Origin: a virus
Virus record (IMG/VR): IMGVR_UViG_3300022689_000474
Location: 64,001 to 128,000 of that record
Length of the DNA: 64,000 nucleotides
Reading direction: 5' to 3' (one strand)
Position 1 is the stretch's first letter; each line of letters starts with the position of its first letter. This document shows positions 1 through 64,000 of this stretch, one piece after another. Made by a program: the position numbers and the translations under genes. The notes beneath the pieces are model-generated. The model made no database searches and had not been told where the DNA came from. It was given only the letters and a program-made list of their open reading frames with translations.

Positions 1-909
1 CCAGCTAACCTTGCTCATATTGTATATTCTTATTTCTTTAAAAAGATAAGACAAAATTCTATAGATAATTTATATTTACCAGAACTATCTAACCTTATAG
101 ATGACCTCTTCCTAAATGGTATAAATAATATGGAATTGGTAGGAGATAACTTGATTTACTTCTTTCATAAGAATTTTCTTTACTCTTTTCCTAAATATAC
201 TGCTATGATAGATTGTATCTCTTCAGTTATGCAGATAAAAGATTTATTAGATTATTCTTGGGGTACATATCAAGATAGTAAGATTATTAAAGAATTATAT
301 CTCCATATGGTTAATCAAGGTCTTAACACTACTAAAAAGCCTTATAATGATATCCCTCATCTAAATCTATCTCAATCTGATGTAAAAGCTATTATGAACT
401 CTTCTGGTATGTTAGAGGTAATAAGGATTAATAATGATTTACCTCAGATAAATGATATTCTATCTTCTAATAAGATAACTTCTTATAAACCTTTATCTTA
501 TCTATCTATATTTCATTCTCTTATGCTCAATATAATCCCTGGACCTGGAGGTTATAATGAAGTCTTAGTTATGTTAGCTTTAATATTATTAGTTCGAGCT
601 TTTTGTTTATGTCATGTGGAGAATAATGGTGCATTAGGAGATATACCTTTTAGTAAACTAAATAAGTTTGATTCATTTAATATCTCTAATAATTCATCTC
701 TCAGTCCTAGTATAGGAAGTTTATCTAGTCATATCGAGAATAGAAATAAAGTAGAAGAAATATTATATAGAAGTAATAGATTAATCTATTTATCTGGGGT
801 TTTATTAAGAAAAACTAATTTGTATGACCTTAATATTCTAGGTAATAATATATCTTCTATTAGTGGTTATACAGATAAAAGTCCAATTAAATTAGATATA
901 AATACTTAA
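1..909 (+). CDS. Hypothetical protein, 5'-truncated by the window edge
   Basis: The frame of the 130..909 ORF is open from base 1 (CCA GCT AAC ...), so the true start probably lies upstream. No recognisable motif. Confidence 0.7.
   Translation, partial: PANLAHIVYSYFFKKIRQNSIDNLYLPELSNLIDDLFLNGINNMELVGDNLIYFFHKNFLYSFPKYTAMIDCISSVMQIKDLLDYSWGTYQDSKIIKELYLHMVNQGLNTTKKPYNDIPHLNLSQSDVKAIMNSSGMLEVIRINNDLPQINDILSSNKITSYKPLSYLSIFHSLMLNIIPGPGGYNEVLVMLALILLVRAFCLCHVENNGALGDIPFSKLNKFDSFNISNNSSLSPSIGSLSSHIENRNKVEEILYRSNRLIYLSGVLLRKTNLYDLNILGNNISSISGYTDKSPIKLDINT
897..904 (+). promoter_or_regulatory. TATAAATA box (T4-type late-promoter-like)
   Basis: Exact TATAAATA about 10 nt before the ATG at 914. The same octamer precedes three other genes. 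The AT-rich background weakens this call. Confidence 0.3.
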
Positions 910-913
910 TAAT

Positions 914-3900
914 ATGCCAAACTTAACATCTCAATCAGTACCTTTCTCTTTATCTGCAGAAGAGGTATATGATCAATTAAGTATATTAGAAGAGGGATAT
1001 AACTTAAATGATCTTGTAAATAGTAATATAAATGAACTTACATTAGATAATGTCGCTGAATTAGGAATTACTTCAGCAGATTATAATATACCACTTAATC
1101 CTCCTAGTCCTCCTACTAATGAAGAAGTATCTGAACAAACTAATACTACATCAAGTACTGAAGAAACTGGAAATATATCAGTAGGTCCCTATGAAAATAT
1201 AGATGGTTTAGAAGTAGCTAATAATGTTACATTACAAGATTACGATACTTCTAAAGTTGATAAGTTTGAAGAGTTATTATCAGAAGATGCTAATTTAACT
1301 ACAAGTAAAGCTAGTGATGCTTTTAGTGATCTTGTAGAAAATCCTAAAGGAGAAGATAATGAAGGGTCGGGAGAAAAATCTAATGAGACCGGTGATGGTG
1401 ATAAGAACGATGGTAGTGCTTCTAACCTTACTAATTCTGATGAAGATAATGATCTTATAGCAGGAAAGGTTATGGCTGAAGCTAGAGCTGCTGTTAAAGG
1501 TTCAATAGTTCAAGAGGATGCAGTAAACCTTAGTATGAAAGCTAAGAAAACTACTAAAGAAACTAAAGAAAGTCTAGATGCTGCTCAACAAGGAAGTACT
1601 ACAGAAAGAAATGGAAAAGTAACTGAAGGGTCTGAAGAAGTTTTAAAGACTGCTAATCAAACTATAAGTAAAGCTATAGATGAATTAGTAGAATCAAAAG
1701 CTACTAATTCAGGTATAAGATTCTCGGCTAATGATGCGATAAGTTTTAGTACTCATAAAGGTATAAATTTATCTACATCAGGAGCTATTACGAATATAGC
1801 TGCACAAAAGAATGACTATTCCAATGTTTTGTATACTTCTACTGAATATTCATATACTGAGAGTAATCTATCTAATACTGATACAAATATAAAGGTCGAT
1901 AATAGTAAGAATAGTATTTCTCGTAATGTTAATTCCTTAGAATATTCTAGAAATAGAGAAATAAATACTGAAGTTACTTCTTTAAATGCTACAGAAGCTT
2001 TACAAACTGCATCTAAAGAAAGAGTTGAAGTATTTGAAAATGCACAAACACAAGGAGGTACATATAAACTTTCTGTAGAGAAGAATCAAATAAATAATAT
2101 AGGTGAATCTCTTATTGTAAGTGTAGGTTCTGAAGTTCCTAATAAAACAGAATCTCCAGCTTTTAATCCTTTATCAGTAATATCAGATGTGGCTTCTGGA
2201 AAAGGAGGTTATCTATTATCAATAACACCTGATACATATGATTTACAACAGGAAGGAGCTATAAATATACATTCTAGTCAGAATCAAACATATGTTGCTG
2301 ATTCTATAACTGATATATCAGATAAAAATAGAGTATCTCTTAGTAAACAAAATATAATCTCTTATACACCAGGTAATGAATTTAGAGTATCAAATAATAT
2401 GACTACCGCAACATTACTTGGTGGTGGTACATCTATTTTAGGTAGATTTTCTTTTATGGGAGGTCTATTTGGAATGATAAGTAATGTTGCAGAAATAGCT
2501 TCTAATATATTACCTGGTCTGTCTCTACCCTCTGATTTACCTATGCCTCCTATAGGAGAAAGACCTAATGCAGGACTCAAAGTAGATATAGATGCTTGTA
2601 TTCCAAGTAAATATAAAGATTATATATCTGGTACTAGCCCCGAAGGTAGTTCGGAGGATTTAAATTCTGATATATCTAATGATATATCTTCAGATTATTC
2701 TTTTTCTGATTCACCAATTTTAGATGATCTTACTAATACAGGTAATTTAGATCAAACTTTAGATAATACTTATTCTATACAACCCCCTTCTGATTTGGGT
2801 GAAACTTTTAATGCAGGACCTATAGGTGATATTACTCTAATAGAAAATGAAGGTACTGAAGTAGATGGAGTACAAGATGAAAATGCTGGAGATATTATCA
2901 GTGGTACAGAAGTAGATGATCTAGATGGATCTTCTCAGACTTTAGATGACCCCATACCTTCAGAGGATGAATTAGTAGAAAGTTTAGATGAGAAGAAACC
3001 TACTTCTAAAGAATGGACATCTGGTAGAGGGGTTGAGACATCTCAAGGTTTCTCTGCAGATAGTAAAACTAAGAACCAAGAACAACCGGATGCTTCTACT
3101 CAAAAGAAATCAAAAACAGGATCATCTTTAAGTAGTACAGATAATAAATCAAGTTCAAAAGGAGTATCAAGAGAGAAAAGGATGAAAGTATGGTTTGCTC
3201 CTCATACCTACTTTGATCTATTTGAAGAAGATGACTTTGAATATAATAATGCCCCACCGTATCAAGGTGATCCTATGGATGTAGGTAAGACAGATGTAAA
3301 GGTTGAAGAGGGTAATACTCCGGAGTTAAATAAAATAGCAAAGAAATCTATAGAAGATAGTATAGAGTCTTCTAATTTAGAAGAATCTTCTAAAGAGAAA
3401 TTATTAAGTAATACTTCTAATGTATTAAATGCTTTGTCTTCTCTAAATATAACTAATTCTGAAGAAATATCTAGAGATATTGTTATAGGAACTTTAAGTA
3501 CTTTAAATTTAAATTTAGATGAGAATGAAAAAGACATTTTATACCATTCTTATTTAGAATTAAATGGTAATATAGCTTTATCCATTGGTATATTTGGTAC
3601 TATAATGCCATTAATACAAGATGCTGCTAATGTAGCTTCAAATGTATTTTCTCAAGTCTCTTCTATAAGTAGTATGGTAGGTATAGATATAGAAGGAGGA
3701 TTCGCAGATTCTGTTATGAGCGTTATAGATCAAATTAAAGGAGGTCTTAATGTAAGTTCTGTGGCATCTTTATTAGATAGTTCTGGAGAGTTAAGTAAGT
3801 TTATTCCTGTAGGTCAAAGTATTATAGCTATGCTTAATAATCCTGAAGGTAAAGTAGATATAAAAGATACTATTATTAACACTTTATTACCACAAGTAGA

Positions 3901-5659
3901 ATCTTTAGTACAACCAATATTAGGAGGTTATGATTCTATAAGTATTAGTAATATAACTACATCTATTAGTAATCTTCTTAGTGATGGTGCTTTAGATGGT
4001 ATGGGACCTGAAGAGATATTATTAAGAGCTCAAGGATTATTAAGTCAATCAAATATTTTACCTGATGAAGTAAATACTTTAATGCAATCAATAGGTCCTC
4101 TACTTACCTCTTTTTCTGAAGGGGGGAGTATAAATAGTTTGATAGGAGGTGATTTAATATCTCAAATAACTTCTAGTTTAGGTATAGATATGTCTCCAGT
4201 AAGTAATGTAATAGGTAATCTTGAGGGAATAGTGGGTAGTGTCAATGCTTTATTAACTATTCCATCTATCCTAGATGCTATGAATGATTATGATATACCT
4301 TTACTAACTCAGATAAGTTCTGCTATTGAATGTGTTGATCTATTCTCTCGTATCAAAGATATTATTGGTATAGTTAAAGACCCTTTAAATTATCAATCTC
4401 AATTCTCTAATCCAGGAGCTTTACAATCTTTGGGTTTACCTATTGATTCTTCTATGACTAGTATTCAAGGTTTAATGACGGGTCTCCTGGGTGATGATAT
4501 TTTAACTGGTCAAAGTTCAGGTATTATTTCTAGTACTTTAGGAGTTATATCAACATTAAGAAGTTCTTTAGGTAGCTTTTCTTTAGCAGGATTAGGAGAT
4601 GACACTTATTCAAATAATTCCTCTTCTGAAGGATCAGAGTATGATAGTTCTTCAGAGGAATCAGTAGATATAAATGGAATAAGTAATAGTTCGGATGAAT
4701 TATCCCAGACACTTAATAATGAAATGTTAGGAACACAGACTATAGCATCAGGTAGTTCAAATTCATATAATTTAATAAATGAATATGTAACAGATCAAAG
4801 TAATAATATAATTCCTGGATTTTACTCTGAACCTCGTATTAGATCGATAGATACAATTGAAGGAGAAACTTTAGAAGGTTATTTCTCTGTAGATGAATTA
4901 GGTAATGTAGCAGTAAGATCTCAAGGAAAACATGATTGTGAGGATCTTATAAGTAGAATATATAATACTAATCAGATAGTAGCAATAGAAGAGAATTTAG
5001 ATTTAGATAATGTAGAGTTTGGAACGTATGTTCCTCTTGATGAGAATAATCCTTTAAACCCTGATTATAATTTAGATGGTCTAATTTCATATAATGATTT
5101 AATGAATGATCCAAATTACAGAATATTCTTTGAAGATCCAGAACTTGGGGAATTTGAGATAAAAGATTCAAGCATATATCTAAATGATATAGGAGTATCT
5201 GATATAAATGGTAATCCATTGGGCTTTTGGACTTCAGGAGTTAATAATGATAATGGAGGTTTAGATATAATAAGAAATTCTGTTTATGATAATGTGAATA
5301 GAATATATGATGAAGATAATAATCTTTTAGGTGTCTCTACTAATAATAATAATATTAATTTAGAGACATTTGATCCAAACGGTTTAGTTTCTACTATTAA
5401 TTATACTTGTGAAGGTAGATTTAGTGATTTTATTAATAGTTTTAAAAGATTAGATAAATTTAATAGATTTATCATATTAAATGAAGATAATATATTTGAA
5501 GTACTTCCTTATGGTAGTATTAACTATAATAACACTGATAAGATATCTTATTCTTATTCTAGTAAAGTAGAAAGGTTTGATATTAATACTATTAAAGAAA
5601 TCTCAGTAATGATTGATAATAGACTTTTATTACAGTGGTCCCAAGATGAAAGATTTTAA
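914..5659 (+). CDS. Putative baseplate central spike (gp5/VgrG-like beta-helix) with a long acidic/helical extension, 1581 aa
   Basis: Residues ~265-500 have short beta-strand periodicity (ISFSTHKGINLSTSGAITNIAA; LQQEGAINIHSSQNQTYVAD) typical of spike needles. The gene lies upstream of the gp25-like and J genes, the usual spike position. Confidence 0.45.
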   Translation: MPNLTSQSVPFSLSAEEVYDQLSILEEGYNLNDLVNSNINELTLDNVAELGITSADYNIPLNPPSPPTNEEVSEQTNTTSSTEETGNISVGPYENIDGLEVANNVTLQDYDTSKVDKFEELLSEDANLTTSKASDAFSDLVENPKGEDNEGSGEKSNETGDGDKNDGSASNLTNSDEDNDLIAGKVMAEARAAVKGSIVQEDAVNLSMKAKKTTKETKESLDAAQQGSTTERNGKVTEGSEEVLKTANQTISKAIDELVESKATNSGIRFSANDAISFSTHKGINLSTSGAITNIAAQKNDYSNVLYTSTEYSYTESNLSNTDTNIKVDNSKNSISRNVNSLEYSRNREINTEVTSLNATEALQTASKERVEVFENAQTQGGTYKLSVEKNQINNIGESLIVSVGSEVPNKTESPAFNPLSVISDVASGKGGYLLSITPDTYDLQQEGAINIHSSQNQTYVADSITDISDKNRVSLSKQNIISYTPGNEFRVSNNMTTATLLGGGTSILGRFSFMGGLFGMISNVAEIASNILPGLSLPSDLPMPPIGERPNAGLKVDIDACIPSKYKDYISGTSPEGSSEDLNSDISNDISSDYSFSDSPILDDLTNTGNLDQTLDNTYSIQPPSDLGETFNAGPIGDITLIENEGTEVDGVQDENAGDIISGTEVDDLDGSSQTLDDPIPSEDELVESLDEKKPTSKEWTSGRGVETSQGFSADSKTKNQEQPDASTQKKSKTGSSLSSTDNKSSSKGVSREKRMKVWFAPHTYFDLFEEDDFEYNNAPPYQGDPMDVGKTDVKVEEGNTPELNKIAKKSIEDSIESSNLEESSKEKLLSNTSNVLNALSSLNITNSEEISRDIVIGTLSTLNLNLDENEKDILYHSYLELNGNIALSIGIFGTIMPLIQDAANVASNVFSQVSSISSMVGIDIEGGFADSVMSVIDQIKGGLNVSSVASLLDSSGELSKFIPVGQSIIAMLNNPEGKVDIKDTIINTLLPQVESLVQPILGGYDSISISNITTSISNLLSDGALDGMGPEEILLRAQGLLSQSNILPDEVNTLMQSIGPLLTSFSEGGSINSLIGGDLISQITSSLGIDMSPVSNVIGNLEGIVGSVNALLTIPSILDAMNDYDIPLLTQISSAIECVDLFSRIKDIIGIVKDPLNYQSQFSNPGALQSLGLPIDSSMTSIQGLMTGLLGDDILTGQSSGIISSTLGVISTLRSSLGSFSLAGLGDDTYSNNSSSEGSEYDSSSEESVDINGISNSSDELSQTLNNEMLGTQTIASGSSNSYNLINEYVTDQSNNIIPGFYSEPRIRSIDTIEGETLEGYFSVDELGNVAVRSQGKHDCEDLISRIYNTNQIVAIEENLDLDNVEFGTYVPLDENNPLNPDYNLDGLISYNDLMNDPNYRIFFEDPELGEFEIKDSSIYLNDIGVSDINGNPLGFWTSGVNNDNGGLDIIRNSVYDNVNRIYDEDNNLLGVSTNNNNINLETFDPNGLVSTINYTCEGRFSDFINSFKRLDKFNRFIILNEDNIFEVLPYGSINYNNTDKISYSYSSKVERFDINTIKEISVMIDNRLLLQWSQDERF

Positions 5660-6251
5660 TAAAGATTTAAATATATCTTCTGCAGAATTTCTAGATACAT
5701 TACCTAGATTATTACAATTACATAATACATTAAAGAAGACCCCCGATTTCTTATTAAATAATATGGATAATTCTTCTTTATTAAAAGTATTTAAAAGAAT
5801 AAGTTTACCACCTAATAAATATAAAGGTTGTGGGGGTTTACCTAAATTATCTATTGAGGATGCTCAAATAATTATAGATATAATCTATCCTCAAGATAAT
5901 ATGATTCAATTTACCTTACCTTCTTCTATTAATAAAAACCCTAAAAATACTAAATTATCTGAATTACCTGGTAGAGGTAATACTATAAGAACTGTAGTAG
6001 ATTTTTATACAATGAGAAGAGATAATATGGTATTGAAATGTTATAAAGGTGCATCTCAATATTGTTCTTCTAATTTAGATTTTCTTATTATGGATTTAGA
6101 TCATAATATAGGTACCGGGACGGCATTAGTAAGTCCTTATCAAAGAAATTTATTATTAGAAGATAGTAATGGAATAAAATATGAAATTCTTATAAAAGAA
6201 TTATTAAGTAAATTAAAACCATTCTTTAAAGAATCATATCTATTAATGTAA
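5613..6251 (+). CDS. Hypothetical protein (likely start ATG 5646)
   Basis: ORF within the baseplate operon, overlapping the upstream stop. No motif. Confidence 0.7.
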   Translation: MIIDFYYSGPKMKDFNKDLNISSAEFLDTLPRLLQLHNTLKKTPDFLLNNMDNSSLLKVFKRISLPPNKYKGCGGLPKLSIEDAQIIIDIIYPQDNMIQFTLPSSINKNPKNTKLSELPGRGNTIRTVVDFYTMRRDNMVLKCYKGASQYCSSNLDFLIMDLDHNIGTGTALVSPYQRNLLLEDSNGIKYEILIKELLSKLKPFFKESYLLM

Positions 6252-6267
6252 ATATGAGGTTATTTAA

Positions 6268-6660
6268 ATGTTAAAGATCCCGAGTACCCCTATAAAGAAA
6301 AGGGGTATATTTTTATATGTAAAGGTAAATAATATGCCTAAGAATATAAGAGTACCAATAAATATATTAATAGAGTACTCTAAACAGAACTTTAGGGCAA
6401 TGAAGAAAAGTTGTGATGATAAAGTAGTAAAGATATTAGATGAAACTATAGATCATAATGGTAAAGGTTTTACTTATAATCATGAGATGAATGTTGATCT
6501 TGATAAAGGTTATTACTTTATAGGATTATCTATAAATAAATTCTTCACGGGTGAAGATACAAACAGTATGATTATATCTTTACATAGATCTAGTCCCCGT
6601 TTAGTAATAGGTTATCCTTATTCCATATATGAAAATTTAGAGATAAGTTATAGTTTATGA
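6268..6660 (+). CDS. Hypothetical protein
   Basis: GAGGT Shine-Dalgarno upstream; ATGA overlap with the next gene. Confidence 0.75.
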   Translation: MLKIPSTPIKKRGIFLYVKVNNMPKNIRVPINILIEYSKQNFRAMKKSCDDKVVKILDETIDHNGKGFTYNHEMNVDLDKGYYFIGLSINKFFTGEDTNSMIISLHRSSPRLVIGYPYSIYENLEISYSL

Positions 6661-7115
6661 TAGATCTAAAGTTAGAGAATGGTGATATTCAGTTCTCAGA
6701 TACTAATTACAGAGATTCTATATATATTCCCGGTTCTACTTCTGAGACGTATAATGATTTAATAACTGAGAGTGGAGTTGAAGTGGCCGATAAATTATTT
6801 AAAAGATTGATAATAACTCCTCTTGGTCATATCACCTTAAGAGTATTACATGATATAGGGACAGCCAATATAGATTTCAATATAGGTAATGGAATATATC
6901 AAGAGTTATCCCAACCATTAAATATAAATCTAGTCAATAAAGCTTATAAACATATAAGTCACGCTATTAAATTTAAACCTAGAGGAGTCAAAGTTTTATC
7001 TATAGATGTATTAGTACCTTCATTTGAGACAGTACATATATATATATACTATTCTATAAATAAAAAGAAGTATACATATAATAAAACTATGACTTTAACA
7101 GATTATGAAACTTAG
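6657..7115 (+). CDS. Baseplate wedge / sheath initiator, gp25/gpW-like
   Basis: N-terminal DLKLENGDI, RLIITPLG and a G-N-G motif resemble gp25/gpW-type proteins. 152 aa, directly upstream of baseplate J. Confidence 0.7.
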   Translation: MIDLKLENGDIQFSDTNYRDSIYIPGSTSETYNDLITESGVEVADKLFKRLIITPLGHITLRVLHDIGTANIDFNIGNGIYQELSQPLNINLVNKAYKHISHAIKFKPRGVKVLSIDVLVPSFETVHIYIYYSINKKKYTYNKTMTLTDYET

Positions 7116-8175
7116 AAGTGTAAATCAAGTCATATCTTCTTTTAGAAGGTATATCAGTTCTATTGATCCTAAACTATCTCTATTTCCTGCATATGGTAAT
7201 TTATATATAATATTTAGAGCCATATCTTCTGTAATAACTTCACAAGAGTATGATTTCCTTACTGAAATAAATAAATATAATATAAATCTTGCTGAGAAAG
7301 ATATTTTAGATGCTTTAGGAAATCAATATGGAATTGAAAGATTAATGGGGTCTAAAGCAAGTGGAGGTGTATTAATATCAGGTAATACTCAATTTATAAG
7401 AAAAGGAACTATATTAACAAATGTTAGTCAAGACTTAGAATATGAAATAACTAGTAATATAAGGTTAATAAATAATATAGAAACAATGGCACCTGTATTA
7501 TCTCTTATTAAAAGTTCTAGAGCAAATATTAGAGAAGGTACTTATTTATATTCCAGGGCTTACCCTAATCATAATTTTTTAGTTGGTTCCTTTAGAGATT
7601 CTTTTAATACAGTATCCGGTCCAATATTAGGAGGTATGGATAAAGAAAGTGATTCAGATTATAGAAGTAGAATAAAAGGTCATATAAATGGAACTATAAA
7701 TGCTAGTTCTTATGTAAATATTTACTCTAAACTTAAATCTTTAGATTTTGTAGGAGATCTTTTTATTAGAGAACATTGGCCTGTACCAGGTATCGTTACT
7801 ATATATAGTAATATAAAAGATACTTATTTGATAGAAGAAATGAATAAAGTATTATTACCTCTTCGTCCATTAGGTGTTTCTCTTATTTATAAACCTGTAA
7901 TGAAATATTCAGTTAATATAGAGTTAAGTGTAAAGGTTAGTAGTACTGATTCTATAGATACTGTAGATAATTTCTTAGATGGGGAAATACATAACTATTT
8001 CTCTTCTCTAATAATAGGTCAAACATTGAGTAGGGTGGATCTACAATCTTCTTTATCTTCTTCTTTAATTGGAGTAAAGTCTTTAACTATACTTAAACCG
8101 GAGTCTGATGTTATGGTAACTGAAGATGTACTTTTGGTTCCTGGTCAAATTAGAAAATCATTCCATGAAATTTAA
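7105..8175 (+). CDS. Baseplate J / gp47-family wedge protein
   Basis: Motifs AEKDILDALGNQYGIER, KASGGV, GGMDKESDSDYRSRI, PGIVTIY and LRPLGV; 356 aa. Confidence 0.92.
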   Translation: MKLRSVNQVISSFRRYISSIDPKLSLFPAYGNLYIIFRAISSVITSQEYDFLTEINKYNINLAEKDILDALGNQYGIERLMGSKASGGVLISGNTQFIRKGTILTNVSQDLEYEITSNIRLINNIETMAPVLSLIKSSRANIREGTYLYSRAYPNHNFLVGSFRDSFNTVSGPILGGMDKESDSDYRSRIKGHINGTINASSYVNIYSKLKSLDFVGDLFIREHWPVPGIVTIYSNIKDTYLIEEMNKVLLPLRPLGVSLIYKPVMKYSVNIELSVKVSSTDSIDTVDNFLDGEIHNYFSSLIIGQTLSRVDLQSSLSSSLIGVKSLTILKPESDVMVTEDVLLVPGQIRKSFHEI

Positions 8176-8177
8176 TT

Positions 8178-11100
8178 ATGTCCTGTTATTATGATAACTA
8201 TAATAGTTTGAGGTTTCTCAGTACCTTAGATGACATTTATAATTCTTCTAAAAGTTTACGTCTAGAATTTCAATTATTAGACTTTTATCCATCTTCTACT
8301 ACTCCTTCAGTACTTAGAGGTTCTATTAAGGGTCTTGATCTTTATAGAAATTATACTGATTTATTTGAACCCGGTTGCTTTCAATCTGGTTGCTTTATGG
8401 AACCAGGCTCTTGGAGTGAATATGATGAAATGGATCTTGTTCCTGATTACTCTAATTCTCCTTTATTTTCTACTGATTGCTTCTCAATTGGTTGTTGGGA
8501 TGACTTTAGTCATAGCTGTTCTATATCTATTTATTCCTCTGATACACCTAATATTTGTAATTCTAATTATGAATTGGTAGATTCTTATACAGATTGTATA
8601 GGATATTCTCCTATTCTAGAAGATTATTTTGATCCCCCTTCAAGTCCAAATGTAAGGAACTTTACAATGGGTCATTATGTTTATCTATCTAATAGATATA
8701 GACAATATATTACTAAATTAAATAGATATTATTCTGGTTCATTAGAAGGTAATAGTTATGTAGAAAGAGGTACTACTAGAGAAAAGTATTTTATCACTTA
8801 TCAAAATATGTTTGGTAGTGAATGTTATACAAATGTACCAAGCCCGATGGGGTTATTAAATTTATATTTTGTAGGAGGTACTAGTCCTGTATTATTAGCT
8901 TCATTTTCTCCAGATAGATCCATTGTATGTAAATATAATCAAACTTATTCGTTTGAAGGTAAAAGTTATTCCTCTTTATTATTTATAGGTTCACGAGCTG
9001 TAATACATGAAATAGAGTTTCTTAAAAGTGAATTTATTCTTAATCCCCCTAATCTTACTTATAAAGATTGTAATAATTATAGTTCCCCTAGAATTATTAC
9101 TAGGTCGAATAGGAACTTTTTATATAAAGATGATTCTGGTTTGAGATTATTATGGTACCCAGGATCTTTAGATGAAATAGGTAATTCATATGTAGTAGAT
9201 ATAGGTTATATCAATGATAGATATGGTGAAGAAGGTCTTATTACATATTATGATTATAATGTACCACTAAATTCTAATGGTATATTTAAATCTACTACTA
9301 CAATGATAGATGGTATACTAGCTATAAGGTTAAAAAGAGTTACTAAGTATAACATCACTATCTTAAGAGTATTTATTTATCCACTAGATATTCATTTGAT
9401 GAGAACTTATTATCTATTAGGTGAAAGATCTAGAGATAGTAATATTGTTAATCTCGAAGCTCTTAGTATTTCTCTAATACAAATAATGTTAAGTGGTCAT
9501 TTAGAAGATCATTTATGTGTAGAAAGAAGAGGACATTGGTACTTAGAACCTTATCTTAGAAAAGTATTGAAGGAAGAATTTGATATTTTATATAAACTTA
9601 TAGATAATATATCTGATTTGAAATATTTAAGTAGATATGGTTCTATCCCTTTAAGATTATCAGTATTTGGTATATCTGAACCTATCTACGATGATAATTA
9701 TTTTCCTTCTTTTTCTAAAGGTTTATTTGTAGATTACCTATTTGAACCAGGTTGTTTTGATAATTGTATTTATCTTGAAGGTGCAGATAGAGAGATTTCT
9801 AATAGATCATTAGCATGGTTATTATATGCTTTATGTTCTTATTCGAGAGTATTTCCATCTGATAGAAATAGATATAAAAGCTTTATAAATAGGATAGCTA
9901 ATTATCTTATATCAAATATAGATCATAGATATAGATTGATATATAAAGGATGGACTCATAATGATATTTATAGTTATTCCGAATTAATAGATGATTATCC
10001 TACAAGCACTAATATTGTTACTTGTCTAGCTTTACTTAAAGCTTATGATGTTACTAAAGAAACTGCTTTTCTAGAAGTAGGAACTGATTTATATCAAGGT
10101 ATATTAAATTATTTATATTTACCTGATATGCAAGTATGTGCTCATTCTTTAGATATTGATGGTGTCTCTTTAGATTCTTTATTACATTCTTTATGGTTAT
10201 TCTTAGAACTTAATAATGCACCCTTTGTAGAAAAGATATTAAACTTATTATTAATCAGATTAAAACCAAGAGATGATATAGATGTATATACCTCGATATA
10301 TTATGAAGATCAAATGGAGGATATAGAAAATATTTATTATAACGGTCTCTTAATAACTACTATTAATAAAGATAATTCCATTCTTTCTTCAATACCTTTT
10401 AATATGACTGAAGAAGACTTTATTAATACTCTAAATGATGAAGAATATCAATTTATATATTTATCTCTTTTATCTCATAGATTAAATGAAGCTCTAAATA
10501 CTTATAGTTTTGATCCTTTATATATTCCTATTATTGATCACTTTAAGAATAAGTTGAATCAATATGATTGTTTAACTCATTCTTATCATTCATTAATAAG
10601 AACTAATATTCTTAATAATAATTTATTATTTGGACATAAATTATTTAAAATAGAATGTCTAGAAAGTGTTAATACTCTTATAGCTTCTAGGAAGTATTTA
10701 TATAATAAATTGAAAGGTAGTATACCAACTAGATTTAATTGGTTTAGTAGAGCTTCTTTATTACCTTCAGGAAATATGGGTAAGATGTTATTAACATTCT
10801 CTAAAGCTCTTGCTCCAATATCTATACTTATAAGTAGAATTTCAGAATTCTTTATACTTAAAGATGCTAGAGGTGTATTATTAGACCAAGAAGGTGAAGA
10901 TATATTAATGCCTAGGTTTGATGGGGAAGTTTATTTAGATTATTTAGATAGAATGAAGAAATTTATGCATATAGAAAATGGTACTAGACAGGGTCTAATG
11001 AATCTATTTGAGCTATATCATATCAATTCTAACACATATAGAAAGAAGGTTATAGGTACATCAGATATATATAATACTAGTTATAATTCAGAATTTATTA

Positions 11101-11522
11101 GTGATGATTATACTTTAGGTTATTTATACTCTGAAGGGAGTCATGATGATGAGTATTTAATAACTGATATGAATATACCTCCAGTAGTTATGAGAAATGT
11201 AATGGATAAGAAAGGTTTAGGTGTTAGTCTTTCTTTCATTACGTTAAATAATATATACTCATGTAATCCTAAAAATGAAGGAGATATATATATAACTCCT
11301 CCATCAAGTATAATGCCAGAAATATCATCTTCATTAATATGTACTAGTGATTGTTATGACGTATATAGAATTTCTATACCTGAAACATATCCTTATCCAC
11401 TATATATAAATAACGATGGAGATCCTCCAAATATTCTATATGTTTCTACAATTCCACTTGAAGGTAGTATAGATGTGTTAATTCCTCCAAATACTCAGAA
11501 AGTGATAATGATCAATCCTTAA
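8178..11522 (+). CDS. Large baseplate wedge protein: six-hairpin glycosidase-like middle domain plus a C-terminal gpI/gp48-like wedge domain
   Basis: C-terminal ARGVLLDQEGEDILMPRFDGEVYLDYLDRM...GTRQGL is a wedge motif. The middle helical region (SLAWLLYAL...YKSFINRIANYL...TSTNIVTCLALLKAYDVT) resembles (alpha/alpha)6 glycosidases. Follows the J gene. Confidence 0.65.
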   Translation: MSCYYDNYNSLRFLSTLDDIYNSSKSLRLEFQLLDFYPSSTTPSVLRGSIKGLDLYRNYTDLFEPGCFQSGCFMEPGSWSEYDEMDLVPDYSNSPLFSTDCFSIGCWDDFSHSCSISIYSSDTPNICNSNYELVDSYTDCIGYSPILEDYFDPPSSPNVRNFTMGHYVYLSNRYRQYITKLNRYYSGSLEGNSYVERGTTREKYFITYQNMFGSECYTNVPSPMGLLNLYFVGGTSPVLLASFSPDRSIVCKYNQTYSFEGKSYSSLLFIGSRAVIHEIEFLKSEFILNPPNLTYKDCNNYSSPRIITRSNRNFLYKDDSGLRLLWYPGSLDEIGNSYVVDIGYINDRYGEEGLITYYDYNVPLNSNGIFKSTTTMIDGILAIRLKRVTKYNITILRVFIYPLDIHLMRTYYLLGERSRDSNIVNLEALSISLIQIMLSGHLEDHLCVERRGHWYLEPYLRKVLKEEFDILYKLIDNISDLKYLSRYGSIPLRLSVFGISEPIYDDNYFPSFSKGLFVDYLFEPGCFDNCIYLEGADREISNRSLAWLLYALCSYSRVFPSDRNRYKSFINRIANYLISNIDHRYRLIYKGWTHNDIYSYSELIDDYPTSTNIVTCLALLKAYDVTKETAFLEVGTDLYQGILNYLYLPDMQVCAHSLDIDGVSLDSLLHSLWLFLELNNAPFVEKILNLLLIRLKPRDDIDVYTSIYYEDQMEDIENIYYNGLLITTINKDNSILSSIPFNMTEEDFINTLNDEEYQFIYLSLLSHRLNEALNTYSFDPLYIPIIDHFKNKLNQYDCLTHSYHSLIRTNILNNNLLFGHKLFKIECLESVNTLIASRKYLYNKLKGSIPTRFNWFSRASLLPSGNMGKMLLTFSKALAPISILISRISEFFILKDARGVLLDQEGEDILMPRFDGEVYLDYLDRMKKFMHIENGTRQGLMNLFELYHINSNTYRKKVIGTSDIYNTSYNSEFISDDYTLGYLYSEGSHDDEYLITDMNIPPVVMRNVMDKKGLGVSLSFITLNNIYSCNPKNEGDIYITPPSSIMPEISSSLICTSDCYDVYRISIPETYPYPLYINNDGDPPNILYVSTIPLEGSIDVLIPPNTQKVIMINP

Positions 11523-11528
11523 TATATT

Positions 11529-12668
11529 ATGAATAAAGATCAAGTAAAGTTAATTATAGTAAAGGTAAATCCTTATACTCTTAGTACTGCTATTATTGCT
11601 TATAAATTAGGAATAAGAAATATAACTCTTATAGATAATAACCCTTTAAAGTACTGGGGACCTGTATATAAGCCCTTAAAGTTAGAAATGAATACTCCAG
11701 TTACTATGGACTTAGTATCTATGAGTAATATAGGTAGAGAATATTCTCTTGCTAAGTTCTTAGACTTTATAGATAAATATCCTTTGTCTCAAGCTAATAT
11801 AGAAGGAAGTAAAACTTTTATACCATATATAAAATTCAGAAAGTATTTAGAAAATACAGTAATGAGTTTAAAAGGTTATGGAATAAAGTTTATAGAAAAG
11901 GGTATAGAAGGTATATATAGTAATTATATAAAGTTAGAAGATAATTCTTCTATAAATTTTACACATATTGTATTAGGTTATGAGGATTATGAAGAGATAT
12001 ATCCATCTTGGATTACCTCAACACAAATAGGTGATAAGAGATTAGATGATATTATGATACAAGATATGGAAAAGGATTTAGATATAAAATGTGCTATTGT
12101 TGGGACAAGTAATAAATGTTTATATTATTGTAATTTATTATCAGAAAAGAATATACAAAATACTTGGTTCCCAGATAAAAGGTTTATAAATAGAAAATAT
12201 GTTTTACCTTCTTTTAGAGAATGGAGTTCTAAGACTGCTTATTCTTCTTATTATTCAAATATACCATCTAAGTATTTCAAACAGAAATATAAAAATTCTA
12301 TAGAGAATTATCCAATTGGTCTTAAAGCTTCTTTATTAAATCATTTAAATAACTATAAAGAAAGTAAAAGAGTAGATACAGAATTGACTAGTTCTAAAAA
12401 AGTTAATGATCAAATAAATAGATATGAATTTATTTATTGTGATTTACAGAAATCATATAATATATCAGCGTTACCTATAAAAGATAAATTATCTAAATCA
12501 GAGGTATATACAACTTTACCTAAATTAAGGAATACATATAATGCAATAGATAATGAGAAAATGTTTTTCATAGGACCTTATAGTATGGATATTGGAGGTG
12601 TATTTCAATCTACACTTAATTCTACTGGATATACATCTGAGATAATAATAAAAGAAATAATAAAATAG
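11529..12668 (+). CDS. Degenerate FAD/NAD(P)-dependent monooxygenase homolog (IucD/PvdA-like fold)
   Basis: Two Rossmann-like units (KLIIVKVNPYTLSTAI...ITLID; CAIVGTSNKCL) and C-terminal MFFIGPYSMDIGG. The GxGxxG glycines are largely lost. Confidence 0.6.
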   Translation: MNKDQVKLIIVKVNPYTLSTAIIAYKLGIRNITLIDNNPLKYWGPVYKPLKLEMNTPVTMDLVSMSNIGREYSLAKFLDFIDKYPLSQANIEGSKTFIPYIKFRKYLENTVMSLKGYGIKFIEKGIEGIYSNYIKLEDNSSINFTHIVLGYEDYEEIYPSWITSTQIGDKRLDDIMIQDMEKDLDIKCAIVGTSNKCLYYCNLLSEKNIQNTWFPDKRFINRKYVLPSFREWSSKTAYSSYYSNIPSKYFKQKYKNSIENYPIGLKASLLNHLNNYKESKRVDTELTSSKKVNDQINRYEFIYCDLQKSYNISALPIKDKLSKSEVYTTLPKLRNTYNAIDNEKMFFIGPYSMDIGGVFQSTLNSTGYTSEIIIKEIIK

Positions 12669-12677
12669 GTACAAGAT

Positions 12678-13214
12678 ATGAATCCTTATAAGTACCAAAC
12701 TTTCAATACATTAACTTTTGCTGGTAGAAGAAAAAGAGCTTTATATTTTATACAAGGGATATATGAACCATATATAGTATTAGCTAAGCCAACTATTTGG
12801 AATTCAGATGATATTCCTCCAACAGATTATCCCAATGATATTGAATTTATATCTGAACCTATAATATATAAGAAAGTAATATCTATAGAGATATTAGAAG
12901 GTAATGCTTGTAATATAAAAAATGCTAATAAGTTTTCATATATAAATAATGGGTTTATAAAGACTTATCAAGAAGATACTGTTCAAGTAATAATAACTAC
13001 TCGTTTAAATTCTTTAGATATAGGTAGTACAAGTTTTAGGATTATTGGTTTATATTCAGATTTAGTATTAAGTAATGGTATTAGTCTTGATAAAGAAATA
13101 TATCAACCATATGAAGTTAAAGACCCGGGTATACTCCATTGGTTTAGTATATCTACACCTCTTACATTTAACTATGAAGATAGTAGGGAGATAAATATAG
13201 TATTATTATTCTAA
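12678..13214 (+). CDS. Baseplate wedge subunit, T4 gp8-like / Herelleviridae-type baseplate protein
   Basis: YIVLAKPTIWNSDDIPP and FRIIGLYSDL motifs; 178 aa; immediately before the DUF4815 gene. Confidence 0.75.
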   Translation: MNPYKYQTFNTLTFAGRRKRALYFIQGIYEPYIVLAKPTIWNSDDIPPTDYPNDIEFISEPIIYKKVISIEILEGNACNIKNANKFSYINNGFIKTYQEDTVQVIITTRLNSLDIGSTSFRIIGLYSDLVLSNGISLDKEIYQPYEVKDPGILHWFSISTPLTFNYEDSREINIVLLF

Positions 13215-13227
13215 AAATAGTTCTGAT

Positions 13228-16200
13228 ATGAGTGAAATATATAGTTATAAAAGTTTAGATATATATAGAGATAGGGCTTCATCTGATAAGAATTGGTTGA
13301 GGATTATACCAATACCTGGTCGTCCTATACAAAATAATGAGTTGATAGAATTACAATCTATAGTACAAAATCAACTTAAATTGGCCTTATCTTCTATATA
13401 TAAAAATCATTCTCCTATAGATGGATTACGTATATATATACAAGAAAATACTATTAAAGTTACTCCTGGTAAATTCTTTATAGATGGATTTGTTTTAGAT
13501 ATACCAAGTGCTATCTTCTCTCAAAATATAGCTGTAGATAGTCAAACAGCTTTACTTAATAGTATTGATTTTGAAGAGACAATAACCATTGGTATTAAAG
13601 TAGATGAACAGATAATTACAGAAATAGAAGATCCTAGTCTTAGAGATCTTATTAATAATACAAATTTATATGGTTATCCAGGAGCTCATAGATTAGTTTG
13701 GAATGCTAAGGTAGTGTTTAATGATCCCTCTTCATTTCAAATAGGTTATGTAAAAAGAGGAGTTGTTTATCAAAGTAGAATATCATCTATAGGTAAATTA
13801 GAAGATCTTATAGCTCTTACAAATTATGAAAGAAATGGCAATTATATATCTTCAGGATACGAAGTAGAAGCTAATAATCAATTTACATCTATAAATCAAT
13901 TTGTAAATTATAGTGGATATTATTCTCCTGAAAGTACTAATTTAAAGTTTATTAGATCTTTACAAGAATCTTTAGACGAAGCTCAGTTAAATTATGATAA
14001 TTTATCTACTTCTCTATCTTCTGCTTTGAGAGATTATAATAATAATCCTACTGATACAGCATCTTCTTTTATTAATAAAAGTTCTAAAAGATTAAATAAT
14101 ATTTTATATGATATAGATTTTTATAGATCTAAATTATCTGAATCTATAAATAATCTAAATGTAGATTATGGAAACTTGAGATCAGAAGGTATTATAGATG
14201 AAATTATAGTTGCTCCTGGTATTGCTTCTGTAAAGGGGTATCGTGTAGAGAAATCATCTTCTACTAAATTCTCTATACCTAGAGTTTTAAGTGAAGGTAG
14301 GGTTATAGGGGCTAAATTTAGATATCGTAATGATAATTCTGTAACCCGTAGATCAATTTTATTACATGAAGGTTATACCATACCTGGAATTAAAACTTTA
14401 GAAAAAGAATTATATATATCTTTATCAGGTATTTTATATCAAGAATTATCTCTTTCTCCTAAAATTACTGTTTTATTAAATAATAATCTACCTGAATATG
14501 TCATTAATATGGATTCTCTTATAGATTTCATTGTTAATGAATTAGTATTCTCTATATCTCTACATCCTAATATTCAGATATATGATCATACATCTCCAGA
14601 TAGGGATAGAGTAGTATTAAGATCTATAATTAATAATAATTTAATAATATCTAAGGTATCAAATAATACGATAGAGTTTTCTTCTATAACAGCATCTATA
14701 AAGATGATAAATACAACTACATCAACAGACTTTATGGAGTGGGATAGGAGGAGTACATATATAGGGGATGCTTCTACTCTTAGAGATTTTCAATTGGGGT
14801 TTAGACCAGTAGTAGAAATAGATTCATTAGTAGCTGACTTAGAAAAGTTAAATGAAGCGGTTATAAGGAGTAATGGAGATAGAGATATGTTAGGAGATGA
14901 TTCAGTATTTTCAGTTATTAGAGTATTCCAAGGTGGTATATCATTTACAGAAAATATAGATTTTATACTAGATGGTCTCAATAGTATAAGATGGATCTCT
15001 TCTAATAGACCAAATCTTAATAGTATTTATTATGTTAGTTATATATATACTGAACCATTAGAACAAGATATACATTATAGATTAAATAGATTAAATGACA
15101 GTATAGAGTTTATAAGTGATAAGAAACCAGTACAAGGAGGTACTTTTACTGTAGATTATACATATGCTATAGATAGATATGGTTATGTTTCTTTGAATAG
15201 ATTTGGAAATATTAAAGTACAATTCAATGAGTTAGATGTAAAGGTAATACCATCTCCACCTAAAGATGAATTATTATTATCTAAATTAGTAATGAATCCA
15301 AAGGGAATAGAAGTATATAATAATGAGTATTCTAAATCCCTTACAGTCTCTCAATTAAATAGTTTCGAACAGAGATTAAAGGAAATAGAAATAAATATAG
15401 ATACTACTCTTGATATTATAGAAGGTTATGGTTATGTAAGTAGTGAAACACCTCTTAGTATATCTAAAAGTTTCTTATTTGAAAAGCTTAATGAAGATAT
15501 TAATTATGTAGAAAGTACTTTCTCCTATTTACCTCTTATAGGAGCAGCAGGACCTATATCTTATTATGCAGATTTAGAATTAAGAAGAGTATCAGGAGGA
15601 CATTTAATAAGGAATAATTTAGATAATACACCAAGTGCTGTTTGTTTACCTTATTCTAATAATACTTTACCTATTGGAGTAGAAAGGGAAACTACTTCAA
15701 GTATTAATCTAACTTATATAGAAAGAGATAGAGCATATATACACGTATCTCCCAGATCATTCTTTTATAATTACACAGCTGATTCTACTGATACTAATGT
15801 GACGTATCCATCATCATATATATCTTTATTACTTTCTAATAATATCAACTCTCCAAGTATTAGTAAGTTTGCTAGATCATTATTTAGAAATTATACAAGA
15901 TATATATTACCCCTTAATTATGATGTACAGAGTAGTATTGAATATGGTATCTCTTATGATACTTTATATACTTTAGATGAATTGAAAGATCTAGAGGGTC
16001 TTTCAGGTATAAAGATAAGACCTGATTATATCTTAGTATACTCCTGGAATTTACCTAAATCTAAAAAAGGATTTACTGTATATATAGATGGTGATCTAGT
16101 AGATAATTTAATCCCTTTAGAAGGAACTCAAATAGTAGGTAATACTCTTACTTCATCATTTGAAGGAGAGCTAAAGTTTAAGATATTTTTACCATCTGAC

Positions 16201-17514
16201 TTGAATACCGGGTCATATATTATCTCTATAGTTAGAGGAGCTTTTAAAGCTGAAGGAATATTTAATATAATGAATAATCCAGTTAATAATATGGTAATGA
16301 GTTCTAATAATATTTGGGATAGTAGTGTAGATCTCCTTACTTATTCAGATCAATGGAACTATTCTGAAGGTATTATTAATACCAATTCTACTTATGATAT
16401 CTCTGTTAGTGATACTTCATCTAGTAGTCTTTATACTAATTCTAGAAGTCCTATTAATCAATTATTTATATGTTCTTCTACTTTCTTTATAGATTCTATA
16501 GATATTAGTTATACTAATTTAGGTATTAGTGGTACATATATATTATTTAGAGAAACATTATTATCAGGAGAATATTCTAATGTAGAATATATTCCTAGTG
16601 AAAGTGTATTATCTAAAGGATTTCCTATATCTACAATAGTAGAAGATGGTATTAGTACAATAACTTATAAATTTCCTGAGCCTATAAAAGTTAATAGAGG
16701 AGATATATATTGTGTAAGTATAGAGAGTCTTGGAGACGAATATACTTTACTTACTAATAACTTTAATTATAAAGAGGATAATGATTATCTCATCTTTTAT
16801 GATGATTATAATAATTACAAATTATTATTATCTAGTGATGGATATTCTCTAATAGAATCTTCTAATCAAAACTTAATATATAATCTAAATATATGTAATT
16901 TCTCAGAAGATATGATAGTTACTGTTGATTTAGGTAATTATAATCATCCTTCTTCAAGTATTATATCTCACTTCTCTTTAAATTGTGGTTTATTAGTACC
17001 TGAAAGTACTTCCATTTCATTTGAATATAATGGAGGTTCAGGATGGAAATCATTCTATCCTAATTCTTTAATCAGTATAGATAGTAATAGTAGTGTATTA
17101 AGTTTAAGAGCTAATTTATATAGTAGTGATGTAAATGTATCTCCAATTTTATCTTTAGAAGGAAGTTCTGTTGCTTTATATACAAATTCAGGAAGTATTA
17201 TTATATATAGTAAACCAATTATATCTACAGATACTTATACAAATGTAGAAGTTCATATAGAACTAAAAGTAAATAGTACTACTACTATGTCAGTTATAGG
17301 GTCATCAACTTCTGGAGATACTTGGTTCAACTTAAATAAAGATCCTAGAGAATTCTTAATTGATTCAACAGGTACAGTTGTTAGGTATATATATAGAAAG
17401 GTAGATTTACCTTCAAATGTAATAAGGAATAATTTTATATTTAAGATAAATTGTAATTTCACCCAGGCTCATGACTTTTCTTTTATAAAAGTTATAAAAG
17501 TATATGCCTATTAA
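13228..17514 (+). CDS. DUF4815-type baseplate / adsorption-associated tail protein
   Basis: N-terminal YRDR...WLRIIPIPGRPIQNNELIELQSIVQNQ, ITEIEDPSLRD...YPGAHRL and VAPGIASVKGYRVE. Confidence 0.82.
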   Translation: MSEIYSYKSLDIYRDRASSDKNWLRIIPIPGRPIQNNELIELQSIVQNQLKLALSSIYKNHSPIDGLRIYIQENTIKVTPGKFFIDGFVLDIPSAIFSQNIAVDSQTALLNSIDFEETITIGIKVDEQIITEIEDPSLRDLINNTNLYGYPGAHRLVWNAKVVFNDPSSFQIGYVKRGVVYQSRISSIGKLEDLIALTNYERNGNYISSGYEVEANNQFTSINQFVNYSGYYSPESTNLKFIRSLQESLDEAQLNYDNLSTSLSSALRDYNNNPTDTASSFINKSSKRLNNILYDIDFYRSKLSESINNLNVDYGNLRSEGIIDEIIVAPGIASVKGYRVEKSSSTKFSIPRVLSEGRVIGAKFRYRNDNSVTRRSILLHEGYTIPGIKTLEKELYISLSGILYQELSLSPKITVLLNNNLPEYVINMDSLIDFIVNELVFSISLHPNIQIYDHTSPDRDRVVLRSIINNNLIISKVSNNTIEFSSITASIKMINTTTSTDFMEWDRRSTYIGDASTLRDFQLGFRPVVEIDSLVADLEKLNEAVIRSNGDRDMLGDDSVFSVIRVFQGGISFTENIDFILDGLNSIRWISSNRPNLNSIYYVSYIYTEPLEQDIHYRLNRLNDSIEFISDKKPVQGGTFTVDYTYAIDRYGYVSLNRFGNIKVQFNELDVKVIPSPPKDELLLSKLVMNPKGIEVYNNEYSKSLTVSQLNSFEQRLKEIEINIDTTLDIIEGYGYVSSETPLSISKSFLFEKLNEDINYVESTFSYLPLIGAAGPISYYADLELRRVSGGHLIRNNLDNTPSAVCLPYSNNTLPIGVERETTSSINLTYIERDRAYIHVSPRSFFYNYTADSTDTNVTYPSSYISLLLSNNINSPSISKFARSLFRNYTRYILPLNYDVQSSIEYGISYDTLYTLDELKDLEGLSGIKIRPDYILVYSWNLPKSKKGFTVYIDGDLVDNLIPLEGTQIVGNTLTSSFEGELKFKIFLPSDLNTGSYIISIVRGAFKAEGIFNIMNNPVNNMVMSSNNIWDSSVDLLTYSDQWNYSEGIINTNSTYDISVSDTSSSSLYTNSRSPINQLFICSSTFFIDSIDISYTNLGISGTYILFRETLLSGEYSNVEYIPSESVLSKGFPISTIVEDGISTITYKFPEPIKVNRGDIYCVSIESLGDEYTLLTNNFNYKEDNDYLIFYDDYNNYKLLLSSDGYSLIESSNQNLIYNLNICNFSEDMIVTVDLGNYNHPSSSIISHFSLNCGLLVPESTSISFEYNGGSGWKSFYPNSLISIDSNSSVLSLRANLYSSDVNVSPILSLEGSSVALYTNSGSIIIYSKPIISTDTYTNVEVHIELKVNSTTTMSVIGSSTSGDTWFNLNKDPREFLIDSTGTVVRYIYRKVDLPSNVIRNNFIFKINCNFTQAHDFSFIKVIKVYAY

Positions 17515-17526
17515 ATTAATAAACAA

Positions 17527-20337
17527 ATGTCTGAGTACTTAGATACAAATTCTATAAATTATTTAGACCGTTCTAATAATTTGAATTATAAATATAAAAA
17601 GATATTATATAGATCAGGAGTTAGAATCCAAGTATCTGAATTATTAGAAACTCAAGGACTCTTAATATCTCAAATTGTTGATTCTTTATCTAATATACAT
17701 GGAAATATTAGAATTCTAAATGGTTTAAAAGTTAGAAAGACTAAAATTATAGAGGATAGACAAAACTTTTCTATAGATACGGGTACCGTTTTATTTAATG
17801 TAAATGAAGTAAAACTTATATTATATATACCATTTATTAGATTTTCTTTACCTGTTGTAACTGAAGATAATTTCTCATGGCATTTATCTCTTAGTTTGAA
17901 AAAAGAAGTAATTAGTTCTAAAAATTTATATCTATCAAGACAACTATCTATCTTACCTACTAGTTCAGATATATTAAAATATGAACCATATATAGGTATA
18001 AATGATCTTTTAGCCAACTTTATATTTACTTCTATATATAAAGTTGGTGATGATATAAAAATATATGATAGACATTCTAAAGAATCATCTATATCAATAA
18101 ACCCATCTACTAGATCAATTCCTAAAAGTATAGAAGATATTATATTCAAATCTCATCCTACTGAATCTGATCGATATATTATATCTGGACTTATAGTAAA
18201 GAAAATATCATCTACTAAAGTAAAGATATCTCCAGGTATTTGTTATATAAAATCTAATAGGATTCAACTCGGAGTTGGTTATATAATAAATCTATCAACT
18301 TTAAATATATCTATTAATGAAACTAGATCTATATGTATTTCAACTTTAGGAATTTTAGTAAAGAATGAAAGTTATTTAGATAAAGTTAATTTATTAAGTT
18401 TTGTAAATACTGAAGGCCCCTCAATAGGTACTTCTATAGCTAAAGATTCTTCATTTCCCATTTTAGAACTAGCTAAAGTATCTAGAATAAATTCAAATAC
18501 TTATGATGTAATAACGAGTCCCAATAGATTACCTCAATTTCGACTTAAAGATTTAGAGAATAGGTTAGATCAATTAAAATATCAAATAGCAGATTTACAA
18601 GTATACGCAGATAATATAAGTAGTAATCCAGGTTCATTATCAATAGGAGATACTATATCTGAATCTAACATATATACTCTTACAGATCATTCAGATATAG
18701 AAAATAACTTTTCATTTGATTCAAGAAATAAGACTATAAGTCTACCTGAAATTAATAATATTATCCCAGTATCTAGTTATACAAGTGGTGATATAAAAAT
18801 AACACCATCTATATATTCATTGGGTTCTATAGATAATTTAATTAGTACATATATAGATATAAATAATGGAATCTTTGAATTAATACAAGCTTCATCTGTA
18901 GATATAATATATACTAACCCTTGGTATTTACCAGATGATATAGAAACTTTAAGTGAAGATTTTAATATAGTAATATTTTGTATAGGTTTTAACCCCCTCG
19001 AAACTATTCTTTCTGTTCAATTAGGATCTATAGGGTTAGGTATCTCTAGTGTAGACTTTGGTAGGAGGGATACTAATTCTAATATATTAACTAGTCCTAC
19101 AGGATGTATTAAGTTAAGTTGCATTATACCTTCTGGTACTAATATAAAAGTAAATAGAATACTAACTGTACAAGGTGTAAATAATTCTATAACTAAATTA
19201 ATATCTCCGGAATATAAAGATATTTTAAATAGAAATAATCCATTTGAGATAGATTTAAAATCAAATATTATATCTCAAAGTATTACATCAAATACTAATG
19301 GATTAATAACTTCTATAAAGATATATATTAAATACACTGGTATAGAATTAACATATGAAGGTTTTTCTAGATCTCCAGCTTTAGTAATATTATTTGGATT
19401 AAATTCGGGAATAGAACCAAATTTAAATATATCTAATTATATATCAATGGGATATATAAGTATATATGAATTAATGAATATAAGTAATATTAATGGTTCT
19501 ATAGATATATCATTATTAGAGCCATATTATATAAAGGAACAAGAGGTATATAATATTACAATAATGTCATTAATAGATGGTTTACAGATAAAGTATCTAA
19601 ACTATTATGCAAATAATAATGCATATATGGAAGGTAGTTTAAGTGAAATGATATTCAATAAGACTTGGGAGGAAAGACATATAAAGGATTTAATGTTAGA
19701 TATAAAAGGTGTTAGAAACAATCTAGATAGTAATACAACTTTCACTAATATTATAAATACTAACGAACCTGTTAGTAGTTTAGAAATATATCCTGAGTCA
19801 CAGGAGATATCACAAAATATTGGTATATCTGTACTTACATCTCAAAGTCAACCATATAAAAGTAATTTAATTCTTCCAATTAATACATCATATATAGAAG
19901 TAAATTGGAATATAAACCCTCCTATATACGGTATAGATACATCTAAATACTTATATATAATGAAGAGTAAAAAACATAATGGTAGATGGATCTCTGTACC
20001 AATATTATTAAAAAGCATTCCAAGAAATTATATCTCTACGGTATTAGGAATAAGTAATAATAGTAGTTCAAAGATAAAAGTATATGTATCTCTAGATAAT
20101 AAAGAATCTTGGTTACCATTAGAGATTGGAAATATAGTACCTATAAGAACTAGTAATATAGAAAGTTCATTTTATCGACAAGAATGGACTCTTTCTATAA
20201 ATAACTTATCACTTATAAACCAAGTAAGGAGTATAAACTCCATTATATTGAGATTAGATTTAGATTTGATAGTCAATACATCTTATAATAATGACAATAT
20301 CCCATATATAAAAGATATTTCTATACTTATGGAATAA
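17527..20337 (+). CDS. Second, divergent DUF4815-type paralog
   Basis: YLDR...YKKILYRSGVRIQVSELLETQGLL, ISPGICYIKSNRI and LKDLENRLDQLK match segments of the upstream gene. Confidence 0.7.
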   Translation: MSEYLDTNSINYLDRSNNLNYKYKKILYRSGVRIQVSELLETQGLLISQIVDSLSNIHGNIRILNGLKVRKTKIIEDRQNFSIDTGTVLFNVNEVKLILYIPFIRFSLPVVTEDNFSWHLSLSLKKEVISSKNLYLSRQLSILPTSSDILKYEPYIGINDLLANFIFTSIYKVGDDIKIYDRHSKESSISINPSTRSIPKSIEDIIFKSHPTESDRYIISGLIVKKISSTKVKISPGICYIKSNRIQLGVGYIINLSTLNISINETRSICISTLGILVKNESYLDKVNLLSFVNTEGPSIGTSIAKDSSFPILELAKVSRINSNTYDVITSPNRLPQFRLKDLENRLDQLKYQIADLQVYADNISSNPGSLSIGDTISESNIYTLTDHSDIENNFSFDSRNKTISLPEINNIIPVSSYTSGDIKITPSIYSLGSIDNLISTYIDINNGIFELIQASSVDIIYTNPWYLPDDIETLSEDFNIVIFCIGFNPLETILSVQLGSIGLGISSVDFGRRDTNSNILTSPTGCIKLSCIIPSGTNIKVNRILTVQGVNNSITKLISPEYKDILNRNNPFEIDLKSNIISQSITSNTNGLITSIKIYIKYTGIELTYEGFSRSPALVILFGLNSGIEPNLNISNYISMGYISIYELMNISNINGSIDISLLEPYYIKEQEVYNITIMSLIDGLQIKYLNYYANNNAYMEGSLSEMIFNKTWEERHIKDLMLDIKGVRNNLDSNTTFTNIINTNEPVSSLEIYPESQEISQNIGISVLTSQSQPYKSNLILPINTSYIEVNWNINPPIYGIDTSKYLYIMKSKKHNGRWISVPILLKSIPRNYISTVLGISNNSSSKIKVYVSLDNKESWLPLEIGNIVPIRTSNIESSFYRQEWTLSINNLSLINQVRSINSIILRLDLDLIVNTSYNNDNIPYIKDISILME

Positions 20338-20374
20338 ATGATAATTATTTAATAACACTAATTACATTTTAATT

Positions 20375-22747
20375 ATGGTAAGAATATACATAACTAATAG
20401 TTTTCGTTATAAATTTGGAGACTTAAAAGATATATATCTAGAAAAGAATTCTGTTTATATTCTTGATCCTAATAATGTTCAAGATAAAGCTGAATTAGAT
20501 TATATACTTAGTCCTACTTTCCCATATAGACATTATATTACTGTTGAAGGTTATACACATTATCCTGGTTGTGTAGGAACTCCTTCTCCGGGTCCTACTC
20601 CTACCCCTTCTCCTATTCCTGGTCCTAGTCCTACTCCTACTCCTACTCCTGGTCCTAGTCCTACTCCTTCTCCAGGGCCTTATCCAGGACCAGGACCTAG
20701 TCCTTATCCTGGACCCAGTCCCTCTGATCCCTGTAGAATATCAATACCGATAATAGGAACATTACCATCATATCCAAGTTTAGGTTGTACAGTAATAACG
20801 ACAGAAGATAAATTAAAGTCATGGAATGGAACAAGATGGATAGAATTTGGGAATAATACAGGAAGTAGTCCAGGTGATAATTGTGTAATACCAGCATTAT
20901 ATGGAGACGTATATAGTAATGGAATAACAAATGAAGTAAATATATCACCAGAAGTAATAATAAATTCTGATATATCTCCAAATGCAAAGATAGAGTTAAG
21001 TAAATTAGAAAGGAATCCTTTAGATAGAATAAACCATGTTGGAGTACAACCTGCTAGTTCTATAATAGATTTTGACGCTAGAGTTAGAACAAATAGATTA
21101 GATCAATTTAGGCCTCCAAATTCAGATATATCATTAAATAATTATAGATTGATAAATCTTGCTGACCCAACAGCTCCTCAAGACGCAGTCAATCTAAGAT
21201 ATTTAAATAGTTCATTATCAAGTATAAACTTTTGTGATTTAATTGGTCCTACATGTGATATAGACCTGAATGGATATAAATTACTTAATGTTGGAGAACC
21301 AATTCATCCAACTGATGGTGTTAATAAAGAATATGTTGATGATCTAGTTGATAGAATAAATGTATTGATAGGGGCTGATGTAGTTTCTACTAGAAATATT
21401 CCTGGTCCTACAGGAACTGGTATGGTAATAGATGGTATCACTATTACTTCTAATATGACTGTCTTATTAGTTAATCAAGATGATGAAAGGATGAATGGAG
21501 TTTGGATAACTAATGGAGGTTTATGGATAAGACATACTGGGGCTAATGAGACTAGTGATTTAAAAGGAGGTCTAGCAGTATTAATAAATAGAGGTGCAGA
21601 ATACCAATCAACAGCATGGATGTTAATGGGTAATGTGGATATGATAGTTGTAGGTGTTTCTTCGCTTAACTTTGTTCAATGGAATGGACTAGCTGTTATA
21701 AATTCAGGAAATGGTCTTTATGAGAATTTAAATACTATACATATTGGTGTAGTTCCTGGAGAATTATTTGCATATCCCGATAGAATAGGTATAGATCCTG
21801 GTTGGGTTGGTCAAGATTCTATTTCTCATGTTGGTAATATAGTTCATGGTACTTGGCAGGCTACCCCTATAGCTGTTGAATATGGAGGTACTGGATCTAA
21901 TAATCCCGCAGGTGCTAGATTAAATCTTAGAGCTGCAGCTAGTGGAGTTAATGGTGATATTACTGCTATTACTGGTTTACTTACCCCTCTTAGTATATCT
22001 CAAGGAGGTACTGGAGCTTGTGATGCACCTGGGGCTAGAACTAATTTACAAGTAGCTGATTGTATTAATGGTGTATCTACTTGTATTACTCAATTACCTA
22101 ACTTTATAGGCCCTTTATTAATAAATCAAGGAGGTACAGGAGCTACTGATGCAGATACTGCTAGATTTAATCTTAGTGCAGCTAAAAGTGGAGCTAATAG
22201 TGATATTACGAGTCTTAATGGATTAACTACTCCTCTTGCAATAAATCAAGGAGGTACTGGAGCTACAGATGTAGCTACAGCTAGAACTAATTTACAAGCC
22301 GCTCAGAGTGGTGTTAATAGTGATATTACTAGTTTGACAGGATTGACTACTCCTATAGCTATAAATCAAGGAGGTACTGGAGCTACAGATGCAGTTACAG
22401 CTAGAACTAATTTACAAGCTGCTCAAAGTGGAGCTAATAATGATATTACTAGTCTGACAGGATTGACTACTCCTATAGCTATAAATCAAGGAGGTACTGC
22501 AGCTACAGATGCAGTCACAGCATTAACAAATTTAAATGGAGTTTCTGACGGTACTAATTTAGGGACAGGTAGTGGTTTATTTGTACAAAAGAATGGAACT
22601 GTATTAGAATTTAGGACTATAAGAGCACAACCTGGAATAACAGTAACAGTAGTTGGGAATGAACTGGTTATAGCGCCGAATTTAACAGCAGGAGTAGGAG
22701 TGACATTAACTACAGTAGGGGACTCTATAGTAATTAGTTCACCTTAA
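20375..22747 (+). CDS. Tail fibre protein 1
   Basis: PLDRINHVGVQPASSIIDF and NLADPTAPQDAVN fibre motifs, VLLVNQDDERMNGVW, 40-aa GGTGA repeats and a Pro/Thr linker. Confidence 0.85.
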   Translation: MVRIYITNSFRYKFGDLKDIYLEKNSVYILDPNNVQDKAELDYILSPTFPYRHYITVEGYTHYPGCVGTPSPGPTPTPSPIPGPSPTPTPTPGPSPTPSPGPYPGPGPSPYPGPSPSDPCRISIPIIGTLPSYPSLGCTVITTEDKLKSWNGTRWIEFGNNTGSSPGDNCVIPALYGDVYSNGITNEVNISPEVIINSDISPNAKIELSKLERNPLDRINHVGVQPASSIIDFDARVRTNRLDQFRPPNSDISLNNYRLINLADPTAPQDAVNLRYLNSSLSSINFCDLIGPTCDIDLNGYKLLNVGEPIHPTDGVNKEYVDDLVDRINVLIGADVVSTRNIPGPTGTGMVIDGITITSNMTVLLVNQDDERMNGVWITNGGLWIRHTGANETSDLKGGLAVLINRGAEYQSTAWMLMGNVDMIVVGVSSLNFVQWNGLAVINSGNGLYENLNTIHIGVVPGELFAYPDRIGIDPGWVGQDSISHVGNIVHGTWQATPIAVEYGGTGSNNPAGARLNLRAAASGVNGDITAITGLLTPLSISQGGTGACDAPGARTNLQVADCINGVSTCITQLPNFIGPLLINQGGTGATDADTARFNLSAAKSGANSDITSLNGLTTPLAINQGGTGATDVATARTNLQAAQSGVNSDITSLTGLTTPIAINQGGTGATDAVTARTNLQAAQSGANNDITSLTGLTTPIAINQGGTAATDAVTALTNLNGVSDGTNLGTGSGLFVQKNGTVLEFRTIRAQPGITVTVVGNELVIAPNLTAGVGVTLTTVGDSIVISSP
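20579..20731 (+). repeat. Pro/Thr/Ser/Gly low-complexity linker (PGPSPTP-type repeats)
   Basis: Imperfect CCTGGTCCTAGTCCTACT repeats. Confidence 0.9.
21875..22545 (+). repeat. About six tandem 120-bp (40-aa) fibre repeats, INQGGTGATD..TAR.NL.AA.SG.N.DITSL.GLTTP
   Basis: Units start at 21875, 21995, 22121, 22241, 22361 and 22481. The last copies are nearly identical at DNA level. Confidence 0.92.
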
Positions 22748-22753
22748 TAAATA

Positions 22754-22768
22754 TATATAAATATCAAT
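22754..22768 (+). promoter_or_regulatory. TATATAAATATCAAT element containing TATAAATA
   Basis: Intergenic, upstream of fibre 2. An identical 15-mer lies at 62014-62028. Confidence 0.4.
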
Positions 22769-22793
22769 AAATATATAGATATACATAAATACC

Positions 22794-25700
22794 ATGGTAG
22801 AAATCTTTATATTAACAGGATTCCAACACATATTTGGAAGTAAAAATGTATTTTTAGAATCAGGTACGACGTATTATTTAAGTTTAGATGGGGATAGAGA
22901 AGAATTAGCATGGATGTTAAGTTCTAATTTTCCTTATAGAAATAGAATAAATATTCGTCTAACTCCAGCTGTAGTATCTGCTTTAGGTACAAGCGGGAAT
23001 TCCTCTTTAGTACAATTCTCTACTCCACCATCTAATCCATCTCCCGGAGATATGTATTTTAATACTGTCTCTAGAAGACCTTATGTATGGGATGGTTCTG
23101 AATGGGTTGATCTTACACAAAGTGGAACAACTAGTAGTAGTATAATACCTCCATTAGAGGGAGATATTATAAGTTCTGGGTTTGATAATAATGCTCAGAT
23201 AGCTCCCGGAGTTATTACAAATAATGATATCGCTGCAACTGCGGCTATATCACTTAATAAATTAGAAACTAATCCTCTTAATAGAAATAATCATTTTGGT
23301 ACTCAGCTTTCTTCTACTATCTCTGATTTTGTTGATAGAGTAAGACAAGAAAGAATAAATGAGATGGCCATCCCGGGTGGTAATCTCAATATGAATAATT
23401 ATAGGTTAGTTAATTTAGCTCCTGCAATGATGGATCAGGATGCAGTTAACTATGCTCAAGCTCTAAATATGATAGAAGGGATTACAGATTTAAATAATTT
23501 TGTAGGTCCTTTAAGATTAGATCAAGGGGGTACTGGCATTACCGCTAATAATGCTATAGAAGCATTAAATGCTCTACAAGGTATTGGTGATGCTACTAAT
23601 TTAGGAGGAGCAGCAGATGGAGCAAGAGTATATTCTCATAAGAATATAAATACTGGTGCTGTACCTTCAGTATTAAATTTTAGAAGGGTAAGAGGAGGTT
23701 TAGGAATAGAAGTATTTGAAGCCGGTAATTATATTGAAATTGGTTTAGGTTCGGCAGATGTATTAGATATAAATACATCATTGGGAGGTTATCCAGTAAT
23801 GATTGAAAAAGGAGGTACTGGTGCTATGGAACCTTTAGGTGCTAGATTAAATCTTGGAGTCGTAGGTAATGCTGAAAATACTGTGGCTCCTACTTTAGCA
23901 ATAGCTACAGTATTTCAAGAGAAAGTTGGTGATATATTAAGATTTAGATCTCTACAAGAAGGCTTGGGTATTGATCTAGATCAAAATTTAGCTATTGATA
24001 GAATAAAAATATCTGTTAGAGAAAATGATTTATGTTTACAAAATCTTAATGGTGCTTTAGAGTTAAATTCTACTCAAGTAGCTGGTCAACTTCCTATATC
24101 TAAAGGAGGTACTGATGCTGAAACTCCTTTAGAGGCTAGAAATAATCTAGCAGCAGTTGGAGATGCAATATCTCTAGGAGGTGTTTCTATATTAGGAGCC
24201 CCAACTAAAGATTTTACAGGTCCTGATCCTACAGTACTAAGATTTAAAGGTCTAGTTACAGATCCTGCTCTTCCATTAATAGTTTTAGATGATTCAGATC
24301 CTAATCAAATATCTATTGAATTTGATCCTTCTCAACTTGATATTAGTCTTACTACTGGAGATTTAGATGCTACTACTAGATTAGCTGGGGTTGTACCCAT
24401 TGCTAGTGGTGGTACTAATGGTACTACTGTAGGTGAAGCTAGAGTTAATCTAGGTCTTATTTATAAAGTACAAAAAGTACTTGGATCAACGGGACAATCA
24501 TTAGTTCCTGCTACTAACCCTTTAGTACTTGATGCTGGTTTAGGTTATGCCATGAATCTAAGGGGTCTTAGACCGGGTAATGGTATTACTATAGAACCAT
24601 CTTTAAATGGTCATGATTTATTAATATCTACGAATATACCAGATAATTATGATATTGCTAATATAGGAACTGGTACAGGAACTTTTTATCATAATAGAAT
24701 TGGAAATACTTTTAATTTTAAAACTCTTAAAGTGGGACCCGCAGGTGGTCTAATTATTCAGAATAATCTTCAAGAAGTAGTTGTAACTCCAAATATAGCT
24801 AATGCTGTAAATATAGGAACAGGTACTACTCTACTTGCACCTTTTACTTTACCTGGAGCAGAATTAAGATTTAGAAGTATAAATTCTTTGACTGGTTCAT
24901 TAGAAGATGATGGTATTGATATATCTACAAATGGTAATGAAGTATTATTAGCTACACATATAGCTAATATTTCTTCTGTAGGTACAGGTTTTCATTTACA
25001 TCAAGATCTATTAGTAGGTCCAGGTAATGATGTTAAGTTTAAAACTGTATTGACAGAAGGTTTACTACCTGGCATGTCTATAATAGATACAGGGGATGAA
25101 TTAAGGTTCCAAGCATTTCTGGCTGATGCTTTATCTGTAGGTATAGGTACTTCTATATTAAAAACTATTACTCCAATAACTCAACCTGGTACTGTATTGG
25201 AATTTAAATCTATTACTGAAGGTCCTGGTATATCTATAGTTGAATTACTAGATGAAGTTCAGATAAATAATAGAGTAGTTAGTGTAGGAGGATTTACTTC
25301 TATATTATCTCCTACTGTTATTAATCCTGGTGATGCTATTGAGTTTAGATCTCTTAGAGCTGGTCCTGGTATTCAAATAACTACAGTAAACCCTAATGTT
25401 ATAGATATAGCTTCGACTATACCTGAATATCTTATTGCTAATGTTGGTGGAGGTGTTGGACAAGTATTTAGAGATAGAGTGGGAAATACTTTTAATCTCA
25501 AAACTCTTAGACCTGCTGTTGGTGATAGAATTAGAATAATTAATGAAGCTTCTCTTATAACTTTAGATATAGATGAAGCTAATTTAGATATTAATAATTT
25601 AGGAGGAGTTCCTCTTACTATTGCTGGGGGAGGTACTGGTGCTACTACAATTCCAGGTATTAGAGATAATATAAATGTAGTCTTTGATGTTATGGATGCA

Positions 25701-26432
25701 GGAGCAGCTGGGGCAGCAGCTATTAGTATTATAGATAGTGTTTATAATTCAGTAGGGGAAGGTAAGATAGTTGAATTGAAGAAATTAATGGCGGGTAATG
25801 ATATTCTTATCAGTGAAGTAGGATCTGATTTAGTAATCGAATCTACTGCCGTTATGACACCTATACCAGGTCTTAATATAGGGACTGAACCTGGAGAAGT
25901 ATTTGTAGTAGGATCAGAGACTACTGGTCAATATGAATATAAGACTATTGGTTATGAAGCAGTCAATCCTGGTATAGAGATAGTTAATAATGCAGATTCA
26001 ATTATTTTGCAACCATATATCGCTTCTGTAAATGAAGTGGCAGGTGTTGGTGAATCTTTAATTAATACTCCTGTAGCTCTCCCTATAGCTACTCCAAATA
26101 CTACTGTTGAATTTAAGAAGATAACTGCAGAAGCTAATACACCTATTACAGTACAGACTGTAGGTTCAGTATTAGAAGTAGGTATCTCTCAATTAGGTGC
26201 TTTTGTTGATGGAGTGGCTGGTGTTGAGACCGCTGTTGGTAGTGGTATTTATGAATATAATGTCAATCATAATTTAAATGTTACCGGTACACAGATGATT
26301 GTTCAAGCTAGTACTGCTGCAGGACAAGTGGCTCAGATTATTTCTATTGCTTCTGGAGGGGCTAATACGGCTACTATTAGGACAAATAGTCCCGGACCCT
26401 TAAACTTTAGAATAATTAAAGTCGGTCCTTAA
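22794..26432 (+). CDS. Tail fibre protein 2 (paralog of fibre 1)
   Basis: Shares the N-terminal domain and the PLNRNNHFGTQLSSTISDF block with fibre 1. Many N(I/V)G.G...F(R/K)(S/T)L..G.GI.I repeats and GGT motifs. Confidence 0.85.
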   Translation: MVEIFILTGFQHIFGSKNVFLESGTTYYLSLDGDREELAWMLSSNFPYRNRINIRLTPAVVSALGTSGNSSLVQFSTPPSNPSPGDMYFNTVSRRPYVWDGSEWVDLTQSGTTSSSIIPPLEGDIISSGFDNNAQIAPGVITNNDIAATAAISLNKLETNPLNRNNHFGTQLSSTISDFVDRVRQERINEMAIPGGNLNMNNYRLVNLAPAMMDQDAVNYAQALNMIEGITDLNNFVGPLRLDQGGTGITANNAIEALNALQGIGDATNLGGAADGARVYSHKNINTGAVPSVLNFRRVRGGLGIEVFEAGNYIEIGLGSADVLDINTSLGGYPVMIEKGGTGAMEPLGARLNLGVVGNAENTVAPTLAIATVFQEKVGDILRFRSLQEGLGIDLDQNLAIDRIKISVRENDLCLQNLNGALELNSTQVAGQLPISKGGTDAETPLEARNNLAAVGDAISLGGVSILGAPTKDFTGPDPTVLRFKGLVTDPALPLIVLDDSDPNQISIEFDPSQLDISLTTGDLDATTRLAGVVPIASGGTNGTTVGEARVNLGLIYKVQKVLGSTGQSLVPATNPLVLDAGLGYAMNLRGLRPGNGITIEPSLNGHDLLISTNIPDNYDIANIGTGTGTFYHNRIGNTFNFKTLKVGPAGGLIIQNNLQEVVVTPNIANAVNIGTGTTLLAPFTLPGAELRFRSINSLTGSLEDDGIDISTNGNEVLLATHIANISSVGTGFHLHQDLLVGPGNDVKFKTVLTEGLLPGMSIIDTGDELRFQAFLADALSVGIGTSILKTITPITQPGTVLEFKSITEGPGISIVELLDEVQINNRVVSVGGFTSILSPTVINPGDAIEFRSLRAGPGIQITTVNPNVIDIASTIPEYLIANVGGGVGQVFRDRVGNTFNLKTLRPAVGDRIRIINEASLITLDIDEANLDINNLGGVPLTIAGGGTGATTIPGIRDNINVVFDVMDAGAAGAAAISIIDSVYNSVGEGKIVELKKLMAGNDILISEVGSDLVIESTAVMTPIPGLNIGTEPGEVFVVGSETTGQYEYKTIGYEAVNPGIEIVNNADSIILQPYIASVNEVAGVGESLINTPVALPIATPNTTVEFKKITAEANTPITVQTVGSVLEVGISQLGAFVDGVAGVETAVGSGIYEYNVNHNLNVTGTQMIVQASTAAGQVAQIISIASGGANTATIRTNSPGPLNFRIIKVGP

Positions 26433-26456
26433 TAAGAAGTCTTTTAGGTAAAAGAA

Positions 26457-26492
26457 TTAAAGGCTTCCTAGAAATAGGGGCCTTTAACTTTA
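26457..26492 (+). terminator. Intrinsic terminator after the tail operon
   Basis: TTAAAGGCTTCCTA-GAAA-TAGGGGCCTTTAA hairpin (GNRA loop, one bulge) followed by CTTTA. Confidence 0.75.
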
Positions 26493-26525
26493 TATAATAC
26501 CTCTATTAATAAATTATTATTATTT

Positions 26526-26957
26526 ATGAATGTTATACTATTTGAATTACTTAATAAAATAGATTATTTAAGTAGAAAACCTCTTAAGATAGAAATAGGA
26601 AGTGAATTGGCTAGGGATCAATATGTATCTCTTCATAAAAGATTCCCTGATATGCCAGATGATAAGAAGTTGGGTATAGCTAACTTATTACAGAATTATA
26701 ATCTTAGAGACTTTACAGATTTAGAATTAAAGACATTATCTGAATTAAGATTAGATCTATTATTTCATAATCCTAATCAATCTATTGAAAGACAAATATT
26801 AAGGGGTAAAAGATTATATGATACTGGTTCTCCTAGAGTTTATAGATTATTATATGATAATAATGTTAATGCGGAGAATATAGAATATATGAGAGCTACA
26901 ACTTCTTTTACTCCTATTACTATTATTAAGAATTTAGCAGATATTTATATTTATTAA
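26526..26957 (+). CDS. Hypothetical protein
   Basis: 143-aa ORF preceded by TATATAATA at 26491. Confidence 0.75.
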   Translation: MNVILFELLNKIDYLSRKPLKIEIGSELARDQYVSLHKRFPDMPDDKKLGIANLLQNYNLRDFTDLELKTLSELRLDLLFHNPNQSIERQILRGKRLYDTGSPRVYRLLYDNNVNAENIEYMRATTSFTPITIIKNLADIYIY

Positions 26958-26974
26958 TAAGAGGTATTTAAATT

Positions 26975-29900
26975 ATGAGTGATCCACTTTATGAATCTCA
27001 ATTAGCTACATTAAACCTAGAAGATCCACCTATTGAACAGGGTCCAGATGTAACTTGTTATAAATATGTATTGGTTCCAGACTATCTTGTAGATTTCTAT
27101 AAGAATAATATTAAAGATAGGTCTAAAGTTTTAATTAATGAAGAAATGGATGGAACGGGGGATAAGAAAATAATAATGGTTGATATTACTATAGATAATT
27201 TTGTCCTCTTTGAAGCTCTTAATTATTTAGCAGAAGAAATAAGTGGATTTTCTACATTTACTGATGTAAGTAATGAAGAACAATATATAATATTAGAAGA
27301 AATCTTAAATAATCCTTCTTATAAAAATGCTGTTTCAGAATATATAAATAAAAAAATCTCTGAAACAACTAAAAGTCTTGGATTGAGTAATGATATAAAA
27401 GTGACATATAGATTAATAGGATTTGAAGCTCTTTATACTTTTTATAACTTGGATAGTATTTTTAAGAAAAGTGATATAGGAGCGACTCTTACTATAGATC
27501 AAGATCTCTTAGATTTTTCTACTCGATTACTTAGAGAAAGTATCAAAGGTTTAAGACTATTTACATTTGACCCCCCATTAGTAGAGAAAAAAAATCCTGA
27601 TGATAGTTTTAGATATGAAGTAATACCTCTTCATTTATTTAAGAATGCTCAAGTAGGTTTTGAGTATGATATTACGTTTAATATAGATTATGTACCTCAA
27701 GAGGGCTGTCAAGAACCTCAAGCTGAAACTGCCCCTACTCAACCAACTCCAACTATTACAGCAGAAGAAGCTACAGTACCAATAGATGCTACTTCTATTA
27801 GTCCGATAGAAGATGAAGAGGTAGTATCACAAACTACTCCTAATGGATCTCTTTACTGTCCTACTGATGAACAGGTTGAGTTAGAAATAGATACCTTAAG
27901 AAAAAAAGCAATTCTTTCATATGAAACTCTAATATCTGAAGCTGAAAGTTTTACATTCACAGATTCAGTATCGGAGTTATATAACAATATTAAGCCATCT
28001 TTAGTTAATATAGATAAAGAGAATTTATTAGATTCTATATTTTCTAAAACTATTGGAGAAGATACTACTCTATCTAAATTAATTCAAGCACAAGACAATC
28101 TAAATCAAATAATACTTCAAATAACAAATGACAGTATTCCATCATCAACTGATCTTGATAAAAACAAGTTAGAGACTTTATACAACCATATTCAAAATAT
28201 TATAGATATACATCGACAGTATCTAACTTTGATAAATTATAAGGATAATTGTGAAAATCCAGAAGTAAATGATAAACTTATTGAACCTGAACCTGTTGAA
28301 CCTACAGAGAAACCAGAAGTACCTCAAGAAGAAGTAGAAGTAGATGCAGGTCCTTGTGAAATATTCCCTAATAAAGGAAATGATGATTGGGGTATTAAAT
28401 TTACTTATAAAGAAAGTCCTAATATAAGTGGATTACTTAGGGCTAGTTGTGAAGGTACTGCCGGTTCATTCTATGATGATACTGGAGAGAATGATGATAT
28501 TGAAGAAGAAGTTCTTCTTAATAATCAAGAAGAAGGCGGAGAAGGATCAGAAGATAGACAAGCTTTAGCAGAAGCTACAATAAACACAATAGAAGAGAGA
28601 GAACAAAGAATAGCAGAAGAAGGTAGTGCGGTATCAGGGCCAAGTACTCCTGAGTTATCATCATCTTCTGGAGGTTATTCATCAGGAGGAGAATTACATG
28701 AATGGGAAATGACTTTATTACCCGCCATGAGATCAGTAGTTCCAAAAAGTCCTGGTATGGATGTTCCTAATGTAATGCCTGGTTTACAATTCCAGATACG
28801 TTCAAATATAGCTAAACATAGAGTACCTGGAGGACAAGCTATATATCAGAATTTAGGTGTAGATTCTGTCATGGTAACTATAGTAGGTTGTTTTACAGGT
28901 GATGGGGGGTATGCTACAGAAGCTTCCTTGGCTGGAAGGGGAGAGAGTGTAACTACTGCTTCTCCAATACTTTCAGAGGGTGATAATCCTTTCATAAATT
29001 TAAGTAGAGAACTAAGTGATGATGAAAAAACCCAACTTGAGAACTTTCCTTTAGAAACAGATCCCCAGAATGCATTAAATACATTTAATAGTTCTAATGT
29101 TACAGATATGAACTTTAATGGTTTATCTAGTATATCTACAAGTTCTATGAAACCTACAGGAAGGGGAGGAAGAATATGGGAATTAGATGGATGCCCCTGT
29201 GATCCTGATATGGGTAACTCTTATTTATCTAATAGTGACCAACCATATATAGTAGGTAGTGGAAGTAAAGTAATACCTCAATACTTTAATGGACCTGATT
29301 GGAATCAGAGACCAACGATGTTTACATTATATGAACAATTAAGGAGATTAGATTCATATCATGAATTTACTTCTTTTTATAAAATGGCTATAGAACAAGG
29401 AAGAGAATTAGAAATAGAGATAAATTTAGATAAATATAGTAATGGTTTAGAATCTCAAAAGAATTTATATAAGAAGTATGGATTAGATTCTACATCATCA
29501 GTAAAACATATGGATAGTGATTGGGGTCCTTTAAGGAATGGTGCTAATGGTAATCCTAGATTCAAAGGACTTATTAAAGCAATGGAAGTATATCATTCTA
29601 AAGGGGATAGAACATGGTATTTAATGCAAGTAGAATTAACGGATTTAGGTCTTACTACTGATATCCCTTTAAATCTTACTAAGATAGTACAAGAGGCAAG
29701 TGATCAAGCCATACAAGAAGCAGGTAGTGAAGATGATAGTGGATTTACAACAGAGTCGAATAGATTACTTGACTGTTTACTTATGGAACATCCTGAATAT
29801 TCTGTGGATCAATTTAATGATGTACCTAATAGAGCTTATTATAGATCAAGTACTAGTGATTCTAATAAAAATAATAGAATGGTATGGTCTACTACAACTG

Positions 29901-32900
29901 GACAAGGTATGTTATATACTGTTGAGAAAGTAAAAGTAGCTAAGCAAGAAATTAAGTATGCTAAAGCAATTGGTTCAAAGACTCTATTAGAACCTAGAGA
30001 AATGATAGGAGCTCTTATAGAAGGAGGAAGAAGTAGTAGATGGAAGTTATCTGATATAAGATCTTTTAAGAAATATTTACATTTATTAAATACTGGAGCT
30101 ATTTATGCCATTCCAAATTCTGCTGCGGGAAATTGTGGTAATCAAGCCCCTAGACCGAGAGAAGAAGGAAATGAACTTGAAGTTGCTCTTGGACCTTCTG
30201 AAGCTGTAGGAGATAATACATTAAGATATGGAAATATTCAATCTATTCCTTGGTTGAGTGAATTACTTGAGGGTGTTGACTCGAAGGATCCTAATCATTT
30301 AGGTTATTGGAAACCTAAACAATGGAAAACAGAAGAATTAGGAGGTGGAGAAAGTGAAAACGTTACTAAACTTTTCTCCTCTTTAAATGAGATTTATAAT
30401 GATGAAGATCTAACCGATTCTAATATTGATACTGCTTGGTTTATGGGATATAGATTAAAACTTATTAAAACTGGCCCATTACAAGGCTATGGACTTATTA
30501 GAAGAAGTAATAACGCTTTTACAATATTAAACCCTGCCCAAGTTATTCTTAATATTACTGAAGGTGAAGGCACTGGTAATTGGAAAAACTTTAATGTTGA
30601 AGGAGACTTAGAAAAAGTCATAAGTAATGTTTGTTTAAGAAGAAATCCTAACGGAATACTTGATAGGATGTCTACTGGTTATGGAAGTGATGATCCACAA
30701 CTTATAAAAGAACAAGCTGAGTCTTGTATGACCTTTTTTACTCAGGGTGATATAGCTAATTGGCAGTCTTCTTCTATAGATACTGGAGATCCATATAGGA
30801 TTGGAGATGGAGAATTAATCAGAAGACTTGTTGCTAAAGTTTTACTAAGTTGTGGGAGTCTAGTTGTAGATGTAGTTGGTGGATTGTTTTTATCAGTAGC
30901 AGCTGGTTTATTAACTGGTGGTGTTTTAGCTTTTATAGGAGCAGTCTTTACTCTTTTTACTGCGGTTGTTGCTTTAATTGATTGTCTTAAAGCAAGTTGG
31001 GATATAATTCAATACTTAAGGTTAGAAGATAAAAGTAGAATTTCTGTACCCAGTAATCAGGAATTACAACTAGATATTCTCTTTGCATTAGTTCCTTTCG
31101 TTCCCCAATTAGGTGCTTTTAAAACATTTGTTAATGCGGCTCGAGGTGCTTTTCAAAAGATTAAAACTGTTGCTCAAGCCTTTGAAAAGATACCTATATT
31201 AGGTAGTGTAATAGGCGTCGTTAAAAAAATGTATAAAGCACTTGTTGATTATGTTAAACCTTCTCCAGGCACAGAGGCACTTCTAAATAGAATCTCTGAT
31301 TTTCTTGAAGATGTAAGATTGAAAATGGGGAAAAAACCAGCTCCTACTACTCCTGGTACTCCTGGTTCTAGTACTCCTGGTACTCCTGGTTCTAGTACTC
31401 CTGGTACTCCTGGTTCTGGTAGTACTCCAGGTATACCTTCATTAAAATCAGTAGATGATTTTATAGATGAAATTCCTACTAATATAAGGCAGAGTATTGG
31501 AGAAAATAATCTACAAAGCTTTTTTAATGATCTTGCAAATAAATTTGGTATTCCTAGTAATGCAACTCCAGGTATTACCATTGATGGTGATCTCTTGTAT
31601 TCATGGCATGATGCTGCAGGTGTTCGTCATGAATTAACTCTTTTTCCTAGTGCTGAGTCAGGAAAGGTTCGTATAAAATATGGAAGGGGTCCTGATATAG
31701 GTCAAGTAAAAACTGTAAGTGATGGAGTATATAATGTAGATGATATAGATAATATTATTACTAATCCCCCTCCTAATAATACTCCTCCAGGTACTACCTC
31801 TCCCCCTGTAAATAAAATCTCTGTACAAGATTTTAAAAATCAAGTTACTTTATCACCACAAGTTGTTGATTCTATAAATGCTAATCAACTAACATCAGAT
31901 CAATTTATAGACAGTCTAATAAATAAATTTAATATATCTCAAGATGCTAATTTCACCACTCTAGCAGATGGTTCAATTATTGCTGATTGGGAAGTTAATG
32001 GAGTTAGAAAAAGGCTTAAATTATCTCCTACTAATAATGATAATTTTAAAATAGAATATCTTGCACCAGATGGAACTAATAAATCGATAGAGTTAAATCC
32101 ACAAGAATTAGATTATGTTGATGTAGATACAGGTACGCTTATTTTTCCTTCCTCTCCCCTTCCTCCTTCGTCTCCCCTTCCTCCTTCCCCTCTACCAGAT
32201 GTTCCCCGACATTCTGGTACTGGATTAGAGATTCTTAAACTTAACGGAGGAAATGCGTTAGCACCTGTTAAAGGAGATATTATAAATGGATTAAGGTTTC
32301 CTGAAACTGGTACTATTAAAGATATTCCAACTCCAGATGCATTAAAAGTTCCTGGTAATGGCGTAACACAATATGGTAGCTATGGTGCAAAATTAATGGA
32401 ATGGACTGATGCAATGGGAGTAGATAGAACGGTAGCAGTAGTTGCTTACACAGATGGTTCAGTTACAGCGGCTGAAGTCACTTTAGATACTTCTGGACAG
32501 ATTGTAAGTGTTGGTAAAAAAGTTAATACTTCTAATTCTGACTTTAATGATTTAACAGACTTTTTTAACATTCCTAATTATGGTGGAAATCTTAATATAG
32601 CAAATGTTCCCCCTCATCCTAATCGTACTGGTGTTCAAATCCAACGTCCTACAATACAGAAAGCTATAGATGGTCTAGGTATCAATGCTGGTGCTACAGT
32701 AAATCCTATTGTACATACAGATGGAGCGGGAATTCCATATCAAGGATATGAATTTACTTGGACAGATGCTAATAATATAACCAGAAAAGTAGAAATAGCG
32801 GAATCTTCTAGCACCAGGATGCTTGTAAAAGATCCTATAACAGGTGTTTGGAGTCAACAACCTCATGATAATCTCTTTGTTCCAATTCAAGCAAGTGATG

Positions 32901-34807
32901 GAACTAATCCAAATAATATAGTTTCAAGTGGAGATATTATTCATAACCAACCTGAGATGTCAAGAGAGATAGCAGCGGAGTTTAATTTACAACAAGGTGG
33001 GGGAGCTACAGATTTAGTTATTACACCTCAATCTTTTTCTTGGAAGGATAAAGATGGTATTCCAAGAACAGTTTCTATTTATAATGGTGATGACCCTACT
33101 GCTGGATTATTACAATATAGACTTAAGATTGATGAGGGTCCTAATGCTGGAACAACATATTTGATTGATCGTAGAGCTGGTGGTTCTGTCGTAGCGACTC
33201 GTCCAGATGGTTCAACAAATAATTTAACTTTAGATGATTATAGAGCAGAAATAAATCAAGTACCCTCCACCACTCAAACTACTACTTCTCCTCCTAACTC
33301 TAGTCCGGGTTCGACTCCCAATCCCAATCCCAATCCTCCCAATCCTAATCCTCCTCAAACTCCACTTACAACTCAAACACCTGCTAGTAATGCTTATTAT
33401 GATGTAGATCAGAGTCAATTAGTTAACTTAATACCGGACCAAGCAGTTAGAAACAATGTAGTACAAGGTATGAATATTCCAAGTAATGCAACACCACAAT
33501 ATTCAGCTAATGGTAACAGTATAGACTATACTTGGATTGATGGTGATACTACTCATCTTGCAAGAGTAATTAAAAATCCAGATGGTACTTATAGTGTTTC
33601 TCGTAATATTGTTAATAGTACGGCTTCAGTGGGTTATACCGTTGATAATGTAACGGAACAAACAAACTTAACAAATCAATTGTTGAGTAGTAATAATACT
33701 GGATTATCTTCTAGCTTACCTGGGAGTCAAAACCCTCCTGGTACTTCTCCCTCAAATACTCCTGATAATACTCCTAGTACTGAAGGTACTACTATTCCTG
33801 ATAATACTCCTAGTAATACTCAACAGACTGGCCCTGAAAATTCTATAACTGCTGGCCAAAATTCAAGGCCTAATGGAAATTCAGTAACAAAGGATTCTTT
33901 ACCAGATAATGTTCAATCACAAATTCCTGATGGAGCTGAGATTATAGAAACTCCTCAAGGTGATATAGTTTGGAAACAGGATAACCCGGATGGTACAGTA
34001 ACTTGGACAAGGGTTGATCCTAATAACCCTAATCCTACTCCAGGTTCTACTACTCCTGATAATGCTGGAACTTTAGATCCACAGAATCCTCCTCCTGATA
34101 CTTCGGGGACAACTATTCCTGCTTCTTCTCAGACTAATCCTATTCTTCCTGATAATAGTGTACGTCAAGGTTCTTCCTTGACTGACCAAGAGGGTATAGA
34201 TCTTAGCAATAGAATTTTCTTCCTTAAACATGAGAATGGTTCTCTGATTTATAACCGTACAGAGGTAGAGACAGTACAACAATTAGGTGATGGAAGTATA
34301 AAGATAGTTACAAAGCCAATACCTCTTGGGCCTGACGACGCCAAGTATCAACAAGATGTGTTTGTGTATGCATCTGATGGATCCTTCATTTCTTTTGATC
34401 CTTACTACATTCTTCAGGATGGTAGAAAGATTTTAAAGTTTGAATGGTTAAGAACTTCAGGGACAACTATTCCTTCTCAGACTCCTAATACTAATATACG
34501 TCAAGCTTCTTCATTGACTCCACAAGAGGAAGCAGATCTTATTAATAGGATTCCAGATCTTATTTCTGATAATGACTCATTGATATTTTATGATGACGCT
34601 GTAGATACTATACAACAATTAGATGATGGAAGAATGATAATAATTACACAAAAAATATCTATTGCTAGTGGACCTATTGATCCTCTTGCACCTGCAAATA
34701 CTGCGTTTATTCATGGAGAATATTTCTTGGCACCAGATGGGACGGTGTCGACCCGTAATTTTATATATACTCTTACAGACGGGACACTAAGGACACGTGG
34801 ATCTTAA
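26975..34807 (+). CDS. 2610-aa virion protein: split tail-tube-initiator (gpU / DNA-circularisation-N-like) fold, TM hairpin and repetitive Cys-free C-terminal region
   Basis: RSNIAKHRVPGGQAIYQNLGVDSVMVTIVGCFTGDG, then GRELEIEI and RFKGLIKAMEV...WYLMQVELTD. Hydrophobic segment ~30854-30985. GAGGT Shine-Dalgarno. Confidence 0.6.
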   Translation: MSDPLYESQLATLNLEDPPIEQGPDVTCYKYVLVPDYLVDFYKNNIKDRSKVLINEEMDGTGDKKIIMVDITIDNFVLFEALNYLAEEISGFSTFTDVSNEEQYIILEEILNNPSYKNAVSEYINKKISETTKSLGLSNDIKVTYRLIGFEALYTFYNLDSIFKKSDIGATLTIDQDLLDFSTRLLRESIKGLRLFTFDPPLVEKKNPDDSFRYEVIPLHLFKNAQVGFEYDITFNIDYVPQEGCQEPQAETAPTQPTPTITAEEATVPIDATSISPIEDEEVVSQTTPNGSLYCPTDEQVELEIDTLRKKAILSYETLISEAESFTFTDSVSELYNNIKPSLVNIDKENLLDSIFSKTIGEDTTLSKLIQAQDNLNQIILQITNDSIPSSTDLDKNKLETLYNHIQNIIDIHRQYLTLINYKDNCENPEVNDKLIEPEPVEPTEKPEVPQEEVEVDAGPCEIFPNKGNDDWGIKFTYKESPNISGLLRASCEGTAGSFYDDTGENDDIEEEVLLNNQEEGGEGSEDRQALAEATINTIEEREQRIAEEGSAVSGPSTPELSSSSGGYSSGGELHEWEMTLLPAMRSVVPKSPGMDVPNVMPGLQFQIRSNIAKHRVPGGQAIYQNLGVDSVMVTIVGCFTGDGGYATEASLAGRGESVTTASPILSEGDNPFINLSRELSDDEKTQLENFPLETDPQNALNTFNSSNVTDMNFNGLSSISTSSMKPTGRGGRIWELDGCPCDPDMGNSYLSNSDQPYIVGSGSKVIPQYFNGPDWNQRPTMFTLYEQLRRLDSYHEFTSFYKMAIEQGRELEIEINLDKYSNGLESQKNLYKKYGLDSTSSVKHMDSDWGPLRNGANGNPRFKGLIKAMEVYHSKGDRTWYLMQVELTDLGLTTDIPLNLTKIVQEASDQAIQEAGSEDDSGFTTESNRLLDCLLMEHPEYSVDQFNDVPNRAYYRSSTSDSNKNNRMVWSTTTGQGMLYTVEKVKVAKQEIKYAKAIGSKTLLEPREMIGALIEGGRSSRWKLSDIRSFKKYLHLLNTGAIYAIPNSAAGNCGNQAPRPREEGNELEVALGPSEAVGDNTLRYGNIQSIPWLSELLEGVDSKDPNHLGYWKPKQWKTEELGGGESENVTKLFSSLNEIYNDEDLTDSNIDTAWFMGYRLKLIKTGPLQGYGLIRRSNNAFTILNPAQVILNITEGEGTGNWKNFNVEGDLEKVISNVCLRRNPNGILDRMSTGYGSDDPQLIKEQAESCMTFFTQGDIANWQSSSIDTGDPYRIGDGELIRRLVAKVLLSCGSLVVDVVGGLFLSVAAGLLTGGVLAFIGAVFTLFTAVVALIDCLKASWDIIQYLRLEDKSRISVPSNQELQLDILFALVPFVPQLGAFKTFVNAARGAFQKIKTVAQAFEKIPILGSVIGVVKKMYKALVDYVKPSPGTEALLNRISDFLEDVRLKMGKKPAPTTPGTPGSSTPGTPGSSTPGTPGSGSTPGIPSLKSVDDFIDEIPTNIRQSIGENNLQSFFNDLANKFGIPSNATPGITIDGDLLYSWHDAAGVRHELTLFPSAESGKVRIKYGRGPDIGQVKTVSDGVYNVDDIDNIITNPPPNNTPPGTTSPPVNKISVQDFKNQVTLSPQVVDSINANQLTSDQFIDSLINKFNISQDANFTTLADGSIIADWEVNGVRKRLKLSPTNNDNFKIEYLAPDGTNKSIELNPQELDYVDVDTGTLIFPSSPLPPSSPLPPSPLPDVPRHSGTGLEILKLNGGNALAPVKGDIINGLRFPETGTIKDIPTPDALKVPGNGVTQYGSYGAKLMEWTDAMGVDRTVAVVAYTDGSVTAAEVTLDTSGQIVSVGKKVNTSNSDFNDLTDFFNIPNYGGNLNIANVPPHPNRTGVQIQRPTIQKAIDGLGINAGATVNPIVHTDGAGIPYQGYEFTWTDANNITRKVEIAESSSTRMLVKDPITGVWSQQPHDNLFVPIQASDGTNPNNIVSSGDIIHNQPEMSREIAAEFNLQQGGGATDLVITPQSFSWKDKDGIPRTVSIYNGDDPTAGLLQYRLKIDEGPNAGTTYLIDRRAGGSVVATRPDGSTNNLTLDDYRAEINQVPSTTQTTTSPPNSSPGSTPNPNPNPPNPNPPQTPLTTQTPASNAYYDVDQSQLVNLIPDQAVRNNVVQGMNIPSNATPQYSANGNSIDYTWIDGDTTHLARVIKNPDGTYSVSRNIVNSTASVGYTVDNVTEQTNLTNQLLSSNNTGLSSSLPGSQNPPGTSPSNTPDNTPSTEGTTIPDNTPSNTQQTGPENSITAGQNSRPNGNSVTKDSLPDNVQSQIPDGAEIIETPQGDIVWKQDNPDGTVTWTRVDPNNPNPTPGSTTPDNAGTLDPQNPPPDTSGTTIPASSQTNPILPDNSVRQGSSLTDQEGIDLSNRIFFLKHENGSLIYNRTEVETVQQLGDGSIKIVTKPIPLGPDDAKYQQDVFVYASDGSFISFDPYYILQDGRKILKFEWLRTSGTTIPSQTPNTNIRQASSLTPQEEADLINRIPDLISDNDSLIFYDDAVDTIQQLDDGRMIIITQKISIASGPIDPLAPANTAFIHGEYFLAPDGTVSTRNFIYTLTDGTLRTRGS
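31348..31419 (+). repeat. Three 24-bp tandem repeats (TACTCCTGGTACTCCTGGTTCTAG) encoding a TPGTPGSS linker
   Basis: Read directly from the sequence; the third copy has one mismatch. Confidence 0.95.
34100..34807 (+). repeat. Diverged tandem duplication of a 354-bp (~118-aa) terminal module
   Basis: ACTTC(G/A)GGGACAACTATTCCT begins at both 34100 and 34454. Both copies share RQ.SSLT.QE..DL.NRI and QQL.DG. Confidence 0.85.
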
Positions 34808-34938
34808 AATAAGACTATCTTACTATTGTTACTTTAATTGGAGGGGAAGTTTTATATCTTATTAAGGAAAAATTTAGAGAATTATTTGGAGATTAATTAT
34901 ATAATAGTAAAAGGAGTATCTAAAAAATAAATAAAGTT

Positions 34939-35448
34939 ATGAATAAAGGATTTGCAGTAATAGAAAAACCTAAAAAGTTAATATCTCATTCTTTAACCAA
35001 AAATGGGACTTTAGAAAATAACTTCGAAGAAGTATTTAAAAGGGCTTGTAATACTAAATATACTTATGTATATATGGCTAAGATCTCTCCTGTGAAATTA
35101 AATAATTTCATGGTAGATCCTTATGGTGTAAATTTTATAAAAAGTATATCTATAAGGAGATACTTATTAAGCCCTTCTTTATATAAAAGTTTAAAGCATA
35201 ATGAAAGTATAATACAGAAATATGTATATATGGATTGGTTAGAAAATTTATGGATATCTGGACAGGAAGTTAAATGTGTAGATGAGATATTAGAGGGCAA
35301 TTATAGAGGTCTATTAGTATTTTTAGATGTTAATAAAATGCATGATACTTTAGATCCAATAAAGAAGAATAATCTAAAGAAGGATGCAACTTTTTATATA
35401 CAAATAGGAAATAAACCAGGTAAAGAATCGTATAGTAAATTAGATTAA
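34939..35448 (+). CDS. Hypothetical protein
   Basis: 169-aa basic ORF with TATATAATA at 34898 and AAGGAG upstream. Confidence 0.75.
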   Translation: MNKGFAVIEKPKKLISHSLTKNGTLENNFEEVFKRACNTKYTYVYMAKISPVKLNNFMVDPYGVNFIKSISIRRYLLSPSLYKSLKHNESIIQKYVYMDWLENLWISGQEVKCVDEILEGNYRGLLVFLDVNKMHDTLDPIKKNNLKKDATFYIQIGNKPGKESYSKLD

Positions 35449-35457
35449 CTTTCATTT

Positions 35458-35482
35458 AAGGGTCTAGTAGGACCCTTTTATT
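35458..35482 (+). terminator. Putative intrinsic terminator
   Basis: AAGGGTC-TAGTAG-GACCCTT hairpin followed by TTATT. Confidence 0.6.
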
Positions 35483-35486
35483 CTAT

Positions 35487-36707
35487 ATGAATTTAAAAGA
35501 TTATAAAGATATAACTAGAATGATAGCTCAATATATCTCTCCAGATTTAAGTCTTAATAAAAGGAGAGATTTATTCTTAAAAAGTATCATACAAAATGAC
35601 TTAAAAGAATTACCATATACTAAACAAGAATTATCACAAGTAACAGATAAGTTATTTAATTCTATATTAATTTATTATGACACTAATTTTATATCTTTAC
35701 AACAGACACTCTACCCTTCTAATCCATTTATAGACCCGAGAGGACTAAATAATCCCATGTTTGATATGAGTAATGAAGGTAATATGTACTTTGATATAAA
35801 TAATCTTTTAGGAGACGAGTTAATTCAATATTCGGGTATTAAATTTGTAGACTACTATAACAAAGCAGATAATAATTCATCTTTAGTAGCTATAGGTTAT
35901 CATTCAAATGAAATACCAAATTGGATACCTTCATTTAATAACGAACCTAAATTAGTCTGGGAGTTTGTACAGTCTAATAATGACTTCCAAGTATTTCTAA
36001 AACCTTATTATTACTGTTTAATTTCTAATAGTCGATTAGAAACTCTATTTAACTATTTACCTAGAAGGACCAGGTGGAAGTATAAAGATGATGGAAGTAT
36101 ATCTGTAGATTATATATTTCCTACTGAATATAATCTTATACCCATCTATTCTAATAATTATATCCATACTCTTACAGTATTAACTAAAGAAATGGGTCAT
36201 AACTTACTTCCAAACTTTATATTCACTGGTAAAGTTTATTTTATGGGTGAAGTAGGAGAACCATATTATGAATATAGTAATATAAATAATAACTATTCTT
36301 TTCCAGGAGATTTATATATTAGTCCTCTTAAGCCTCCAAACTTAGATTTTCCTCTAGGAATTCCAAAGGCAGAAGAATTAGAAGAATGTTTAAATGATCA
36401 TATAGGGTATTATCCTAGTGATGGAGATATTGATATAGATTTAGGAATATATACTGGATATATAACTAATAATACATATCATAGTAATATCACTTATTAT
36501 TTATATAGAAGGTCAGATGATTCCATATTTTTATCTAAATATCCTCCTAAAAGGGATGTGAAGTGGATGGTAAAAGATGCCAGAAGAAAAATGTTATTAA
36601 CAATAGACCCCTATTTAAGAGATAATTCAGATATAGATATAGATATTAATATAACATCATCTAATTCACCTTCTAGTTATAAGATCTTATTGAAAGAAAT
36701 AATATGA
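35487..36707 (+). CDS. Hypothetical protein
   Basis: 406-aa ORF with no recognised motif. Confidence 0.8.
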   Translation: MNLKDYKDITRMIAQYISPDLSLNKRRDLFLKSIIQNDLKELPYTKQELSQVTDKLFNSILIYYDTNFISLQQTLYPSNPFIDPRGLNNPMFDMSNEGNMYFDINNLLGDELIQYSGIKFVDYYNKADNNSSLVAIGYHSNEIPNWIPSFNNEPKLVWEFVQSNNDFQVFLKPYYYCLISNSRLETLFNYLPRRTRWKYKDDGSISVDYIFPTEYNLIPIYSNNYIHTLTVLTKEMGHNLLPNFIFTGKVYFMGEVGEPYYEYSNINNNYSFPGDLYISPLKPPNLDFPLGIPKAEELEECLNDHIGYYPSDGDIDIDLGIYTGYITNNTYHSNITYYLYRRSDDSIFLSKYPPKRDVKWMVKDARRKMLLTIDPYLRDNSDIDIDINITSSNSPSSYKILLKEII

Positions 36708-36714
36708 TAGAAAA

Positions 36715-37251
36715 ATGCAAGGAACATTATCCAGACAAATATCTATAGATATAATTCAAGATTACTTATTATTAGGTCTGGGAACTTTCTTAATATATAG
36801 ACCAGATCTTGGTCTTACTGAAATTCCTACTCCTACAGAATTAGATTTAAGATATAACATGACTATGAAAGAAGCAGTGGAATATGAAGTAGGTGGTGCC
36901 ACTTTAAATGGTTATATGAGACATTTTATTAATACTCCTTTTGTATTATATTTAGAAGGTCCTATAAGTAAGATAATATTTGATACTTATTTTATATCTA
37001 TAAAAAGAACTATGGGACCATTTACACATATTTGTATAGCTACAGGTATGAATATATTTGGGGGAGGTATTACTAATGGTAATAATAGAGGAGATACTAG
37101 AGGCTCTTTAATTGGTATCCAACCGGTCCCAACAGAAGTATTACCAGAAATAGGAGATAGACCGGATATCTTACCTGGTACAGTAGGTAAAGTATTATAT
37201 CCTGAAGAGGTATATACAGATTCTATAAAATTAGAGTTGAGCTTCTATTAA
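36715..37251 (+). CDS. Hypothetical, possibly virion structural protein
   Basis: 178 aa; EV...NGYMR and FTHICI resemble small beta-sandwich tail proteins (weak). Confidence 0.6.
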   Translation: MQGTLSRQISIDIIQDYLLLGLGTFLIYRPDLGLTEIPTPTELDLRYNMTMKEAVEYEVGGATLNGYMRHFINTPFVLYLEGPISKIIFDTYFISIKRTMGPFTHICIATGMNIFGGGITNGNNRGDTRGSLIGIQPVPTEVLPEIGDRPDILPGTVGKVLYPEEVYTDSIKLELSFY

Positions 37252-37252
37252 A

Positions 37253-38272
37253 ATGATTACATCTCAAGATTTGATAACCTTGAATACTAAGTTTTATTAC
37301 TTAAGTAAAGGATTTGGTGGTGCTATGAGATTATATGATTTAATAAGACAATCTTCTTTCTCAGAAGCTGAAGCGGAAAGGAAAATACATCTTATATTAA
37401 GTCATCCTAATCCAATATATGTAATAAATCCTTGGACTAGACCTTTCTCTTTAATACCTCCTCCTCGAATAAGATGGGAATATGATTATGACCCGGGTAT
37501 AAATATAGATGATAATTATCATGTGTTTGATATAAATCAAAGACATATTTACTCTGTAAGTCCAGAGAGACATAAAGGATATTGGGGTAGGTCCTCCTTA
37601 GACATTTTGTTTATAAAACAAAGTTTTACTGGAGAATTATTCTATCTACACCTTAGTACTTATAATTCTGGTCCACTTATTTTGGGTATTCTAATTAATA
37701 ATATAAGTCTAAAAACATTTAGAACTGAAGCATTAGGGTCTCCTGTAAGAAGTCCTCATGAATTTAATAATCCTAGACAAATATCATTAATAGAAAAACC
37801 ATTAGAAACTAGTTATATAGTTATTAATAGATTTATAAATTTAATAACTGATCCTAATTCAGGATATTTATATCCTATACAAGTACATCATCTAGAATCA
37901 GAACCTTTTGTCAATACTACTAAAGAAGACGTAATATCTAATTCATCTTCAACATTACTACATTTTGATGTAGCTGATTATACCTTTTCTATAGAAACTC
38001 AATCTAAACTTACTATTAATTTACCTTCTAGTGGTTGGTTAGTTATATCTCAACTTAAAGAAGATGGTACTAGAGTATTTCTTAATCTTTCTTTTATTAG
38101 TGGATTAGGAGCTGATAGAATTCTTCAAGATGCAGATGGTCTATGGTATGTATCTTTTACTTCTGGTATAGATTTTATAAGCCTTAGAAGAAGATTCTCT
38201 CAAGTTACTAGAAGACCTAAAGATTTCAGTACTAGAAATGCTATAAGAGTTACTGCTGACCTCATATTTTAA
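37253..38272 (+). CDS. Hypothetical protein
   Basis: 339-aa ORF directly upstream of the terminase. Confidence 0.8.
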   Translation: MITSQDLITLNTKFYYLSKGFGGAMRLYDLIRQSSFSEAEAERKIHLILSHPNPIYVINPWTRPFSLIPPPRIRWEYDYDPGINIDDNYHVFDINQRHIYSVSPERHKGYWGRSSLDILFIKQSFTGELFYLHLSTYNSGPLILGILINNISLKTFRTEALGSPVRSPHEFNNPRQISLIEKPLETSYIVINRFINLITDPNSGYLYPIQVHHLESEPFVNTTKEDVISNSSSTLLHFDVADYTFSIETQSKLTINLPSSGWLVISQLKEDGTRVFLNLSFISGLGADRILQDADGLWYVSFTSGIDFISLRRRFSQVTRRPKDFSTRNAIRVTADLIF

Positions 38273-38284
38273 ATTATTGCTATT

Positions 38285-41200
38285 ATGACTTTTCTTAATA
38301 CTCAAAATTTAGTAGGTCTAGATAATTACTTTGACTTACTTATAAGTGAAGCTAGTACTTCTTTAAATGCTGTTAGTGATCTTTCTATAATAGATTTTGC
38401 AGAAAATATAGTATTTAATGGGGAAGCTTATCTTTATACTCAACAAAAAGCTGTTCTTAAATCTTTTTATGGGGAACCTCTTACTCCTGAAGAAGAAGAT
38501 ATCTTAATAAATTGGAAGAATAGGGAGAAGAGTAATTGGGTTCCTAATAGAACTTATAGAGATATGATTTTGGAAGTAGGTAGAGGTGGTTGTCCTTATA
38601 TAGAAGATAAAGTTATTACTAATAAAGGTACTCTTAAATATAAAGATTTAATTGATAATAAGAGTTCTATATTTACCTTCTTAGAAAAAGATAATACTAT
38701 TGGTCTGACTTCTAATATACTTACATGGGATAAAGGTTTATGTGAATGTGTTCAAATTACTACTAAAACAGGTCGAAAGGAAATAGTTACTTTAGATCAT
38801 CCTTACCTAATTTCTTTAGGAGACCCCAATTCATATAAATGGCTTAGAGCTCAATACCTTACGAGGGAAAATAAATTATATTTACCTATAGGATTAAAAC
38901 TCTTTGGTTCAGATGATTCTTTAGATGAATCTTTTATCTTAGATATAGTTCGAGATATATCTAATATATCTTCTTCTATTATAGAAACTATAGAACTATC
39001 TACTGAATATCTTCACTCTTTATCTTTATCTTATATATTATCCTATTTACCTTTCCAATTAGATTATCTACTTACAGTAAAAAAGGAATCTTTATATCTT
39101 AAATCTGAGGTTCTACCTGGTGATATATTAGATTTCTTACAAAGAGAATTAAGTAAATGGGGTGTTATATGTATATGTGATTATAAATCAAATATCTTTA
39201 TTATAAAAGATTTAAATTCATTTATTAATTTATTAGAATTACTTAGATCTCATAAAGATAAAGACCATAAAATAAATAATTTATTTAACTTATTGGAATT
39301 TAATATTTCTCAAGGTAAATGTTATGACAATATTCCAAGATATAAATATGGAGAAATAGAATATTTCTTAGATGAAGTTTATAGTGTTATTAAAGTTGGT
39401 AAATTACAGACACTTGGATTAGAAGTTGTTAAATCTAATACTATAGTTAATTCATTTATATCCCATAATTCTAAGAGTTTGATTGCTTCTATTATCTCTT
39501 TATATGAATTTAATAATCTTATATCTTTAGAAGACCCCGCTCGATATTATAATTTAATATCTAATGATCCTATAGCGATATTCTTAATAGCTACTACTGC
39601 TACTCAAGTTAAAGAAACTTTATTCTTGAAACTTAAAGGATATTTAAGAGGTAGTGATTTCTTTAGGAATTTAGAAAATAAAAAGAAAATAGAAGTATTA
39701 GCTGATCAAGTTAGATGTCCTGATAAGAATGTTGCTATATATGCTAAACATACTAATTCAGATGCTTTAGTTGGTTATAACTTGAAATGTATGATTCTTG
39801 ATGAAGTAGCTAGATTCTCTAATAAAACTAGAGAAGACGGTAAAATTGTTTCTTTAGCTGATACTTTATGGAGAAATGTAGGTAAAGGTTGTTTTCATAT
39901 GAATTCTTATATTTATACTAATAAAGGATTTATAAAAGCTATTGATTTACTAAATATTTATCAATCAGTAGATTATCTTAATGATATAAAGATTTTAAGT
40001 TATTCAAATGATTCATTTAAATATCTAATATGGGCAGATGATATAGATATATGGAATAATGGAATTCATCCTACTATAGAACTTATAACTGAAAATGGTT
40101 ATAACGAAAGAGTTACATATAATCATCCTTTTTTTATTTATAGACAAGGAGATGTAGAACCAAGCTGGATTGAAGCAGAATTTATTAATGAAGGAGATTA
40201 TATCTCTTTACCAAAATCTTTATTACCTTCTGATAGATCTATAAATTATTTAGAAGAAGAATATACAAACTTTTTTGAATTCCTAGCATATATATTTAGT
40301 TTTGGAACTTGGTTTGTAAATCATGGTCGAATACAAGATCATGCTATAGAAATAAGAAGAACTGTTCATAAAGAAATAATACAAGTTATTCAAGATTTAT
40401 TGAAAGATATAGAAGGTTATAGATTTCATAATAATAAAGATTCAACCTCTGGTAGTAAGTATAGAATTTTCTTTGATAAAAAAAGTAAAGGTTATCAGCT
40501 ATTAAAAGAACTTACAGATAGAGGATATTTAATTAATTCTTATAGATCTTTCTATAATGATATTCCTGAATTTATTGATACCCTACCTCTAGCAGAATTA
40601 AAGTCTTTTCTTAAAGGATATTATACTTCTAATTGTACCTTCTTTGATTTATTAAATCCTTCTGGTATTACTATTAAATTACCTCAAGAAACTGAAAGTG
40701 CTGCTAGAAGAATACAACGTTGTTTATTACTCTTTGGAGTAATCTCTTCTATTAAAATAGAACCTGTCAGGATAAATAAAGATAAGTTTATTTTTAATGC
40801 TAATGTTGTTTGTATAAAAGGAGTTTATAATATCTCTTTATTCTTACAATCTATTGGTCTTTCTACTTCTGATTTTGTTACTATGAAAAAAAGAATAGAT
40901 AGATATATCTCTTTAGATAAAGATAAAGATAAAGATAAATATTCTCTTCCTTTAAATATAGAACAATGTATCGACAATAGTAATAAGATTGATTCTATAA
41001 ATAATCTTAGATGGGAGAGAGTTTCTAATATTATAAACCATCCTAAAACTATTACTATTGGTTTAGAAGTTAGAGAAAGTGGTCTCATTTGTAATAGTAT
41101 ATTGAGTCATAATACTCAAAGATTCGCAGAAGAAGGAAGAAGGGTAGCGATATCATCAGGATGGTACGAAGGAGACCCTATACAAAAATTAAGAGAGAAG

Positions 41201-42169
41201 GCAGATAGGAACCCAAATCAAATATCATTTTTCTTAAAGACATGGGATTTAAATAAAAATAGAAGTGCTAGTAGAGAGTCTTGTGAATCAGATTATATAG
41301 ATGATAGAGCTAGAGCTGAACTTGAATATGAAGGTATAAGACAGAAATCGGATACAGGTTTATTTATGGAATCTTCTTTAGAAATTGCTAGTGTAGGAGG
41401 TTCTATTATAGATACTGAGGAAACTGATGTCGAAATGAATGGAAGGAAGTATGTAGGTATAAATGTAAGAAGGTTAGAGAAGAATAAAAGTTGTCCTAGT
41501 TTCATTCATATAGACTTATCTTTAAAGACAGATTCAACAGGTCTTTGTATGACACATATAGATATAGATGATAATGAGAATTGGAATATAGTAGTTGATG
41601 CTCTTATTAAATGGACCCCTTATGTAGATGGTACTGGTTATAGAAAAGTAGTTTCATATCTAAATGTAGAAGAAGTTATTCTTAAATTATGTGAATATAG
41701 AAATGTAGTTAGAATTACTTTTGATTCATGGAATAGTGCTTCTACTATACAGAGATTACATTCTTTAGGTATTATGACTGAAGAAATATCTGCTTCTAGA
41801 AGTAAACAAAAAGAATACTATTTATTAATACGAGATCTAGTAAACCAAGGTAAAGTCTTAATACCTAAAGATTCTAAATACAGGATTCAACTTATAAGTG
41901 AATTAGTTCATCTTAATATGAAAGAAAATGGGAGTATCGTACATGGTCTTTATGGTAAAGATCTTAGTGATGCTTTTGTTAATAGTTGTTATCAAATATA
42001 TAAAAGAATGGTAGAAAGTGGTCTTATTCAGGGTTATAAACCTAGTATTAATTCTCTACCTTCTAATCTTGTTAATGCTGTTACGCCCCGTTCTAAAGAA
42101 ATGACTAAACCTGTAGTTCAAAGTGGTAGAGATAAATTTAAAAAGATGAAATCATATGGCATTATATAG
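38285..42169 (+). CDS. terL: Terminase large subunit with two inteins (593 aa after splicing)
   Basis: Reconstituted Walker A GRGG|SKS, Walker B CMILDE, motif III AISS, and RNase-H-like nuclease motifs HIDLS..D, TFDSWNS and KDLSDA. Confidence 0.92.
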   Translation: MTFLNTQNLVGLDNYFDLLISEASTSLNAVSDLSIIDFAENIVFNGEAYLYTQQKAVLKSFYGEPLTPEEEDILINWKNREKSNWVPNRTYRDMILEVGRGGCPYIEDKVITNKGTLKYKDLIDNKSSIFTFLEKDNTIGLTSNILTWDKGLCECVQITTKTGRKEIVTLDHPYLISLGDPNSYKWLRAQYLTRENKLYLPIGLKLFGSDDSLDESFILDIVRDISNISSSIIETIELSTEYLHSLSLSYILSYLPFQLDYLLTVKKESLYLKSEVLPGDILDFLQRELSKWGVICICDYKSNIFIIKDLNSFINLLELLRSHKDKDHKINNLFNLLEFNISQGKCYDNIPRYKYGEIEYFLDEVYSVIKVGKLQTLGLEVVKSNTIVNSFISHNSKSLIASIISLYEFNNLISLEDPARYYNLISNDPIAIFLIATTATQVKETLFLKLKGYLRGSDFFRNLENKKKIEVLADQVRCPDKNVAIYAKHTNSDALVGYNLKCMILDEVARFSNKTREDGKIVSLADTLWRNVGKGCFHMNSYIYTNKGFIKAIDLLNIYQSVDYLNDIKILSYSNDSFKYLIWADDIDIWNNGIHPTIELITENGYNERVTYNHPFFIYRQGDVEPSWIEAEFINEGDYISLPKSLLPSDRSINYLEEEYTNFFEFLAYIFSFGTWFVNHGRIQDHAIEIRRTVHKEIIQVIQDLLKDIEGYRFHNNKDSTSGSKYRIFFDKKSKGYQLLKELTDRGYLINSYRSFYNDIPEFIDTLPLAELKSFLKGYYTSNCTFFDLLNPSGITIKLPQETESAARRIQRCLLLFGVISSIKIEPVRINKDKFIFNANVVCIKGVYNISLFLQSIGLSTSDFVTMKKRIDRYISLDKDKDKDKYSLPLNIEQCIDNSNKIDSINNLRWERVSNIINHPKTITIGLEVRESGLICNSILSHNTQRFAEEGRRVAISSGWYEGDPIQKLREKADRNPNQISFFLKTWDLNKNRSASRESCESDYIDDRARAELEYEGIRQKSDTGLFMESSLEIASVGGSIIDTEETDVEMNGRKYVGINVRRLEKNKSCPSFIHIDLSLKTDSTGLCMTHIDIDDNENWNIVVDALIKWTPYVDGTGYRKVVSYLNVEEVILKLCEYRNVVRITFDSWNSASTIQRLHSLGIMTEEISASRSKQKEYYLLIRDLVNQGKVLIPKDSKYRIQLISELVHLNMKENGSIVHGLYGKDLSDAFVNSCYQIYKRMVESGLIQGYKPSINSLPSNLVNAVTPRSKEMTKPVVQSGRDKFKKMKSYGII
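38591..39469 (+). mobile_element. Intein 1 (293 aa) inside the terminase Walker A; endonuclease domain degenerate
   Basis: Begins with C (CPYIEDKVITNKG), block B VTLDHP, ends ISHN followed by Ser. Confidence 0.92.
39890..41113 (+). mobile_element. Intein 2 (408 aa) with a degenerate LAGLIDADG domain
   Basis: Begins CFHMNSYIYTNKG, block B VTYNHP, LAGLIDADG-like FLAYIFSFG and FLKGYYTSNC, ends LSHN followed by Thr. Confidence 0.92.
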
Positions 42170-43127
42170 ATATAAAACTTCCATAAATACTTTTCATAAA
42201 CCCTTTTATGGTATATATACAGATTCTTTTATACATATAGATAGTAGGGCTTCTCAACCTTATCATAAGTATTTGATGCCTTGTTATAATTATGATTGGT
42301 GTTGTAGATATACTGATGACGATAATCTATTAGTTCCTATTTGTATAGATCTTTCTTTATATTCTGATACTGATAAACAATGGTTTGAACCTAACAGTTT
42401 TACTGAACTTAAGGATCTAAATATTCCTAAAATGACTAGTCCTAGATTCTATATCACAGTAATAAAACCTTCTAGAGATAATACTAAAGGTTCTACTGGT
42501 TATATACAAGAATATATCTTAATACCTCATAAAGGTATATTTAAAGATAAATTGAGATTATGGCTTTCTACTTCAAAAGGATATGATATTGAAAGTTGTT
42601 ATTTAATTCGCTATTGGTCAATTCATAAAGCTTTTTATCCACAAGATTATAAGAAATATTGTGAGAGAGTATGTATAGATACTTATAGAGAAATAGAAGA
42701 TACTGGGTCTAAAAGGTTATTAAAAGAAGAAAGATGGAATGTTAAACCAAATTATTCATGTGATCCTTGTAAATCTCATAATGATTTCTTAATAGATATG
42801 AAGAGAAAAGATGAAGATAGTCAAGATAGAAATCATAATGTTGATTATATTACTCATGAATTAGTATATAAAGTAATGGATATTAAAGAGTTAAATATAA
42901 ATGGGAAAGTAGTAGATCCTAATGATTATCAATTGGTTATTGAATATTCAAATAATGAGGTCTCTCCTTATAATAATGATAATATACCTATTGGTATTGG
43001 AGTTAAATGGTTAAATAACCTTCCTCCTTTAGGTACTCAATACTCTATTAGATGTTCAATGCCTATAGATATATGTAAGTTGATATATACTCCAACTAGA
43101 AAAGAAAATTATTTAATTAATATATAA
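42156..43127 (+). CDS. Hypothetical, possibly virion (neck/head-associated) protein
   Basis: C-terminal DYQL...VKWLNNLPPLGTQYSIR resembles DFIL...IRWISSNRPNLNSIYYVSY in the DUF4815 protein. Confidence 0.55.
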   Translation: MALYRYKTSINTFHKPFYGIYTDSFIHIDSRASQPYHKYLMPCYNYDWCCRYTDDDNLLVPICIDLSLYSDTDKQWFEPNSFTELKDLNIPKMTSPRFYITVIKPSRDNTKGSTGYIQEYILIPHKGIFKDKLRLWLSTSKGYDIESCYLIRYWSIHKAFYPQDYKKYCERVCIDTYREIEDTGSKRLLKEERWNVKPNYSCDPCKSHNDFLIDMKRKDEDSQDRNHNVDYITHELVYKVMDIKELNINGKVVDPNDYQLVIEYSNNEVSPYNNDNIPIGIGVKWLNNLPPLGTQYSIRCSMPIDICKLIYTPTRKENYLINI

Positions 43128-43138
43128 ATTTAATTATC

Positions 43139-43723
43139 ATGCCTAAATTAATACCTCCTTGTCCTATAGATTATTCTTTTAGCCCTGGTAGGAAATATAA
43201 TCTCATTGATCCTGAAGATGTAACTGAAACTCCTATATTAGAAGCTAGAGGTTTAGTTATATTCTCTGATTATAAATTTATTCTAAAAGATGCTATAGCT
43301 GATGAATCTTTATTCTATAAATATATAACTCTTAATGATGGTCAAGTTTTAGGTATGTGGCAAGATGTTATAACTCCTCTTCCATTAGAAATTAAGTTTG
43401 ATGTTAAATATTATCATGATATTTATGTAGATATAAATACTTTCCCTAAATATGATTCGGGTTTTTATGTTTTAGATGGTGTTTTTATTACTAAAGTATA
43501 TATAGAACCTCATTGTTGTGATGGTAAAGTATATATAAGACATGCAAGAGGAGTTTATAATTGTATTAGACATGAAGGAATAGAAATAATAGAACCTTCA
43601 TTTCCAGAATGTACTAAACCATTAATTATGTATGATCCTATAGATCCTCCAGATATACAACCTCCTGAGACTGAACCTCATTTTCCTGAATGTATTCCCG
43701 ATTCACCTGAATTAGTTCCTTAG
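43139..43723 (+). CDS. Hypothetical Pro/Cys-rich protein
   Basis: 194 aa; FPEC occurs twice near the C-terminus. Its stop overlaps the convergent gene's stop. Confidence 0.75.
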   Translation: MPKLIPPCPIDYSFSPGRKYNLIDPEDVTETPILEARGLVIFSDYKFILKDAIADESLFYKYITLNDGQVLGMWQDVITPLPLEIKFDVKYYHDIYVDINTFPKYDSGFYVLDGVFITKVYIEPHCCDGKVYIRHARGVYNCIRHEGIEIIEPSFPECTKPLIMYDPIDPPDIQPPETEPHFPECIPDSPELVP

Positions 43724-44280
43724 ATTCTCTTCTTATTTTCCTCTTGACCCCTTATATTTATCCAATTGATAGCTTGAATCTGATGTGATAATAAATCTCT
43801 TATATTCTTAGATACTTCATAATATTCTGATTCAACTCTTTTATAAATAACAGGGGTTAATTTATTAATTCTTAATCCTTTACATATCCAAGTATCTATA
43901 GTTACTAATGTACTCCTTTCAGGGTATAAAATGTTTAAATAAAAAGCTTTTACTTTATTTCCACTTATTATTCTTATATCTTTATTTCTTAATAACTTTA
44001 AAGCTTTATATTTATTTCTATTATAAGTACATATCTTATATCTATCTATATCCTTCTCCCTATATCCCTTTATTAGATTTAATGTATCTATCTTATTTCT
44101 TTCCCATCGATTCCTAGGACTTAATATTGCTAATACTCCTACTACTATATCTAACTTTATTTTTGTCCTTTTAGATATCTCTACACAATAATCTCTAGCT
44201 TCTCTATACCATCCTTTTCCTTCTTCTATCATTGAAGGAGAAGCTGATTCTAATAACTCTATAATACTTTCTCTATACAC
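43720..44280 (-). CDS. Conserved phage protein with a putative HhH / DNA-glycosylase-like fold (DUF7178-like)
   Basis: GKGWYREA, VLAILSPRNRWERN, GNKVKAFYLNI, VTIDTW and QAINW. GTG start with an AGAGGA Shine-Dalgarno. Confidence 0.55.
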   Translation of the reverse strand: MYRESIIELLESASPSMIEEGKGWYREARDYCVEISKRTKIKLDIVVGVLAILSPRNRWERNKIDTLNLIKGYREKDIDRYKICTYNRNKYKALKLLRNKDIRIISGNKVKAFYLNILYPERSTLVTIDTWICKGLRINKLTPVIYKRVESEYYEVSKNIRDLLSHQIQAINWINIRGQEENKKRI

Positions 44281-44296
44281 TTTATTCTTTTTCCTC

Positions 44297-44308
44297 TATT
44301 TATAAATA
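44297..44308. promoter_or_regulatory. Palindromic TATTTATAAATA (TATAAATA on both strands)
   Basis: Intergenic, about 17 nt upstream of the minus-strand start at 44280. Confidence 0.3.
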
Positions 44309-44358
44309 TCTAAAAGTGTATTATTTAAAAAGTAGATATTTCTATATCTCTATATAAC

Positions 44359-44979
44359 TTAATTAAGTATTTTTCTTATATAACTTCTTCTATGTTGTTG
44401 ATGTGGACCGTAAGATTGAAGAGCCATTCGATGTTTATAAGTACCATAACCCTTATTACATTTAAGATCATATTTGTTTAAGTCTTCATCTTTATTAACC
44501 ATATCAATTATTAAATTATCTCTATATGTTTTAGCTAAAATACTAGCTGCTCCTATTATTGGTTCTTTTAAATCTCCTTTTATAATACATTCATAATTGA
44601 ATGTATTCAGAGATAAACTAAAAGAATTGATACCATCTAGATATATCTTCTCTATATTACTTAGTTCAGAAGTAAAGTCTTCTTTCAGTTTTATCATTCC
44701 TCTATAAATTCCATTGAATTGAGCTTGATAAATACCTTTAGAATCTATTTCATCTTTAGTAACGTGTACAAAAAAATAATCATCTAATAACTCAATTATC
44801 TCAGGGTATAACTTCTCTCTTTTCTTACTACTTATTTTTTTACTATCAGTTACTCCTATATCTATCATTTCTTTATCTATTAAACTTTTCTCTTTTGATG
44901 ATAGTGCAAAACATAAAACCATATCATAAAATAAACTTCCTTTACCTACTTCATCTATACCTACAATATATCTCTTCAT
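44359..44979 (-). CDS. rnhB: Ribonuclease HII
   Basis: GIDEVGKG, DSKK, LDG, IKGD...IGAASILAK..RD, NKGYGT..H and HRRSY. Confidence 0.96.
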   Translation of the reverse strand: MKRYIVGIDEVGKGSLFYDMVLCFALSSKEKSLIDKEMIDIGVTDSKKISSKKREKLYPEIIELLDDYFFVHVTKDEIDSKGIYQAQFNGIYRGMIKLKEDFTSELSNIEKIYLDGINSFSLSLNTFNYECIIKGDLKEPIIGAASILAKTYRDNLIIDMVNKDEDLNKYDLKCNKGYGTYKHRMALQSYGPHQQHRRSYIRKILN

Positions 44980-45004
44980 TACATTAATATCTTATTGACT
45001 TAAT

Positions 45005-48000
45005 ATGTACTTTTCTAATATATCAAATAAGAATCAATTATTCTCTCGTAGTACTTTATTTAACTCTTCTATGACTTCTGAGTTGAATAAAAAGTTCTCT
45101 TTTGATATTTATAATAATAAAAGTAATTATATTCCATCTGATTATATTAATAATTTAAGTACAGATATAGATCCTATAAATAGTCTTATAAATGAATCTT
45201 CTCTTCAATCTAGACTCTCTGGTAATACTAATCAATATTCTATACCTCCATCTAGAAAGTTATTAAATACTTCTTTTAGTCTTCCTCTTGAGAATAGAGC
45301 CCCTTATTTAGGTGGTATATCTTCTAGTCTATATAACTCTTTAACTCAATCAAATTTAGGTAATATTGATACTTCTAATATTACTCTTACACCTTCTAAT
45401 TATTCTTATGTTAAGTCTAATGTTGATTCTATAGATACTTCTAATATCGGTTTTAATAACTCATCAAAATATTCTTTCATAAAGTCAGATACATCTTCCA
45501 TAGATACTTCTGGTATTAGTTTTAATACCCCTTCTAAACCTCATTCCTCTTCTATTAATGAGGCTATTAGATCTAATATTTCAGGAAGTTCTATAGTTAT
45601 TCCCTCAAGTACTTATTTAGATCCTGTCTCTAGAAATCAAGCTTATAGAGATACACTTAAACCTCAAAGTGGTTATATTGATAGTACAACTAAAGGTTTT
45701 AATCAACATTTTAGAGATTTAATGAAGCCGAAGTATGTAGCTTTAAGAGAAGAAAGTATTCGGGAATATGTTGATACTATCAAACCACAAAGTGGTTATA
45801 TGGAAGATGTAAGTAAAGATATACATTTAAGATATAAAGATAATAGTAAAAGGGGTATCTCAAGTATCAATAATAAAGACTTTTTAGAATATTTACCTTC
45901 TGAGGATATTAATTTTAGGAGTGCTAATAATCTAGAAGGGGTTAAAGAATATAATCAATTAAATTTCAAATCTAAAACTAAAACTTCTGTCTCTTCATTA
46001 GCAAAGAAAGTTGAATTAACTCAAGCAGGTTTGGATAATTATCAAAGAGTCATTCAGTTAGTATTCGACTTTGAGAATAGAAGTACAGAAGGAGTCAGAC
46101 TTCCTCAATTAGCTTCTATGAGGGAAAAAAGATATGAAATGTTGGGGGCTGGTGCTTTATACGACCCAAGAAAGAATGTAGTTGCAGTAGATGACTCTAT
46201 TATAGGGCAATTAAATAGAGGTAAACTTACAAAAGAATCTTTCGGCACTTTAGCTCATGAATTAGCACATTCTTATCAGAACCACTTTGGTAATACATGG
46301 AAAAAACAAAGAGCCTTTGAGAATAGAGTTTATTCTGCTGATATAGATGAAGTTAAACCAGGTAATTTAATTCAAGATAAATATACCAAAAGGGTAGTAA
46401 AGAGATCATTAGAATCTATAGCTCTGACTAAACAAAATATGCCGGAAGGTCTTACAAAAGAAAGAAGAGAAAGTGCTATCAGAAGATCTACTGCTAATGA
46501 GTTAGATGCATATTCATTAGAGGATAGAATTACTCGGAGTGTTGATGTAGACCGAATATTTGATCCTGATTATAAACTTACTAAAGTTGGTTATCGTACT
46601 GAAGATACTATTAGAAAAGTAAGAGCTACAAGAGAATTTAATAAAAAATTACTTACAGGTACTATAGGTACAACAGCAGTAGTAGGTTTAGGTGCTATTG
46701 CTTATTCATTATTTAGAAATAGAGAGGAGTCAAAATCTGAAGAGAGTAATAATGATAAATTAGTGTTAGGAAGTATTGTAGGGTCTTCTTTCTTATTAGG
46801 AAGTATTAGACAGACTACATTTGGCCCTTATAAAACTTCAGAACATTTAGGAGAATCTTCAATTGCTCAAAGAAATTTAAAGAAAGCTACTAAAAAGGTA
46901 TTTGATTATCTAGGGGTAGACTTTGATCTTTCTCAAACTCCTACAATTGCTGCTTTTGGACCTGATATTCCAAAAGGATTAGGAGGTGCTTATGTAGCAA
47001 AGTATAATGAATTGGTATTAAATCAAGAAATATATGGTGAACTAGTAAGTGGAAAAATCTCTAGAAATTCATTCTCCCTGTTGGCTCATGAATTAGTTCA
47101 TGCTTATCAAGCTAATGTAGGTGGTAATATTCAGAAAAAACTTCTTTCTGATGAAGAAGTAAATCTATTACCTAAAAAAATTCTTGATATGGCAAAGAAG
47201 TCTGCAGCAGTTCAACCGTATGAATCTAAAGAATATTGGGAATCTTTTAGAAAAGAAGTAGAAGCTTATGACGTTCAATTTCAAATATTAGCCAAAAAAA
47301 AGAAATATATAAGTCCTAAATATAGGCAGACACGAATTAATCCCGTTTCTACATCTATTGATCAACCTACTTCTCCTAAACCACCCTTTCAGCCCTCTTT
47401 ACCTCCTACTAAGCCTAAGCCCCAATTACTTCTACCTCCGGCCAAGTCTATTAGTCCTAGATCTGTTAATCAATCTATTCTACCACCCGGATTAACCGTC
47501 CCATCTCCTATTTCTCCTTACCCTAGTCCTCCTGGTAAGTCTAAGCCCCAATTGCTTCTCCCTCCTGCTAAGCCTATTAGTCCTAGATCTATTAGTCAAT
47601 CCATTTTACCCCCCGGATTAACTATTCCATCTCCTATTTCTCCTTCACCCAGTCCCTCTCCTAAGTCTAAGCCCCAATTACTTCTACCTCCTGCTAAAGT
47701 TATAAGTCCTAGACCTGTTAGTCAATCTCTTCTACCCCCCGGATTAACGGTTCCATCTCCCATTTCTCCTCCCCCTAGTCCTTCCTCTAGTAGGTTGGGG
47801 AGTCAGTTACTTTTACCTCCTGCTAAAGCTATAAGTCCTAGACCTGTTAGTCAGTCCATTATACCTCCGGGACTAACTATCTCCTCTCCTATTTCTCCTG
47901 AAATTAGTTCTTCTCCAAGCCCCCCTTTTAGTCCAAGACTTAATAATCAACCACTCTTACCTCCTGGGAAATCACTAGAAGAGGTAAATATGATAAAAGG

Positions 48001-51000
48001 TATTGGTCTTAAGAACATTATTCAGGGACAAAATCTTAGATCTTTAAGAAATACTTCTTTAGGAGCTATTGGGATAGGAATAGGTTTGGCTATAGGTATA
48101 AATCAATTTATTTATTCATCAAATAGAGAAATAAGTTCTAGAGAATTTAAAGAGATAGACGATTCCCTTGATAGAAGGATGAGAAGTGTTCGGATTAATA
48201 GAGAGCAAGAAAGAATGGAAATAGAGGCTGAAGAAAGGGTAAATAAAATGATTGAAAATAGTATTACAGAAGAGGATAAAAGATTTATAGAAGAGCATTC
48301 TAACCAACTAAAAGAAAGACTACAATCATTAAATAGTGCTAGAGTCTCACAAGACAATACAGTCAACAGTACGTCTAGTAGTTCTAATGAACTTCCTTCA
48401 ATTCTTCCAGAAAGAACAATATTTGGGAGTATTTCACCACCATTAGTTTTATCTAATGAAATTGATCTATTAAATGAACCTTTAGACTCAAGGACTCAAA
48501 CTAAAGTTGCTTCTGGATCTCAACAGTATGTTCAAAGACAAGAAGCATTAGCTCGAGGAGAGTTGTATACAGATGAAGGTGCATCTATTTCTATCGGGAA
48601 ATGGACTCGTGAACCTATGACTAATAGATCTAATGAAGAATGGAAATCTCTTTTAAAGAAAGAATCAGACTTTGTTAGGTCATTAAATAGAGATGATCAA
48701 ATAAATGTATTATTGGGTGATAGTCTAACTCAATGGTTTAGACCGTATCAACTTCCTCAAAAAGAAGATACAACTTGGTTAAATCAAGGAATATCCGGTC
48801 AAAATATACAACAGATTGATCAAAGGATTGATATCCTTAAATCAATGAAAGGAGATAAAGTATTCATAATGGCCGGTATTAATGATTTAAGACAAGGAAG
48901 ATCTGATAAAGAAATACTAGAAAGATACTCTTCTATGCTTGATAATGTCAAGAAGAGTGATGTTGCTGATGAAGTTGTAGTACAATCTATACTTCCCACA
49001 AGATTAGATAATTTACCTACTAATAGGATTAAGTCACTTAACTCTCAAATTAAAGCTATGGCGGAGAAGAGAGGAATGACTTATATTGATCTCCTCCCCC
49101 ATTTCTTAAATGAAGAAGGTCGGTTAAAAAAAGAATATACTACTGATGGTATACATCTTTCTAGAAAAGGATATGACACTTGGTCTAAATTAATGTCTCA
49201 ACATCTAAATGGAAAGGGAGAAGAACAAGATATTAATATTTTGGGGAATCAAGAGAAATTAGAAAGGAACACTAATCAGGCTGGAGAAAGTATTATACCT
49301 CCATCTAGTTCAGTAGCTAGACAGGCAGCTAAAAATAATAAAGATAAAGAACAGACTCTTTCTTCAAGTGCTGGAGGTGGTGGTAGTAAACCACCTGGTA
49401 CTCCTAGAACTTCTACTCCTCCTCCTCCTGAAGAACCTGATCCTCGAAAGAAAGCAGGACTATATACTAATATGGATGATCAGGAAAAGAAAAGTTGGGT
49501 GGATAGATTAAAGTCTGCTGTAGGGTTTATGAGAGATGAAAAAGTTGAAGATGTTATTAAAGTAGTAGGTGTTACTGCTGGTATTACTGCTGGTATGTTA
49601 GGTACTATTAAAGGTGTAGAGGTTCTATTCTCTAATGTGAATAGAATCTTTAGTTCTTTGAGAAGTTCTATAGCTCTCTCTACTTCATCTAGTTCCTCCC
49701 CTGGTCAATCAGTTACTTCCCCTCAGCCTACCTCTTCTACTAGAACTCCAGGTCAACCAGCTGTCCCATCCCAATCCTCTTCTCCTACTACACCTGTATC
49801 TCAATCTACCCCTTCTACTAGAACTCCAGGTCAACCAACTGTCCCCTCCCAACCCACTTCTCCTACTACACCTAGGGCTCCAGGTCAACCAGCTGTCCCA
49901 TCCCAATCCTCTTCTCCTACTACAACTGCATCTCAATCTACCCCTTCTACTAGAACTCCCGGTCAACTAGTTATCCCATCTCAACCTTCTTCTCCTACTA
50001 GGGCTCCAGGTCAACCAGTTAGTCCACCTCAACCAAGAGGGCCTGCCCCTTCTTCTTCAGTAGGGAGTAACTTACCAAATAGATCTATAAGTAGTGGACC
50101 GCCTTCATCTCCATTATCAAGTACTCCTTCAGTAAGAACTAGAGGTAAAGGAGGTATGGGATTTATGTTAGGTGCAGGTCTTGTATCTTTAGGAGTAATG
50201 GGAGTTATTGGAGGAATAGCTGGTTATATGGTCTTTTCTCCTAGTGAAGATAGAACATCAGGAGAAAGGAGAGATGATTTCTATTCCAGTCCAGAAGTAG
50301 AACAAAGTAGAAAAGAAAGAGAAATAAGAGAAAGACAGTTAATAGAACAAGAGAAAAGAATTACGGGGAGACCAGATAGAAGTATAGATAGAGATACTAG
50401 TTTATTATTAAGGAATAGTAGAGAAAATAGGGACGGAAGTTCTGTAAGAAGGCAATTATCTTATAGAGAATATATGGCATTACAGACGGGAAGAAGTGAA
50501 GAACATTCATTACAACCTGAAATTAGTAGACCTTCTTCTTTATCTTTAGATGAACATTTAGCTATACAAAACCAAGGCCAAATCCGTAGAAGAGTTAGTA
50601 GAGATATAGATCAATCTAGAGGTATTAGAGCATCTGATTTATCATTTGAAGAGTTTTTAGAGATACAATCTGAAAGACCAGAGATAGAAAGAAGAAGAGA
50701 ACGTATAAATAGGGGGGATAGTAGATCTAGAACTCTATCATTAGGAGAATATCTATCTATGGGTGAAGAAAGAAGAGTATCTATAGGGAGTGATGATAAT
50801 AGATCTAGAGCTAGATATCTAGCCATCATGGAAAGTAGTGAATCTTCTATAGATGATAGGTATAGAAGAGCTAATAGATTAATAATAAATAGACCTGATA
50901 GGGAGTTAACGACTCCACTATTACCTCAAGGAAGTCATGAACCCCGTCCAGAAAAACACATTGACATGAGTTATGACGAGGAATATTTAGGAATATGGGA

Positions 51001-54000
51001 ATTTGGTTCTAAAACTAGAGGTCTATTAAGTCAAATACAGAAAGGTACATTATATGGAGGGTTTTATCAAAGGCCCTCAAGTCCTTATGGAAATATATAT
51101 ATTGATTTAGCTAGTAGAGAAGTTCCTACTATAATGCCTCCTACTAGTGGTACTGGATATCTATATGAAAATAGGAAAAGATATATGGAAAAGTTAAGAG
51201 AAAGTGGAGTTCCAGTAGTACAGGTTGGTGACTTCCACGCTAAAGCATTTATAGGTACTAATATTAAAGATGAAGAAATAGCTATAGTACTAACAGGTAA
51301 TTTAACTAGATCTGCTTTAGAGTCTGGTGTTCCGGATGAGGCAATTATGACTAATGAATCTATAAAAGATAGATTTTTAAGAACTTTTTTCAATCAACGT
51401 CCAAAGTTTTATCAAAGTAATATTGGTTTAGTTGTAAAAGATTCAGAAAAGATTGGTCAACTTAAAGAAATCTTATTTAATATACAGACAAAGGGGGTAT
51501 CTTACTCAACAGAAGATTTTATAGTAGGGGGAGCTATGGGAAATAGTAGAGAGAGAATAGTAGATTTTATACTACAAAAGTCTAAAACTGGAGATGATAT
51601 TAGTATTACTTCACCATATATTGATGACCCAGAAATAGTAAGAGCTTTAGTTCAAGCTAAACAACAATCTGGTGTTACTATTAGACTAATAACTTCTAAA
51701 GAAGGTTCTGGAATAAGAGCTTATTCACAAGCCATTTCAACACTTCAAGCAAGTGGTATAGAAGTATATGCTCCAAAGGGAACTCAGTCTTATTTACCTC
51801 ATGAGAAGATGATACTTATAGGTAATGATTATATAGTAGGTTCTCATAACTTTACTTCTAAGGCTTCTGATAGACAAATAGAAATAAGTCTAATGGGTAA
51901 TGACCCTAGAATAGCTTCTTTAATGCAAGCTGATTTTATCAGACAAATAGAAGAAGGTTATGTATCTCTTAAAGAAGGTTCGGGAGCTAGAAGATCTATG
52001 ATGTTAGGTACCAGTCCTTTACTTAGTGGTTTATACGCAGGTAGTGATAAAGCTGGTACTCTTTTATTAGACCCTAATATGGGGGCTTCTTATTTCTATG
52101 GGAGAGCTTTATATAATAATCAACAAAGACAGGCTAGAGCTCATCATAGAGTTATAGATCAAGAGACTTCAGGTGTAGCTACAGCTATGTATAAAGCTGC
52201 ATATCTAGCTAAATTGAATGAAGGGGAATTAATTCCACAACATAGTGATTTAGATAGAATACCAGGAATAGTACAACAGTATGATAGAGAGTTATATACA
52301 CCTGGTATAGGTGCAATATTAAATGAAAAAGTCTTTATGAGATTAGGTCTAGGAAGATTATATAAAGATGAGCTAGGATTCTTACCATCAGCGATGGGAG
52401 CTTTAGGTTCAGTCTTAGATAAAACTTATTTATATTTAAATCCCAATGCTAACTTTCCAGGAATTACGCATTATTTTAAGGAAATGGATATTAAAGATTC
52501 TTCATATAGAGATAGACCTGCACCTGTAGGATTATTTGAGGCGGGGTTAAGTGAATTAGCTTTCTTAGGACAAGCATCAGCTCAAGGTATATTATTCTAT
52601 ATGATTGTAGGAGAACCTATATCTATGTTCTTATCAGAGACTATAAAGAATGATGTAGAAAGAGTTATTTCTAATAGTCTTAGTACAGATTTAAATCAAT
52701 TCTATTCAACTTCATCTAGACTTCATAGGAGGGCAAACTTATCAATGGCTAGTGCTTTTAAAAGTCCCCTATCAGCTAGGATGGAAGTATTATCTACGAT
52801 GGATAATTTAAGGAAGATAGATGCTGAATACTTTGGTGCTGAGAATCCGGGCCTTAGTATTTATCATTTCTCTTCTATGTATTTGAGAGGGAGAAGTGGA
52901 ATATTATTGAATGAAGTTATGAAACCATTCTTAATGGAAATAGTTAATCCATATGATCCTATGGATGTACAAAGTAATAGAGGTTTTTCTAATGTTATAG
53001 ATAGATTTATAGAAGAAGTTAGTAGACCTGTAGGATTAGCAGCTATAAGTCCTTCTGATCCTCATTTAGATTCAATAAAAATAACTAGAACAGATGTACA
53101 AAGGGGATTATATAAACAAGGGTTTTCTAGGAATCAAGTACAAAGTATGAAGATAGATGAAATAATAGGATATAAATATGCTAGAGAACAATTTGTTAAT
53201 AAAGCGAGAGATTTCTTAGATACATCTACATTTAGATCTTCTTTAATATCAAATAGAGTAAATAGCTTCAAGACTTTTATTGATAGATTTGGAAATTATC
53301 AAGATTTTAATACTAAACAATTAGCTAATCTATTTAGTCAATTAGAAATAATAGAGAATAGTGTAGATCCTACAGATGTAGATGTAATAGAAGATATACA
53401 TATGATAAGAAGGAGATTGATGCAAATAGGTGCTCAGATAGAAGATCCAGCTAAAAGATTATCTAGAAATAGGAAAGCTGATATCAGTCTTACTAAAGAA
53501 GGAAGGTTAATAGGTGATATCGACTTTGAAATTACTAATGAAGGAATAGATAGATCTTCATCTATAGCTAGAAGATTACAAGATATATTAGATGAGATAC
53601 CTTTAAATCCTCTTAACTGGAGAATGTTTAATAAGTATCGTGCTATTAGAGGTATAACGGGTCAAGACTTAGAAAGTGAAGGTTATTTAAGAATAACGAC
53701 TACAGGACAACAAGATACTGGAAGAGTTATTCCAAGAGTAAGAACTGTAGGAGAATTATTTTCTTTCACTGATTTAACTCAAGTAATGAGGGAGATATTA
53801 TTTGGAAGAGGAGGTTTTTCTCAACATTTAGCCAGAGCGGAAGTATTTAGTGATAGAGAAAGATTAATAAGATTAAATAGAGTTTCTCAAGTAAGTAACT
53901 TTGAAGATCTAACCTTTAAAGATGCTAGTAGTATTTGGTTTGATAGAAAGATAGGTTATGCAGGTAAGATGGCTGTAGATAAAATTCATACTGTATGGAA

Positions 54001-57000
54001 TGCTACTATTGGTTTTGCTTATGAATCTTCTAAAAGAGTTATAGATAAATATAGATATTTACAAGGTTCATTATTGGCACCTTTTGGAATAGGTAGAGAA
54101 AAAGGATTATTAAGGGGTAGTAAGGCCTTAAAGGATATGGAATATTACTTAATGAATATGGAAGATGAAACTACAGGTCTTAAAGCTATAAGTTGGGGTG
54201 ATGATTTAGATGAAATAAAAGAAGCAATAAAGTCTTTAGAACAAGAAGCAATAGAAGAGTTTAGAAGTTTAAGTAATACTGAAAGATTGACTAAATATGG
54301 TTCTTTAAATGAATCAGAGTATATAGATAGATATGTTAGTGAAAATATACAGAGAGCTACTAGTAGTATAGATCCAACTGCTAGAAGATTGAATTGGTTA
54401 GATGAAAATGTTGTAAAAAGTCTTGCAGAAGCTGAAGAAGTTAGAAGTAGATTTATGAATAATCCCGAGAGACCTTTTGACTTTGTAGAAATACAAGAAA
54501 GGTTAAGAGCAGAGACTTTAGGTTTATTTAGAATGGGGACTGTTAAAGATGAAGCTTTAAAGAATAGAATGGTTCGTATGAGTCCGGGTATAGGAAGAGA
54601 TGTAACTGGAAAGATGACTAAAGGTACTTTAACTACTACTGCTTTATCTATATCAGTATTATCATCTTTAATATTATCTGATTTATTCCAAAGTACTTCT
54701 GGAGTTAGTCTATTTACTCAATTGGGTTTCTCTCTATTTAGTGGAGGTGGTCCTATAGGAAGATTAATGGGTAATGAACAAGGAGAATTGGGTATCAATA
54801 CACATTTTGAAGGAGATAGATTATTTCCTGATATACCTGGTCTAGGTAGAGTTGGAACTACATTATTAACTACAGCAGGTACACTATATGCTGCTCATGT
54901 AATAGGTACATCTGCTTTAAGGGCTGAAGCTATAAATTATAGTTTCACGACTGATTTCATGTTTCAACAATTAAAGTCGGAGACTGGAACTGATATTGTT
55001 TTATCAGCAGCTAGAGGATCAAATGAAGCGGATATCTCATTAAGACAAAAAGTATTAAGTGGAGAAATAAAGAAAGGAAGGGAGTTATCAGATTTTATAG
55101 ATAACAATCCTACTAGGACTATTAGTATGAGAATGAAGTATAAAGATACATTTGAAGCTTCACTGTCTCTAATGAAAAAGGGAGATATGTTAAATATCCG
55201 TTCTATGAGATTTAGAGGCAATACATGGTTAAATACTATGATTGCCTATGCAGGCTTATCAATTGGTGGTAAAGCTTTAGTCTCTTCTACTTCTTCTTTA
55301 CTCAATCATATGAGGGAATCTCAAGGGAGTCTCGATCCTTTAGCTTTTGGTGTTGCTGGTGCATTGATTGGATCTAAAATGACTAGAAGTTTTGGTGGAG
55401 GTCTTGCCGGTCTTTTAATAGGTGGATTAGGTTCTTATGTTATGAATAAGATGGGTGTTAAAGTATTTAATCTTGGAGATCCTGGTTCGGTTGTAGATAA
55501 TCAAGGGGCTACTCTATTAGGAGAGTTATCCGACTTTAGGAATTCTGTAATGGCCAACTTTGATAAAAGTTCTAGAATTGAATTGATGGCAGCTTTAGTA
55601 TCTCAAGGAATAGAATCACCTTATGGTTTATTTAAACAAGAAGCTTCAGGTACTGATGTTAAAGTAGTAGCTAAACAGGTTACTTCTCCTATAATACAGT
55701 TCTTTATGGCAAAAAGAACTAAGGGACAATATACTGATTATTCAGGAAAGGTAGTTGATCCAGGTATAACTACATATTCTTTAGGTATACAAGGACCGCC
55801 TATAACAGGGATGTCAGTTGGTATCCAATTACCATTTAAGATATTAAAAGATAGACCGGAGAATAATAGTTCTGGATATATGAATAGAGGCAGTAGAAAT
55901 TTTAATCTTGTATATAATGATGAAACAGATATTTTAGATTATTTATATGGAGTAGGAATGATAGCTACATCTGCTCAGATGTTAAGTTATTCATTAAGAA
56001 CTATTGGTGCTATAGGTTCTCCTTTAACTCCATCAGCTGGTAGTACTTTAGGACAATATAGAGAAACTGCCGATAATTTATTTACAGAATCAGGTAAAAG
56101 GATAGGTAAATTTGGTACCGCAGTAGAAGATGTTGGAATGATATTACCTAATACTATTCATAGAGTAGCTCAATATATCTTCTCTTCTGATTATGATGTC
56201 TATAATCAAATAGAACTAAGAATGAAAAGGAGATATGAGATGTCTAAAGGTATAGAGGGTGGAGATCTTACATCTGTTAGATCTTTTAATAGATCTAGAA
56301 TGTTAATTAGATATACATCTAAAGCTGCTTTTGGGGCTTTTGTATTAAATTTTGGGGCTGGTCTAGTACAAGATGATGATAAATTTCAAGAGAATTCTTT
56401 AGTACTAAATATGAGTGGTGTTGGTTTGGGTGTGGCTGCTGGAGTAGGTCAAGATTATCTAGCTGGTGTATCTAGAGCTATGAGAGTATCTAATGCTGGT
56501 AGAGCTCTACGTATGACTAGATTACGTAAAAATTTACTTCCTTATGCTTTATCTGGACTTGTGGGATTTCATCTTACTGATGATAGATTTGGGGTTTTTA
56601 CTGGGATGAGTAATGAATATGTTAAACAACAAAAACATGATGAATATTATTCTTATCATAGGGAAGCAGTTATAGGTACTTATGCTGTAGCTATGGGTAC
56701 ATTAGGTGCTACATTTGGAAGAATGGGTATGGATTCAGGTCAAGTATTAGAAGAATATTCAAGAGCCCTTAATTCTTTAAATGAATTAGAAGATATACAA
56801 CAGGCAAATACAGCAGGAGGGGGAGTATTAAGAAGAGTAAGAAGAGCATATCAAGCTCATCGAGTAGAAGAATTAGAAAAAGAAGCTCAACAGATAGTAG
56901 ATTACTTCAGACATAGAAGTAAACAAATAGAAGAGACATTTGATTTAGTATCTTCAGCTTATCCTAATGTAGCCCCTGAGACATTAAGAGAATTCCATAT

Positions 57001-60000
57001 TAATAAGGCAAGACAGATTATAGAAGATACGGGGTCTATGTCAGCTAGGGATATAATGAATAGACAGGATGAAGCTACAGCATTAATACAACATGTAAAT
57101 AGATCTAGGGGTGCGTATATTGATGCAAGGTTATCTAGTAGAAGATTTTCAGGTAGATTAATGAAAGGTATGATAGGAGTTCCAATAGCTACACATATAA
57201 TAGGATCTTTATTACATTCTATTAACCCTGAAGTTTTTAATGCTAATAAGTTCTATGATTGGTTGGAGAGTAGAGGTACTAATTTTGATGCTAATGCTCC
57301 ATTTATGAAAACAAGAAATGTTATAGCAGATGCTATTAGAGCTATAACATTTACTGATAGATCAATAGACTCTGGTATTAGTTTAGATCAAACTTTTAGG
57401 AGTGCAGCAGCTTCAGGAGGTTTTTATCAACCTGTATCTCATGAAAAGTTATTAATACGACAGACTGGATATGCTAGGTCAATGACCAAGTTATTCAGAG
57501 ACCTATCTGAGATAGCTATTCTTGATGATGTAAATCCATTTATAAGTGGTCCTTTAGGTGCAGGTGCTTCTATTAGGAGAGGAGATAGAGGTACAGTATT
57601 AACACCTTATATACAAATACAAACATCTGGAAGTGATATATCAACAGCTTCATACTCTATGAGTTCAAGATTCTTCTTTAGAAATGTATTACAAGGGAAT
57701 AATGATTTAGTATTTGAGATACAAAATGCTATGAGGATGAAGAATGAATTTATGAAGAAAGGTTTAGATCCTTCAGTAGTAATGAGAAGAACAGCTTTAA
57801 ATATATTAATGGCTACTTCATCATTACAACCTAGAAAGAAACCAAGAAGAGCTTCTAGATTATCAGACAGTCAATTATCAAGTCTAGCTTCGGATACTTT
57901 ATTAATGGCATCATTAAAGGAAAGGATGGCAATACAGAAACATAGTAATTATCAACCAGTAGAGTCAATAGTGACTCAAATGTTAATAGAACAAATGATG
58001 CCAACTCATAAGTATTTAGATAATATGTTAATGAATGTATTATCTCCAGAGAATGCTAAGAAGTTAGGTATAGGTGTAGGTAAGAATTTGGCAGCATATA
58101 TGATGGGAGATCCTTATTACTTATTATCTAGAAAGATAAATATGATGGGTATAAAATTCTTTGGAGATCAACCTGGTGGGGTAAGAGGTAGAGATATATC
58201 TAGTCAAGCTAGAGATTTTCCTGATTTATTTGGAGAGTATAGTTCTAAACATTTAGAGACATATACTATGGAAAATAGTAAGAGATCTCCTTTCTTAGAA
58301 TCATTAAGTGATAATAGTAGTCGTATATTTGGAGCTCTACCAGCACCTGTTAGTTTAATGTTAGGTTTGACTCTAGGTCTTAGTATTACTTCTAGACTTA
58401 TTGATTTTGCCAATGTTATTAAAGGAGGACATGAAATAAGTGAAGGTCAAAAGATGTTAAGAGAAATATCTAGTGAAAGATGGTTCACTAATGCTCCTGA
58501 ATCAGATAAGTTAAGGAATGTATGGGTCAGTATGAATTATCCCCAAATAGGAAGTTCAGAGCCTCTTGTAGCTGGAGCAAAAACATTACCAATCTTAAGT
58601 AAAGGATCTTTTCACTTCTTATTAAATCCTGCCTCTCATGATTCTTATAAAGTATCTCAATCTTTAAGAACTGGTTTATCAGAAGTACAGAAACAATTAG
58701 ATGAAGCTAGATTAAATTTTAGAGGTCAATCAGTAAATATATTTGAATATTTACAGATAAATAAAATAAAAGAATTAGAGGCCATATTAGGTGGAGTACC
58801 TAATCAAAGTCATATACAAGCTATGACAGTATATGATAATTCAGGTAATAGGGTATATGGTATTGATACAAATAAAGCTTGGATGGATAACTTAAATGAT
58901 GCTAGAGATTTACTTATGACTTCATCCAAGGGTATGGAACCTGAAACTGCTAGAAGGATGAAAGCTGTAATATCTGCTATGGAGACTGAGATTAAATCTC
59001 GTCATATAACTAATTTAAGTGATACTATTTTGGATCAAGTAACAGAACACTTTACTAAAGAAATAGATCATTATATTGATCAATATGTAGATTCTTTAAT
59101 GAATAATAAGGTTCAGATAAGTAGAAATGATTATAGAAGCATGTTGGAAAAAGCGAATATATCTGATATAGAAAATAGATTAGATAAATATTTTCCTTCT
59201 GCTCCTGGAGGTGGACCTATTAAATCAACTGTTGATGTTCCTGTAGCTGCATTTTTTATACCTAATGCCTCACCTGAAGAGATATTAGGAGTTAAAACAG
59301 AACAAGATTTATACAAATTAATTGAGGCGAGAGGAGAAGCTACTGGTCAGTTAGATGCTATATCTACAACTGATAGTTCAGGTGTTAGAGTAGCAGATAT
59401 GAGAACTAAACTTAAGTCGGCTGCAGCTAATTCTATTAGAGAAGAAGTAGCTAGAGAGTTAAAATTATTTAGTAATGACCCTAAGAAATTATCTAGACTC
59501 AGTTCTGGTCTCACAGGATCTATAAAACATATTGCTTCTTCAGTAACTAATAAAATATTCTTAAATGCATTAGGAGGGAGGACAGGAGAAGTTGAGAAGT
59601 CATTCTTTTCAGTCTTACGTCATCATTGGGGAGGTTTAGGAGTTACTCCTTCAGCAGATACTAAAAGAAGTCTAATAAATAATCTTAGGTCATTCATGTC
59701 TAGGATGACTAAAGGTTCAGCCCCTTATATTGCAGAAGATGAAATAGAAGTGGCTAAATTCCATTCATCAGTTTCTGTAGAGAGAGCTAAAAGAAAAGCT
59801 TTATCTTCTGTTGAATTACCAGAAGAAATGGCAGAATTAGAAGCGAGGAAAGCAGCAGGAGATCCAACAGCTTTAGATATAGCTAGAAAAACAGAAGAAA
59901 TAAATTTAAGGAAAGCTCCTTTATTAACTAAAGCAAGTAGAGGTCTTCAAAGTTTCTGGGATGTGGCTACATCTATTTTTGATATTATTGAAGCTATAGA

Positions 60001-61459
60001 TATATTTTCATCTTTCTCACGATTAAGTAGTGCTAGTAGAAGTAATATGACTAGAGCTCAAAAGAAATTAATTGCATCTGAAGTAGGTACTACAATTAAT
60101 AACTTTACTCAAGGTATGGCATTTATGGTTGCTATGAATACTATAAATATGGGTATTCAAGCTAGTGCTTCTGCTATAGGTTGGAAAGCTCTAGCTCCCA
60201 TTTTATTAATAGCAGGTGTTATAGCAGTAGTAGGTGGAGTCACTTATATGAAAGATCAGGAGAATAGGGAGAGTTGGAGTGGATTCTGGAAAGGGGTAAG
60301 TGAATTCTGGGGAGATACTATCTTCAATTATACAGAGAAGGCTGAGAAATGGGGAGGAGGTGGTAGAAAGACAGATGCAATACTTATGGGAACAGGTGGT
60401 GCTTTAGGAGGTTTAGCTTTATCTGCATCTGCATTAAGTATGGCTCCAGGTACATTAATGGGTGTATTTGGAGGAGTATCATTATTAGCTGCTGGTCAAT
60501 TTTTATTAGCAGGTTTAGCTATAGGTGCTGGTTTAGGAGTAGCAGCAGCATTAATAGCTCCAGAAGCTACATCAAATCTATTTGATAATTTAGTAAATAG
60601 TTTATCAGATATAACTATAGGAGGATTTCCTATATTTGGAATGTTTTTAACGAAACCAGGTAGTGGTTTATATATGAAAGGATACTCAGAACCTTCTTTA
60701 GGTGTAAGTAGAACCACTCCATTTATGGTAGGAGGTGTAGAACAAGTTATAGCGGCAGATTATAGAAGATATCTACTAGCTGCCAAAGATATAACGGGTG
60801 GAGATGCAGCAGGTCTATTCTTAAGTACTACTATATATGGATCATTACCAACAAGAGGTAATGATGTAGTATCAAGATACGGAAAAACAATGAGTATAAG
60901 ACCTGGAGGTGTAGTAGATCCAGTAATAAGGAGAGAAATACAATTAAGAGGTCAACACTTTAATCAAAGTGTTATAGGAAGACAAATGTGGGTGGCAATG
61001 TTAAGTAATGCTACTAATTATAGAGCTATCAAACAGGCTGATTATAGAGATTCTATAAGGTCAGCTACTTTAAGTATGGAGGCAATGAAAGAAGATAATT
61101 CTCCAGAAGTAGAAAGTAAGAACTTAAAATATAAAAACAAATTAAGAAAGAGGAATCCAGAAATTAGAGGTGAAATTATAGGTCAATATGTAGATGATGT
61201 AGGTAAAGCTATAGATAGAGCGGAGAAACAAAAAGAAGAACCACTATTATTAAGTTTTGATAAAGAGTCATTAAATAATACGAATGTATTATCAAAGGAC
61301 TATATAGTAAATGGATTGGATAGAAAGAGTACAAATAGTAATATTCCAGTAGTCAGTTCTACAACTCAAGGACATATAGTAAGTAAAGTACCTAATCCAG
61401 AAGGGAGTTTAAACGATACAATATTAGTAAGTCCTTATAGTGAATATGATAATGTCTGA
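45005..61459 (+). CDS. Giant (5484 aa) cysteine-free multi-enzyme, multi-TM protein; probable injected/ejection or tape-measure-like polyvalent protein
   Basis: Two HExxH zincins, an SGNH hydrolase, two HxK PLD motifs, Pro-rich linkers and many Gly/Ala-rich hydrophobic helices. No Cys found on reading the translation. Confidence 0.75.
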   Translation: MYFSNISNKNQLFSRSTLFNSSMTSELNKKFSFDIYNNKSNYIPSDYINNLSTDIDPINSLINESSLQSRLSGNTNQYSIPPSRKLLNTSFSLPLENRAPYLGGISSSLYNSLTQSNLGNIDTSNITLTPSNYSYVKSNVDSIDTSNIGFNNSSKYSFIKSDTSSIDTSGISFNTPSKPHSSSINEAIRSNISGSSIVIPSSTYLDPVSRNQAYRDTLKPQSGYIDSTTKGFNQHFRDLMKPKYVALREESIREYVDTIKPQSGYMEDVSKDIHLRYKDNSKRGISSINNKDFLEYLPSEDINFRSANNLEGVKEYNQLNFKSKTKTSVSSLAKKVELTQAGLDNYQRVIQLVFDFENRSTEGVRLPQLASMREKRYEMLGAGALYDPRKNVVAVDDSIIGQLNRGKLTKESFGTLAHELAHSYQNHFGNTWKKQRAFENRVYSADIDEVKPGNLIQDKYTKRVVKRSLESIALTKQNMPEGLTKERRESAIRRSTANELDAYSLEDRITRSVDVDRIFDPDYKLTKVGYRTEDTIRKVRATREFNKKLLTGTIGTTAVVGLGAIAYSLFRNREESKSEESNNDKLVLGSIVGSSFLLGSIRQTTFGPYKTSEHLGESSIAQRNLKKATKKVFDYLGVDFDLSQTPTIAAFGPDIPKGLGGAYVAKYNELVLNQEIYGELVSGKISRNSFSLLAHELVHAYQANVGGNIQKKLLSDEEVNLLPKKILDMAKKSAAVQPYESKEYWESFRKEVEAYDVQFQILAKKKKYISPKYRQTRINPVSTSIDQPTSPKPPFQPSLPPTKPKPQLLLPPAKSISPRSVNQSILPPGLTVPSPISPYPSPPGKSKPQLLLPPAKPISPRSISQSILPPGLTIPSPISPSPSPSPKSKPQLLLPPAKVISPRPVSQSLLPPGLTVPSPISPPPSPSSSRLGSQLLLPPAKAISPRPVSQSIIPPGLTISSPISPEISSSPSPPFSPRLNNQPLLPPGKSLEEVNMIKGIGLKNIIQGQNLRSLRNTSLGAIGIGIGLAIGINQFIYSSNREISSREFKEIDDSLDRRMRSVRINREQERMEIEAEERVNKMIENSITEEDKRFIEEHSNQLKERLQSLNSARVSQDNTVNSTSSSSNELPSILPERTIFGSISPPLVLSNEIDLLNEPLDSRTQTKVASGSQQYVQRQEALARGELYTDEGASISIGKWTREPMTNRSNEEWKSLLKKESDFVRSLNRDDQINVLLGDSLTQWFRPYQLPQKEDTTWLNQGISGQNIQQIDQRIDILKSMKGDKVFIMAGINDLRQGRSDKEILERYSSMLDNVKKSDVADEVVVQSILPTRLDNLPTNRIKSLNSQIKAMAEKRGMTYIDLLPHFLNEEGRLKKEYTTDGIHLSRKGYDTWSKLMSQHLNGKGEEQDINILGNQEKLERNTNQAGESIIPPSSSVARQAAKNNKDKEQTLSSSAGGGGSKPPGTPRTSTPPPPEEPDPRKKAGLYTNMDDQEKKSWVDRLKSAVGFMRDEKVEDVIKVVGVTAGITAGMLGTIKGVEVLFSNVNRIFSSLRSSIALSTSSSSSPGQSVTSPQPTSSTRTPGQPAVPSQSSSPTTPVSQSTPSTRTPGQPTVPSQPTSPTTPRAPGQPAVPSQSSSPTTTASQSTPSTRTPGQLVIPSQPSSPTRAPGQPVSPPQPRGPAPSSSVGSNLPNRSISSGPPSSPLSSTPSVRTRGKGGMGFMLGAGLVSLGVMGVIGGIAGYMVFSPSEDRTSGERRDDFYSSPEVEQSRKEREIRERQLIEQEKRITGRPDRSIDRDTSLLLRNSRENRDGSSVRRQLSYREYMALQTGRSEEHSLQPEISRPSSLSLDEHLAIQNQGQIRRRVSRDIDQSRGIRASDLSFEEFLEIQSERPEIERRRERINRGDSRSRTLSLGEYLSMGEERRVSIGSDDNRSRARYLAIMESSESSIDDRYRRANRLIINRPDRELTTPLLPQGSHEPRPEKHIDMSYDEEYLGIWEFGSKTRGLLSQIQKGTLYGGFYQRPSSPYGNIYIDLASREVPTIMPPTSGTGYLYENRKRYMEKLRESGVPVVQVGDFHAKAFIGTNIKDEEIAIVLTGNLTRSALESGVPDEAIMTNESIKDRFLRTFFNQRPKFYQSNIGLVVKDSEKIGQLKEILFNIQTKGVSYSTEDFIVGGAMGNSRERIVDFILQKSKTGDDISITSPYIDDPEIVRALVQAKQQSGVTIRLITSKEGSGIRAYSQAISTLQASGIEVYAPKGTQSYLPHEKMILIGNDYIVGSHNFTSKASDRQIEISLMGNDPRIASLMQADFIRQIEEGYVSLKEGSGARRSMMLGTSPLLSGLYAGSDKAGTLLLDPNMGASYFYGRALYNNQQRQARAHHRVIDQETSGVATAMYKAAYLAKLNEGELIPQHSDLDRIPGIVQQYDRELYTPGIGAILNEKVFMRLGLGRLYKDELGFLPSAMGALGSVLDKTYLYLNPNANFPGITHYFKEMDIKDSSYRDRPAPVGLFEAGLSELAFLGQASAQGILFYMIVGEPISMFLSETIKNDVERVISNSLSTDLNQFYSTSSRLHRRANLSMASAFKSPLSARMEVLSTMDNLRKIDAEYFGAENPGLSIYHFSSMYLRGRSGILLNEVMKPFLMEIVNPYDPMDVQSNRGFSNVIDRFIEEVSRPVGLAAISPSDPHLDSIKITRTDVQRGLYKQGFSRNQVQSMKIDEIIGYKYAREQFVNKARDFLDTSTFRSSLISNRVNSFKTFIDRFGNYQDFNTKQLANLFSQLEIIENSVDPTDVDVIEDIHMIRRRLMQIGAQIEDPAKRLSRNRKADISLTKEGRLIGDIDFEITNEGIDRSSSIARRLQDILDEIPLNPLNWRMFNKYRAIRGITGQDLESEGYLRITTTGQQDTGRVIPRVRTVGELFSFTDLTQVMREILFGRGGFSQHLARAEVFSDRERLIRLNRVSQVSNFEDLTFKDASSIWFDRKIGYAGKMAVDKIHTVWNATIGFAYESSKRVIDKYRYLQGSLLAPFGIGREKGLLRGSKALKDMEYYLMNMEDETTGLKAISWGDDLDEIKEAIKSLEQEAIEEFRSLSNTERLTKYGSLNESEYIDRYVSENIQRATSSIDPTARRLNWLDENVVKSLAEAEEVRSRFMNNPERPFDFVEIQERLRAETLGLFRMGTVKDEALKNRMVRMSPGIGRDVTGKMTKGTLTTTALSISVLSSLILSDLFQSTSGVSLFTQLGFSLFSGGGPIGRLMGNEQGELGINTHFEGDRLFPDIPGLGRVGTTLLTTAGTLYAAHVIGTSALRAEAINYSFTTDFMFQQLKSETGTDIVLSAARGSNEADISLRQKVLSGEIKKGRELSDFIDNNPTRTISMRMKYKDTFEASLSLMKKGDMLNIRSMRFRGNTWLNTMIAYAGLSIGGKALVSSTSSLLNHMRESQGSLDPLAFGVAGALIGSKMTRSFGGGLAGLLIGGLGSYVMNKMGVKVFNLGDPGSVVDNQGATLLGELSDFRNSVMANFDKSSRIELMAALVSQGIESPYGLFKQEASGTDVKVVAKQVTSPIIQFFMAKRTKGQYTDYSGKVVDPGITTYSLGIQGPPITGMSVGIQLPFKILKDRPENNSSGYMNRGSRNFNLVYNDETDILDYLYGVGMIATSAQMLSYSLRTIGAIGSPLTPSAGSTLGQYRETADNLFTESGKRIGKFGTAVEDVGMILPNTIHRVAQYIFSSDYDVYNQIELRMKRRYEMSKGIEGGDLTSVRSFNRSRMLIRYTSKAAFGAFVLNFGAGLVQDDDKFQENSLVLNMSGVGLGVAAGVGQDYLAGVSRAMRVSNAGRALRMTRLRKNLLPYALSGLVGFHLTDDRFGVFTGMSNEYVKQQKHDEYYSYHREAVIGTYAVAMGTLGATFGRMGMDSGQVLEEYSRALNSLNELEDIQQANTAGGGVLRRVRRAYQAHRVEELEKEAQQIVDYFRHRSKQIEETFDLVSSAYPNVAPETLREFHINKARQIIEDTGSMSARDIMNRQDEATALIQHVNRSRGAYIDARLSSRRFSGRLMKGMIGVPIATHIIGSLLHSINPEVFNANKFYDWLESRGTNFDANAPFMKTRNVIADAIRAITFTDRSIDSGISLDQTFRSAAASGGFYQPVSHEKLLIRQTGYARSMTKLFRDLSEIAILDDVNPFISGPLGAGASIRRGDRGTVLTPYIQIQTSGSDISTASYSMSSRFFFRNVLQGNNDLVFEIQNAMRMKNEFMKKGLDPSVVMRRTALNILMATSSLQPRKKPRRASRLSDSQLSSLASDTLLMASLKERMAIQKHSNYQPVESIVTQMLIEQMMPTHKYLDNMLMNVLSPENAKKLGIGVGKNLAAYMMGDPYYLLSRKINMMGIKFFGDQPGGVRGRDISSQARDFPDLFGEYSSKHLETYTMENSKRSPFLESLSDNSSRIFGALPAPVSLMLGLTLGLSITSRLIDFANVIKGGHEISEGQKMLREISSERWFTNAPESDKLRNVWVSMNYPQIGSSEPLVAGAKTLPILSKGSFHFLLNPASHDSYKVSQSLRTGLSEVQKQLDEARLNFRGQSVNIFEYLQINKIKELEAILGGVPNQSHIQAMTVYDNSGNRVYGIDTNKAWMDNLNDARDLLMTSSKGMEPETARRMKAVISAMETEIKSRHITNLSDTILDQVTEHFTKEIDHYIDQYVDSLMNNKVQISRNDYRSMLEKANISDIENRLDKYFPSAPGGGPIKSTVDVPVAAFFIPNASPEEILGVKTEQDLYKLIEARGEATGQLDAISTTDSSGVRVADMRTKLKSAAANSIREEVARELKLFSNDPKKLSRLSSGLTGSIKHIASSVTNKIFLNALGGRTGEVEKSFFSVLRHHWGGLGVTPSADTKRSLINNLRSFMSRMTKGSAPYIAEDEIEVAKFHSSVSVERAKRKALSSVELPEEMAELEARKAAGDPTALDIARKTEEINLRKAPLLTKASRGLQSFWDVATSIFDIIEAIDIFSSFSRLSSASRSNMTRAQKKLIASEVGTTINNFTQGMAFMVAMNTINMGIQASASAIGWKALAPILLIAGVIAVVGGVTYMKDQENRESWSGFWKGVSEFWGDTIFNYTEKAEKWGGGGRKTDAILMGTGGALGGLALSASALSMAPGTLMGVFGGVSLLAAGQFLLAGLAIGAGLGVAAALIAPEATSNLFDNLVNSLSDITIGGFPIFGMFLTKPGSGLYMKGYSEPSLGVSRTTPFMVGGVEQVIAADYRRYLLAAKDITGGDAAGLFLSTTIYGSLPTRGNDVVSRYGKTMSIRPGGVVDPVIRREIQLRGQHFNQSVIGRQMWVAMLSNATNYRAIKQADYRDSIRSATLSMEAMKEDNSPEVESKNLKYKNKLRKRNPEIRGEIIGQYVDDVGKAIDRAEKQKEEPLLLSFDKESLNNTNVLSKDYIVNGLDRKSTNSNIPVVSSTTQGHIVSKVPNPEGSLNDTILVSPYSEYDNV
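46040..47300 (+). other. Tandem zincin metalloprotease domains within the giant protein
   Basis: TLAHELAHSYQ (His at 46256) with downstream NELDAY, and LLAHELVHAYQ (His at 47087) with downstream KEVEAY. The flanking sequences align with each other. Confidence 0.85.
47411..47970 (+). repeat. Four ~126-bp (42-aa) Pro-rich repeats, KPQLLLPPAK.ISPR.V.QS.LPPGLT.PSPISP
   Basis: Units start at 47411, 47537, 47663 and 47792, plus a partial fifth. Confidence 0.93.
48509..49207 (+). other. SGNH/GDSL hydrolase domain within the giant protein
   Basis: Block I GDSLT (48716), block II NQGISG, block III GIND and block V DGIH (49145). All catalytic residues are present. Confidence 0.93.
49697..50040 (+). 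repeat. Ser/Thr/Pro repeats, about six R(T/A)PGQP.VPSQ.SSPTT units
   Basis: Recurrent ACTCCAGGTCAACCA / GCTCCAGGTCAACCA cores. Confidence 0.9.
51000..51960 (+). other. Phospholipase D-superfamily domain pair within the giant protein
   Basis: FHAKAFIG...TGNLT (His at 51236); ITSPYIDD...GVTIRLI; HEKMILIG...GSHNFT...E (His at 51800). Confidence 0.85.
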
Positions 61460-61994
61460 TATTAAATATTTTGGTGGAATAGATATAGGAAAAGAAGGTG
61501 CTATATCAATAGTATCTTATTCTGATAAAAAGATAATACCAGCATTCTTTATAGAAATGCCTGAAAGTAATAAAGAATTATTAAAGAAATTAAGATATAT
61601 AAAAAGTAAATTCCCGTTAGATGAGATATGTATAGAAAAACAAGTATATATGTCAAGAGGAAATTATTCCAGACAAAGTGGAAAGGGTGCCTTTACATTA
61701 GGTCATAGTCAGGGATTAATAGAAGGAATATTAATGACTTTAGATATTAATTATTCAGTAATAGCCCCCAGAACATGGCAATCTATTATAAAAGATATAA
61801 AAGTAAGTAATAATGTAAATGAATTATGTAAATCTTCCAAGAAGATATCTTCTAAGATATCAAAACAAAAGAGTTTATCTTTATGTGAAGAGATATTCCC
61901 TAAAGTTCCTTTAGTAACTAAAAGGGGTAGGATATTAGATGGTATAGCGGATAGTCTTTGTATTAGTTATTGGAAATATAAAACAATGTTATAA
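61440..61994 (+). CDS. ruvC: RuvC-like Holliday junction resolvase (likely start ATG 61452)
   Basis: GIDIGKEGA, ICIEKQ, AFTLGHSQG, PRTWQ and DGIADSLCI. Confidence 0.85.
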   Translation: MNMIMSDIKYFGGIDIGKEGAISIVSYSDKKIIPAFFIEMPESNKELLKKLRYIKSKFPLDEICIEKQVYMSRGNYSRQSGKGAFTLGHSQGLIEGILMTLDINYSVIAPRTWQSIIKDIKVSNNVNELCKSSKKISSKISKQKSLSLCEEIFPKVPLVTKRGRILDGIADSLCISYWKYKTML

Positions 61995-62013
61995 TATAGT
62001 ATAAACAGTTTTT

Positions 62014-62028
62014 TATATAAATATCAAT
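62014..62028 (+). promoter_or_regulatory. TATATAAATATCAAT element
   Basis: Identical to 22754-22768; immediately before the ATG at 62031. Confidence 0.35.
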
Positions 62029-62030
62029 CA

Positions 62031-63149
62031 ATGAAGAATTATAAAGAATATAAAGTAGAGGAATTTCAATCTGAAGAAGTAGAAAACTATCAATACTATA
62101 GTGTAAGTAGATTAAAGACTTATAAGACGTGTCCAAATTATTATAATAATAAATATATTAATAAATATCCTGACTATCCTTTCACTGCCAGTACTTTATA
62201 TGGATCAATAGCTCATAGTATATTAGAGACTTATTATTTCAATAAATATAATAAGGTTGAAATATTAGAACCTATAGAAGATCTTTTATTAGATGCTTTA
62301 ATGTCTACTTTAAAAGATATGGGAAAATTAGAAGATGAAATGGAAATAGTAATAAGAAGATCTTTATCTTCAATAGCTTCCAAGATGGAAGTTTTATATT
62401 ATAAAGCGTCTGAAGATTATATAGGTAAAGATTCTATACGTAAAAAAGATGGTACTGTTTCTTCTAATCCTAAACTTACTACAGCTTGGAAGAATCAATT
62501 AAATAAGTTGGGTGTAAATGAAGATATAGAAGCTATAAATGTATATTTTAGATCTTTATCTGATCCTAGAGATACATTAAATTTATGGGATCAGATATCT
62601 ATTGTAGAGATATATAATGATTTATATTCAATATTTAAATTATATAAAGACCCTTTTTTAAATTATGAGATAGAAGGTATAGAAGTACCACTAAGTAAAT
62701 TAGAAGGGGATAAAATAATAAATCCGGTATTAATGCCTCCTAAATATGGAGGGAATAATAATATTTATTTAATGGGATATATAGATCTAATAGTAAATAA
62801 AGAGGATAAATTAATATTAATAGATCATAAAACTGGATCACAACCATTTTCTAGAGAAGATGTAGAATTTAATTCTCAATTGATAGTATATGCATGGTGC
62901 ATAGAACGATTAACAGGTAAAGAAGTTTCTCATATAGGAATAAATAATATAGGTAATAATAATGTATTAGTACCTTTACCTTCAAAGGATATAAGGAAGA
63001 AGATATTATCTACACTATTTTCATCCCATTTGGGAATAGAAGCGAAATACTTCCCAAAATATATACCGGAACCATATAGTCCTTGTCTTAAGATGTACGG
63101 TAAAACTTGTCCTTATCTCTCAGTATGTTGGCCAGAGAGAAATATATAA
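62031..63149 (+). CDS. PD-(D/E)XK exonuclease, Cas4/AddB-like, with a probable Fe-S staple
   Basis: SVSRLKTYKTCP, GSIAH, GYIDL, IDHKTG and QLIVYA. One N-terminal Cys plus three C-terminal Cys (C..C..C). Confidence 0.88.
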   Translation: MKNYKEYKVEEFQSEEVENYQYYSVSRLKTYKTCPNYYNNKYINKYPDYPFTASTLYGSIAHSILETYYFNKYNKVEILEPIEDLLLDALMSTLKDMGKLEDEMEIVIRRSLSSIASKMEVLYYKASEDYIGKDSIRKKDGTVSSNPKLTTAWKNQLNKLGVNEDIEAINVYFRSLSDPRDTLNLWDQISIVEIYNDLYSIFKLYKDPFLNYEIEGIEVPLSKLEGDKIINPVLMPPKYGGNNNIYLMGYIDLIVNKEDKLILIDHKTGSQPFSREDVEFNSQLIVYAWCIERLTGKEVSHIGINNIGNNNVLVPLPSKDIRKKILSTLFSSHLGIEAKYFPKYIPEPYSPCLKMYGKTCPYLSVCWPERNI

Positions 63150-63176
63150 AAAGTAGTTTAAAGAATTAAATAAGAT

Positions 63177-63710
63177 ATGTATTCATTGAGTAAAGAAGAG
63201 AAATCTCATGTATTCAAGTATTTCCAAGAAAGTTATTCTTCTAAAGAAGATCTAGTTATATATAATTCTAAAGATAAATTCAAACTTTTATATAATCCCT
63301 CATTAGTATTTAAGATATATCCTGCTATAAGAAAAATAGTAAATTTAATAGATAGAAAAGGTAGAGTAAGAAAAAGAGATTTTGATGATGTTATAGATAT
63401 ATTAAGAGAATTTATAAATTATTATGATGGAGTCAAAAATGTTAAAGAGATATATACTTATGAACAGGTTAAAGATGCTCTTAGTAAGATAAGAATAACT
63501 GATCCAGCATTATATAAAGTTTTATGGTACTCATGGTTCACTGATAGATCTATAGTTGATATAAGTTGTAGTTTATATATGGACTCTTCTACATTTAAAA
63601 GAAAATGTGATAAAGCTATTTGTTTAGTATTAGCTTATTTAAGAGATCCTGAAATAATGTCTAAAGAAGATATAAAACCAATCGATATAATAAATCCTAG
63701 TTATACTTGA
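63177..63710 (+). CDS. Putative transcription regulator, sigma70-region-4 / ArpU-like HTH
   Basis: C-terminal ALSKI...YKVLWYSWFTDRSIVDISCSLYMDSSTFKRKCDKAI. Confidence 0.6.
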   Translation: MYSLSKEEKSHVFKYFQESYSSKEDLVIYNSKDKFKLLYNPSLVFKIYPAIRKIVNLIDRKGRVRKRDFDDVIDILREFINYYDGVKNVKEIYTYEQVKDALSKIRITDPALYKVLWYSWFTDRSIVDISCSLYMDSSTFKRKCDKAICLVLAYLRDPEIMSKEDIKPIDIINPSYT

Positions 63711-63713
63711 TAA

Positions 63714-64000
63714 ATGAATACTGAAATTACATCATTTTCCTCATTACCATCCGCTTTTAAAAGTTTCAAGAAAAGATTTCAGTTGGCATTGAAGGAAAGT
63801 TTATTAGAAGATATAGCTCCTTGGGATACTTTATATTCTGAATTAGATACCTTAATCACTATATTAGATGATCCTGATATTTCTAAACCTTTAGATAGAT
63901 TTACTTCTATATCTAACTCTAAATCAATTATAGATAGATTAGGTTTAGGTAAACATGTTTTAGGACTTATAGAAAGTGGTATCTCTTATGAAGAGACAGC
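63714..64000 (+). CDS. Hypothetical protein, 3'-truncated
   Basis: ATG at 63714 (MNTEITSFSSLP...), open to the window end. Confidence 0.65.
   Translation, partial: MNTEITSFSSLPSAFKSFKKRFQLALKESLLEDIAPWDTLYSELDTLITILDDPDISKPLDRFTSISNSKSIIDRLGLGKHVLGLIESGISYEET

Follow-up and report, generated by a model that had tools for sequence, protein, structure and literature searches.

A predicted tube-initiator-type protein of a phage related to Ma-LMM01 joined to a hydrophobic hairpin and a long cysteine-free tail

The 64,000-nucleotide stretch of DNA analysed here (the window), part of a 152-kb phage record, contains a single open reading frame (ORF) of 2,610 amino acids, P0001, which joins two modules that are adjacent overlapping genes, gp111 and gp112, in the Microcystis phage Ma-LMM01 (Table 1). 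The gp111-like module is a predicted split domain of the tube-initiator/Dit type after a long N-terminal extension, while the gp112-like module comprises a hydrophobic helical hairpin, then a conserved short motif, then a lengthy tail with hardly any Cys. We tentatively read P0001 as a tube-initiator-type baseplate protein whose hairpin may be deployed into the host envelope at contraction, a reading that falls a little short of being probable.

Table 1. Features of P0001 and its upstream neighbour (positions in the window).
Feature	Residues (aa)	Position	Strand	Basis and remarks
Upstream gene	143 aa	26526-26957	+	Conserved neighbour; in relatives, the core gene comes after a gene of ~140 aa
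Whole ORF (P0001)	2,610 aa	26975-34807	+	Single ORF; PHROG 37225, E = 1.9e-31
N-terminal extension	1-574	26975-28696	+	aa ~386-574 common to some relatives
Tube-fold half A	575-650	28697-28924	+	Long beta-hairpin; conserved in 136 representatives; pLDDT 87-93
Insert within tube fold	651-784	28925-29326	+	pLDDT < 50, predicted disordered
Tube-fold half B	785-895	29327-29659	+	Helix + strands; HMMER conservation, AlphaFold2 model
Post-core region	896-1284	29660-30826	+	Predicted helix-rich start; common only to closest relatives
Gly/Ala-rich hydrophobic hairpin	1285-1345	30827-31009	+	Between Cys1293 and Cys1337
Post-hairpin motif LDILFALVPFVPQLGAFK	1366-1383	31070-31123	+	Conserved as [LI]D-x-[LV]-x-x-L-x-P
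TPG/S linker	1463-1497	31361-31465	+	ORF translation
Seven copies of ~90-120-aa repeat domain	1510-1605, 1635-1731, 1759-1880, 1886-1993, 1986-2098, 2149-2249, 2300-2347	31466-34054	+	P/T/S/N-rich linkers between copies; seventh copy partial
Two copies of a different ~115-aa repeat		34112-34804	+	Extreme C-terminus; 39% identity, E = 1e-19

P0001 is the product of a genuine gene in the virion module of a phage that has a contractile tail and is related to Ma-LMM01. A Shine-Dalgarno-like AAGAGG (26959-26964) lies 10 nt 5' of the ATG, the gene falls within the tail/baseplate block, the locus is syntenic with that of Ma-LMM01 and of the Microcoleus phage My-WqHQDG, and the phage encodes a sheath gene, a Baseplate_J gene and fibre genes. 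The 143-aa product of the upstream gene, for which Pfam and PHROG searches returned no match, shares 31% identity with that of a 140-aa gene preceding the homologue in My-WqHQDG, and the arrangement is also present at two other loci of the family (L032 and L033). Within the block, the gene for P0001 has the fibre genes on one side and the terminase on the other; the sheath and tube genes lie ~36 kb upstream of it and the Baseplate_J gene 19 kb upstream. A tube initiator is canonically encoded between the tape measure gene and the genes for hub and spike, a position that P0001 does not occupy, and the phage may encode another, unrecognised initiator; neither profile nor jackhmmer searches of the 152-kb record revealed a paralogous tube-fold protein. 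Pfam and PHROG searches for a tape measure gene returned only C-terminal pieces of a lysin. Many oversized structural proteins are encoded by the same phage; two giant ORFs (4,838 and 5,484 aa) have zero Cys, and a 1,212-aa protein from the fibre genes of the same block has a single Cys. No match to the gene was found by megablast against 50,697 phage records, nor any closer relative of this phage among the 1.84 billion cluster representatives searched.

P0001 belongs to a family of at least 136 clusters at 50% identity (136 representatives at E ≤ 1e-3), in which the two stretches matched by HMMER are the halves of the tube fold, and tblastn of P0001 matches the phages Ma-LMM01 and MaMV. The core gene and a second gene, which starts with the hairpin and motif, overlap by 11-20 nt in Ma-LMM01 and in nine metagenomic relatives; the fused form occurs in five relatives and the representative P0072. 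A programmed frameshift at the gp111/gp112 junction was considered and set aside, the junction being an ordinary overlapping stop/start with its own ATG.

Residues 575-650 and 785-895 are predicted to form one tail-tube domain that is split by a disordered insert, with the gap between the halves ranging from 11 to 313 aa in relatives. The AlphaFold2 model of the core has a pLDDT of 80-94. A preliminary description made from the DNA alone had proposed a gpU/DNA-circ-N-like tube fold in two parts, at 28700-28910 (aa 576-645) and 29350-29645 (aa 792-890), and both parts coincide with the HMMER stretches in the 136 relatives and with the confidently modelled strands and helix. All of the best 50 VIA-align rows for the core model, with matches spanning model residues 1-334, are tail-tube-fold proteins with baseplate tube initiators on top. 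These initiators include Milano (8fqc_U1; Z 8.1, rmsd 3.5, 110 aligned), diffocin (8v3w; Z 8.0-8.1), Mu gp43 (9ki1_0; Z 7.8), pyocin R2 (6u5b; Z 7.7), and Afp7 (6rao_G) and Pvc7 (9qgl_7A; Z 7.5 each), while plain tube proteins score Z 5.6-6.7; values of Z 7-8 are common for models without a clear match, such that the 7.5-8.1 of the core is middling and the ranking of initiators above tube proteins depends on just 1-2 Z units. A Foldseek search of BFVD returned family members followed by proteins labelled 'Dit-like phage tail protein N-terminal domain' and 'DNA circulation, N-terminal', and the same search against the PDB gave no row at E ≤ 0.001 and an enrichment of baseplate chains. At the sequence level, P0001 had nothing in Pfam at E ≤ 1, including DNA_circ_N (PF07157), Phage_P2_GpU (PF06995) and LysM, and DNA_circ_N and Phage_P2_GpU are absent from the entire 152-kb record at E ≤ 10; against PDB sequences, the family profile found no solved chain and phmmer with the whole protein gave a chance match (E = 0.55). 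Collectively, the fold checks support a tail-tube fold for the modelled core, closest in shape to the baseplate tube initiators and in keeping with the fold first proposed.

The regions on either side of the core are less widely shared. BLAST alignments of P0001 to three relatives (P0002, P0013 and P0018) begin at aa 386-404, no relative was detected for aa 1-385, and an ESM Atlas feature search with the N-terminal 560 aa gave no usable match. After the core, helices are predicted at aa 901-955 with a pLDDT of only 50-66, and the post-core region can be aligned with P0002, P0003 and P0011.

The description of the hairpin at ~30850-30985 was accurate: the flanking residues are Cys1293 (nt 30851) and Cys1337 (nt 30983-30985). 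Across the family, 34 of 109 proteins, about a third, have a hydrophobic segment after the core, often with two flanking Cys, and a strict Cys-flanked pattern is found in 19 of 137 proteins; the segment is uncharged, 45-55 residues long and conserved across many clades. Scored on a quick tree, the hairpin is scattered over many family clades (at least 11 label changes forced; 0 of 500 shuffles as clustered), and many relatives, including the sister clade P0004-P0010, lack it in both the core gene and the next gene. The LDILFALVPFVPQLGAFK segment and the TPG linker, both noted in the preliminary description, are present as well, and the motif also follows the hairpin in P0003, P0011, P0072, P0090 and Ma-LMM01 gp112. 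This distribution supports the Cys-flanked hairpin as a conserved feature of the family and not a chance stretch. From its hydropathy alone, we infer that the hairpin could insert into a membrane.

Beyond the hairpin the composition of the protein changes. The counts given initially, 15 Cys upstream followed by 1,273 residues with none, were confirmed, with the last Cys at aa 1337, and at the genome-wide Cys frequency of 0.83% such a run has a probability of ~2e-5. The depletion is a property of the family, as Cys account for nine of 12,236 residues (0.07%) after the hairpin vs 221 of 24,026 (0.92%) before it. Part of the TPG linker is encoded by a 24-nt DNA tandem repeat (31344-31421; 3.2 copies, 96% matches). 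In the seven-copy repeat domain a Trp is invariant and W-x-D-x-x-G is present in most copies; the first two copies match by BLAST (E = 9e-8), and the model of repeat 1 predicts two helices and a five-strand sheet (pLDDT 72). No homologues of the tail (aa 1480-2610) were found among candidates 622-1980 aa long and none of the repeat profile, and a local repeat HMM matched P0001 alone among the family and the phage's own proteome. An ESM Atlas feature search with repeats 1-2 gave no usable match, and the best hits in fold searches with the repeat model (Z 5.6 to the Fbxo7/PI31 FP domain; Atlas TM ~0.5) are both at noise level. A BamE/BLIP/PepSY-like identity had been guessed for the repeat domain and was not borne out by the fold search.

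Tail length ranges from 170 to 1,340 aa across the family; the closest relative, P0002, stops at a contig end, which makes its short tail uninformative. More distant relatives share the core and have tails that cannot be aligned after the hairpin. In the Microcystis-phage clade, the sole clade with close relatives, none of which is close to P0001 itself, identity is 65-86% in the tail vs 71-84% in the core, which argues against a swapping of C-terminal cassettes.

Tube initiators place their C-terminal domains outside the tube barrel, between hub and wedges (PMC11915804). Under the reading that we favour, six copies of P0001 would form a ring on the baseplate hub and seed the tail tube, as do Mu gp43 and P2 gpU, with the region after the tube domain running down between hub and wedges such that the hairpin would be shielded in the baseplate. 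As the sheath contracts and the wedges release, the ring would ride the tip of the tube into the host envelope, where the hairpins could enter the host membrane and either anchor the DNA conduit or extend it, a job proposed in other myophages for the hydrophobic helices of the tape measure. The flexible Cys-free tail would remain on the ring's side of the membrane and serve there as a tether or bind the envelope. The virion location of P0001 is itself a prediction, and six tails of 1,270 aa without an obvious place in a baseplate count against an initiator role.

The same features can be arranged differently. If the hairpin were a buried assembly or oligomerisation element that is never deployed, the tails of six copies could hang out of the baseplate as flexible 'tentacles', their small domains binding polymers on the surface of the host. 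Extracellular, surface-exposed proteins typically combine P/T-rich linkers and small folded domains with an absence of Cys, Cys are also few in the fibre genes of the same block, the location of initiator C-terminal domains would let the chain exit outwards, and tails that diverge beyond recognition between clades resemble host-binding parts. Such a tether or adhesin is nonetheless unlikely: an uncharged, Gly/Ala-rich hairpin in many clades would be unusual for a soluble assembly element, and no relative of the repeat domain that binds carbohydrate or protein could be detected. It is less likely still that the extensions fill or decorate an enlarged baseplate, with nothing deployed or displayed. 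[quoted passage not shown]

A chain that resides in the lumen, with hairpin and tail kept inside the hub or tube until ejected in front of the DNA to form a channel or enter the cell, is improbable. It would share hydrophobic helices and few Cys with tape measures, the giant ORFs of this phage are as Cys-free as the tail, and a tape measure gene is missing from the Pfam and PHROG results. Yet known tape measures have the opposite polarity, with the C-terminus in the hub (PMC11915804), initiator C-terminal domains lie on the wrong side of the barrel, the tail is predicted by the repeat model to consist of folded alpha/beta domains and not long helices, and its length varies several-fold within the family. 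The polymorphic-toxin-like tail of the preliminary description, by which a tube-fold protein would carry a toxic domain at its C-terminus into a host or competitor, is very improbable and already weakly refuted. Evolved Hcp, VgrG and PAAR demonstrate that tube and spike proteins can bear C-terminal effectors, and the tails do differ between distant relatives. However, Pfam revealed no toxin domain in P0001 or six long relatives, the last 230 aa are two tandem copies of one small domain, close relatives keep the tail as well as the core, and there is no obvious gain for a phage in poisoning the cell that it needs for replication. The supposed likeness of the post-hairpin segment to pre-toxin helices fared no better, as Pfam revealed no pre-toxin domain in P0001 and the sole PT-TG match, in one of nine hairpin modules and not that of P0001, is at noise level (E = 0.8). 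No result shows that the tail carries a toxin.

How contractile tails cross the inner membrane after piercing the outer layers is still debated, with the tape measure as the usual suspect. A bolder form of the deployed-hairpin reading, speculative and rather unlikely as a whole, would have a widespread lineage of contractile phages carry a disulfide-stapled, Gly-rich hairpin on the tube initiator, which on release at contraction inserts into the host membrane and pulls behind it a rapidly evolving, Cys-free string of small domains, to work in the periplasm or be threaded onward into the cell. Such a 'pilot' module, if real, would represent a deployed class new to myophages, with a membrane-penetrating element fused or translationally coupled to the tube initiator and not confined to the tape measure protein. 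The family repeatedly links a tube-initiator-type domain to a membrane hairpin, whether in one fused gene or in two that overlap, and would supply a second, genetically separable candidate for inner-membrane crossing, and the presence of split and fused forms in cultivable Microcystis phages makes the question directly testable. The analysis also offers a first structural assignment for PHROG 37225 and Ma-LMM01 gp111, both annotated as of unknown function, and ties gp112 to gp111 as a partner module.

Among known systems, Ma-LMM01 is the nearest. Its gp111 is a true homologue of P0001 (55% and 30% identity over the two core halves), its gp112 carries the same hairpin-plus-motif module, and the gp111/gp112 locus lies next to the terminase, as in this phage; gp111 and gp112 are annotated without function, and PHROG 37225 consists of hypothetical proteins from Fukuivirus and MaMV Microcystis phages. 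The gp111- and gp112-type proteins total about 1,100-1,200 aa vs the 2,610 aa of P0001, which has an extra N-terminus of ~385 aa, an insert of 135 aa and a post-core region of ~390 aa, and whose tail of 7+2 repeat domains is unrelated to that of gp112. Type VI secretion offers a more distant comparison, with evolved Hcp (Hcp-ET), VgrG and PAAR as tube or spike carriers with C-terminal effector extensions; those extensions are recognisable toxins accompanied by immunity genes, and none is detectable here.

Mu gp43 (9ki1), Milano gp25, P2 gpU, pyocin R2, Afp7 and Pvc7 resemble P0001 in having a tail-tube fold, and P0001 may share the helix-rich continuation that follows it. Mu gp43, also named DNA circularisation protein N, is a hexameric tube initiator whose helix-rich domain sits between hub and wedges; it is reported to pass into the cell, where it circularises DNA (PMC11915804), which makes it a precedent for a C-terminal extension that does more than start the tube. 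P0001 differs from the gp43-type initiators in gene position and shares no sequence similarity with them, has a long N-terminal extension that Mu gp43 lacks, and bears a hydrophobic hairpin and repeat tail without counterpart in the solved initiators compared. For the hairpin, the closest functional parallel may be the tape measures, although P0001 had no tape-measure PHROG match. The T5 tape measure pb2 has a hydrophobic, membrane-type segment that is presumed to make an inner-membrane conduit after contraction. P2 gpT and T4 gp29 likewise place such a segment in a tail-core protein, and their hydrophobic helices have been proposed as an inner-membrane conduit (bioRxiv 10.64898/2026.09.14.750843). 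Unlike in the tape measures, the hydrophobic segment of P0001 is attached to, or in relatives translationally coupled with, a tube-fold protein, and where tape measures are a long helical ruler, P0001 has a single, putatively Cys-stapled hairpin followed by folded repeat domains.

P0001, the 2,610-aa protein under study, is encoded by one unbroken ORF with an AAGAGG ribosome-binding site 10 nt upstream of its ATG, and, as the frame stays open for 7.8 kb in a record with a G+C of ~30%, it is not a product of chance. The window covers bases 64001-128000 of the 152-kb IMG/VR virus record (82% completeness, CheckV). The gene lies within a long block of virion genes on the same strand, and the gene order and several proteins agree with those of Microcystis phage Ma-LMM01 and Microcoleus phage My-WqHQDG.

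Coordinates of P0001, its linker repeats and other genes (window positions unless stated otherwise)
Feature	Position	Strand	Remark
P0001 gene	26975-34807	+	2,610 codons
Linker tandem repeat	31344-31421		period 24 nt, nearly perfect
Linker tandem repeat	32146-32192		period 18 nt, nearly perfect
Linker tandem repeat	33316-33354		period 15/6 nt, nearly perfect
Linker tandem repeat	33762-33815		period 18 nt, nearly perfect
Tail sheath gene	record, upstream of P0001		PHROG 30392, E = 4e-148
Tube protein	record, upstream of P0001		homologue of Ma-LMM01 type
Lysin/peptidase gene	record, upstream of P0001
130-aa ORF	6268-6660	+	directly before Baseplate_J
Baseplate_J gene	7105-8175
Ig-like fibre proteins	20375-26432	+	two ORFs, 20375-22747 and 22794-26432
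Large terminase gene with intein	38285-42169	+	downstream of P0001
Giant ORF	45005-61459	+	5,484 aa
Giant ORF	G000:C1:16006-30522	+	4,838 aa
Ma-LMM01 gp111/gp112	L002:11260-14782		split form

Several neighbouring genes have features of their own. The two fibre-region proteins have many tail-fibre and head-decoration PHROG matches through repeated Ig-like modules, as well as one GA-module match, and, since both resemble the same 1,452-aa My-WqHQDG protein (45% and 27-33% identity, respectively), one gene in that phage corresponds to two here. The large terminase (1,294 aa) is split by an intein (Intein_splicing, E = 1.8e-7) with a LAGLIDADG homing-endonuclease domain (LAGLIDADG_3, E = 1.2e-4); its matches to terminase PHROGs are confined to aa 955-1202, and its alignment with the Ma-LMM01 terminase falls into three separated pieces. 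The 130-aa ORF has a weak, sub-threshold match (E = 0.011; 16.7 bits vs a cut-off of 27.6) to PBECR1, a phage Barnase-EndoU-ColicinE5/D-RelE-like nuclease.

P0001 aa 570-1408 were searched exhaustively, without a profile, against 1.84 billion cluster representatives. This recovered 136 relatives with E <= 1e-3, of which 37 reach E <= 1e-30, and almost all of them match in two pieces with a gap of 11-313 aa between them. The stretches that HMMER aligns in these relatives are exactly the halves of a tube fold (aa 576-645 and 792-890) proposed in a preliminary description of the sequence. No Pfam family matched P0001, and PHROG 37225, annotated as unknown function, was its sole library match. When aa 565-960 were folded on a 42-member family alignment, both conserved pieces packed as one domain (pLDDT 80-94), with the 135-aa insert disordered. 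The top 50 VIA-align matches of this AlphaFold2 model among 48,161 representative PDB chains were tail-tube-fold proteins only, with baseplate tube initiators and Dit proteins ranking first (Milano 8fqc_U1, Z 8.1, rmsd 3.5 Å over 110 aligned residues; Pa193 9b45_S, Z 8.1; diffocin 8v3w_G, Z 8.0; Mu 9ki1_0, Z 7.8; pyocin R2 6u5b_h, Z 7.7; Pvc7 9qgl_7A, Z 7.5; A-1(L) 'baseplate-initiators' 8kea_P, Z 7.1). Re-examination of the top 1,000 Foldseek chains gave the same ranking, added E217 and Afp7 and placed ordinary tube proteins at Z 5.6-6.7, the core Z values being middling and the initiators leading tube proteins by just 1-2 Z units. BFVD returned family members, followed by 'Dit-like phage tail protein N-terminal domain' and 'DNA circulation, N-terminal' proteins. 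The predicted tail-tube fold of the core is well supported by the model and its structural matches.

The core may further serve as 'the' tube initiator. Its gene position is non-canonical, not following a tape measure gene, and no sequence-profile link from the core to PF07157, PF06995 or PDB sequences was found. PDB chain 9ki1_0 is Mu gp43, described as a hexameric tube initiator, its helix-rich domain extending downwards between hub and wedges, and also as a DNA circularisation protein that gets to the cytoplasm (PMC11915804); P2 gpU is likewise assigned as a tube initiator (bioRxiv 10.64898/2026.09.14.750843).

The sequence details of the preliminary description were all confirmed. C-terminal of the core, the Gly/Ala-rich hydrophobic hairpin (aa 1285-1345) is bracketed by Cys1293 (nt 30851) and Cys1337 (nt 30983-30985) and followed by an LDILF... 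segment (aa 1366-1383) and a TPG linker (aa ~1463-1497). The Ma-LMM01 homologue, gp111 (526 aa), stops just past the core. It is followed, with an overlap of 17 nt, by gp112 (652 aa), which begins with a Gly/Ala-rich hydrophobic segment and GD-x-RQY...A-I-D-A-V-x-I-L-A-P, the same hairpin-plus-motif module as P0001 aa 1285-1383. Judged from sequence, the P0001 gene fuses two modules that are encoded separately elsewhere. The split arrangement also occurs in nine metagenomic contigs (L010-L017, L019; overlaps of 11-20 nt, including Ma-LMM01), each with an ordinary overlapping stop/start and a second gene with its own ATG, and a fused single gene of 1,126-1,215 aa occurs in five contigs (L018, L020-L022, L025) and the representative P0072. 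Cysteines flank the hairpin on both sides in fused forms and are absent there from split forms (one Microcystis-phage clade). Split and fused forms of one gene pair are classic evidence for joint function of the two parts.

A strict hairpin pattern (Cys, 28-75 residues with <=3 charges and mean hydropathy >1.2, Cys) is present in 19 of 137 family proteins, and a hydrophobic 19-residue window lies C-terminal of the core in 34 of the 109 proteins having both core halves. Hairpin-bearing proteins are scattered over many clades of a core tree built by a quick maximum-likelihood run, where well-supported branches force at least 11 changes of the hairpin presence/absence label and none of 500 label shuffles was equally clustered, in a tree that is unfinished, carries long-branch warnings and scores truncated or split genes as 'absent'. 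P0001 clusters with the hairpin-bearing P0002 and P0003, and their sister clade is without hairpin. Downstream of the hairpin-less relatives P0006 and P0013, from neighbouring clades, no clear hairpin was found, the sole trace being one short hydrophobic stretch in the 154-aa gene after P0013. P0002, the closest relative (41% identity over aa 386-1338), extends right up to where its 4.9-kb contig stops (L006; GCA_037027005.1, JBANER010000076.1), so its 1,272-aa length and short tail are truncation artefacts.

P0001 has 15 cysteines, the last at aa 1337, and, as noted in the preliminary description, none in its final 1,273 residues. Across 33 hairpin-bearing proteins, cysteine accounts for 0.92% of residues through the end of the hairpin (221/24,026) vs 0.07% C-terminal of it (9/12,236), and this composition is kept although the tails are mutually unalignable; the proteome of the phage that carries P0001 averages 0.83%. 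On these compositions and patterns, the hairpin, like the Cys-free tail, is a trait of the family. Absence of cysteine is common to the P0001 tail and the two giant ORFs; the 5,484-aa protein and Ma-LMM01 gp120 have a 360-aa stretch in common.

After the hairpin region, P0001 continues with a helical stretch, the TPG linker, seven repeats and two other repeats. The seven copies of a 90-120-aa unit (repeat 1 vs repeat 2, E = 9e-8) have an invariant Trp, W-x-D-x-x-G in most copies, and linkers rich in P/T/S/N between them. A different unit of ~115 aa, present twice (39% identity, E = 1e-19), makes up the C-terminal end. The coding DNA of several tail linkers consists of short tandem repeats, the 24-nt repeat covering part of the TPG linker, so linker length could change by slippage. 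The other copies served as the alignment for folding repeat 1, which is modelled as two helices on a five-stranded sheet (pLDDT 72) with no convincing structural match in the PDB (best Z 5.6) or ESM Atlas (TM ~0.5), and no sequence relatives of the tail repeats were found.

Toxin cargo, suggested by the likeness of the tail to polymorphic toxins and of the segment after the hairpin to pre-toxin helices, would predict tails that differ beyond the hairpin. Tails are indeed not alignable between distant relatives. Close relatives exist only in the Microcystis-phage clade, and there the tail is kept as well as the core, identity to Ma-LMM01 being 65-86% in the tail vs 71-84% in the core. The tails therefore change quickly over long evolutionary distances, without the exchange of cassettes. 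No toxin, pre-toxin or immunity family was detectable in P0001 or six long relatives, PT-TG matched only one of nine hairpin modules (E = 0.8), and a small domain in duplicate forms the extreme C-terminus; a polymorphic toxin cargo is very unlikely.

For the hairpin, the most likely mechanism is a deployment modelled on Mu gp43, in which the tube domain would form a ring on the hub and the next region would run down between hub and wedges. Six hairpins would thereby lie at the baseplate bottom, shielded until the wedges dissociate; at contraction the ring would move with the tube tip, and the exposed hairpins could insert into a host membrane and anchor or extend the conduit, a role given in P2 and T4 to hydrophobic helices of the tape measure protein (bioRxiv 10.64898/2026.09.14.750843). 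Because a hairpin keeps both ends on one membrane side, the Cys-free tail would stay with the ring, outside the cytoplasm, possibly as a flexible tether or envelope-binding chain, and in the oxidising exterior a disulfide between the two flanking Cys could keep the hairpin locked. Less probable alternatives are an external adhesin-like tether with a hairpin that is never deployed, a purely structural role and a lumen-stored, ejected chain.

Relative to known systems, both parts are already known in kind, the tube-initiator fold as well as a membrane hairpin within a tail-core protein, and their combination is, as far as searchable papers and libraries show, new. New in it are the relationship of gp111 and gp112 as split or fused genes, the cysteine rule for tails and the 7+2 orphan repeat tail.

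Follow-up and report, generated by a model that had tools for sequence, protein, structure and literature searches.

The window analysed in this study, namely, the 64,000 nucleotides at positions 64,001 to 128,000 of the IMG/VR virus record IMGVR_UViG_3300022689_000474, carries on its plus strand one ORF of 5,484 codons with a single terminal stop (45005-61459), and the question raised by this locus is what a viral protein of such a size could be doing during infection. The initial annotation, made from the letters alone, had proposed that the protein is packaged and ejected, inserts into host membranes, and delivers protease, esterase and phospholipase/nuclease activities. The anatomy on which this proposal was built, with a Ser/Asn-rich N-terminus, zincins, an SGNH hydrolase, a Ser/Thr/Pro linker, Arg-rich repeats, a PLD pair and a helical remainder, turned out to be right (Table 1).

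Reality and modular anatomy of the open reading frame

A gene of this length could be an assembly or annotation artefact that joins separate genes, and repeat-rich linkers, as found here, are spots where assemblies may go wrong. However, a single frame remains open over 16.4 kb, whereas the other two frames contain 590 and 765 stops, and complete homologous ORFs, of 2.8-3.6 kaa, exist in the finished genomes of cultured phages as well as in many IMG/VR contigs. Moreover, the closest relative, a protein of 5,089 aa from an independent data set with 73% identity, has its two zincin modules, SGNH module and core in the same order. Given this relative and the closed homologous ORFs elsewhere, an assembly fusion is unlikely, and we consider an artefact to be hardly conceivable. 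The annotated start is supported by conservation of the first 100 aa, which share 62% identity with the 5,089-aa relative, and at its other end the ORF overlaps, by its stop, with the beginning of the RuvC-like gene that follows (61440). Scans for promoters and terminators around the start and the end of the ORF gave chance-level results.

Table 1. Features of the giant ORF and its conserved upstream neighbour; positions are those of the 64,000-nt window.
Feature	Coordinates	Strand	Basis or remark
Terminase large subunit (TerL), intein-like insertions	38285..42169	+	conserved upstream neighbour of the giant gene
Whole ORF	45005..61459	+	5,484 aa, 607 kDa, pI 9.2, no Cys
Ser/Asn-rich low-complexity N-terminus, aa 1-330	45005..45994	+	S 19%, N 11.5%
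HExxH module 1, aa 330-520, HELAH at 418	45992..46564	+	zincin-like, below family thresholds
Two moderately hydrophobic Gly-rich segments, ~aa 550-606, between the HExxH modules	46652..46822	+	sequence; under KD 1.6
HExxH module 2, aa 620-760, HELVH at 695	46862..47284	+	eCIS_core E 0.017, below cut-off
Pro-rich tandem repeats	47402..47899	+	126-nt unit, 3.9 copies
Hydrophobic Gly-rich segment, aa 1018-1037	48056..48115	+	hydropathy
SGNH/GDSL hydrolase, aa 1237-1391	48713..49177	+	PF13472; catalytic blocks intact
Hydrophobic Gly-rich segment, aa 1517-1535	49553..49609	+	hydropathy
Ser/Thr/Pro tandem-repeat linker	49728..50034	+	tandem repeats
Strongly hydrophobic Gly-rich segment, aa 1716-1745	50150..50239	+	hydropathy
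Arg/Ser/Glu-rich repeat region, aa 1746-2030	50240..51094	+	R 16.5%
PLD-superfamily module, two HKD motifs	51092..51979	+	HAK at 2078, HEK at 2266; the family's nuclease-head position
Family-defining core, aa 2340-5484	52022..61456	+	mostly alpha-helical; no Pfam, PDB or fold match
Core N-domain, aa 2345-2690	52037..53074	+	most widely conserved block; GRLYKDE and NPY motifs; matches phrog_29513 and Ma-LMM01 gp120
Gly-rich hydrophobic patch GGGLAG (aa 3464)	55394..55441	+	invariant in four long homologs
Conserved block TPY.Q.Q..G.DIST..YS, aa 4200-4219	57602..57660	+	AF2: low-confidence strands
Paired long Gly/Ala-rich hydrophobic segments, aa 5055-5084 and 5150-5188	60167..60568	+	positions conserved

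The enzyme modules ahead of the core were characterized by comparison with protein families and solved structures, with the following results. First, the SGNH module matches PF13472 with 82.9 bits against a cut-off of 32.9 (E 5e-23), and its blocks I (GDS, 1238), III (GIND, 1291) and V (DGIH, 1381) are all intact; in the PDB it matches 7pzg and 6njc (E about 5e-20), its nearest solved relatives being of the carbohydrate O-acetylesterase / lysophospholipase L1 type. Second, PF13091 (PLDc_2) matches aa 2194-2313 with 76.6 bits against a cut-off of 27 (E 2e-21), both HxK motifs, at 2078 and 2266, occur in a context with a downstream G-x-N, and the module was assigned to the PLDc_2 (Nuc/Zucchini-like) branch of the PLD superfamily. 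Third, the two HExxH modules are paralogs of each other. The proteases of the initial annotation stand as far as the presence of these two modules is concerned, but neither passes a zincin family threshold in Pfam, all four matches (eCIS_core/DUF4157, SprT-like, DUF6782 and DUF6055) lying below cut-off with E values of 0.01-0.08. The HExxH modules matched no PDB sequence, and a word-indexed search for shorter proteins homologous to the zincin region returned none beyond the 5,089-aa relative; a protein language model pointed to LPD23/SprT (score 0.85), which we treat as a lead only.

The segments between these modules could also be evaluated. Both the Pro repeats on the side of the second zincin and the Ser/Thr/Pro linker are genuine tandem repeats, as had been described. 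The two hydrophobic helices placed after the first zincin correspond to real Gly-rich segments, but these are only moderately hydrophobic and remain under the KD 1.6 threshold; in the 5,089-aa relative, a single segment directly after the first zincin (aa 511-529) exceeds this threshold.

The Ma-LMM01 gp120 / phrog_29513 family and its helical core

On sequence evidence, the giant ORF belongs to the Ma-LMM01 gp120 / phrog_29513 family, of which no larger member is known, and it is thus neither unique nor an orphan. A PHROG search matched phrog_29513 (E 6e-15), tblastn to Ma-LMM01 gave an E value of 2e-20 with 95% of aa 2340-2700 covered, and blastp against Ma-LMM01 gp120 returned three collinear blocks. 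By a HMMER profile search we recovered 56 family representatives of 2.7-5.1 kaa, taken from clustering at 50% identity. Family members, always annotated as hypothetical, come from Fukuivirus-like contractile-tailed cyanophages and their metagenomic relatives, and a scan of 185,579 prokaryote genomes revealed no relative. True homologs include Ma-LMM01 gp120, its counterparts in MaMV-DC, -DH01, -CH and -DL, and WOL31340.1 of the Microcoleus phage My-WqHQDG. The Ma-LMM01 gp120 group shares with the giant ORF the core blocks, the C-terminal hydrophobic pair, the lack of Cys and the position after TerL. The members from Microcystis phages (2,898-2,904 aa) differ in that they lack the zincin-like modules, the SGNH hydrolase and the repeat linkers that form an N-terminal array of ~2,000 aa in the giant, and at the Pfam/phmmer level Ma-LMM01 gp120 matches neither PLD nor SNase.

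The conserved unit of this family is a nuclease head, of either PLD or SNase type, followed by a helical core of 2,400-3,100 aa with two C-terminal hydrophobic segments. The heads occupy one shared position, 60-100 aa ahead of the core, with PLD in ~17 and SNase in ~22 representatives, and zincins together with SGNH were found only in the giant ORF and its 73%-identical relative, and lengths range from 2,700 to 5,500 aa within one clade. This is the outcome that had been predicted for the homologs, namely, that they keep the core while swapping N-terminal enzymes, and it makes the family a clean natural experiment, in which the core is constant while PLD and SNase heads are exchanged and SGNH and zincin modules are added.

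The exchange of heads also bears on the activity of the PLD module, for which a phospholipase or nuclease function had been suggested. The tandem-HKD PLD is present as described, but since ~22 relatives have an SNase in exactly its place, it is more likely to be a nuclease than a phospholipase. Furthermore, the HxK lysine has been lost in the PLD region of the 5,089-aa relative, which suggests that the nuclease is not indispensable.

Within the core, two hydrophobic clusters had been noticed earlier; the one at ~55330-55440 is the invariant GGGLAG patch, and the one at ~60180-60560 represents the C-terminal pair. After GGGLAG, four of the five residues that follow (I, G and flanking positions) are also invariant in the four long homologs; a further hydrophobic Gly-rich segment lies at aa 4441-4459; and nearly every family member has two long hydrophobic segments ~400 and ~290 aa before its C-terminus. 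We note that the hydrophobic segments of the giant are Gly/Ala-rich, a composition that we count against ejection. AF2 modelled aa 2340-3539 as compact helical domains rather than as a single long coil (pLDDT 71, pTM 0.56), with helices mostly 10-50 residues long, whereas the model of aa 4100-5299 was poor (pLDDT 53.5). For the latter, the top rows in VIA-align (Z 7.5-8.1) show helical hairpins of a generic transmembrane kind that cover the hydrophobic segment, which is consistent with a membrane hairpin and was not counted as evidence.

The core has no recognisable fold in the searches used. Pfam and PHROG gave no match for the C-terminal 2,984 aa, the core profile found only chance-level rows among PDB sequences, an ESM Atlas feature search with aa 2340-4379 was uninformative (best score 0.76), and the word-indexed search for shorter homologs of the core found nothing. 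With the model of aa 2340-3539, the best rows were non-significant in Foldseek against the PDB (E 0.05) and in BFVD (E 1.6e-3 with TM 0.11), a generic four-helix bundle in VIA-align (Z 6.1), and at TM <=0.17 in an Atlas shape search.

Cysteine avoidance, gene position and expression

The giant ORF contains no Cys in its 5,484 residues, as the initial annotation had stated and a direct count confirmed. Other ORFs of at least 370 aa in the same genome average 0.96% Cys, and at this frequency the probability of finding none in 5,484 aa is ~1e-23; read in its other two frames, this DNA contains 37 and 215 TGY codons. The neighbouring genes are Cys-rich, again as claimed, with 22 Cys in the 1,114-aa ORF, 19 in TerL and 11 (3.4%) in the 323-aa ORF. 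The avoidance extends to the whole family, in which the giant ORF and the 56 cluster representatives (57 sequences) have 10 Cys in 182,670 residues, and Ma-LMM01 gp120 has none in 2,898 aa. Among the ORFs of at least 600 aa in this genome, near-total Cys avoidance is found only in the giant ORF and in a second giant of 4,838 aa, which has 0 Cys and a GDFDGD motif. The homolog of this second giant in Ma-LMM01, gp080 (3,562 aa), has 1 Cys and the same motif, and comparison of the core with the second giant revealed no paralogy.

The same composition is seen in proteins that are ejected by short-tailed phages. The vRNAP gp50 (3,500 aa), gp51 and gp52 of N4, and gp15 and gp16 of T7, have 0 Cys, whereas the polymerases, portals and tail proteins of these phages have 2-12; in this benchmark, the only Cys-free proteins of at least 600 aa are gp50 and gp51 in N4, and gp15 and gp16 in T7. 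Absence of Cys is not exclusive to ejected proteins, as shown by the major capsid protein of N4, which is Cys-free too.

The position of the gene is equally constant. Upstream DNA is present at all of the 26 IMG/VR loci except L017 and L027, as well as in Ma-LMM01 and the Microcoleus phage, and in each of these cases the giant gene lies on the strand of TerL and at most ~6.5 kb downstream of it, the distance being under ~1.5 kb at all of these loci but L018. The giant gene sits at the end of the virion operon, and the genes downstream of it encode a RuvC-like resolvase and an exonuclease. In Ma-LMM01, gp120 belongs to the middle expression class along with the terminase, not to the early class, its signal being essentially nil at the first two time points and its expression running from 3 h onward.

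Such expression could also be expected from a non-virion protein, made in the middle or late phase and anchored in host membranes from inside the cell, for takeover, as a replication or assembly platform, or in preparation of lysis. The conserved hydrophobic segments, the nuclease head and the DNA-metabolism genes downstream fit this possibility. However, it offers no reason for a near-total Cys avoidance that, in this genome, is common only to the other giant, and in all relatives the gene is transcribed with the virion/packaging operon, at its end. Moreover, the closest solved relatives of the SGNH module include carbohydrate O-acetylesterases, along with lysophospholipase L1-type enzymes, and carbohydrate O-acetylesterases act outside the cytoplasm. 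We regard a purely intracellular role as rather unlikely.

Membership in the virion operon could instead indicate an external fibre or whisker, whose depolymerase-type enzymes (esterase, peptidase, nuclease) would digest sheath, mucilage or extracellular DNA. SGNH esterases do occur in phage tailspikes, and nucleases of the SNase and Nuc types typically work in the periplasm or outside the cell. Yet long conserved hydrophobic segments are ill-suited to exposure, the core is helical and globular, and the giant is without the beta-helix, collagen or Ig repeats of the real fibre genes in the window. Extracellular exposure gives no reason to avoid Cys either, and we consider this possibility to be highly improbable.

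Candidate role as an ejected pilot protein

By analogy, we predict, at about even chances, that the giant ORF encodes a pilot protein that resides inside the virion and is ejected. This reading gains indirect support from the family-wide avoidance of Cys, a trait common to the ejection proteins of N4 and T7, and from the fixed position after TerL, the middle-class expression and the position-conserved hydrophobic segments; it also rests on the modular N-terminal heads, the compact helical domains modelled by AF2, the second Cys-free giant and the lack of relatives in prokaryote genomes. Against it, capsid-resident ejection proteins of such a size are documented mainly for short-tailed phages, and no sequence or fold similarity was found to T7 gp15 or gp16, N4 gp51 or any solved ejection protein (for T7 gp16 and N4 gp51, hhalign with the core gave probabilities below 1%). 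Virion proteomics or a structure was not found in the literature for any family member.

The sequence of events that we infer for the pilot protein is as follows. The protein would be made together with the virion proteins and taken up into the particle, where it would form a loosely folded, beads-on-a-string chain, most likely within the capsid, and at infection it would leave through the tail. To explain the lack of Cys, we propose that disulfide cross-links are selected against both in storage and during passage. The Gly/Ala-rich hydrophobic segments would then insert into a host membrane, extending or anchoring the entry conduit, while the nuclease head, of PLD type here and SNase type elsewhere, would act on nucleic acid at the entry site, and the lineage-specific SGNH O-acetylesterase and the two zincin-like modules on envelope polymers. 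Destruction of host DNA was rejected as the main function of the nuclease, since a study of Ma-LMM01 infection reports unchanged host transcript levels (PMC5780444), which argues against wholesale degradation of host DNA.

Since this phage is a myovirus with a contractile tail, a location like that of a tape measure has to be taken seriously as an alternative to ejection from the capsid. The giant would then be the tail tape-measure of this clade, residing in the lumen of the tail tube, setting tail length, and being expelled as a membrane channel together with its enzymes. Tape-measure proteins are helical and Cys-poor, with Gly-rich hydrophobic C-terminal segments and occasional enzyme domains, and are expelled into the envelope; being Cys-free with such segments near the C-terminus, as the giant is, is typical of them. 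A contractile tail needs one, and none could be recognised in this genome: PF10145 and PF20155 match nowhere, and the ORFs of the tail module match tape-measure PHROGs only through lysozyme/M23 domains. In addition, when 13 large ORFs of the virion module were compared, the giant ranked first in helix propensity, and its weak BFVD rows are mostly tape-measure or minor-tail proteins, although at TM 0.06-0.12, which is not meaningful. On the other hand, the PHROG search of the giant found no tape-measure PHROG, its gene comes after TerL and not between tube and baseplate genes, and AF2 predicts compact domains without long coils. As a ruler, a protein that varies from 2,700 to 5,500 aa within one clade and has globular enzymes at its N-terminus fits poorly. 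At 1.5 Å per residue, the ~2,899-aa homolog of MaMV-DH01 would span ~435 nm, to be compared with the tail of 260 nm reported for this phage (PMC9927357). A tape-measure role is, on balance, unlikely.

For an ejected pilot protein, the closest known systems are the ejection proteins of N4, namely, gp50, gp51 and gp52, for which a giant that is expelled as beads on a string and then refolds has been described (PMC13434306). Together with gp14, gp15 and gp16 of T7, they resemble the giant in being large, Cys-free and helical, with membrane-active hydrophobic segments and genes in the virion module, and some carry enzyme domains (transglycosylase in T7 gp16, polymerase in N4 gp50). They differ in lacking any detectable sequence or fold relation to the giant, which is 1.5 to 4 times larger, belongs to a contractile-tailed phage, and is packaged only according to our proposal.

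The pilot protein may work with the second Cys-free giant, which bears a GDFDGD polymerase motif. Extending the comparison, the contractile-tailed cyanophage clade that includes Ma-LMM01 might carry an N4-like ejection system of two Cys-free giants, namely, a nuclease-headed conduit that inserts into membranes by means of its new-fold 3,000-aa core, and a GDFDGD virion RNA polymerase, although we find this extension tentative and somewhat doubtful. If true, the N-terminus of the conduit would be an evolvable slot for envelope-degrading or anti-defence enzymes. If both giants do enter the particle and leave it by ejection, the Ma-LMM01-type phages that infect bloom-forming cyanobacteria would enter their hosts in a way undescribed for contractile-tailed phages, and two of their largest hypothetical genes would gain a role. 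The pattern of a constant core, exchanged heads and Cys avoidance could serve as a simple sequence signature of ejected proteins in uncultured phages.

Two further systems share some traits with the giant. Large polyvalent proteins, reportedly described by Iyer et al. in 2017 from phages and conjugative elements, likewise join unrelated enzyme domains (zincin-like, esterase, nuclease) on one giant chain, in combinations that vary between relatives. However, polyvalent proteins are not characterised by a conserved core of 3,100 aa or by conserved hydrophobic segments, and at E values of 0.1 or better Pfam found neither MuF or any other head-targeting domain, nor any LPD family, in the giant. 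The eCIS-associated DUF4157 (eCIS_core) resembles the N-terminal region of the giant in its HELxHxxQ-type motif, with a Pfam match at aa 688-704 that is weak (15.8 bits against a cut-off of 22) and aligns the motif helix alone; in both cases the motif belongs to a putative cargo protein of a contractile particle, the giant by our own proposal.

The giant ORF: cysteine content and genomic setting

The giant ORF is a single open frame of 5,484 codons, with a predicted mass of 607 kDa and a pI of 9.2, and an assembly artefact is scarcely credible. It encodes no cysteine, as the initial annotation had stated: the other ORFs of at least 370 aa in this genome have a mean cysteine content of 0.96%, which gives a probability of about 1e-23 for none in 5,484 residues, and this stretch of DNA holds 37 and 215 TGY codons in its other two frames. 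The neighbouring virion genes are indeed cysteine-rich, with 22 cysteines in a 1,114-aa ORF, 19 in the terminase large subunit (TerL) and 11 in a 323-aa ORF. Among ORFs of at least 600 aa in the genome, only the giant ORF and a second giant are cysteine-free. In addition, a 2,610-aa ORF has all 15 of its cysteines within the first 1,337 residues, and its cysteine-free C-terminal half (1,273 residues) may be another expelled or cargo-like part.

The window covers bases 64001-128000 of an IMG/VR record of 152 kb. This record has genes for the portal, the major capsid protein, a tail sheath of 1,021 aa, baseplate proteins and a lysozyme-M23 protein, which identifies the phage as a myovirus with a contractile tail. 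The closest relatives with names are Microcystis phages of the genus Fukuivirus (Ma-LMM01, MaMV-DC, MaMV-DH01, MaMV-CH and MaMV-DL), together with Microcoleus phage My-WqHQDG. The lysozyme-M23 protein belongs to the tail module and joins lysozyme and M23 peptidase domains to a C-terminal part with a match to a tape-measure PHROG. TerL has 1,294 aa versus 592 aa in Ma-LMM01, and carries two insertions, each starting with Cys and ending in HN followed by S or T; one matches Intein_splicing and LAGLIDADG, and they look like two inteins within one TerL. TerL genes are also interrupted in the related loci L019 and L037. The 339-aa ORF immediately upstream of TerL, also cysteine-free, has homologs upstream of TerL, 0-3 kb away, in five IMG/VR loci (including L015, L016, L019 and L024) and in the Microcoleus phage (L001). 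Two genes on the opposite strand separate the TerL block from the giant gene; Ma-LMM01 lacks opposite-strand genes there. The second of the two starts only 25 bp from the ATG of the giant gene, and a Shine-Dalgarno sequence is not apparent.

Coordinates of the giant ORF, its modules and other genes mentioned in the text
Feature	Position	Details
2,610-aa ORF	window 26975-34807	
339-aa ORF	window 37253-38272	
TerL	window 38285-42169	
Two opposite-strand genes	window 43720-44979 (-)	186 aa, phrog_3842; 206 aa, phrog_19422; both PHROGs of unknown function
Giant ORF	window 45005-61459 (+)	5,484 aa
Putative zincin-like modules	motifs at giant ORF aa 418 and 695	HELAH and HELVH; paralogous
SGNH hydrolase	giant ORF aa 1237-1391	PF13472, E 5e-23; GDS, GIND and DGIH blocks intact
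PLD module	giant ORF aa 2194-2313 (Pfam match)	PF13091, E 2e-21; HxK motifs HAK at 2078 and HEK at 2266
Second giant	G000:C1:16006-30522 (outside window; locus L008)	4,838 aa
Lysozyme-M23 protein	G000:C1:60716-62794 (outside window; L010 6716-8791)	692 aa

Enzymatic modules and the gp120 family

The N-terminal modules claimed in the initial annotation fared differently. First, the SGNH hydrolase is solid at the sequence level, and its closest solved relatives are O-acetylesterase or lysophospholipase L1-type enzymes (E ~5e-20). Second, the PLD identity is also solid, but not the phospholipase activity, as some relatives carry a staphylococcal-nuclease (SNase) fold at the same position. Third, the two HExxH motifs exist, but every match to Pfam zincin families fell under its curated cut-off, PDB sequences gave no match, and a homolog search with this region returned nothing beyond one relative, P0002; we thus call these modules zincin-like, unverified. 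Our analysis places the Gly-rich hydrophobic segments and the Pro and STP repeats at the positions given in the initial annotation.

Among the known members of a genuine and conserved phage protein family for which no function has been described, the giant ORF is the most elaborate. The family prototype, Ma-LMM01 gp120 (2,898 aa, hypothetical, phrog_29513), aligns with the giant ORF in three collinear blocks. A word-indexed search returned only two long relatives, P0002 (5,089 aa, 73% identity in the core) and P0003 (4,727 aa, 30% identity); an exhaustive HMMER profile search returned 56 cluster representatives, nearly all of 2,700-5,100 aa, and a scan of 185,579 prokaryote genomes found no relative. 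The giant ORF and the 56 representatives together (57 sequences) contain 10 cysteines in 182,670 residues, with none in gp120 or the Microcoleus phage homolog.

The core, of 2,400-3,100 aa (aa 2340-5484 in the giant ORF), has strongly conserved polar motifs, and in nearly every member the C-terminus lies ~400 and ~290 aa beyond the ends of two long Gly/Ala-rich hydrophobic segments. A nuclease head lies 60-100 aa upstream of the core, of PLDc_2 type in ~17 representatives and SNase type in ~22 (survey and Pfam checks). Because two unrelated nuclease folds occupy the same position, we argue that the activity selected there is probably nuclease rather than phospholipase. In P0002, the closest relative, this head seems degenerate: at aa ~1780-1960, aligned with the PLD module, HYN replaces HxK, with loss of the lysine, and no PLD match remains, so that the putative nuclease activity would be dispensable in some lineages. 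The zincin-like modules and SGNH domain are confined to the giant ORF and P0002; homologs therefore keep the core while their N-terminal enzymes vary, an exchange that the initial annotation had proposed to look for.

Candidate ejection and its alternatives

The giant ORF is best read, with about an even chance of being right, as a candidate virion-internal ejected protein, by analogy with N4 and T7. The premise of the initial annotation, that very large cysteine-free virion proteins such as the N4 virion RNA polymerase are injected, was tested on reference phages: N4 gp50 (3,500 aa), gp51 and gp52, which are exactly the N4 ejection proteins (PMC13434306), and T7 gp15 and gp16 have no cysteine, whereas the polymerases, portals and tail proteins of these phages have 2-12. 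In the description of PMC13434306, N4 gp50 is loosely folded and, once expelled, folds again. In its logic, though not in sequence, the giant ORF resembles ejection proteins of the N4/T7 type as well as polyvalent proteins. The initial interpretation is partly supported, by indirect evidence.

At every locus with upstream DNA available the gene of this family is on the TerL strand, less than ~1.5 kb from TerL in all loci but one (maximum ~6.5 kb), and beyond it lies an exonuclease gene, often accompanied by a RuvC-like one. A non-virion, membrane-anchored intracellular protein would fit these DNA-metabolism genes and the hydrophobic segments, but would leave cysteine avoidance without explanation, and we consider it unlikely. 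An external fibre is very improbable.

AF2 (25-sequence alignment) predicted compact all-helical domains for aa 2340-3539 (mean pLDDT 71, pTM 0.56; best region, model residues 170-530) and a poor model for aa 4100-5299 (pLDDT 53.5). Fold searches with the core model gave no significant match, which is not proof of a new fold. This compactness speaks against a tail tape measure, a rather improbable role despite the general physicochemical traits that the giant ORF shares with tape measures and the lack of a detectable canonical one anywhere in the genome: the gene is misplaced for a tape measure, and a homolog of ~2,899 aa would predict a tail of ~435 nm, against 260 nm reported for MaMV-DH01 (PMC9927357).

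Regarding timing, gp120 and gp080, the Ma-LMM01 homolog of the second giant, were middle class alongside terminase in a Ma-LMM01 time course, with essentially no early signal; therefore, any role in entry would need pre-made protein. Neither virion proteomics nor a structure for the Ma-LMM01-like clade was found in the literature.

The second cysteine-free giant

At aa 3522 the second giant has GDFDGD, the motif by which two-barrel RNA polymerases bind metal, and at aa 423 a PLD-like HPK...GSFN site. It is a candidate virion RNA polymerase, in a myovirus clade for which reliance on host sigma-70 promoters has been reported. The phages with relatives of the giant ORF also carry homologs of this second giant, and gp080 (3,562 aa) has a single cysteine and retains LGDFDGD.
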